A stretch of DNA of 39,926 bases from Fonticula alba ATCC 38817 (taxonomy: Eukaryota; Protista; Nucleariida): assembly GCA_000388065.2 (NCBI GenBank), contig KB932204.1. One strand, written 5' to 3'. Within the stretch, counting starts at the first letter, position 1, and each line of letters opens with the position of its first letter. This document shows, in pieces, positions 1 to 39,926 of the stretch. Made by a program: the position numbers and the translations under genes. A model generated the notes under the pieces. That model saw only the letters and a program-made list of their open reading frames with translations. It had not been told where the DNA came from and did not search any database.

Positions 1-3000
1 CCCCCCCCTCTACCCGTCGCCCGCTTCCGTGAATGCCCCGGGTCCAACATGCGCGCATTTGCCCCCCCCCCCCCCATGTCCACCCAGACACACGCACACG
101 CACACGCATGCACGGGCCCACTTACCGGGTAACTAGCGGTCTCCCAATCTGGGACTCCACGCTGAGGTCCGGTCGACTGTTCCCCCCGCCCCCCGCTCGC
201 CCCCCGGGCACCATGGGTGACTTTCTTCGGAACACCATGGGCCCGGTCCGGCCCCCCATCAGCCCCCCGCTGCCCCCTTGCTCCCAGGATCATCAGCGTG
301 CGAGTGTATGCGCGTGTGGCATGCCCCACCAGCAACGCGTTCACGCGCGGGCGCGCCCTTGTCCGGGCGGTCTTAGCTATTATTGCCCGGTTTTGGGTCC
401 CCCCCCCCCTCCCCCGCCCACAACTTCCACTCGGGCTGCCCCGTACACATCGGACACGGACACGCGCACGCAGACCCACGTACACCCGCACCCGCACCCA
501 CGCACACAGCCACACCCACACCCACACCCACACGCCCACGCCCGCCGGCTTCGTGCGTTCGCTTCCCCCGCCCCAGGTGCGGTAGCACGCGCCGACCTCG
601 GTCATGCCGAGAGGAGGATTGCCTGGCGACAATGGCCCCCCGCATTCGACCAGCCGCGTGTCTGACCCCTGGCATCCACCGGTGTGGCCATTCGTCGGGC
701 ACCGCACTCCCGGCGCCGGGCCCCCTCCCGCTCTCGCACACATTTCCCACCCCCAGCCCCCGTTCGGGATGGACGCGGCCATGGGTTTCACCGTGTTTGC
801 GGCCCGGCACCGGGGCACCACACGCTCGGCGAACGTACACCCTCCCCCTCGGCTCCCATGTGTGAATCCCCCCCCTCCTCCCCCGCCGGCCCCGGGGATC
901 TCGGCCCCGGCGGACATGCGCAGAGACGGACTCCTGACCGAGGCAGCAGCCGGTGGGTTGTTTGAGCCCCACCGTCCTCCGACGGATCTCGCCCCCCCCC
1001 CCCCCCCCTTCCACTCCCCCTAACTCCGTCCACGCAGAGCAGAGCCCATCTTCCCCGAATGGCACCGGGGAAACCCGGGGGCGCTAGACAGGGGCCTCCC
1101 CCCCCCCCCCCCCTCCCACCGGAACACGGGGCGCGTTAGGTGGCCCTTTCGCTAGCGCGCCCATCCACAGCCGCTTCTCCCACGCCCACTTCGCCACCTC
1201 GGCATGCCCACCGGCTGCGCATCCTCGGGCGCCCCTGCTCCCCCCCCCCCCACGGTCCGGCCCCTTCCGCTCCTGGCAGACATAGGGCCACTCACACATA
1301 CATGCACTGACACACACCCACTCACCCACCCACCCACCCACTGACACACCCACACGCGCGACCACAAATGCATGCATGCACGCGTGTATGCAAATGTATG
1401 CCTGCGTGAGCATGTTCGACCGGTCGGGCGCACACGCAATTTTCGCCCCGGCTCGCCGAGATTCTCGGCGTCAGCCCTAGACGCGTGCCAGTTCGCGCGA
1501 ACCGGTAACCATTCCCGCATGCCGGTTTGGATCTCGCCCCCCTCCCCCCANNNNNNNNNNNNNNNNNNNNNNNNNNNNNNNNNNNNNNNNNNNNNNNNNN
1601 NNNNNNNNNNNNNNNNNNNNNNNNNNNNNNNNNNNNNNNNNNNNNNNNNNNNNNNNNNNNNNNNNNNNNNNNNNNNNNNNNNNNNNNNNNNNNNNNNNNN
1701 NNNNNNNNNNNNNNNNNNNNNNNNNNNNNNNNNNNNNNNNNNNNNNNNNNNNNNNNNNNNNNNNNNNNNNNNNNNNNNNNNNNNNNNNNNNNNNNNNNNN
1801 NNNNNNNNNNNNNNNNNNNNNNNNNNNNNNNNNNNNNNNNNNNNNNNNNNNNNNNNNNNNNNNNNNNNNNNNNNNNNNNNNNNNNNNNNNNNNNNNNNNN
1901 NNNNNNNNNNGCAATCAGGCGAGCCGTGCTACCGTCGCAGTGCCTCGTCCTTTTGGCATGTCTTCCACCAAGCCATCCGGCCCATGCCCCGGTCTCACTC
2001 GCGGCGCCCCTCTCTGCCCCCCTCTGCCGGTCCCCTTGTTGCTCGCCTCGGTGGCCCGGATTCGCGCCGAGTAATCGCCCCCGGCGCCGGGATCCCCGCA
2101 TCCGGGGTACATAGCAGCTTGCCCACACGCCGGCGTCGGCCTCAGACCCACTCGTGCAAACAGAACGCCCTTGTCGCCCGGGGAGCAAGGAGCCGGCAAG
2201 GCCCGAGATCGCCCGGCCTCCCGGCTCCGACGTCGGCCTTCGCCGTGCCTCCCCGCCAGATGATGTTCTTCCGGGCGAACGATCCCCCTCGTCCTCTTGG
2301 CCCCACGGCCCCTCTTGCGCCCGCCCAGCCCACCTGAGCACATATTTTCCCCCCCCCCCCCCGCCCGCCTTCGCCCGCCCTCCTTGCCACCAGTGCGCCG
2401 CCCAGATCTTGGCGCCGGTCCCTGATTGAGGCGCATTCGCCGAGCCGGCCCCATGCTTGGCCTGGTGCAGGTGCATGTGGCGCGATCTCCCCGCCCCCCG
2501 CCCCCCCCCCCCCCCGTTCATAGGCCGTCGAGATCTGTCGCCAAAGGGGCACCATGGACTTGCCGGTCGCAAGGCCCGGCGTGCCGCCTCCCCCACATGC
2601 GCGGCGGTCATGATGGCGGCGGCGGCCCAGCGTCAACCTCCCGGGGGTACAGCTGGTCTCCGCCTGCCCAAGGCGTCTCGGCCTGACGTCCTCACGCGGC
2701 TTCCGGGGAATCGTAATTTCCCTCCCCCAAAACAATGTCACCCACACACGGCCACCGCCGTACTCGGCCGAGCCTACACGCGACGCGCAGTCTGCCCCAT
2801 TCGGGTGTGTTCGTGCCCCCTGTTTCGGCCCCCCTCCCCCCCCGTGCCCTCTCTGCGCCCTGGCAGCCCGGCCCGCCTGCCCGGGGGAGCGGTCGGCTGC
2901 CCCGGGCCTCTCGGCCGAAGCCCGCACCGGCCAGGCCCAACGCCGGGCATCCCGCAGGTCGGCCCCAAGCAGCCGGCCCGGTCCGGCCCGGGGGATCCCC

Positions 3001-3305
3001 TCGCGCCTCGGTCCGCCCGGCCGTCCGCCTCCTCGCCTGGGGCCCGGTCGTACTTGGTGGCTGCCGGGCGTCCGCCCGGCAGGCCGTCATCCTGGTTGAG
3101 CGCGGCCCGGCCCGACACGCCCCGCGGTGTGGGCACGCGCCTCACCGCGCTGGGCCTCGAGAAGTTGGCCTGTTCGCCGGCGCGGCGTCGCCCAGCCCGG
3201 CTCCTGATTTGCCCTCATACGCCGGGCGACTCTTGGCATGCCTCCAAGCCGACGCCCCGCCCCCCGGCCAAGGAGGGCAAGGAGGCGAGCCATTCGTCGC
3301 CTCCC

Positions 3306-3313
3306 TATAAAAG
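3306..3313 (+). promoter_or_regulatory. TATA box candidate upstream of the Cys-rich gene
   Basis: TATAAAAG stands out in very GC-rich DNA, about 620 nt upstream of the ATG at 3922; a gap and a probable 5'UTR intron lie between them. Confidence 0.45.
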
Positions 3314-3921
3314 GATCCGCCTCTCGGCTCCCCTCTCCAAGGAACTTCACACCGAAAGTAGTGTGACACACCGGAAAGACCCTGCCAAATCCGCGCGCGT
3401 GGCGATCACCCCTCGATCACTCCCCCTCCCCCCGCACGGCCTCCTGGCGCTCTCGTCCCTTGGCACACCGTTCCCCCTGCCCTTTGTCCCCCCTCCCCCC
3501 CCCCTCCCCCTATCGTGCCTCCTTCTGTCCGGTATGACGCTGCGGCCCTGCCCATGCTTGATGCCTCCCCCTGCCCTGACTCCGAGGGAGTCCCGCGTAT
3601 TTCTAACCCGCGCCCCTGCCGCCCCTCCCCCGCCGGCCCGCGGNNNNNNNNNNNNNNNNNNNNNNNNNNNNNNNNNNNNNNNNNNNNNNNNNNNNNNNNN
3701 NNNNNNNNNNNNNNNNNNNNNNNNNNNNNNNNNNNNNNNNNNNNNNNNNNNNNNNNNNNNNNNNNNNNNNNNNNNNNNNNNNNNNNNNNNNNNNNNNNNN
3801 NNNNNNNNNNNNNNNNNNNNNNNNNNNNNNCCCCCCCCGTTCCCTCCCCCCGGTCGGCCCATGTCCGGCCGTGCCCCGGCCTGGGCCCCCGCCTGCCGCC
3901 CCCCAGGTGTCTGGCGGCCCC

Positions 3922-6900
3922 ATGTTTGCCAAGCCCACAAGCAGCGGGCGCGGCATGGTCCGCGCCCTAAGCCTGCCCCTGGCCGCGCTCTTCGTGCTGC
4001 TCTGCTCGGCCGCGGCCCTGCCCGTGCCGAAGGCCCACACCGCCGGGCGCCTGATCCTCAAGCGCCCCGGCGCCCAGGAGGCCATCGAGGTGGCCGGCAT
4101 CGTCTACCGCCCGGGCACCACCGAAATCCAGGCCGTCGGCACCGGCGGCCAGGCCCGCTTCGACCCGCCGACCGCCGGGGATTGCGGCCCCGGCTGCCAG
4201 ACATGCGTCCTGGTGACGGCCCCGCTGGACAGCGCCCTCGGCACCCAGGCCAGCCTCTCGGGCGATCGGCTGTTCACCCAGACCGCCGTGTGTACCGTGT
4301 GCGAGGCCGGGCTCTTCCGCGATGCCAAGGCGTCGGCCTGTGTGGCCCAGTGCCCGGACGGGTTCTTCGCTTCGGCGGAGCTCGGCCAGTGCCTGCCCTG
4401 CTGGCATGGCTGCGCCACCTGCAGCGGCCGCGAGCCCGGCCACTGCACCGGCTGCCCGGCCGGGCAGTTTTTGGTCAGCAACCGCTGCGTCGATGCCTGC
4501 CCGGAGACCACCTTCCCCCGGGGGACCATCTGCGATGCCTGCGATGATGCCCGGTGCGCCGAGGACCCGGAGATGCGGGCCGGCTGCCCGGCCGAGTGCC
4601 CGGCCCCGGCGGCCGATGAGGCCAACACCATCGGCACCGCCGCCGCCGCCGCCGCCGCCATCACCACCACCACCTACACCGGCCTCTGCGACACCACCTG
4701 CATGACCTGCTCCGGGCCGACGGCCGACGACTGCCTCACCTGCTTCACCAGCCTCCGGTGGCACATCGACCGGTGTGTCACCAACTGCCCGCTGGGCTAC
4801 TGGGACCGGATTTCCGACTACACCTGCCAGCCCTGCGCCCCGAATTGCACCCGGTGCACCGGCCCGGCGGCCAATCAGTGCACCGCCTGTACCGAGGGCC
4901 GCATCGTGGTCCCCAACCCGGGGAGCACCCTGGTCGGCCATTGCGATGTGTGCGCGGAAAATTGCTCCGAGTGTGCCAGCAGCACGGTCTGCCAGCGGTG
5001 CAAGCCCGGCTTCCGGTTCATCGACGGCCGCTGCTACCCCAGCTGCGAGCCCGGCTTCTACGAGTACACCGGCCCGAACACCGATTCCACCCCGCACTGC
5101 ATCCGCTGCCACGAGTCGTGCAAGAATTGCACCGGGCCCACCCCGGACGACTGCACCAGCTGTAACTGGGGCTTCCGCTTCTGGGATGGCATCTGCCAGT
5201 ATGGCGGCTGCACCGGCGAGAATGAGCACATGCACCTGACCGGCCACTGTGGCAATTGCGTGCCCCAGTGGTACTACTGCCCGGAGCTGGACCCGCCTCC
5301 CTTGATGGCCACCTACCCGCATGAGGTGCCCATCATCCCCATCTGCGATGGGCCCATCTGCTGGCATCCGGACGGCATTGCCCGGCCGAATCCCTACTGG
5401 CCCCCGGGCAGTGGCAATGGGCTGAGCATCAACAGTGCCAAGCCCCGGTCGGATGGCTCGGCCGCCGGCCAGCCCCCGGCCAAGACCCTGACCTACACCA
5501 TGACGGACTTCGCCCAGGTGGCCGATCCGCCGGCCGACCAGGCCCACACGGCCGGCAGCCCGGCCTCCGGCATCCACACGACATCCCCCTTTGCCGGGCC
5601 CCGGTCGATCGAGATCCAAATGGAGGATGCCAATGGGCTGCTGTACACGCCGGATGTGGTGGCCGCCAAGGCGGTCACCGCCCTGCTGGGCTCCGCGGCC
5701 GGCGCCTCGTCGGCCTCCTCCAACGACGGGGGGATCTCCATCTCGGCCATTCGCACCGACTCCGGGGTCAACCCGGATGACTGCTTCTGGATGTGCTGGG
5801 GCCTCTATGGGTTCGGGGGCATCCTCGATGGGAATGCCGCGCCCGGGGCCCAGCAAGTCGCCGACACCACCCCGAAGCTCAGTGCCAAGCAGATGCTGTC
5901 CAGCATGGCGGCGGCCAGCGCGCGCGGGACCCCCACCAGCGGCGGCCAGGTCAATGCCTTCGGCTGGTTCACCGACCCGGATGACAGTGTGCTGGCCTGC
6001 GCGGAATTCTGCGTCCCCATGCCGGAGCGCTGCCTGACCATGCTCTTCCCGCCGTTGAACTTGTGCTACCATTGCAACCTCGGCTGTGCCGAGGGCCACT
6101 CCACGTGCAAGCGCTCGGTCGGGCCGAATGCCGACCAGTGCCGCGAGTGCCCGGCCGGGCGTCTCATCCAGGAGACCTGGGTCCCGGGCCAGGGCGAGTG
6201 CGTCACCACATGCGCCAGCACCCACTTCCAGGTGGACAACATGTGCCGGCGCTGTGCGCCCCAGTGCCTGACCTGCGAGGACCGGGCCAACAACTGCACC
6301 GCCTGCAAGCCCGGCTTCCTGACCATGCCGGATGGCGCCTGCCGGACCCACTGCCCGGAGGGCTATCGCCAGGCGGCCGGCAACAAGTGCCTCAAGTGCG
6401 GCCCGCATGCCCTCAAGTGCGACCAGTACGGCGTGCTGGCCTGTGAGATCGGCTACGCCCCGCGGGCCGGCGAATGTGTCCCGACCACCTGCCCCAGCGG
6501 CTTCTTCTGGAGCATCGCCAACCGCATCTGCCGGCCCTGCCACGAGAGCTGCAACACCTGCCGCGGCCTGAATGCCGACCAGTGCATCACCTGCTCCGCC
6601 AGCCATCCCTACATGATTGACGGCCTGTGCCAGTCCGGCTGCCCGGCCGGGTGGTTCTGGCGCGAGGAGAACCAGCGCTGCGAGAAGTGTGTCTTCTGCG
6701 CCGAGTGCTTCATCAACCGCTTCAAGTGCTGCAAGTGCGTCCCCGGCGAGTACCTCTTCTACGAGCGGTGCTACATCAACTACGACAGCCACGACAGCAC
6801 CGCCATCTCCAACCCCCTGGACCCGAGCCCGAAGATGGACCTCTGCGATGAGACCTGCGCCTCGTGCTCGACCAGCGCCAAAATGTGCACCTCCTGCCAC

Positions 6901-7260
6901 CCGGGCTGGCGGCTGGTGTCCGGCACCGGGAGGTGCGTGCTCGGCGACTGCCCCGAGGGCCTGGTCCCCGGGGTCGACCTCTCCGGGCAGGATGTCTGCC
7001 GGCTGCCGGAGGAGAACTTCTGCCGGCTGGATGCCGGGTTCTATCGCGACCCGGAGAACTACGAGTGCCGGGCCTGCCCCGAGGGCTGCGGCATGTGCCA
7101 CCAGGCGGATGTCGGCCTGCCGGTTGTCTGCCTGGCCTGTGCCCCGGGCACGTACGCCCACCCGGTCCATGGCGCGGACAAGTGCCAGCCCTGCCACAAG
7201 ACCTGCGGCACGTGCAACGGCCCCGGGCCCAAGGGCTGCCTCACCCCCAGCAAGGCCTGA
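3922..7260 (+). CDS. Secreted cysteine-rich protein with furin-like (CxxC) repeats, ~1100 aa, single exon
   Basis: Long ORF with strong GC3 bias. N-terminus MVRALSLPLAALFVLLCSAAALP looks like a signal peptide (ATG 3922 or 3955). Many CxxCxxxCxxC-GP-xxxCxxC units (e.g. CHESCKNCTGPTPDDCTSC, CHKTCGTCNGPGPKGC). No C-terminal transmembrane helix before the stop. Confidence 0.85.
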   Translation: MFAKPTSSGRGMVRALSLPLAALFVLLCSAAALPVPKAHTAGRLILKRPGAQEAIEVAGIVYRPGTTEIQAVGTGGQARFDPPTAGDCGPGCQTCVLVTAPLDSALGTQASLSGDRLFTQTAVCTVCEAGLFRDAKASACVAQCPDGFFASAELGQCLPCWHGCATCSGREPGHCTGCPAGQFLVSNRCVDACPETTFPRGTICDACDDARCAEDPEMRAGCPAECPAPAADEANTIGTAAAAAAAITTTTYTGLCDTTCMTCSGPTADDCLTCFTSLRWHIDRCVTNCPLGYWDRISDYTCQPCAPNCTRCTGPAANQCTACTEGRIVVPNPGSTLVGHCDVCAENCSECASSTVCQRCKPGFRFIDGRCYPSCEPGFYEYTGPNTDSTPHCIRCHESCKNCTGPTPDDCTSCNWGFRFWDGICQYGGCTGENEHMHLTGHCGNCVPQWYYCPELDPPPLMATYPHEVPIIPICDGPICWHPDGIARPNPYWPPGSGNGLSINSAKPRSDGSAAGQPPAKTLTYTMTDFAQVADPPADQAHTAGSPASGIHTTSPFAGPRSIEIQMEDANGLLYTPDVVAAKAVTALLGSAAGASSASSNDGGISISAIRTDSGVNPDDCFWMCWGLYGFGGILDGNAAPGAQQVADTTPKLSAKQMLSSMAAASARGTPTSGGQVNAFGWFTDPDDSVLACAEFCVPMPERCLTMLFPPLNLCYHCNLGCAEGHSTCKRSVGPNADQCRECPAGRLIQETWVPGQGECVTTCASTHFQVDNMCRRCAPQCLTCEDRANNCTACKPGFLTMPDGACRTHCPEGYRQAAGNKCLKCGPHALKCDQYGVLACEIGYAPRAGECVPTTCPSGFFWSIANRICRPCHESCNTCRGLNADQCITCSASHPYMIDGLCQSGCPAGWFWREENQRCEKCVFCAECFINRFKCCKCVPGEYLFYERCYINYDSHDSTAISNPLDPSPKMDLCDETCASCSTSAKMCTSCHPGWRLVSGTGRCVLGDCPEGLVPGVDLSGQDVCRLPEENFCRLDAGFYRDPENYECRACPEGCGMCHQADVGLPVVCLACAPGTYAHPVHGADKCQPCHKTCGTCNGPGPKGCLTPSKA

Positions 7261-8486
7261 GCTCCGGCACCGGTGCCGGCGCCCGGCCGCCCCNNNNNNN
7301 NNNNNNNNNNNNNNNNNNNNNNNNNNNNNNNNNNNNNNNNNNNNNNNNNNNNNNNNNNNNNNNNNNNNNNNNNNNNNNNNNNNNNNNNNNNNNNNNNNNN
7401 NNNNNNNNNNNNNNNNNNNNNNNNNNNNNNNNNNNNNNNNNNNNNNNNNNNNNNNNNNNNNNNNNNNNNNNNNNNNNNNNNNNNNNNNNNNNNNNNNNNN
7501 NNNNNNNNNNNNNNNNNNNNNNNNNNNNNNNNNNNNNNNNNNNNNNNNNNNNNNNNNNNNNNNNNNNNNNNNNNNNNNNNNNNNNNNNNNNNNNNNNNNN
7601 NNNNNNNNNNNNNNNNNNNNNNNNNNNNNNNNNNNNNNNNNNNNNNNNNNNNNNNNNNNNNNNNNNNNNNNNNNNNNNNNNNNNNNNNNNNNNNNNNNNN
7701 NNNNNNNNNNNNNNNNNNNNNNNNNNNNNNNNNNNNNNNNNNNNNNNNNNNNNNNNNNNNNNNNNNNNNNNNNNNNNNNNNNNNNNNNNNNNNNNNNNNN
7801 NNNNNNNNNNNNNNNNNNNNNNNNNNNNNNNNNNNNNNNNNNNNNNNNNNNNNNNNNNNNNNNNNNNNNNNNNNNNNNNNNNNNNNNNNNNNNNNNNNNC
7901 CCCCCCCCCCCCCCCCCCGCTGCCCCTTGCTCCCTCGCCCAGCGAGAGCAGCCCTTGCTGCTGGGTGCTTGCCCTGTCCCGCCGCCCGGTATCCGCGGCC
8001 CCCTCCCCGTCTGGTTTTGTCCTGTTGATGTCCGAGCACGGGGAGTGGGGATGCCTTCCTAACCCACAGCGGTGATCGCGGCCAGCCGAACCGTCAGATG
8101 CACTTTGCCCTCGATTCCGCCGGCTTCCCCCTGGGGCCAGGGGGAGGCGAGCAGGCAGGGCGGACCCGCCGAGCCGGCCGCCCCCCAGTGGTGGGAGCTC
8201 TGCCCGAAAAAAAATATACACATGTCACACGAGTCCCAGATCACATCGCCCGCACAGAGTCCGTATGCATTGGCACCATTCACCAAGTGCCAACCCTCGC
8301 TCCGGCCTCATCAGCCGCCTGGGTGCCGGGGGGTGGGCCCCTCCTGTGTTTCGGTCCAGATGCCCTCGACACAATTTCCTCCCCCCCCCCCGCCCCACGC
8401 GCCGCCCCTCCTCCCCAATCGGTCTTTTCTCCCCTTCGCAAGATAGATCCCCTGGGATATTTTCGTGTTGGACCCTGCGCCCCGGC

Positions 8487-9980
8487 ATGTTCCTGACTGT
8501 GGCTGGTGGTGCCATTGGTCGCCCATTCACCCGGCTGCTGGCCGGGGCCCGATCCCCGGCCCTCGGTTTTTTGATACACGCGCCCTGTGCCGGCGAACGC
8601 GCCTCCGGGTTTTTCTCCACCACCGCCCCCACCACCCCCACCACCGGCGATGATTGGGAGAGGGCGGTTTCCCACCGGTGCTTGATGATCCTTTGCCACC
8701 CGGATATGCCCTTTCGCCTGACGGCCGGCCAGCTGGCCATGCTGCCCGAGGGCCCGAGCAAGGACCAGCTCCCGGCCTTCATGTCTCAAGTGCTGGACTT
8801 TGTCGCCCTGCATCCCTCCTTGGAGGCCATCCCCCTGTCGCCGCATGAGCGGGCATGGTGCCTACGGCATCTGCCCAACATCCGGCCCCGGGTGTCGCCC
8901 AAGAAATTGGCCCGCCTCCTGGGGGACAGCAACTTGCAGGACCTCCTCAAGAGGCCCACGCACTTCCGCCTTTCGGATGCCTACGCCAAGCGCTTCCGCC
9001 ATGTGGCCCTGGCGAACCCCTCCAAGAGCGGGGTCGAGCTGGCGGCCATGCTTGGCATCCCGGTGTCGACGTGCTTCTCCCACCTGAACCGCCTTTGCCC
9101 GGAGTACTTCGACCGGCGGGCCGCCTGGCGCCAGGGGCTCATCGACCAGCTGGGCGCCCTCCTCATCAACGAGCCCAACCTCTCGGACAAGGACCTGGCC
9201 CGGCGGCTGGACATCAAGCAGGAGACCCTGGTGGCGCTGATTGCCCGGCACTTTCCGACATACTCTCGCCGGCTGGGCCGCATGCAGAACCGGCAGAAGG
9301 AGCTGCTCGCCATCCTGGCCGCCCGGGCCGATCCTCCGCCCACCCAGCGGGAGCTGGCCCAGAGGCTCAATGTTTCGGTGTCCACCGTCTCCCGGATGTT
9401 GGCTCGGCTCGCGGCCACGCGCGCGGCATCGGCCGGGGAGGACGCCGCTCCCCCGGCGACGCCGCCGCCGCCGCCGGTCCCGGACACGTCGCCTTCGGCC
9501 GAGGCACCGCCGGCGCCCGCGCCGACGTCTGCCTCGTCAGCGCACCCCCCGGAGCCGGGCCACGACCTGGCGGCCGGGCCAGCCGCGGCGGCGGCGGCGC
9601 ACGAGGCCCCCATCGGCCGGGAGCCAGCAGCCCCGTCCCCTGCTCCGGGCAGGCTCGAGCGCCTGGAGGCCGTCATGCAGCATCAGGGCCCAGGCCTGTC
9701 GGTGGCCGAGTTGGCCACCGCTGCCGACCTGCCCAGGAGAGAGGTCACACAGCTCCTGGCCCGGCACTTTCCCTCGTACCTGCCTGCGCGGCCGCCGCGG
9801 ACCCCAGCCCGGCAGGCGGTCCAAGTGGCCCGGGTGGGCGAGCTCATCGCGGCCAATGTCCCGGTCCAGCAAATCCCCTCCAAGCTGGGCATCCCGCGTG
9901 AGACCTTCCGGCGGATATTGGACACTCACTATCCGGACTTTTCCCGGAGGCCATCCACCCCGCCCTCCGCGGAAGAATAG
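8487..9980 (+). CDS. Orphan protein with five tandem helix-turn-helix modules, possible mitochondrial presequence
   Basis: ORF with GC3 bias. HTH-like motifs SGVELAAMLGIPVSTCFSHLNRL, SDKDLARRLDIKQETLVALIARH, TQRELAQRLNVSVSTVSRMLARL, SVAELATAADLPRREVTQLLARH, PVQQIPSKLGIPRETFRRILDTH. Start at 8487 is preferred over 8265 but is uncertain. Confidence 0.75.
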   Translation: MFLTVAGGAIGRPFTRLLAGARSPALGFLIHAPCAGERASGFFSTTAPTTPTTGDDWERAVSHRCLMILCHPDMPFRLTAGQLAMLPEGPSKDQLPAFMSQVLDFVALHPSLEAIPLSPHERAWCLRHLPNIRPRVSPKKLARLLGDSNLQDLLKRPTHFRLSDAYAKRFRHVALANPSKSGVELAAMLGIPVSTCFSHLNRLCPEYFDRRAAWRQGLIDQLGALLINEPNLSDKDLARRLDIKQETLVALIARHFPTYSRRLGRMQNRQKELLAILAARADPPPTQRELAQRLNVSVSTVSRMLARLAATRAASAGEDAAPPATPPPPPVPDTSPSAEAPPAPAPTSASSAHPPEPGHDLAAGPAAAAAAHEAPIGREPAAPSPAPGRLERLEAVMQHQGPGLSVAELATAADLPRREVTQLLARHFPSYLPARPPRTPARQAVQVARVGELIAANVPVQQIPSKLGIPRETFRRILDTHYPDFSRRPSTPPSAEE

Positions 9981-10934
9981 ACCTGCCTTTCGGGGAGAGC
10001 TTTTCACCATGTTGTGGGAACGTCGTTGTCCGGCCCCGGCGGCCCGAGGGGAGGGGGCGGGGGACTGCCGGCACAAGGGCGCGCCGCGCGCACGCTTGAG
10101 AGCGCCCCCTCCCCTCCGGTCCGGTCACCGGCCCGGAGGAGGCCCAGATCGCCAAGCCCATGGTGCGCAGGGTCGCCCCGGACGCCGGTCCGCCGGCGGG
10201 AATCGGTCCCTCACCCCGCCGAGCCCGCGAGAGCGCGAGGCTCTCGATCCCACGTGCGACGAGATCACATGAGGACTCAATTATCTTTTGTGGCCCCCAC
10301 CCCAGGGCACTGCGCGGTTTCGTGCGATTCCGGGTCGCCCCCCCCTTGCTCCTGCTCGTCGTCCTTCGGCGCCTCTGTCGCCCTCGCTCTCGCCTGCCCA
10401 GCTTCCTGGTGTTTCTTCCGGGGCTTCTCCCGGCACTTTCTGTGTTGATGCAAGTGCATGCGTTTGCGACGGTCGTGGGGATGTGTGGCTGTCCCGGGGG
10501 TGGAGCGTTCCAGCGTTCCGGCGTTGCCCGCGCCCCGGGGGGGGGGGGCGGGACAACCACAGGAGGAGTCCACCGCCAAGCCCCTCGCGACCCTCACACG
10601 CAGGCCGCCGGTTTAATTTGGCCGGCGGCGTCTCGATCGCCGGCCAGTCACTCGGACCTTTCGACGGGGCCCCGCGGCCGCCCCGGCAGCAGGCCGATAT
10701 GCAATGGTGCGCACCCCCCCCCCCGGGAGCGGAGACAGCCGGCCCGGCCCTCCCCGGCCGGGCACAGAAGCGGCAAGTTTTTTTTTTTTTTTTTCAGATC
10801 CCGGTGCCGCGATCTCCCCCGGCCGCGAGACCGGTCACATCGCCTCCCCTCCTCCTCGCCTCCCCTCCTCCTCGCCTCCCCCCTCCCGCCCCCCCCTCTC
10901 TCTCTTTGCTCCCCCCTCGTCACTGGCCCCCATC

Positions 10935-12350
10935 ATGTCTCCCCGGGACCCCGACGCCGGGTCCATAGCCCCCGCCACGGCCTCCCCCTACTACCTTCGG
11001 CTGGACTTCTTCAGCGTCCTGATGGAGCTGCTGAATCTGGTGGTCAAGCTGGAGAACTCGTGCGCGGAGGCCATCGCCTCGGCCACCGAGCAGAATAAGG
11101 ACGTCTCGGTGGCATACACTGTCGGCACCACGGCCACCGTGGTGTCGGGGCTGCTGCTGCTAACCCCCCTGGCCCCCCTGGCGGCCGGGGTGCTGGTGGC
11201 ATCTGCGGCCACCACCCTCGGCACCGGCATCACGGACTTCGTCATGAACAAGAACCGCCAAAAGCAGATCATCGAATGGGCCGAGTCCCTGCGCGTGTGC
11301 TACCTGAATTACATCGAGTGCTCGCTGCTGGTGCAGCAGCACATGGGCCGCGTGCTTTTCCCGACCACGGCCGAGGTGGGGTCGCTGTCCAATCAGCAGC
11401 TCGGCCTGTGCCTGCTCCTGTCGCACGCCTTCCTCGGGCTGGATGCCACGGCCGAGGCCGGGCCGGCCCTGGACACGCTGCTGGGCGAGTGCCGGCGCCT
11501 GCATGCCCTCGGGCTGAAGCGCTCGCCACCGGCCGGCCCCCCGGCCGGGGAGGCCCTCACGCAGCCGGGCAGCCCCGGCACCGACATGTCCCTCGAGGTC
11601 CTCCTGCGTGGGCTGGCCATCGCGGCACACGAAGACCCGGCCATCGCCCTGGCGGCCCCGAGCCTGGCCGACACGGCGGCCGTCTACCAGGTGGACATCC
11701 TGCCGCGCGTGGCCCTGGTCCTGCTGCGCGTGGTCTTCCAATTTACGGAGCACCCCCTGCCGGGGGACTTGTCCACCGTCAACATGGACACCGTGACGGC
11801 CGACGCCCTGGTGGCGCTGCTGAATGCCGGCGAGGCGTCCAAAACCATGCTCCAGCGCTTTGACAGCAGTAACTTCACCCTCAGCGGGGGCCTCACCTCG
11901 GCGGCCATCATGGCCGGCCGACTGCTGACCCCCTACATGCTGGTGTTCGACGTGGTCAACTGCTTCCACTCCTGGAAGAAGGACCCCCCCACCCTGAAGT
12001 CCATCAAGGACCTGGGGGCCACGCTCACTGCCCTGCGCACCGACATCGACTCGCGCTATGGGGCCTTCCTCCAGCGCGATGTGGCCACCGGTGTCATCAG
12101 TGCGTGTGGCATCCGGCCTGCCGCCGTGGCCCCCTCGTGTTGCCCTCTCCCCTGTTGCCTGCTCCTTGCCCCGGGGTTGCTCCCCCCTCGCCCTCCTTTC
12201 TTCGGCCCTTTCCCCCCCCCCCCCCCCCGGTTGTGGGGCTCCTGTTCCATCGCACACTGACCGCCTCCCTTCCGCCTGCCCTTCCGACGGTTCGACCCAC
12301 GCGCATGTGCACGCATAGAAATCAACCTGCCAGTCGAGGAAGAGGAGTGA
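10935..12350 (+). CDS. Apolipoprotein L-like membrane protein, join(10935..12099,12319..12350)
   Basis: GC3-biased ORF with a hydrophobic hairpin (NKDVSVAYTVGTTATVVSGLLLLTPLAPLAAGVLVASAATTLGTGITDF) and C-terminal YMLVFDVVNCFHSW...TLKSIKDLGATL, both recalling ApoL motifs. A GTGCGT...TAG intron at 12100-12318 restores frame to KINLPVEEEE*. Gene is well supported; family assignment is moderate. Confidence 0.6.
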
Positions 12351-12563
12351 GTCTGCCTCTGGGGATCTTCCGTCCCCCGACACCGGCTGTCGGCCCCTGG
12401 GCGGGGTCCCACTCGGGCGCACACAAGGCCACGAACAAGCAGAGTGTATCAAATAAAAAAATGTGTTCCTATTTCCATGCATGCCGCCGCGGTCGGGCGT
12501 CAGGGCAGAGGCAGGGCCGAGGGGCCCATCCTCATCCTCAGGGTCGCCGTCGGCATTGCATGC

Positions 12564-12948
12564 TCATCCGAAGCGTGCCTTCTTTTGGGTGGTCGACGTG
12601 ACGGCCAAGGCAAGCGAGGCGGCCGTCTCGTAGCCTGTCAGGGAGGCCGCGCCAGAAGCATCGCCGGCCGGATCGCGAGTGTCCGCCGCTCGGAAGGACG
12701 AGTCCCCGGGGAGGTTGCGTTTGGCCGCGGCCGCGGCCGCGCCGCCCACCTCGCGTGATAAGGTGGATGCAGTTAGCCTGTTCAGGCCGCTGACACCGGC
12801 CGACTTGCGCCAATGCGAGGACATCGACGCGGCCCAGTATGCCAAGCGGAAGACTGTACGTCGGCGGGTCAGTGGTCAAGCTATCGGGCCAGATGGCCGT
12901 CTGTCGAGGAGGCATAGGCACGTGTGCTTGCACGCGTGCGTGTATGTG

Positions 12949-12984
<36 letters not shown>

Positions 12985-14115
12985 TGTATATATATGTGTG
13001 TGTGCATATATACATATATGTGTATGTGCATATATACACATATGTGTATGTACATATATACACATGTATGTATGGGTGTGCGTGCGCGCTTGGATGTGAA
13101 AGGAACGCACCCTCGCGCTCGCAGGCATCGAGCCTCTCCAGATCGGTCGACACGTCACGAGCCATGGCCCGATGGGCCGTGTGCAGGACATGCGACAGGC
13201 GCGAAGTGTAGGCCTTTGGGCCATTGAGACATGCGTATGGACAGCAGCGAAGAGGGACATCCCATCGAAGAGGCGTCAGAAGGACCGACGGGGCGGGAGG
13301 AGAGGAAGGGCCAGCAGCAGGGCGGGGCCGAAAGGGGAGCCTACTGAAAGGGGGGGGGGCCAGGCTGCCCTGTGGGCACGTACCTCGTGGAGCATCTCAC
13401 CCAGTGCATAATCCTGCTTCCTGCTCAGCAGCAACCGAATGGCGTCAGGGGCTCGGGAGCGGGCAACATGACAAAAGGGAAGAAGGGTGACATGGAGGAC
13501 GCACAGCGTGGCGATTTTCTGGCCCAGACGGAAGTATTGCCCACTGCCGCCACCCTCGACCGTGCGCAGATCAGCACCAACAGGGTCCGCCTTCAGTGCG
13601 GCTCCCGCGCGAGGCCCAAACGCACGTGGGACATTTGTCGTGACGACCATCCTAGGTGGGGTTAGGACGCGGGCGAATGAGAGGAGGGAGCAGCAGCGTG
13701 CATCCATGTGTTGTGTGCTTGTCTATGTGGGCGTATGTGTGTGTGTGTGCGTGTGTGGGCGAATGCGCGGGAATCGGCCGATGGCCGCACGTACTTGCTC
13801 TCCAGCCCCTGGGCCAACCAAAAGGGGATCTCAAACTGCTTGGTCTTTCGGTCAACCGGCTCACCAAGGCCAATCAGATGTAGATCCGACGAGCGCAGTC
13901 GGAGGCGCACCTGGCAGGTCACGCGCTGGAGGGGGTAAAAAAAAAAGAGCCCCAACAGCACAGGCCCCGCCATGGATATGGGTGAGCGCGTGGGCACGCG
14001 TGCGCGTGTCAGTGGCTTTGGAGGGATGGCAGAGGGGAAGCCAGCAGGTGCGCACCTCCTGTTCGGCGAGGATATCATCCAAATCATAGTAGTCGGGAGA
14101 GATGTGCTCTTCCAT
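12564..14115 (-). CDS. PSF3: GINS complex subunit Psf3, 6 exons: 14115-14056, 13910-13795, 13651-13505, 13420-13384, 13213-13111, 12853-12564
   Basis: Spliced product has YYDLDDILAEQE, FEIPFWLA, ALKADPVGADL, YFRLGQKI, LERLDACEREVFRLA, all typical Psf3 motifs. All introns GT-AG, phases consistent, total 753 nt. Confidence 0.9.
12918..13090. repeat. Alternating purine-pyrimidine compound microsatellite in Psf3 intron 5
   Basis: (GTGC)n followed by TATA/TGTG/CACA arrays, including about three copies of a ~24-bp unit like TGTGCATATATACACATATGTGTA. Confidence 0.85.
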
Positions 14116-14611
14116 GATGCGCGGATGCGTGCGTGCGCCCGCGAGGAGAGTGAGGGGCAGTCAAAGAGAGGCAGGGACAGGGAGGGTGGTATCGGTGAGA
14201 GCGGTCCAAATGCCACGCGGGGGACCGGGCAAAGGGGAGGAAAGAGATGAGGGGACCAAGCGAAGGGAGGAGGAGTGCTGCTTCGGAGGGATTTCCAGAG
14301 ACCGCAAAGGCCCAAACTTTTGAGGGCCCGCCCTCTCGGGCACCCGATCGCGTGGGGACGCTCGATCCGCAGGGCCCGGCCGCCTCCTCTCCCCGGTGCC
14401 CGACTCGCCCGACTTCCAAGGGGCGGATTTAAAATACAAGCCCCCTTCTGCCCACCACCGTTACACACCAGAGTGGGTACATGTATTTTGGGGAGCACTA
14501 AAAAAGATGTGTTTTTCCGGGGGGGAGGGGCGGGGGAAATCTATATTCATGCAGCGCCGCGGCATGTGCGCGTATTTTGCCGGCCGGGGCACGCCTGCGC
14601 GCGCACACTTC

Positions 14612-16541
<1,930 letters not shown>

Positions 16542-16941
16542 CCNNNNNNNNNNNNNNNNNNNNNNNNNNNNNNNNNNNNNNNNNNNNNNNNNNNNNNNNN
16601 NNNNNNNNNNNNNNNNNNNNNNNNNNNNNNNNNNNNNNNNNNNNNNNNNNNNNNNNNNNNNNNNNNNNNNNNNNNNNNNNNNNNNNNNNNNNNNNNNNNN
16701 NNNNNNNNNNNNNNNNNNNNNNNNNNNNNNNNNNNNNNNNNNNNNNNNNNNNNNNNNNNNNNNNNNNNNNNNNNNNNNNNNNNNNNNNNNNNNNNNNNNN
16801 NNNNNNNNNNNNNNNNNNNNNNNNNNNNNNNNNNNNNNNNNNNNNNNNNNNNNNNNNNNNNCCCCCCCCCCCCCCCCCTTCAACCCAGTTCCGCCCCGCC
16901 CCAGGTCCCTAACATGTGTGCCGCATGGCCATCGTGCCCAG

Positions 16942-18138
16942 TCGCCCTCGGACATCCACCCCGTGGTGGTGACGGAAAATGGCGTCTTCAACTGTCGCTC
17001 CGGGGCCTTCATGCACCGGGAGCTGATCGGAAAGCGCTTTGGGTCCCGGGTGCGCGGGCGTGCTGGGACGCGCGGTGGCCGTGGCCAGGGCCGGCGCCAG
17101 GCCGCCGGCAAGGCCAACACCGGGGCCACCCCCGGCGGCGGCTGGGCCTACCTCCTGCACCCGAGCCCCGAGCTGTGGACCGTGTCGCTGCCGCACCGCA
17201 CCCAGATCCTCTATGTGGCGGACATTTCCTTCATCACCATGCAGCTGAACATCCAGCCCGGCAGTGTGGTGGTCGAGTCGGGCACCGGATCCGGGTCCTT
17301 CAGCCACTCGCTGGCACGCACGGTCGGCCCGACCGGGCACCTGCACACCTTCGAGTATCATGCCCAGCGTGCCGAGCTGGCGGCCGAGGAGTTTGCGCGC
17401 CATGGCCTGGCCGACCGGGCCACGGTGCGCTGCCGCGATGTCTGCGAGCTCGGCTTCACGGAGGAGCTTCGTGGCCAGGCGGACGCCGTCTTCCTGGACC
17501 TGCCGTCCCCCTGGCTGGCCATCGGCCACGCGCGGGATGCCCTCAACCCCCGGGTCCCCACGCGCCTGGCCTCCTATTCCCCCTGCATGGAGCAGGTCCA
17601 GCGGACCTGCCTGGCCCTGCGGGACCTCGGCTTCAGCGAGATCCGCACCTTCGAGACGCTGATCCGGCCACATGCCCTGCGCGGGGCGAGCCAGCGGTCT
17701 CTCGAGAGCCTGGCCCGCTATGGCACCCGCGAGCTGGCCGCCCTGGAGGAGGCCGGCGCTGACTCCGCCAACGCCGAGGCCGTGGCCGCCATCCAGCAGA
17801 AGCTCGACCTGAGCCGGGTCACCGCCGAGCAGGTGGCTCGCGAAACCCAAGTGTCCCTCGGGCCGCAGCTGGTCATGGGCCAGGAAATGCGCGGCCATAC
17901 CAGTTACCTGACCTTTGCCACCCTCTACCCGGGCCTGTGGTCCGAGGACGCGGCCGCCACCGCCGAGGAGGCTGTCGCTGGCGGCCCGGCCGAGAGCCAG
18001 CCATCGGCTGCTGTCCCGACCGAGGAGCAGCCTGCCCCGGAGCCTGCCGAGGGGGCTGCCACCGCGGCCGCCGCGGCCGCCGGGTCCCCCTCCCCCTCCT
18101 CCTCCTCGACCCCGGAGGCGGCCGACGCCTCGGAGTAG
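16942..18138 (+). CDS. TRM61: tRNA (adenine-58-N1)-methyltransferase catalytic subunit, 5'-partial (first exon probably in gap 16544-16861)
   Basis: Motifs LLHPSPELWTVSLPHRTQILY, VVESGTGSGSFSHSLARTVGPTGHLHTFEYH, DAVFLDLPSPW, SYSPCMEQVQRT, GHTSYLTFA. In-frame CAG acceptor at 16941. Confidence 0.95.
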   Translation, partial: SPSDIHPVVVTENGVFNCRSGAFMHRELIGKRFGSRVRGRAGTRGGRGQGRRQAAGKANTGATPGGGWAYLLHPSPELWTVSLPHRTQILYVADISFITMQLNIQPGSVVVESGTGSGSFSHSLARTVGPTGHLHTFEYHAQRAELAAEEFARHGLADRATVRCRDVCELGFTEELRGQADAVFLDLPSPWLAIGHARDALNPRVPTRLASYSPCMEQVQRTCLALRDLGFSEIRTFETLIRPHALRGASQRSLESLARYGTRELAALEEAGADSANAEAVAAIQQKLDLSRVTAEQVARETQVSLGPQLVMGQEMRGHTSYLTFATLYPGLWSEDAAATAEEAVAGGPAESQPSAAVPTEEQPAPEPAEGAATAAAAAAGSPSPSSSSTPEAADASE

Positions 18139-18823
18139 GCCCCCCCCCCCTCCCACCCCCTGGCATCCTTCCCTCACATGGCCCTCTCCTCCGCCCCCTG
18201 CGCCTCCTCTTGTTCCCTGTGGCCTTGCATCGGCCCTTACGCCTGCCTGTGGGGGGTGGAAAGAAAGAACCCTGCCCGAGCCCTCGTCCCCCTTTTTTTT
18301 TCTTGTGGTCGGGAGATGCTCTCCTTTGGCCCTCTATCCAATGAACGCGCCGCTTGCCGCCGTGGGAGACTCATTTTTATTGGGGGAGAAAATGTCCGGC
18401 TGTCTTTGTGGAGGGGGTGGTGGTGGAGGTGGACGAGTGTCAGATACGCGTGCGAAAATGCGTGCAAAAGGGCCGGCGGAGGCGACATAGCGGGCAAGAA
18501 AGATGGGCCAGCCCGAAAGGGAGGCAGAGCAGGACAGCGCCCTGTGCATGGGTGGGGGAAAAAAAAAACATGCACATGTCAAGCAGCATCAGCGAGAAGA
18601 TTGCTTCGTCACAAGCTGTGCTCTCTCCAGGCACGGGAGAGGGGCGGCGCGAAGGGCACCCCCCCTCGTCCGGTCGTGCGCACGGGGATTGCACAGCCTC
18701 GCGGAGGCGGACAGCAATGTCCACCCCCATGGAAATGGGTCATCATGCGCCGGCATTGACATGGGTGCTTCTCGTCCGGGGGCCAGGGAGGGGGGCAAGG
18801 TGTTGGCGATGGCCCGGGCGTAC

Positions 18824-18860
<37 letters not shown>

Positions 18861-19325
18861 GCGCGCGCACGCAGGAGGGCATCGGCAGGGGACACGGTGG
18901 CGGGTGTGCACAGAGGTCTCCGGCCCTCGCCCCCCTTCCGCCCCCCCCCCCCCCCCACCCCCCCCCCAAGGGCAAGGTACCCGGACCGGCATCCCGAGAG
19001 ATGCTCACACACCTCTCGTGGTGGTCCCTGCGCAGGGGCGTCCATGTGGTCAGAGCATGGCCTGGCAGAGGGGAGGAGGGGGAGGGGGGGGGGAGAGAGA
19101 GGCATTCCAAACATTTCTATTGGTGTGAGGGGGCAGAGGGGAGAGAGGGCGGCAAAGTTGACGCGCCTGCCACGATCAAGGCTGGCGATCCCGAGGGCGG
19201 GGAGGGGGAAATAGTACAATTGGCAGGAGGGGAGGGAGGGGGACATATGTGAGGGGCATCGTGGTGGCGGGGGGCCAAATCACGAAAAGGGGAGGGAGCA
19301 AGGGGGGCGCATTCGGCATGCAGCC

Positions 19326-20064
19326 TCACTTCATGCGCTCGGCCGCGGCGTTGTAGACGCCATGCTGGGCAACCTCCAGGTCGTTGAGCTTCAGACCCAT
19401 AAGGCGGACTGCGGCGAGCGGGGCCCATGAAGGGAGCAGGGAGCGAGCGCAACCGGATGAGGTTAGCCGAGGGAGGGGCGGAGCAGAACGGGCAGCCGAA
19501 GCAAAGCGGGCCAGGCCATGGAGCCGGCGGCGGCGTACAGGAAGACTCGAAGTAGGCAACGGAGAAGCCACCGACGGCGCACAGGAACGTCGAGAGGGCG
19601 ATGACGGCCGGGCGGTTGGCGGGGATGACCGAGCGGATGCTGGTGGCTGCGGGGCGAAGGGGGAGAAAGGGGAAAAGAAGGGGCAGTGTGAGCGTGTTGG
19701 CACGTGAGGGAAGGCACGCGGAGGAGCTTGGGGTACGCCCCCAAAGAGGCGACAGGGGAGAGGCGCACGGTAGAAGAGGAAGCCCATGCTGACGGCGGCA
19801 ACGGCGCCACCCTTCAGGATGTCCGAGTCACGGATGTTCTTGGTGGTCTCCAGGAAGGTGGGGTTCGGCTGAACGACAGGGTACTTGGGGGCGAAGGTGG
19901 CCCTGCGCGAGGGAAGAAGGCGCTCGGTGGTGAGTTGGGCGGAGAGGGAGGGAGGGAGGGGGGGGGGCAGGCGGAGAAGGGGCAGGAGGAGAGGGGGCAA
20001 GAAGAGAGAGAGAGAGAGAGAGAGAGAGGGAAGGAGGGCATATGGGAGGGGGGCGCGCTTACAT
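19326..20064 (-). CDS. Complex I 21-kDa/NUXM-type accessory subunit, 108 aa, exons 20064-20063, 19902-19769, 19646-19539, 19408-19326
   Basis: Spliced product MATFAPKYPVVQPNPTF...DILKGGAVAAVSMGFLFY...GGFSVAYFESSFRLMGLKLNDLEVA matches the YPV.D.NP / GGF..AYQ.S..RLMG..PND.EV signature of the fungal/plant subunit. Phases consistent, 327 nt. Confidence 0.85.
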
Positions 20065-20414
20065 GGTGACGGAAAGTGGGGGAGAAGAGAGGGAAGGCAA
20101 AGGGGGAGGGAGCGATCACGATCTCGGTTGTTGGATCTCGGCCTTCGCGGGGACCGGGGTGCCGGCTCTTCTGCGCCCTGCCGGGCCGGCAAACAATGCG
20201 TCAGCCGCGCGCGGCGCCGGCGGCAGTGGCGGCGAGGCGGCGAGGCGGAGGCCCCCCTCGCCCCCATCAAAGAGAGGGTGCCCCCGTTGCCCCTTCGCCC
20301 CCCTGGCCACTCTGTTCGGAGGTGCCGCCGAGCATTGACAGAGACCCCCCTCCCCCCCCCACCTGCCCCGGCAAACCGGCGTCCAGCGAACGGCGCCCGG
20401 TCCAGAGAAGTGAC

Positions 20415-20417
<3 letters not shown>

Positions 20418-20471
<54 letters not shown>
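20418..20471. repeat. (GA)n microsatellite
   Basis: Perfect dinucleotide run. Similar (GA)n tracts at ~26573-26645, ~29810-29890 and ~30310-30336 lie in PA200 introns. Confidence 0.9.
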
Positions 20472-20475
<4 letters not shown>

Positions 20476-21241
20476 GAGAAACAAGGCGCCAGTGGCACCA
20501 GGCCAGGACCACACACCGCGGGCCGCCGGACGAGGGTGGGGGGATAATGATGCGCGGGCGGCTGACCGGCAAAATGGTATTCACACATAACGTGTGCATC
20601 TTCCCGCCATCCCGCTGCCAACGCATATGCCAATCGACCGGCGCCTCGCTGGCCGGTTTCCCGGCGCGTCTGGCCAGCCCCGGGCGAAGGAGCCCCCCCC
20701 CCCCCCCCCGGGAGAGGCGGTGCGTGGCAGGGGGCCGGCCCGGGGGCACAAGGCGCCGGCGTCCCGGCCCGGGGAGACACCGCCCCATCGGCCACTAGCG
20801 AGCGTGGGCGCGGCTCTGGCCAGACACGCCGCCCCCGCCCGGGCCCCGGCCCCGAAGGCATAACTGACCCGAGGCCGGGCCGCTCGAGCCGCCGACCTGC
20901 CGTGCAGAGCCCCCNNNNNNNNNNNNNNNNNNNNNNNNNNNNNNNNNNNNNNNNNNNNNNNNNNNNNNNNNNNNNNNNNNNNNNNNNNNNNNNNNNNNNN
21001 NNNNNNNNNNNNNNNNNNNNNNNNNNNNNNNNNNNNNNNNNNNNNNNNNNNNNNNNNNNNNNNNNNNNNNNNNNNNNNNNNNNNNNNNNNNNNNNNNNNN
21101 NNNNNNNNNNNNNNNNNNNNNNNNNNNNNNNNNNNNNNNNNNNNNNNNNNNNNNNNNNNNNNNNNNNNNNNNNNNNNNNNNNNNNNNNNNNNNNCCGCCG
21201 CCGCCCCCACCCCCGGCCTCGCCCCGTCCCCTGGCCCGTAG

Positions 21242-22298
21242 GACCAGTTTGACACGATCAATCTCTCGCGCAACTCCATCCGCCGGCTGGACAACATCCC
21301 CCTGCTCAAGCGGCTCGACACCATCCTCCTGCCTTTTAATCAGATCAGCAAGATCGACCCGTCCATCTGCAAAAACCTGCCCAGCTTGCAGACCCTGAAC
21401 CTGTCAAACAACTACGTGCGTCCGCGGCCGGGCGCCCCCCCCCCCCCCCCCTTTCCCACATCTCCCACCAGTGTGCCCCCGCCATGGTGCCCTGCTTGTC
21501 CTGTCCCCCCCTCCGCCTCTGACCTCCCCTCTCGGTCCCCATGCGCAGATCAAGGATCTTTCCGAGCTCCGCCACTTGACCGGCCTCGCCAAGCTCCGGT
21601 CCCTCTCCCTGGACGGGAATGATGTGGCCTCCGCCGACAAGTACCGCCTTGTGGTGGCCTACCTCCTGCCGCAGGTGAAGATCCTTGACTACCAGCGCAT
21701 CAAGATGGCCGTGCGTCATGCCGACACACCCGAAGCGGCGGGCAAAGCTCGCCCATCCCGGCGCCCCCGCCTTTCATTCCACCAGGGCAGGCGCTGGCCA
21801 TGGGCGGCGCGGCTTCCCCGGGTCCTTTGTCGCCTCCCTTTTGCGCCTTGTGCTTGCCGGGCTCTAACCTGCACACCGATCCGTCGCCCTCCCCCCCGCC
21901 CTCCGCCACCTTCCGCCGGGCCGCAGGAGCGCCGCGAGGCCCGGGCCTTCTTCCAGAGCGCCGATCTGCCGGTGGCCTTCCGGCAATTCCTCCATGACGG
22001 TGCTCCCGTCGAGGCTGCCACCGGGGCCGACTCCGATTCCGACACCGAGGAGACCGCCGAGGAGGGCGCCCCGGAGGCCGCTCCGGCCGGCGCCGCCGCC
22101 GGCGCCGCCGCCCGGCCCGGCGCCGCCCTCTCTGAGGCTGACCGCCAGGCCCTCATTGCCGCCATCGAAAGTGCCTCCTCCCTGGATGAGGCCGCTCGCC
22201 TGGGGAAGATCCTCCAGTCTGGTGGCTCGGCGGCCGACGTGCAGCGCGCCCTCGCCGCCTCGAAGACCGCCGCCGCGGCCACCCCCGCGTCCTCCTAA
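21242..22298 (+). CDS. SNRPA1: U2 snRNP protein A' (LRR), 5'-partial, exons 21242-21415, 21549-21710, 21927-22298
   Basis: DQFDTINLSRNSIRRLDNIPLLKRLDTILL, YRLVVAYLLPQVKILDYQRIK, ERREARAFF and C-terminal IAAIESASSLDEAARLGKILQSG. All introns phase 0, GT-AG. Confidence 0.93.
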
Positions 22299-23883
22299 TC
22301 GAGGCTCACCTTGCTGGCGTGCTGCTGCGCGCGTGCGCGCCCACGCCCGCGCGTGGCGCACGCGACCGCCGGCACCCCCCCTCCCGTCCCTTGCCCTTTA
22401 TTCAAAGTCCAAAGGGTCTCCCTGCCTCTCTCTCTCTCTCTCTCTCTCCCTCCCCCCTCCCATGCTCGACACAATACGAAAGAACAAACATTTGTTTCGG
22501 ATCGTCCGCCCTCTCCCTCCCTTGTGTGTCCGGCCCGTGGCCCGTGGCCCGGGGTCCGATTCGGTGGGGGCGCAATCGGCCGTTGGCGTGGTCACATGGC
22601 GACCCGTGACATACATCGCGTGACCGTGCCAGAATGGTAAGTCGCGTTGTTGGCGGGGCACGTCCGCGGTGCGCTCCCGCGCATCGGTCGCGGCGAAGGG
22701 GCAGCGCCTCGCCCATGGGCTGGCCCAAGCGCGAGAGGGAGGGGGGGGGGGGGTCGCGCGGTCCGTCTGGCCCTCGCTTATTCCCCCCGAGAGTAAGTTA
22801 CCGTGCAACTGGCCTGGAACGTGGGCTGCCCCGGGTCAAGGGGGGCGGGGCTCGGAAAAATCGCCCCTGACGCTGCGCCGCCCGCCGCCCTGTGTCCTGG
22901 ACGCGCTCTCGTGTGCGCCTCCGCCCCCCGCTCAACACCACCCTCGGACGGGCCCTTCTTCGGGGGGGGGGGGGAGGGAGGCGGCGCGTGTGAAATCGCC
23001 CCGTGCCTGGGCGGGGGGGGGGGGGCTCGGGGAGCACAGGCATGAGCCAGCCTCACAGGCCCGATCAGAGCATGGGCACCTCCACGGGGGCGCCTGTCGA
23101 TGTGTCAACACTTTCGGCCCGGGGCCGCGCCGGGGCGGACGCAGGTCCTCCACTCGGCCGGCCCATCGATGGGTGAACGGCCCCGGGGCCCCGCCCGAGG
23201 AGGGGGAGAGAGGACAGCCGGACAGATCGCTCATCAAGGGCGGGCGGAGGGCACCGTGTGTGGGGGACCGGGCCGGTGGCACACGCGCCGCGCGCGCCGG
23301 CTGTTGGGGAGGACCCTTCGACCGGGTCACGTCCCGGGGCCGGGCGCTCGGCTCGCTGTGTTCGGTTGGTTCCGGCTCGCGGGGAGCGCGCCCGGCGCCG
23401 GGGAGCGGTCCAGGTGGCCGGGCCCCGCCGCGCAGACCGCCATATGATTCGGGCATTCTCCCCGGCCGCTGTTCGGCCGTCTGGGCACCGAGGCCCGGGA
23501 CTCCCCACCCGGGCTGGTCTCTTGTGTATGTGCGTGTGTGTGTGTGTGTGTGCGTGCGCCCGCGCGCTCAGGCGTGCGCCGGGCCCGGGGATCTGCCCCA
23601 GGCCGGAGGAGGGGATCTGCCTCGCGCTTGTTGTCCTGGCCGCCGGCGCCCGGGCTAGCAGGTCATTTCGGCCGCCAACGCCCCAGCCGCCAGGCGCCCG
23701 CTGGCTGCTCGTCCATCCCTCGGCGACCGCCCGCGCTCCTCTCTTCCCCGCCCCCCTCCGCCGTCTCCTCCTCCTCGCACTCCCCCTCCCCCCCCCTGCC
23801 TCCGGCTATCTCTCTCTTCTTGGTGCTTTGTGTTGTGCCCCTCCCCCCTGCCTCCCCCCTGATCACAGCCCCTCTCTCCAGCC

Positions 23884-25118
23884 ATGGTTCGCGTCCTGGA
23901 GATCAAAACAGTCATTGAGTATGCACATCCGTGCCCTTTTCCCCTGCTTTCTTGCTCTCTCTCCCCCCCCCCCCTCTCCTGACTCTTGCTCCTCCTGAAG
24001 GCATCCGTGGCACATCGTCGCCTTGGCCTTCTTCAACAAGTACACCCCGGGCAATCCGCATGTGGCCCACATCCAGGGTGCGTGATTGGGTCGCCTCCTT
24101 TCCTTTCCCCCCCTCCCGTTAAGCACCCTCGCTCTTCCCTGCCTGCCGCTCTCCTCCACCGCTGCAGCGCTGTCTAACCTCGGGCCGTCTTTGCTCGTTG
24201 CCTGTGTGTGTGTGTGTGGGTGCGCGCGCGCGCGCGCATGCCTCACTCCCCCCCCCCCCCCGCAGCGTATGACATCCTCCGGCGTGTGTACGATGGCCAG
24301 CGTGGCATCCTTTCCACCACGCGCCTGGCTTTGAAGAATGGCAAGATCCCCGCCTGGGGGCGCTCCTTCATGCCCAAGGCCCAGGCATATGTGGTGGAGG
24401 CCAGCCAAGTGGACCGCAACCAGCGCGTGCGTCGCCCCCTCGTTTGTCGCTCTTTTCTCCCCGGCCTTTCCACTGACCCCCCCCCCTCCCGCCCTGGCTG
24501 ACCCCGTGGTCCCTGCATTCCCCTCCTCGGCGCCTTTGGTGCCCCATTCACTGCGCACCACAGACCATGACCACCATCACACACAACCTCACACACAAGA
24601 CCCTGATGAATGTCGAGGAGCGGCAGACATTCTCCGTTCACCCGGAAAATCCCAACTGGTACGCCGACGCACACCTCGCCCTTCTCTGGTCGGGGCATTC
24701 TCCGGCCGGGCCCACCCGGCCGCATTTTCCTAACCCCGGCTCCCTCTCAGGACCGTTGTTTCTACTGAGGCGCACATTTCCTCCGGCATCGGCTACGGGC
24801 TGTCCGGCCGCGTGGAGGCCTTTGGCTATAGCTCCTTCCAGCGGAGCGCCGAGCGGGTACGACCTCCCTTCCCTTTCTTCTCTCTCGCTCTCTCTCTCTC
24901 TCCCTCGGCCACTTTCCCCGTTGTCGCTCGTCTCCTGACCCCGCCCCGCCCCGCCTGCCATACAGGCTCGTCAGGCACTTGCCCACACGATTCTCAACCA
25001 TTTCAACACGGCCACGGAGACGGCCGAGACGGCAGCCATGTTTGCTCCCTCAGGGGGGGCCAAGACCAGCCCGGCCGCGGCCGCGGCCTCTTCCAGCCTT
25101 GCCAGCCCATCCTCCTGA
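23884..25118 (+). CDS. PRELI/Ups-family mitochondrial lipid-transfer protein, 6 exons: 23884-23918, 24001-24077, 24266-24426, 24564-24658, 24751-24856, 24966-25118
   Basis: HPWHIVALAFFNKY, LSTTRLALKNGKIPAWG, YVVEASQVD, MTTITHNLTHKTLMNVEERQTFSVHPENPNW, VEAFGYSSFQRSAERARQAL are PRELI signatures. Splice phases are consistent. Confidence 0.9.
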
Positions 25119-26299
25119 GCACCGGCGGACTTGGCCACACTTGATCCGGCGCGCGCACGCCCACATGCATTTCCCTTCCCCCCCCCCCCCCCCCGCAGGG
25201 CCCAACCCCTTTGATCCCTGTCCTTGTGCGGCATTCTTCCCCGGTCCTCCCCTTATTGGCCACGCGTTGCTCCGGAATGATCCCCGGCGGAGATGCCCCT
25301 CCCCCTCCCCTGTCCCCCGGTGGTTTTCACGCCCACCCACACACCCACAGGGCCCCCATATAGACGAACGGTTTCCCCCTCTCGCCTGCGCCGCTGCTGA
25401 CCGCGCCGCCTCCCCCACACGTCGTAGGGCTGTCTGCGCGTGCTGGCGGTCAAAAGGGAAAGAAGAAAAGGGAAAGGGGGAGACAGCGAGGGAGGCACAT
25501 GTCGGCAACAACCGCAGCAATGCCCGGCAGGGCGCGCGCGCAAGCACTGCATTTTAAGTGGGTACATTTTTGGCGCAAGGAAGGCAGGGGAGAAGCGAGA
25601 AAAGGGATAGTATAGGAGAGAAAAGGGGGGGGGGGGGGGGGGGGGCGGCATGCCTGGGGGGCGCGCTCCGCCGGCCCCCCGTGCCGCCTCCTGTGGGANN
25701 NNNNNNNNNNNNNNNNNNNNNNNNNNNNNNNNNNNNNNNNNNNNNNNNNNNNNNNNNNNNNNNNNNNNNNNNNNNNNNNNNNNNNNNNNNNNNNNNNNNN
25801 NNNNNNNNNNNNNNNNNNNNNNNNNNNNNNNNNNNNNNNNNNNNNNNNNNNNNNNNNNNNNNNNNNNNNNNNNNNNNNNNNNNNNNNNNNNNNNNNNNNN
25901 NNNNNNNNNNNNNNNNNNNNNNNNNNNNNNNNNNNNNNNNNNNNNNNNNNNNNNNNNNNNNNNNNNNNNNNNNNNNNNNNNNNNNNNNNNNNNNNNNNNN
26001 NNNNNNNNNNNNNNNNNNNNNNNNNNNNNNNNNNNNNNNNNNNNNNNNNNNNNNNNNNNNNNNNNNNNNNNNNNNNNNNNNNNNNNNNNNNNNNNNNNNN
26101 NNNNNNNNNNNNNNNNNNNNNNNNNNNNNNNNNNNNNNNNNNNNNNNNNNNNNNNNNNNNNNNNNNNNNNNNNNNNNNNNNNNNNNNNNNNNNNNNNNNN
26201 NNNNNNNNNNNNNNNNNNNNNNNNNNNNNNNNNNNNNNNNNNNNNNNNNNNNNNNNNNNNNNNNNNNNNNNNNNNNNNNNNNNNNNNNNNNNNNNNNNN

Positions 26300-26593
26300 C
26301 TTGGCCATGCCCAGGCGCGGCGCGAGCAGATCCAGCACCTGACTGCCGGGCTGGAAGCGGTTCAGCGGCTCGGCCGCCGTCCGGACGTAGTACTGAGCCG
26401 CCTGCTCCACGGCATTGGACGGCATGTACAGCTGTTCCTCGGGCTCGGCGAGCATCTTGGCCGAGAGGGTCAATGGCGCGGGCAGGATCCGGATCCGATA
26501 CGGGCTGAGTGGTGATAGATCCGTGAGGACAGCGCTGTGCTCATCTGCAAGGAGCAGAGAGGCAAGTGGAGGGAGAGAGAGAGAAGGAGAGAA

Positions 26594-26648
<55 letters not shown>

Positions 26649-29600
26649 GGGCGGGCAGAGAGAAAAGACAAAGGTCAGCCAATCGCATGCTGAAGAAGAG
26701 AAAGAGGCAGGGAGGCCGAAGGAAAAAGGGGCAAAAAGAGGCGGGCATCCACAGCCGGACAGGCACTTACCTGCGTCTCGCGGTCCTGGTCCTCCAGGAG
26801 GTTGAGGAAGGACGGCAGCAGCTCCAGCAGCGTGGGGATCACACCACGCGCGGTCAGGAGGTTCATCCCGGAGAAGGCGTAAATGAGCGACGTCTTGGCC
26901 AGCCAGTGGTAGGGGTCCGAGTGCGAGGGGGACCCGGGATGGCGGACCAGCGACGAGAGGCTGCGCGAGCCGGCCCCGCCGGAGAAGCCAGCGTCGAGGG
27001 CGGCCTCGGCATCCGCCTCGACCTCGGCATCGGCCTCGCTGGTGGCCCCGTGGCCCTCCTCATCGCCATCGTCGCCGTCATCCTCATCATCGTCATCATC
27101 ACCGGCGTCGTCTTCCTCGTCGACGCCATGGTGGCCGTCATCGGCCTCGGAGTCGGTGCCAGCCTCGTCACCGGACTCGATGTCCATGGCGCCATCGGCG
27201 GCCTCCGGGCCGCCATCGACATCCTCCTCGTCCTCCTCCAGGCCGTCAGTCATGTCGACGTCCCGGTCCAGGAGGATGGTTGCCTGGGCCGCGGCCTCGG
27301 CCGACGGGAAGAAGGCCTCATCCGCCACAACCAGGAGGATGGAATCGGGGTCGCCATCCGTCAGGGACCCCACCCCGGCCAGGGTGTCATTGTTGAGACG
27401 AGCACAGACGGCCGCCGTGTCGGTGGCGCCGGCGGCCGCCGCCGCCGCCGCCGCGTCGACATCGTCCGTGGCCCCCGGCGCATCAAGCGCCAGGACCATC
27501 GGGGTCCCCGGGGCCGAGGCCGAGGGGATCAGCTGCCGCAGGTGCTCCAGCGCCCGAGCCATGATCGACCCCACCTCGAACCGGACCCACTCCTCGCGCG
27601 GGAGCGAGGGGATGATGCAAACATTCTGCAAGATGTGCATGATCGAGCCAAGCTGGTCCCGGCACTGCCGGTACGGGTGGGCCATGTGCGGGAGCAGGGC
27701 CTTGGCGGTGGGCGCCGCAAAGCGCACCAGGCGCCAGGCCATGGCCGAGAAGAGGTTCAACTGGAGCTGGACCTTGCGCGCCTCGGAGAAGGAGTACCGC
27801 CGCGTGGTCTGCAGCTTCTCCGAAAGGATCAGATCAATGAGCCAGCGGACGCGACGAGGGTCCTGGTGCGACTGTGCGGGCGAAAGACCCACAGAGGGGG
27901 AGGGGGGGGGGGCCGGCGGCGGGGAGAAAAAAAAAGGCATGTTAGAGACGGCATGCATCGGGGCGTGTGCGCGTGTGTGCGTGCGGCAGCAAGGCAGCAC
28001 ACGAGGGGAAAGGGGGGGAGAAAAAAAAAAGGCCGGACAATGGCCCGAGGCGGAGGGAAGCCAGCTCTCGCACCATGCCATAGCTGATGGCGCTCCCCCA
28101 GTCGGCCACATTGTCGTGGTTCAGCGAGTCGAACACCTTCGCCAGCAGGGGCCGCAGCGTCCGGCGGAGGGTCTCCCGGTCGGCCGTGCCCCAGGCCCGG
28201 GACCCGCGCAGCACGCCGGCCACCAGCTCGCAGGACAGGCTCTGTGCGGCGCGGTCGTTGGTCTGCACGGCCAAGCGCCGCAGCGGGCCCAGAGCCCCGA
28301 GCCAGGCCGAGAGGCCGAAGTGCCGGAAGAGGGACTTCAGCAGGACATACACGGCGCTGTCGAAGTTGGCCTCGCCGGCGGCGGTGGTGCCGCTGCCGGC
28401 CCCGGCCCCGCCGTCGTCCTCATCGTCGAAGGTCCGGCCAATTTGCAGCAGCCCCAGGAGATCGTCCCAGAAGTTCGGGGCATTGACCAGGGCCGCCAGG
28501 GCCGCCAGGTTGGAGTGCGTCGACACCGACTCCCGCGAGTGGGTGCCATTGTACACGCGCACGCGCTTGGGCCACCGGAGCCACCCATGCGAGAGGGTGT
28601 CCACAAAGAGCTCGGTCGATGTGGTCGACTGGGCGATGAACCGCCGCGTCAGCTCCGCATGGCATGCGTCCGTCTTGAGGTGCGAGCTGAGGTCCAGCTC
28701 GAACTTGGCAGGCAGGGCCTGGATCTCCTGGGGTGGCCAGCGCCAAGGCGGACACATGGGGCAAGGGCAGAAGGGGACACAAGCACCGCAGGGGTTAGAC
28801 AGGCGGCCCGGGGGGGGGGAGGGGGGGGCAGAAAAAAAAAGGAGGGCCGGAAAAAGAGAGGCGCGCGAGAGCGGCAGTGCACTTACCTCGGCCGAGAGCG
28901 CCAGCGGGTCCACCAGCACACGGATGTCATCCACCACCGGGAGCGGCTGGCGCGCATGCGGCTTGGCCGAATAGAGCACCAACGACACCAGGTCGATGGC
29001 CAGCGACCGGGCCGACGGGTGATCCGACGACAGGGCCCGGTAGAACCAGTCCGACAGGTTGTTGCCGAAGGTGGCATCCGCTCGCACGCACATGGCCAGC
29101 GATTCGGCCGCATTGTTCTGCGTGTTCCAGTTCACCGGCCCCACCAGGCACTCGGAGAGCGAGGACACCAGGTTCTGGTAGACTCGGCGATCGGCCTCGA
29201 AGGAATGCTGCTTGGCTGGCACCGGCGTGGCCTTGCCCTCGAAGTCCAGCTGGAGCTTCTGCGCGAGGGCCAGGCCGCGCGACGTCGGCGCCACCCCGAG
29301 CGAGATGAAGTAGAAGCTCTCATTGAAGTTGTTGAACAGCTCCACGGACAGGTTCTGCACCGAGAGCTGTGACCGAGGCGGAGTGGCCCAGGGGGGCGGG
29401 GGCGGGGGCGAGGGGAGAAGAGCGGAGCCCAAGACAACCCCAGACCGGTGTGGCGAGGCGTGGATGCGGGTGTGGCGTGCGAGTGAGTCGAGGGAGCCCG
29501 AATGTGAGCGGGGGGGAAAAGCCCCGCCAAAGGGCGGGTGGCTGTGCACGAACCTTCTCGTCGAAGCGCGCTGAGCTGAAGTAGTTCATGAAGCGCGCCT

Positions 29601-30309
29601 GGAACTTCCAAGAGCGCAGGCAGAAGGACAGCATGCCGGTCTTCTTGATGGTATACAGCCCACCCTTGAGGGCGGTGATGTTGTTGGCGCCTGGGCGGGG
29701 GAGGGGGGGGGGACATATGTGAGCCATTGTAGATGAAAAAGGACATAGCTATCGAGGATCGGGGCACACGGAGCAAAAGCCTATGTGTAGAAGAGGGCAT
29801 TGGAGAAGGAGAGAGAGAGAAGGGGAGAGAGAGAGAGAAGGAGAGAGAGAGAGAGAGAGAGAAGGAGAGAGAGAGAGAGAAAGAGAGAAAGAGAAAGTAC
29901 CCTCGGTTTCCAGGATCTGGAAGACCCGGTTGAGACTCAGCAGACGCTGGCGAGGGAAGNNNNNNNNNNNNNNNNNNNNNNNNNNNNNNNNNNNNNNNNN
30001 NNNNNNNNNNNNNNNNNNNNNNNNNNNNNNNNNNNNNNNNNNNNNNNNNNNNNNNNNNNNNNNNNNNNNNNNNNNNNNNNNNNNNNNNNNNNNNNNNNNN
30101 NNNNNNNNNNNNNNNNNNNNNNNNNNNNNNNNNNNNNNNNNNNNNNNNNNNNNNNNNNNNNNNNNNNNNNNNNNNNNNNNNNNNNNNNNNNNNNNNNNNN
30201 NNNNNNNNNNNNNNNNNNNNNNNNNNNNNNNNNNNNNNNNNNNNNNNNNNNNNNNNNNNNNNNNNNNNNNNNNNNNNNNNNNNNNNNNNNNNNNNNNNNN
30301 NNNNNNNNN

Positions 30310-30343
<34 letters not shown>

Positions 30344-31185
30344 AAAGGAAAGAAGTCAGCGGGAGGGGAAGAAAGGGGCACAAGGACAGCAGAACCCGGG
30401 AGGGGATGACAAAGAAGTGGGAGGCCCGCGAAAGATAGCCAGCCCCAGGGAGAAACTGCCCCTCTTCCCTCCCCCGGAAGGGAGGCCAAGACAGCACACC
30501 CGGCCAACGCACCGAAGTTCGACCGGTTGCGGATCTTCGAGTCGCCGATCTTCAGCGACAAGCCGGTCTTCGACAGGCGCGGCGAGAGGACCGACCAATC
30601 GAGGATCAGGCGCCGGGGCGAGCACAGGCAAATCAAGGCGGCCAGCAACTTGCAGAAGTACTTGTAGGCCTTGATGTTGAAGTCCTGCCGAGACTCGGTG
30701 GTCTCGATGAGCCGCGCCCCGAGGGCGACAAGCCCCTCGTGCAGGGCCCGCATCTTCGGCAGGAACTCATGCCCCGGGGGGATGGCCTCGGGGATGAGCA
30801 GCGGCGCCCGGCGGAGGTACCGCATGTGGGGGCTCGTCATGTCCGGAGTCAGCTCGTCCACCGAGTCGGCCTCCACGTCGGACCCGTCGCCGGAGCCGGC
30901 CCCGCTGTCGCCATCCTCGCCCTCCTCCTCGTCGCAGGCGGCCGCATCGTCATCGGCGAAGGAGAGCGCCGGGTCGCCGGGCCCCGGAGGCGACTCGTCA
31001 TCGAGATCCCCACGAGCGAAGGCCTCGACGATGTCCCGGTAGGAGATGTCCTGCAGCGGCAGCCCGAGGACCGCATGCCGCAGGAAGATCAGCTGCCGGG
31101 TGATCTCCTGCCAATTGAGGCTGAGGGGGCGGCGAGGGGGAGGATGCGCAGACACAGGCAGGGACGGGGAAGGGGGACAGAACAA

Positions 31186-31223
<38 letters not shown>

Positions 31224-34200
31224 CAGGAGCCAGATACCCCGGGTCGGGCAGGAGGAAGGCGAGGGGGGGGGGGGATGGGCAAAGACGATGGCCCCACGCA
31301 CACCGGCTGCTCCAGCAAACTCTTCAGGTGCTCGGCGCGCGGCTCGATCAACTCGGTCATCAGGGTGCACGCCCAGTCCAGGGACTCGGGCGTGGGGGTG
31401 CGCCAGGTCAGCTTGACATCCAGGTGCAGGCTGGCCACATCGAACAGCGGCCGGGGGTCGTCCATGGTGTCGGTCGACTGGTAGTCCGTCGGCAGGCCGA
31501 TCGAGGCAAAGGAGTCGCCCCACAGGTTGGGCGCAATGTCGGCCAGGTTCTGCGCGGCCCACAGGTCCGGCGTGACGGACCGGAGCTCGGCCAGCGTCCC
31601 GGTGGCCGTCAGAGCGGCGAGCAGGTGCCGAACCAGCTTGCACGTCATCTTGTAGGACCCCCGGCGCGTGGTCACCAGACACAGCTCGATGGCCTCGCGC
31701 AGCTCCTCCTTGAAGAGCAGGATGGTGCCCGGGTCGGTCCGGTGGAACAGGTGGTACAGGATGTTCAAGTACCACTGGAGCTGGAGATCCGAGGCCTCGC
31801 TCACCTCGCCGAGGCTGGCCGAGCTGGCACCCGGGCCAGACCCCCGCAGCGACGACACCACCGGCAGGGAGTTCACCTCGTCACGAATGCGCGCCAAGCA
31901 CAGCGGAACGAGGGCCCGCATGGCGGCCTCCGGGTTGGCCCAGGTCAGCGAGGAGCAAATCATGCCGACCGCATTGCGGGCCCCAAGCGGGGCCGACGAA
32001 TTGCCGATGTACGCCACAAACTGCCGCAGGGCCTGGGCAAAGTACTCCGGTGACAGCTGGCGGAAGAACTGCCCGGTGGAGATGACCACCATCGACACAA
32101 CGCTGGATTCGACGTTGATCCCCTTGCTGGAGTCCTCCGGCAGGTTGTCCAGCTGTGCGGTGGTGCGATTGTGGCGGATAGGCGGGTTGGGGTGCGAGAA
32201 CGGGTGGAGGGAGGGATGGAAAGAGGGATGGAAAGAGGGAGGGGAGGAGGGAGGGGGGAGGGAAAGAGGGAGGGGAGGAGGGAGGGGGGAGGGAAAGAGG
32301 GAGGGAAAGAGGGAGGGAGAGCAAGAAAGAGGGAACAAGAAAGAGGCAGCAAGAGGCAGCAAGAAAAAACAGCAAGAAAAAGACAGCGAGAAAAAAACAG
32401 CAAGAAAAAGACAGCGAGAAAAAACAGCAAGAAAAAGACAGCGAGAAAAAACAGCAGGAAAAAGACAGCAGGAAAAAAACAGCAGGAAAAAGACAGGAGA
32501 GGGGGCAGGTGGGGAAACACAAAAATGAGGTGTCAGCGTAGGCTCAACAGGCACGATGCACATGCGGATAGATGGATGGACAAAGCGAGAACAGTAGGGA
32601 TCACGAACCAGGCGGAACACCTGCTCCAGGAAGCTGTGGCACCACTCGCCGAGAACCCCGGGGCCGGTGGCATCGCGGACAACTCGATCCGCCTCGATCA
32701 GCAGGTCGACCTGCTCCTCGGCCAGGGAGGACTGGTTGACCGGGCCCTCGAAGACGGACTCCGTGTACTGAGGCGCAGACTCGGTCGACGAGGTGGCCGA
32801 CGAGTTGACGATCGGCATGAAGAGCAGCACAACATACACGAACTACGCGGCGGCACGTGTGCGGGCCGGCCGGGGGGACAGCCGGAAGACCATCGGACAG
32901 AAGCATCGCGCCAAGGAAGCCGGGGACAGCGGGCGAGAGAAAGGCAGAGAGAGACGGAAAGAGGCATGAGCAAGAGAGGGGAAGCCGGGGAGGGGAAAAA
33001 AAAAAACAAGAACACCCGCCCGGCGAGACATACATAGAGAGATCGGAAGGTCTTGGACGGATCGTTCATGTCAATGCCCGGCAGCACCGCATGCAGCAGG
33101 TCAAACACCTGGCCCGGGCCCTGGAAGTAGGGGCGCGGGCGCCAGTTGAAGGGCAGCGGCTTGGTCGAGGCGGTGGGCTGGCCATCCGGCCCCGGGGGGC
33201 CCGGCTCGGCAAAGACCCCCAGCCGGGAGGTGTGCCCGGCGCGATTGACCAGCACCGGGGCCACATGGATCAGGGCATACAGGGCCGAGTAGGTCCGGTG
33301 CGCCTCCAGCACCGAGTCCAGCGCCGTGGCGATGGTCTCCAGGAAGGGCGGCAGGGCAATCTCCGGGCACATGGTGCACAGCTTGGACATGGTCATGATG
33401 CTGTCCCGCACGCAGTAGCTGTCCTTGGAGAAGAGCTGCAGCAGCATCATCGGCTGCACCAGGCGACACACAAACTCCAAGGTGGCCTGGCTCAGGCGCA
33501 TGTGCGGCGTCAGACGCCGCGACCCGGGCATCGGCCGGGTCTCAATGCGAATGCGCAGCCCCAGGTAGTACACCAGGGACGCGGCGAACATCATCACGCG
33601 CGCCGACCAGCGCCCCGTGTTGGACGGATGCATGAAGGGCTCCAGCGCGCGGAAGAGCTCCTCCAGCGACCGGGCCGACGGGTCGACCGCCGGGTCCGGG
33701 CCCAGCGAAAAGGCAAAGTAGTGCGCCAGCGAGAAGAAGGCCGCCTGGTCGGAGGGCTGCAACGAGTCGTTGGCCGACGACCAGGAGAAGACATCCACCA
33801 GACGCCCGCCCCCGATGCCGGCCGCGCGCGAGCCCACCGGCACCGAGAAGAGGCTGATGGCCGTGGCCAGGAGCTGCGGCTCGAAGGCGTGCAGCTGCTG
33901 GCGGATCGGGTCGGTGGCCAGCGACACGGTCTCCGGGTCGAGGATGATCCCGCCGACCGTGTGCTCCTGCGCCACCCAGCCGACCAGGTCGATCCAGGTG
34001 GCATCCCAGGAGGGCATGTTGGCCACCAGGTTCCAGAGCTCCGGCACCCGGGCCAGCCAGCCGAGAACCTGCGAGGCGGGGGCATTGCGAATGGGCACGA
34101 AGCGCGAGAAGAACCCCAGCCCGAGGCAGAACTGTGCCGAGTCCGGCGAGAACATCGACAGAGCCATCTCCTTGATCTCATCGGTGTCGGCCGAGTCGAA

Positions 34201-35200
34201 GTACCTGCGCGTGCGTGAGGNNNNNNNNNNNNNNNNNNNNNNNNNNNNNNNNNNNNNNNNNNNNNNNNNNNNNNNNNNNNNNNNNNNNNNNNNNNNNNNN
34301 NNNNNNNNNNNNNNNGGGGGGGGAGGGGGGGGGGCCGGCGGAAGTCACGGCACGCGGGGGGAGGGCGGGCGGGGAGCCGGGTGTGGCACGCACAGCCGAG
34401 CAACGCTCAGATAGTCGAGGATGCGCTTGAGGTGCTTCTCCGAGGCCAAATGGTAGGCCACGCGCGTCGGGGGGAAGAACGACCGACGCAGGTGCTCGAA
34501 GAGCGGGCGCCAGGGAAGCACCAGGCGCAGGGGCTGGAGCAGACCCGGGGCCAGGGAGCTCGACTTCCTGCGGAGAGACATCCGCGCGCAGGGCCAAAGA
34601 GTCAGTCAACCGGTCCGCGCCGGGGCGACAGAGCAGACACAGACCAAGAGAGAGAGAGAGAGAGAGAAGCAAACGCGCGGCAGGGAGCCGAGCAAAGGGG
34701 GGGCGGCGCACTTGAGCAGACGAAGCAGAAGCGTGGCCACGGCCGACTGGGTGGCCGAGTCGAGGCCCGGATACACGAGCACCTCATGCAGGAGGGTGAT
34801 GATGCGGGCGCGCTCGGTCGGCGAGATCAGGTACTTGAGGTTCAGGTACCTGCACAGCAGCCCCCGGGCGGCGGGGCAATGTCAGACAGCGTGGCTGGGA
34901 GGGCGGCCGGCGGGGGAGCACGCGAAAAGGGCGACACCAAAGGGAGGCAACGGACTGGTTGACCGAACGGCAGGCGGCGCCGATGGACCGCGAGGACGGC
35001 GCGAGGGCCGCCTCGGCCAGCAGGCCGACGATGGCACGGAAGCGCTCCTCCGCTTCGGCCTCCAGACGATCATGGTCCAGCGGCAGATTGAAGTTGTAGA
35101 TGTCCACCCGGCTGGCCGGCGGCTGGGACCCGGGCAGCTGGGACACGTCCGTCGGCTCGGGGAGGACCGACGACGCGGGCGGGGCCCGGACAAGGGACAT
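26300..35200 (-). CDS. PSME4: Proteasome activator PA200/Blm10, at least 13 exons, 3' end in gap 25699-26299
   Basis: N-terminus IYNFNLPLDHDRLEAE, LVLPWRPLFE, LEPFMHPSNTGRW, LPGIDMNDPSKT, GGLYTIK, DPRRVRW are PA200 motifs. Approximate exons: 35200-34956, 34849-34712, 34567-34394, 34204-33034, 32842-32609, 32152-31304, 31107-30513, (gap)-29901, 29690-29554, 29366-28887, 28727-28074, 27871-26771, 26455-(gap). Confidence 0.9.
32340..32497. repeat. Intronic A-rich minisatellite, ~14-bp unit CAGC(A/G)(A/G)GAAAAA(A/G)A
   Basis: About 11 degenerate copies, alternating into a ~28-bp higher-order unit AAGAAAAAGACAGCGAGAAAAAAACAGC; preceded by GAAAGAGGG repeats at 32205-32335. Confidence 0.85.
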
Positions 35201-35822
35201 CGGAGCGCGGGGAGGGGGAGCGGGAGTGCTCGGCCGCGCAGGGACGCGCACGGGCAGAAGGACAGGCGGGGGGGGGGGGGGGGGGGGAAGAGGACAAAGA
35301 GGCGAGTCCTCGCGGAGGCTGGCCGAGCGTCGGGAGCGGGACAGCGAGTGGAGGGCAGGCGGAGGGCGGGAGAGACAGGCAGACCAGGGGGAAGGAAGCT
35401 ATCAACAGGGAGCGGAGGGGGAGGGGGGGGGGGAGGGGAAGGGGGTACGGTCGGCCCGGGTTGGCATTCTGCATGGCCGGTCTTTTAGATCGGCCCCCGG
35501 GAGCGCCCGGTCGCGACCGGGGCACCGGCGGAGCTGTCATGACTGGCCCGGGCGCGCGGCCGGCCCTGCTGGGTATGCGTCCCCCCGCCGGGCCCATGAT
35601 TTCTCGGGCCCCGCCGCAGCCCGGCCCGCGCCGCCGGGAGACCGAGAAGCGCCACCCCCAGCCCCAGCTGGCAAACTGCCACCCCGCCGATGCGCCCCGG
35701 AGGGGGGAGGACACGCGCCGCCGCGCCCGGGAAGGACCGGCGGCGTGGCAGGACGCGAATTGCGTCAACCGAGCCCGTCTTCTGGAACCTCCCACCGGAG
35801 GCACCGGGCGCCCGGCGAGCCC

Positions 35823-35824
<2 letters not shown>

Positions 35825-35888
<64 letters not shown>
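35825..35888. repeat. (CA)n microsatellite
   Basis: Perfect run of about 32 units upstream of the PA200 start; a ~40-nt poly-C run follows at 36180-36220. Confidence 0.95.
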
Positions 35889-35890
<2 letters not shown>

Positions 35891-36179
35891 GGAGCGACGA
35901 CACGGCCCTCGCCCCCGGCCTGCCCTCTTCTTCCGCGGTTCCGGCCGCGACAAGGCCAGCACGCCGGGCGGGCGGCCGCCTGCCCGCCTCTCGGCCCCCC
36001 CCCCCTCCGGCCGGGCGACAGCTATCGCTGTCCTCGACCCGAGCCCCACCAACCTGTTCCTCCCCTCCCCCCCCCCTCGCTGTCCCATGTGTCCCCGGAG
36101 AGCTCCCAGCGCCCGCCACCTGGCCGGTGCCAGGCCCTTTACCAGGAATGCCGTCCCCTCCGCCTCCCGACAAGCGAAG

Positions 36180-36222
<43 letters not shown>

Positions 36223-36311
36223 CCCCACCCCTAGACGCTACCCGGCGGCGACAGCAGACTGCCAGCGCACTCGCGCGCCGCAGTGCCACCGGTCGGCCGC
36301 GCTGCCCCGCC

Positions 36312-36966
36312 CGCGCTGTAGTGGAATCCCCATGTAAACGATAGATGAAGCAACACGTGAGTGAATTGCCACACGTGTTACATCGTGGGAATGATAGCAT
36401 CCCAGAACAGCATTCCTCGGAGAGGAATGCGGGGTAGAACAACAGCCAGGTGGCCGCCGAGGCCGAGCGGCATAAACGCTCGACCGAGGACGGAGATACG
36501 CGGGTGGGCGGGCCCAGCCGCGGGGTTCTCAGTTCCAACCCCTGACCGAGCCCAAAGGTCAAAAAGGGGGACTCTCGTTGAGAGCCTCCTGAGAGCGAAA
36601 GCCTTAGCAGCTGTGTGTCGAAGAGTATACGGAAGTATAGCCGAAGCACCAGTTAGGCCGACGAACACCTGTTCTAAGGCTTCCTCTCGAACCCTTTTTA
36701 ACATCCGAGTTCCTTTCTATTTTCGCTTGCCACTAACTCGTCTCAAGCCGAGTTACTGACTCATCTGGTAACAGACGACCGTGAACCGCTGGTTGGTATG
36801 TCCCCTCCTTCATGCCAAGAGGTTACTAACCAGGTGGCAGATCACACTGGTACCCTTCGTCAAGCCTCACTCACTTGACTTAGGCTTAACCCGTGTGAAC
36901 CCTGCTACACGCGCCTTTGCACCCCGGGAGGCCCGGCACTGGAAGGGTCTCGTGATATTATTTTGA
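36312..36966 (+). ncRNA. Unassigned large structured RNA candidate (~650 nt) with 3' Sm-like site
   Basis: Lower-GC island with no coding bias and many nested complementary segments found by eye. G-U pairs occur only in + orientation, 5' and 3' ends pair, there is a GGAA tetraloop, and AUUUUGA at 36960-36966. Boundaries approximate. Confidence 0.7.
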
Positions 36967-37173
36967 TTGTGGGTCGTCCACACGCGCACGGCGCTAGGTC
37001 CCCCTTTTCCGGGGGCGTTCCCCACCCGGGCCTGGGGGATGCCCGGACAGAGCCATCCCCCGCGCCTGGGCACGCGCGCGCGCGCACACACACACACACA
37101 CGCGCGCGCGCAACAGGAAAGGGGGGGGGGGGCGCTTCGCCGCGGCCACCGGCCGGCGGCCAGCCGGTGCGCA

Positions 37174-37461
37174 TCACATCTTGACCGGCGCATTAAACCG
37201 CTCGCCCGCCGGCGGCATGATCGTCGAGGACTCGGACAGGGCCTCCGGCGGGATCTGCTCCATGACCGTGCGGCGCTGGTGGATCTGCCTCGGGGGCGGA
37301 GTCACCTGCGGACCGGTGAAGAGCTTGCGCAGGATGAAGTACACGCCGCCGGCCGCCAGAAGCCCGGTCATGGCCACCACCGGCGTGGAGTTCCTCTCGC
37401 GGAAGCGGTTGACCCACATCCGCATGTTGCTGATGGGGTACTTGTAGAAGGGCGAGCTCAT
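37174..37461 (-). CDS. NDUFA4/B12D-like single-TM microprotein, 95 aa
   Basis: GC3-biased ORF MSSPFYKYP...; RERNSTPVVAMTGLLAAGGVYFILRKLFTGPQV resembles the NDUFA4 pattern P..P.F...G.G..G...Y..R.....P.V. TATA box upstream. Confidence 0.6.
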   Translation of the reverse strand: MSSPFYKYPISNMRMWVNRFRERNSTPVVAMTGLLAAGGVYFILRKLFTGPQVTPPPRQIHQRRTVMEQIPPEALSESSTIMPPAGERFNAPVKM

Positions 37462-37641
37462 GGTGGCAGTAGTCGGGCGGAAGCACGGCGCGGGGCGTCG
37501 GGGCGGGGGGGGGGACAGCAGACGGGGCTGACGGCGGAGAGGCTGGATCCCGCAGGCGTCAAGGAGGGAGGAGGCGAATACTCTCACGGGACAGGGCGAA
37601 AAATGCCGAGGCCCCTCCGGCTTCCCGAGCCCCGGCAGGCC

Positions 37642-37650
37642 CTTTTTATA
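37642..37650 (-). promoter_or_regulatory. TATA box of first B12D-like gene
   Basis: TATAAAAAG on the minus strand, about 180 nt upstream of ATG 37461. Confidence 0.55.
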
Positions 37651-38945
37651 TGCCCCCCGATCGGCGGCCCACGGCGGGGGCGAGGCGCAGATGCCCTGCA
37701 TGCTCCGGTCGAGAGGAACGGACGGGGGGGGNNNNNNNNNNNNNNNNNNNNNNNNNNNNNNNNNNNNNNNNNNNNNNNNNNNNNNNNNNNNNNNNNNNNN
37801 NNNNNNNNNNNNNNNNNNNNNNNNNNNNNNNNNNNNNNNNNNNNNNNNNNNNNNNNNNNNNNNNNNNNNNNNNNNNNNNNNNNNNNNNNNNNNNNNACAC
37901 ACACACACACACACTTGTGTCTTGCTGTGCACGCCCCAGGCCCCCGACCACAGCCGGGTCCGCCAAAATGGCCCAGAAAGGAAAAAAACACCAACCACGG
38001 GGGCCGGACAAAAGACCACAGTTAATCCCGGGTGCCGTAACCCGCGTAACGTCATTTTCAGGTAAATCGATTTTCGGCGGCGGTCCGTGAAAAGAGGCCG
38101 TTTGGTTAAAACCACTTGGAATTAATTCGGCGCCCGCCGTTGTTTGGGCCCCCCCCCCGGAGGACACGCCTCTTTCCCCTCAATGAGGGGGCCGGGGCAC
38201 AAACGGCACGCTCGGGGACGAGCACCTGCGGCGCCGGCCCGGCCCAGTTCCCAAAGCCAGCCCCCTCCCCGGTCCTCGCGCGGTTAGGAGAAGCGTGGGG
38301 GGAGGGGGACCCACATTCCGACACCCTTGGCGCTTGCTGTGTGAAAGGCCCCTCCTCACAGGGCAAAGGCAGGGAGTGGCGCCCTCCTCCCTCTCCCTCC
38401 TGCCCGGCCGGCGCGCGCACATGGCCAGGAGGAGGGGGGAGGCGAGGTCGGGGGGAGGCAACAAGGAGGAGAGAGAGTGAAGGCGATTTTTATATTGTTA
38501 CAGAGGGGGGGGGGGGCGGTGCGCAACTTGCACATGGCGCCCCGCTCTCGTAGAGCGGCCCGCCACACGAGCGGGGACCTATCCGGCTCAAGAGTGGCGG
38601 GGGGGGGGGGGGGGAATGCTCACACGAAAAAGGTCCACCAGGACCCGGAAGGACATATTTGAAGAGGAGGATGGGCGGGGCGCGCGGGAGGCGGGCGCAA
38701 AAGGAGCGTCGGAGGCCTCGGGTGGGGCGCTGCCAGGAGGCAGCGGGTGGGCTTCTCGCAGGCCGGGGCGCGGACCGCCGGCCGAGGCCGAGGCCGAAGC
38801 GCAACTTGCCGCGACTGGTGGGCAATGCTGTGTGGCGCATGGCGGACTCGCGGGCTGGGGGAGAAGAGGAGGCACACGGGGGCATGTGGGCTTGCGTGTG
38901 TGTGCGTACGTGGGCGCCCGCAAAGGAGGCCGCCCATTCAGACGC

Positions 38946-39149
38946 TCATGAGAGGTTGGGGAAGCGGTGGTAGTCGATCTTCGCCTCGGTGGAGAGGAGG
39001 ATATCCGACCCGCGGAGCTTTTTCCCCATGGTGTAGAAGGCGCCGGCAGTGACCACGCCCAGGAGGGCGAAGATGGGCAGGGCCGCGGGCTCACGCCAGT
39101 GGCGGAGGTTGGAGGCGACGGCCGAGGAGGTGCGGGCAGCGGCAGACAT
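38946..39149 (-). CDS. NDUFA4/B12D-like single-TM microprotein, 67 aa
   Basis: RHWREPAALPIFALLGVVTAGAFYTMGKKLRGSDILL resembles B12D W.RPE.YPLFA..GVA.G...F...R......V. GC3 bias; TATA box upstream. Confidence 0.7.
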   Translation of the reverse strand: MSAAARTSSAVASNLRHWREPAALPIFALLGVVTAGAFYTMGKKLRGSDILLSTEAKIDYHRFPNLS

Positions 39150-39260
39150 GGTGTTGGGAGGGGAGGGGGGAGTTTCTTGCGTGTTGTAGGGGGGGGGGGA
39201 TGCTTGAGCTGAGGGGTTGTTCTGTTGGCCCTGCTGGGAAGATTGCCCAGGCAGGGGGTC

Positions 39261-39268
39261 CTTTTATA
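39261..39268 (-). promoter_or_regulatory. TATA box of second B12D-like gene
   Basis: TATAAAAG on the minus strand, about 112 nt upstream of ATG 39149. Confidence 0.55.
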
Positions 39269-39926
39269 CCCGCACACAGGGCGCGGCCTGGGCCTGAGGC
39301 TCCGGGGAGGGGGGGGGGCCTAGCTCACGGAGGCGCGTGCCCTCTTTCAGGCGTGCCTCGCCGCGGACACGGCACGCCCCTGTTCGCCCTCCGCCCCCCC
39401 CCCCCCCCCCCCCCCCCCCTCCCTCTGGCCTCGGTGGCGGGGGGAGCGTCGCCGCGAGCCGGCAAGCGGCCGGCTTGCCGATCGCCGGCTCACGGCCCCG
39501 GCGCCGCCCTCCGTCCCCGCCTGCCCTGCCATTCGAGGACGCGGGGATGGCCGAACGGGAGGCTTCCGGGCCATTCTCGCTCGGCGAGCCCGGCAAGTGG
39601 GGCCGGCTCGGGGCAGCGACGTGAGACCCTCTCTCGTGCCCGGTGTCGATGGCATGGCGCACATCGCCGCCGGCTCCGGGCCCAGGGCCGGCAAGCGGTC
39701 AGGCGGGCCCCGCAGGGGGGCCGGGGCCGGAGGAAAGCCGGCCGGATTCCTCCCCTCCTCGCCCGTGCTGACCTTCCCTCGCGTCCGGGTCCCCGAGCGC
39801 CGAGTCAAGATGCCAGGTGCTGCCATCCCCCCGGCCCGATTGTTTGGACGGAATAAAAAAGATCCAAAGAAAACAACGGCCCCCTCTAAGAACAGGGCGC
39901 GGAGATCTGTTGTCCCCCCCCCCCCC

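Follow-up and report, generated by a model that had tools for sequence, protein, structure and literature searches.

A transcribed gene of Fonticula alba encodes a predicted membrane-hairpin protein that may be a remote relative of apolipoprotein L

The gene H696_02588 of the amoeba Fonticula alba is genuine, expressed and spliced, and its product is, by profile comparison, a true homologue of a small, previously unnamed protein family that includes LOC116300796 of the sea anemone Actinia tenebrosa. The product is predicted to be all-helical and, as we infer, to insert into membranes; on balance, and with modest confidence, we take it to be a remote variant of the ApoL superfamily, lacking the N-terminal bundle and carrying an insert of ~200 aa, and its relatives most likely would form a very divergent branch of the same superfamily. 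The literature mentions neither ApoL in Fonticula nor the locus tag H696_02588.

The gene lies at positions 10935-12350 of a 39,926-nt stretch of contig KB932204.1 from strain ATCC 38817 (the window, whose numbering is used throughout), has two exons, and encodes an acidic protein of 398 aa (42 kDa) that is 100% identical to the NCBI entry “hypothetical protein H696_02588 [Fonticula alba]”. A preliminary description of this DNA, made from the letters alone, had called its source a non-animal opisthokont, and the identity of the protein to the Fonticula record bears this out. The transcription unit is arranged as follows.

10895..10934, plus strand: 5′ untranslated leader (transcript contigs start at 10895-10912)
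10935..12099, plus strand: exon 1 of H696_02588 (codons 1-388 and the first base of codon 389)
12100..12318, plus strand: intron of 219 nt, GT..AG (joint 12099 to 12319 in 4/4 runs)
12319..12350, plus strand: coding part of exon 2 (last ten residues; stop at 12348-12350)
12351..12561, plus strand: 3′ untranslated region (contig ends at 12363-12561)

In transcript assemblies of four runs, which represent two samples of a single study, contigs that start at 10895 or 10912 break off at 12099 and resume at 12319, running on to 12471 or 12561; the 219 nt left out begin with GT and close with AG. H696_02588 is therefore transcribed and spliced as modelled. The coordinates initially proposed coincide exactly with the distance from ATG to stop, and the open reading frame contains both of the sequence blocks then quoted, the N-terminal one as residues 54-111 and the C-terminal one as residues 327-371. 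An intron had been foreseen as well; it exists, but its boundary had been placed one base off. The protein ends in four Glu residues (12336-12347). A C/T-rich tract and a T-run precede the 5′ leader, and an A-rich, AATAAA-like stretch is found in the 3′ untranslated region at ~12452-12462. An antisense ORF of 440 aa at 11160-12482 was rejected as a by-product of high GC content.

Within the protein, the following segments could be delineated.

11007..11288, plus strand: conserved N-block, residues 25-118 (45 bits, hmm positions 12-105, in a profile built without Fonticula)
11106..11234, plus strand: hydrophobic helix-turn-helix hairpin, residues 58-100 (hydropathy, composition, family alignment)
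11289..11891, plus strand: middle region, residues 119-319 (helical; ~110 residues longer than in relatives)
11511..11579, plus strand: Pro/Gly-rich linker within the insert, residues 193-215 (coil in the model)
11676..11747, plus strand: third hydrophobic helix, residues 248-271 (hydropathy ~1.6)
11892..11981, plus strand: late hydrophobic helix, residues 320-349 (hydropathy; within the conserved C-block)
11970..11993, plus strand: signature Ser-Trp-x-x-Asp/Asn-Pro-Thr, residues 346-353 (end of the late helix)
11988..12089, plus strand: C-terminal amphipathic helix, residues 352-385 (helix prediction; zipper-like)

The N-block comprises, in order, a lead-in helix with the family-conserved positions Gln-x-x-x-Val-x-x-x-x-Thr, the hairpin, and the next helix. 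Ahead of the hairpin there are only 57 residues, for which a single long helix (19-57) is predicted. The hairpin itself reaches a hydropathy of at most 2.06, consists of 44% Gly/Pro/Ser/Thr and 16% Ile/Val, has no charged residue, turns at Thr-Pro-Leu-Ala-Pro, and is directly followed by an invariant Asp (D101). The middle ~200 aa, which run without interruption in the mRNA contigs, are helical by prediction and longer than in relatives; residues 115-320 matched no Pfam family, and helix 248-271 sits where a third membrane helix could be. The late helix, a candidate for a pore-lining role, bears Asp339, Asn342 and Ser346 at i, i+3 and i+7, and at its end Trp347, Pro352 and Thr353 are invariant across the family. 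In the C-terminal helix, hydrophobic residues recur with 3-4 spacing (L354, I357, L360, L364, L367, I371, Y375, F378); a homodimer prediction for residues 315-398 yielded a score of 0.01, which speaks neither for nor against self-association. The protein starts without a hydrophobic stretch of the signal-peptide kind and is therefore probably cytosolic. Use in the phagosome, as initially put forward, would be partly in conflict with such an N-terminus.

Relatives of this protein are rare. A phmmer search of 1.84e9 (1.84 billion) proteins returned a single one, P0002 (E 4.7e-6), which aligns with the Fonticula protein in two colinear BLASTP blocks and in turn leads to A. tenebrosa LOC116300796 (6e-16), present there in two tandem copies. 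The relatives, LOC116300796 and P0002-P0010 from eukaryote-like ENA/Logan contigs, are proteins of ~250 aa and bring the set to 11 (the H696_02588 product and 10 relatives). A family profile built without Fonticula gives the Fonticula protein 56.9 bits, spread over two domains in the same order, with the C-block (residues 320-360) contributing 9.8 bits, as compared with a maximum of 21.8 bits in 9,000 composition-preserving shuffles (global or window-wise) and 0.5 bits for the reversed sequence. Thus, the two blocks described at the outset do occur in the same order beyond chance, and they are exactly the parts that this small set of animal-type proteins has conserved. Common to all are the two blocks, an invariant turn region with Thr-Pro-Leu-Ala, the Asp that follows the hairpin, and, where the late helix ends, Trp, Pro and Thr. 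The Fonticula protein is, however, ~145 aa longer by virtue of its middle insert, with an overall identity of 21-28% to the ~250-aa relatives, which have ~45 residues ahead of the hairpin; P0007 and P0009 have, instead of such an insert, a 184-aa N-terminal extension starting with Met-Gly. A word-based protein search recovered only the query itself, the family-alignment search yielded no further members, a scan of JGI metagenomes returned no relative, and none of the relatives in the protein searches was assigned to fungi, choanoflagellates, filastereans or ichthyosporeans, leaving Fonticula and one sea anemone as the lineages named so far.

Kinship to ApoL is suggested by the language-model search in the ESM-Atlas, an alignment-free method of lead grade. 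For the H696_02588 product, ApoL clusters came out on top (0.95, with 211/256 shared features), 42/100 hits were ApoL, and so were all ten of the best family-bearing hits; P0002, 28% identical to the Fonticula protein, likewise had ApoL clusters on top (0.95, 207/256 features, 42/100 hits ApoL-bearing), with a “recognition” value of 1924, which is below the level where a high score counts as strong. By calibration, a score of 0.95 is attained by about 1/100 shuffled proteins, and at least 170 shared features are found in 9/10 true family members versus 1-2/10 chance hits. In the ApoL hit clusters, the share of members with PF05461 is no more than 21-70%, so that the Pfam model misses many invertebrate ApoL-like proteins. 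It may be, though, that the language model responds to a style of flexible hairpin plus amphipathic helices, and not to ancestry.

The profile itself was not matched. At E≤10, PF05461 gave no row for the H696_02588 product, its pieces, the two blocks alone or the 10 relatives, and none of the 11 proteins reached its gathering score of 25.9 bits; as HMMER filters conceal matches weaker than ~E 0.1, this result means that there is nothing better than ~E 0.1. A six-frame PF05461 scan of the whole Fonticula genome did not match H696_02588 either, its sole match (14.9 bits, L001) lying in an ORF of 551 aa that is unrelated and has no hairpin. The preliminary description had named the lack of an ApoL profile hit as grounds for abandoning its reading, and on this point the outcome, in the protein, its pieces, 10 relatives and the genome scan, went against it. 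The structural comparison that it had proposed lent no support either: AlphaFold2 models had a mean pLDDT of ~40 for both the H696_02588 product (9-row alignment) and P0002 (10-row alignment), too poor for fold comparison, and with these low-confidence models neither Foldseek against PDB nor a shape search of the ESM-Atlas gave more than insignificant generic helical bundles. The ESM-Atlas model of the H696_02588 product (pLDDT 0.46) had matches of TM≤0.36, and the family profile found no APOL chain in PDB; we attribute the lack of a structural match to ApoL to the low confidence of the models, and gave the fold results no weight. The ApoL-type identity initially put forward thus stands as far as language-model neighbours and segment order are concerned, but not on the PF05461 profile or on structural matching.

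The negative profile result accords with a different reading, which we regard as a minority possibility of some substance: the protein would be a convergent hairpin-anchored one, monotopic in an organelle membrane or a lipid-droplet monolayer, forming no pore and having no ApoL ancestry, its helices serving as a scaffold or binding partners, and its likeness to ApoL being that of generic Gly/Ala/Thr-rich hydrophobic helices. Apart from the absence of ApoL HMM matches in all 11 family proteins, the hairpin region is matched equally weakly by DUF677, VIT1, the RTX N-terminal domain, SseC, DUF6861, MotA/ExbB and the latrotoxin N-terminus, and such evenly weak matches from many unrelated membrane families indicate that composition attracts them. 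In addition, a Pro-x-x-Pro turn at the centre of the hairpin and the lack of charges within it make a combination typical of monotopic hairpins. This reading leaves unaccounted for the fact that two divergent members independently have ApoL as top language-model neighbour, with >200/256 features, that conservation extends beyond the hairpin to the polar lead-in, the post-hairpin Asp and the distant Ser-Trp..Pro-Thr helix end, and that segment order and spacing agree with APOL anatomy (PMC8446801).

Kinship to bacterial α-helical pore-forming toxins of the ClyA/Hbl/Nhe type, whose elongated bundle of helices bears a hydrophobic hairpin at the head, and not to ApoL, we hold to be very improbable. 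The sea-anemone member weakly matches NheB in NCBIfam (E 0.0019, residues 19-149 against 178-312), and ClyA, HblL1 and YaxAB are among the Foldseek rows (E 0.35-1.9). All of these matches, however, fall far under thresholds (17 bits where 500 are required), the H696_02588 product itself has no NheB match, its language-model neighbours are ApoL and not ClyA-type families, and the low confidence of the folded model makes the Foldseek rows meaningless. The plant family DUF677/UPF0496 (PF05055) is matched at positions 156-263 by three relatives, over the lead-in helix, hairpin and next helix, at sub-threshold E-values of 2.8e-4 to 0.04; the best of these scored 20.3 bits, less than the cut-off of 29.1, so DUF677 was rejected, and no match was found in the H696_02588 product or the Fonticula genome. 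A 60-residue match of the late helix to COP9 signalosome subunit 8 (PCI, CSN8; E 0.013) did not recur with the family profile and was judged to be due to chance. TacA1, VIT1, YxiF, SseC, the RTX N-terminal domain, the latrotoxin N-terminus, NheB, LeoBC, ZorA and PDC-M09A were dropped as sub-threshold or composition-driven.

If the protein is a remote ApoL variant, it could operate as follows. In the soluble state, amphipathic helices would cover the uncharged, flexible hairpin of ~43 residues, rich in Gly/Ser/Thr/Pro, which would insert upon contact with the target membrane. Since the hairpin has no acidic residue, insertion should be possible without acidification, which would liken it to APOL3-5 and set it apart from APOL1/2. 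Next, the late hydrophobic helix, in which an Asp (D339) is buried, would span or line the bilayer, and the heptad helix might gather several copies into oligomers, the outcome being ion leakage, or else membrane remodelling or disruption. An antimicrobial or cell-death role of the H696_02588 product would be compatible with such a sequence of events.

How the gene came to be in Fonticula bears on its age. A family seen only in Fonticula, one sea anemone and eukaryote-like contigs is compatible with vertical descent and with transfer alike, and a pre-metazoan age, as initially put forward, is accordingly a possibility. Horizontal acquisition of an ApoL-like gene from an animal, or via a large DNA virus, with subsequent divergence, would be silent on a pre-metazoan origin, and we consider it unlikely. 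It would fit the extremely patchy distribution, with 1.84e9 representatives giving relatives only via one bridging protein, as well as the single-copy state of H696_02588, for which protein and profile searches of the Fonticula genome revealed no paralog; moreover, a PF05461 gene has been reported in the algal virus TsV-N1, so viruses do carry ApoL genes (PMC4517135). Nevertheless, composition is host-like (gene GC ~68%, GC3 0.85 in the H696_02588 frame), the intron is of host type, and the gene resides on a 3-Mb scaffold next to the housekeeping genes Trm61/GCD14 and PSME4, which indicates a native chromosomal locus. A scan of IMG/VR gave no viral relative of the family, identity to the nearest relative is only ~28-35%, so that any transfer would be ancient, and fast-evolving immune-type families often have a patchy appearance.

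Vertical descent of a remote ApoL variant would carry further implications. An ApoL-type membrane-permeabilising effector may have been present in the ancestor of Opisthokonta (animals and fungi) and survive in the bacterivorous F. alba as a cell-autonomous weapon against bacteria that are ingested or invade, or a regulated membrane-rupture/death factor; we find this rather doubtful, but, if true, it would push ApoL immunity back far beyond the vertebrate origin usually given for it. APOL proteins are major factors in human innate immunity and kidney disease. Should the ApoL kinship hold, this single-copy protein of a culturable amoeba, minimal in form and without the bundle, would together with its 250-aa animal counterpart serve as an outgroup showing which of the hairpin, the Asp-bearing helix and the zipper constitute the ancestral functional core, and would offer a simple system for asking whether bacterial killing is the ancestral job. 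The core mechanism of APOLs is disputed between ion channel and membrane remodelling (PMC13177371). If the ApoL link fails, a new conserved eukaryotic family of hairpin proteins is still at hand, in two named lineages so far.

Comparison with the ApoL family (APOL1-6, APOLD1; PF05461) shows that both are all-helical, of similar size, and without a signal peptide, secreted APOL1 excepted; to our knowledge, all other APOLs lack one. Fonticula is a holomycotan amoeba, as opposed to the early vertebrates in which the origin of APOLs is usually placed (PMC8557400). In ApoL, a four-helix bundle with an adjacent BH3-like motif lies ahead of the hairpin (PMC13177371, PMC12248542); both are absent from the H696_02588 product, which could not accommodate such a bundle in the ~57 residues that precede its hairpin. 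Also unlike ApoL are the ~200-aa middle region with its Pro/Gly linker, the acidic EEEE tail, and the family-specific Ser-Trp..Asp/Asn-Pro-Thr motif.

The APOL transmembrane hairpin is rich in β-branched residues and Gly/Pro/Ser/Thr, is flanked by long helices, and is followed by a second helical region and a C-terminal zipper (PMC13177371). Residues 58-100 resemble it in composition, in having little or no charge, and in predicted helices on both sides. In APOL1, the MID (177-228) precedes the PLR (335-356), with D348, Y351 and E355 on one face, and the ZIP (368-395), and the C-terminal heptad leucine zipper of APOLs mediates oligomerisation (PMC8446801); D348 of the pore-lining helix is conserved in APOL1-6 (PMC8358165). 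The order of hairpin, late hydrophobic helix with Asp, and heptad helix in the Fonticula protein agrees with that of APOL (PMC8446801, PMC8358165, PMC13177371). The distance of ~110 residues between the APOL1 hairpin and late helix is equalled in a 254-aa relative, but not in the longer Fonticula protein. Judged by position, D339, with N342 and S346, is a candidate counterpart of D348; the Asp column is not fixed in the family, lying three residues later in most relatives. The heptad-spaced hydrophobic residues at 354-378 on a predicted helix would correspond to the zipper. The hairpin also resembles that of APOL3, an intracellular, bactericidal and membrane-remodelling APOL that inserts at neutral pH: an uncharged MID accompanies neutral-pH insertion, and hairpins without acidic residues are found in APOL3-5 (PMC8358165). 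The H696_02588 product, with a hairpin likewise free of acidic residues and a probably cytosolic location, is APOL3-like in these respects, and the composition of its hairpin agrees with what has been called the “flexible fusogenic hairpin” of APOL3 (PMC13177371).

The gene under study, H696_02588, encodes a 398-aa product (P0001), and its open frame on the plus strand starts at 10935, the first transcript-borne ATG. A 398-aa record on a 3.07-Mb scaffold, "hypothetical protein H696_02588 [Fonticula alba]", was recovered by word-based protein search and is 100% identical to P0001. The gene has the following structure, with the short second exon supplying the last ten residues:

10935-12099 and 12319-12350, plus strand: H696_02588 coding sequence, two exons, stop codon at 12348-12350
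12100-12318, plus strand: H696_02588 intron of 219 bases, starting with GT and finishing with AG

The expression data consist of assembled contigs from two samples of one study, which show presence and splicing. Contigs from four public runs map from 10895 or 10912 to 12099, skip exactly 219 bases, resume, and reach 12471-12561; since they jump precisely the intron, spliced RNA is present in the runs and H696_02588 is expressed as modelled. They also span the long middle part of P0001 unbroken, and this part is therefore not an overlooked intron. A second contig set (12467-12854) begins within or beside the 3′ UTR; at 12854 these contigs continue into sequence unlike the window, with another loose end at 12724, and could represent a neighbouring transcript, possibly overlapping or spliced. 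A 440-codon antisense ORF over H696_02588 (11160-12482, minus strand) was rejected as a GC-driven artefact, with composition and the spliced plus-strand transcripts arguing against a gene.

The locus is ordinary and native. Outside nine N-runs, the window is GC-rich eukaryotic DNA (GC ~65-72%), third-position GC of the H696_02588 frame is 0.85, and neighbouring frames encode a furin-like Cys-rich protein, a helix-turn-helix repeat protein, Trm61/GCD14 and PSME4/Blm10. The N-runs, masked or withheld sequence, total 2,962 bases (e.g. 1551-1910, 7294-7899 and 25699-26299) and leave H696_02588 untouched. The 1,142-codon frame at 3832-7257 (plus strand) has a Giardia-VSP-like match (E ~7e-8) as well as a furin-like Cys-rich repeat; its product is probably a large protein, Cys-rich and either secreted or at the surface. 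The upstream neighbour at 8076-9977 (plus strand), a long GC3-rich frame, yields strong bacterial-style winged-helix/MarR-type HTH matches (HTH_24, 3e-15; MarR_2, 2e-14). Two neighbours are housekeeping genes: the tRNA m1A methyltransferase subunit GCD14/Trm61 (16864-18135, plus strand; E 1e-90) and proteasome activator PSME4/Blm10, several exons of which lie at 26678-34218 (minus strand). A simple-repeat tract at ~12880-13170 (CA/ACGC-type microsatellites) accounts for long spurious ORFs in multiple frames of either strand. Protein and profile searches of the F. alba genome revealed no paralog of H696_02588.

When P0001 was searched exhaustively with HMMER against 1.84 billion cluster representatives, it matched a single other protein, the 254-aa P0002, in two stretches (E 4.7e-6). 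BLASTP also aligned the two proteins in two colinear matches, one over P0001 residues 29-109 (35% identity), comprising a lead-in helix, a hydrophobic helix-turn-helix (hairpin) and the first part of the helix after it, and the other over residues 336-353, at the end of a late hydrophobic helix. Nine relatives were retrieved with P0002 as a query, seven to eight of them from ENA metagenome and Logan assemblies, on long, gene-poor, eukaryotic-looking contigs of 31-38% GC. One relative is named, LOC116300796 from the cnidarian Actinia tenebrosa (E 6e-16), and is present in two tandem copies, 97% identical, on WAHB01000510.1 (3385-4668 and 10001-11269), each with one intron after codon 58. These copies adjoin a calcium-homeostasis-modulator-like gene and a BK-type potassium channel gene.

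As a control for composition artefacts, an HMM was built only from the ten non-Fonticula proteins, and P0001 was scored against it. It yielded 56.9 bits in two ordered domains (residues 25-118 to profile positions 12-105, and 320-360 to 193-235), while the maxima of 3,000 shuffles each were 8.3 (global), 15.8 (20-residue windows) and 21.8 bits (10-residue windows), and reversed P0001 gave 0.5 bits; the two blocks are therefore a genuine family signature. Over nine aligned family sequences, the invariant columns are one Gln, one Val and one Thr in the lead-in, Leu and Thr in the Thr-Pro-Leu-Ala-Pro turn, an Asp directly after the hairpin, and Trp, Pro and Thr in a Ser-Trp-x-x-Asp/Asn-Pro-Thr motif. 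The very patchy distribution of the family, together with the report of a PF05461 (Pfam ApoL) gene from an algal virus (PMC4517135), would fit an ApoL-like P0001 gained horizontally, which is compatible with ApoL kinship; however, composition like that of the host, the intron and the native locus speak against such an origin, which is unlikely.

P0001 is acidic (pI 4.9) and predicted to be all-helical. The two blocks quoted in the preliminary description, which had proposed an ApoL-like pore-forming protein, are indeed present in it, at residues 54-111 and 327-371. Its segments (P0001 residues) are:

1-18: polar/acidic N-terminus, by eye lacking a signal-peptide-like hydrophobic start
19-57: amphipathic helix
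58-100: hairpin; hydropathy up to 2.06, zero charged residues, 44% Gly/Pro/Ser/Thr, turn Thr-Pro-Leu-Ala-Pro
119-319: middle region without a family match, ~110 residues longer than its counterpart in the 250-aa relatives
193-215: Pro/Gly-rich linker within the middle region
248-271: third hydrophobic helix, within the middle region
320-349: fourth hydrophobic helix (late helix), one face of which bears D339, N342 and S346
352-385: helix whose hydrophobic residues recur every 3-4 positions (heptad helix)
395-398: tail of four terminal Glu

The PF05461 profile, proposed as the check on ApoL membership, left it unsupported: no row at E ≤ 10 was obtained with full-length P0001, with either of two P0001 fragments (25-125 and 300-398), or with any of the ten relatives, whole or halved, and P0001 is not classed as a Pfam ApoL member. 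In a six-frame search of the whole F. alba genome, H696_02588 was unmatched, and the sole match (G000:C3:450938-451222, minus strand; 14.9 bits, E 0.2) was judged to be due to chance; it lies in an unrelated 551-aa ORF with a coiled-coil-like N-terminal half and His/Pro/Thr repeats, without the hairpin. The family profile matched no APOL chain in PDB. AlphaFold2 models of P0001 and P0002 each had pLDDT ~40, and fold searches from such low-confidence models gave noise. The missing HMM match to ApoL, and the many weak composition-driven matches that the hairpin draws to unrelated membrane families, lend support to a convergent hairpin-anchored scaffold without ApoL ancestry, a possible but doubtful explanation; kinship with ClyA/Nhe/Hbl toxins, for which the matches are all far sub-threshold, is highly improbable.

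In the ESM-Atlas feature search, ApoL-bearing clusters came out on top for P0001 (0.95, 211 of 256 features); among the 100 nearest clusters, 42 were of this kind, and the ten best matches with a family assignment all agreed. By the stated calibration, 0.95 is reached by about one in 100 shuffled proteins, and at least 170 shared features are found in nine of ten true family members versus one to two of ten chance or distant matches. P0002, 28% identical to P0001, independently placed ApoL-bearing clusters on top (0.95, 207 of 256), a result weakened by its low "recognition" value. Only 21-70% of members in the ApoL-matched clusters (arthropod, mollusc, nematode) carry PF05461, so that the Pfam model evidently has low sensitivity for ApoL-like proteins of invertebrates, and its silence on the P0001 family is weak negative evidence.

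From the anatomy and the APOL literature, P0001 would be soluble and cytosolic before insertion. APOL MIDs without charge insert at neutral pH (PMC8358165), and the uncharged hairpin may enter a target membrane with no need for acid pH, the late Asp-bearing helix going in afterwards and the heptad helix favouring self-association. The membrane would then leak cations, or be remodelled or disrupted. Candidate targets are cytosol-reaching bacteria, phagosomal/lysosomal membranes approached from their cytosolic face, mitochondria, or, in a death programme, membranes belonging to the cell itself. Since P0001 apparently lacks a signal peptide, action as a simple lysin inside the phagosome lumen appears less likely; APOL1 is the only secreted APOL isoform (PMC13177371). 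Two family members from Logan/ENA transcripts, P0007 and P0009, have an N-terminal extension (residues 1-184) without a Pfam match, and its Met-Gly-Thr-Ser-Ile-Ser start, possibly N-myristoylated, would suit a membrane-directed protein.

A literature search found no paper on ApoL in Fonticula or on locus tag H696_02588, and the origin of the APOL family has been placed in early vertebrates (PMC8557400; PMC12248542). The modest but solid novelty lies in the expression of an annotated hypothetical protein, its membership of a small family common to F. alba and a cnidarian, and its ApoL-like build; a pre-metazoan ApoL effector in F. alba is possible but unproven.

Two features do not fit APOL: the N-terminal part of P0001 is too short for the four-helix bundle, and the candidate Asp has no fixed column across the P0001 family. 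Set against these misfits and the PF05461 silence, the ESM-Atlas result and the anatomy lead us to favour, by a little, a remote variant of the ApoL superfamily. APOL proteins possess a flexible hairpin, beta-branched and Gly/Pro/Ser/Thr-rich, with long flanking helices, then a second helical region and a C-terminal zipper (PMC13177371); in APOL1, the MID lies at 177-228, the pore-lining helix at 335-356, with D348, Y351 and E355 on one face, and the zipper at 368-395 (PMC8446801), and D348 is conserved in APOL1-6 (PMC8358165). Compared with these published descriptions, the segments of P0001 agree in order and kind, and in its short relatives the hairpin and the late helix are ~110 residues apart, as in APOL1.
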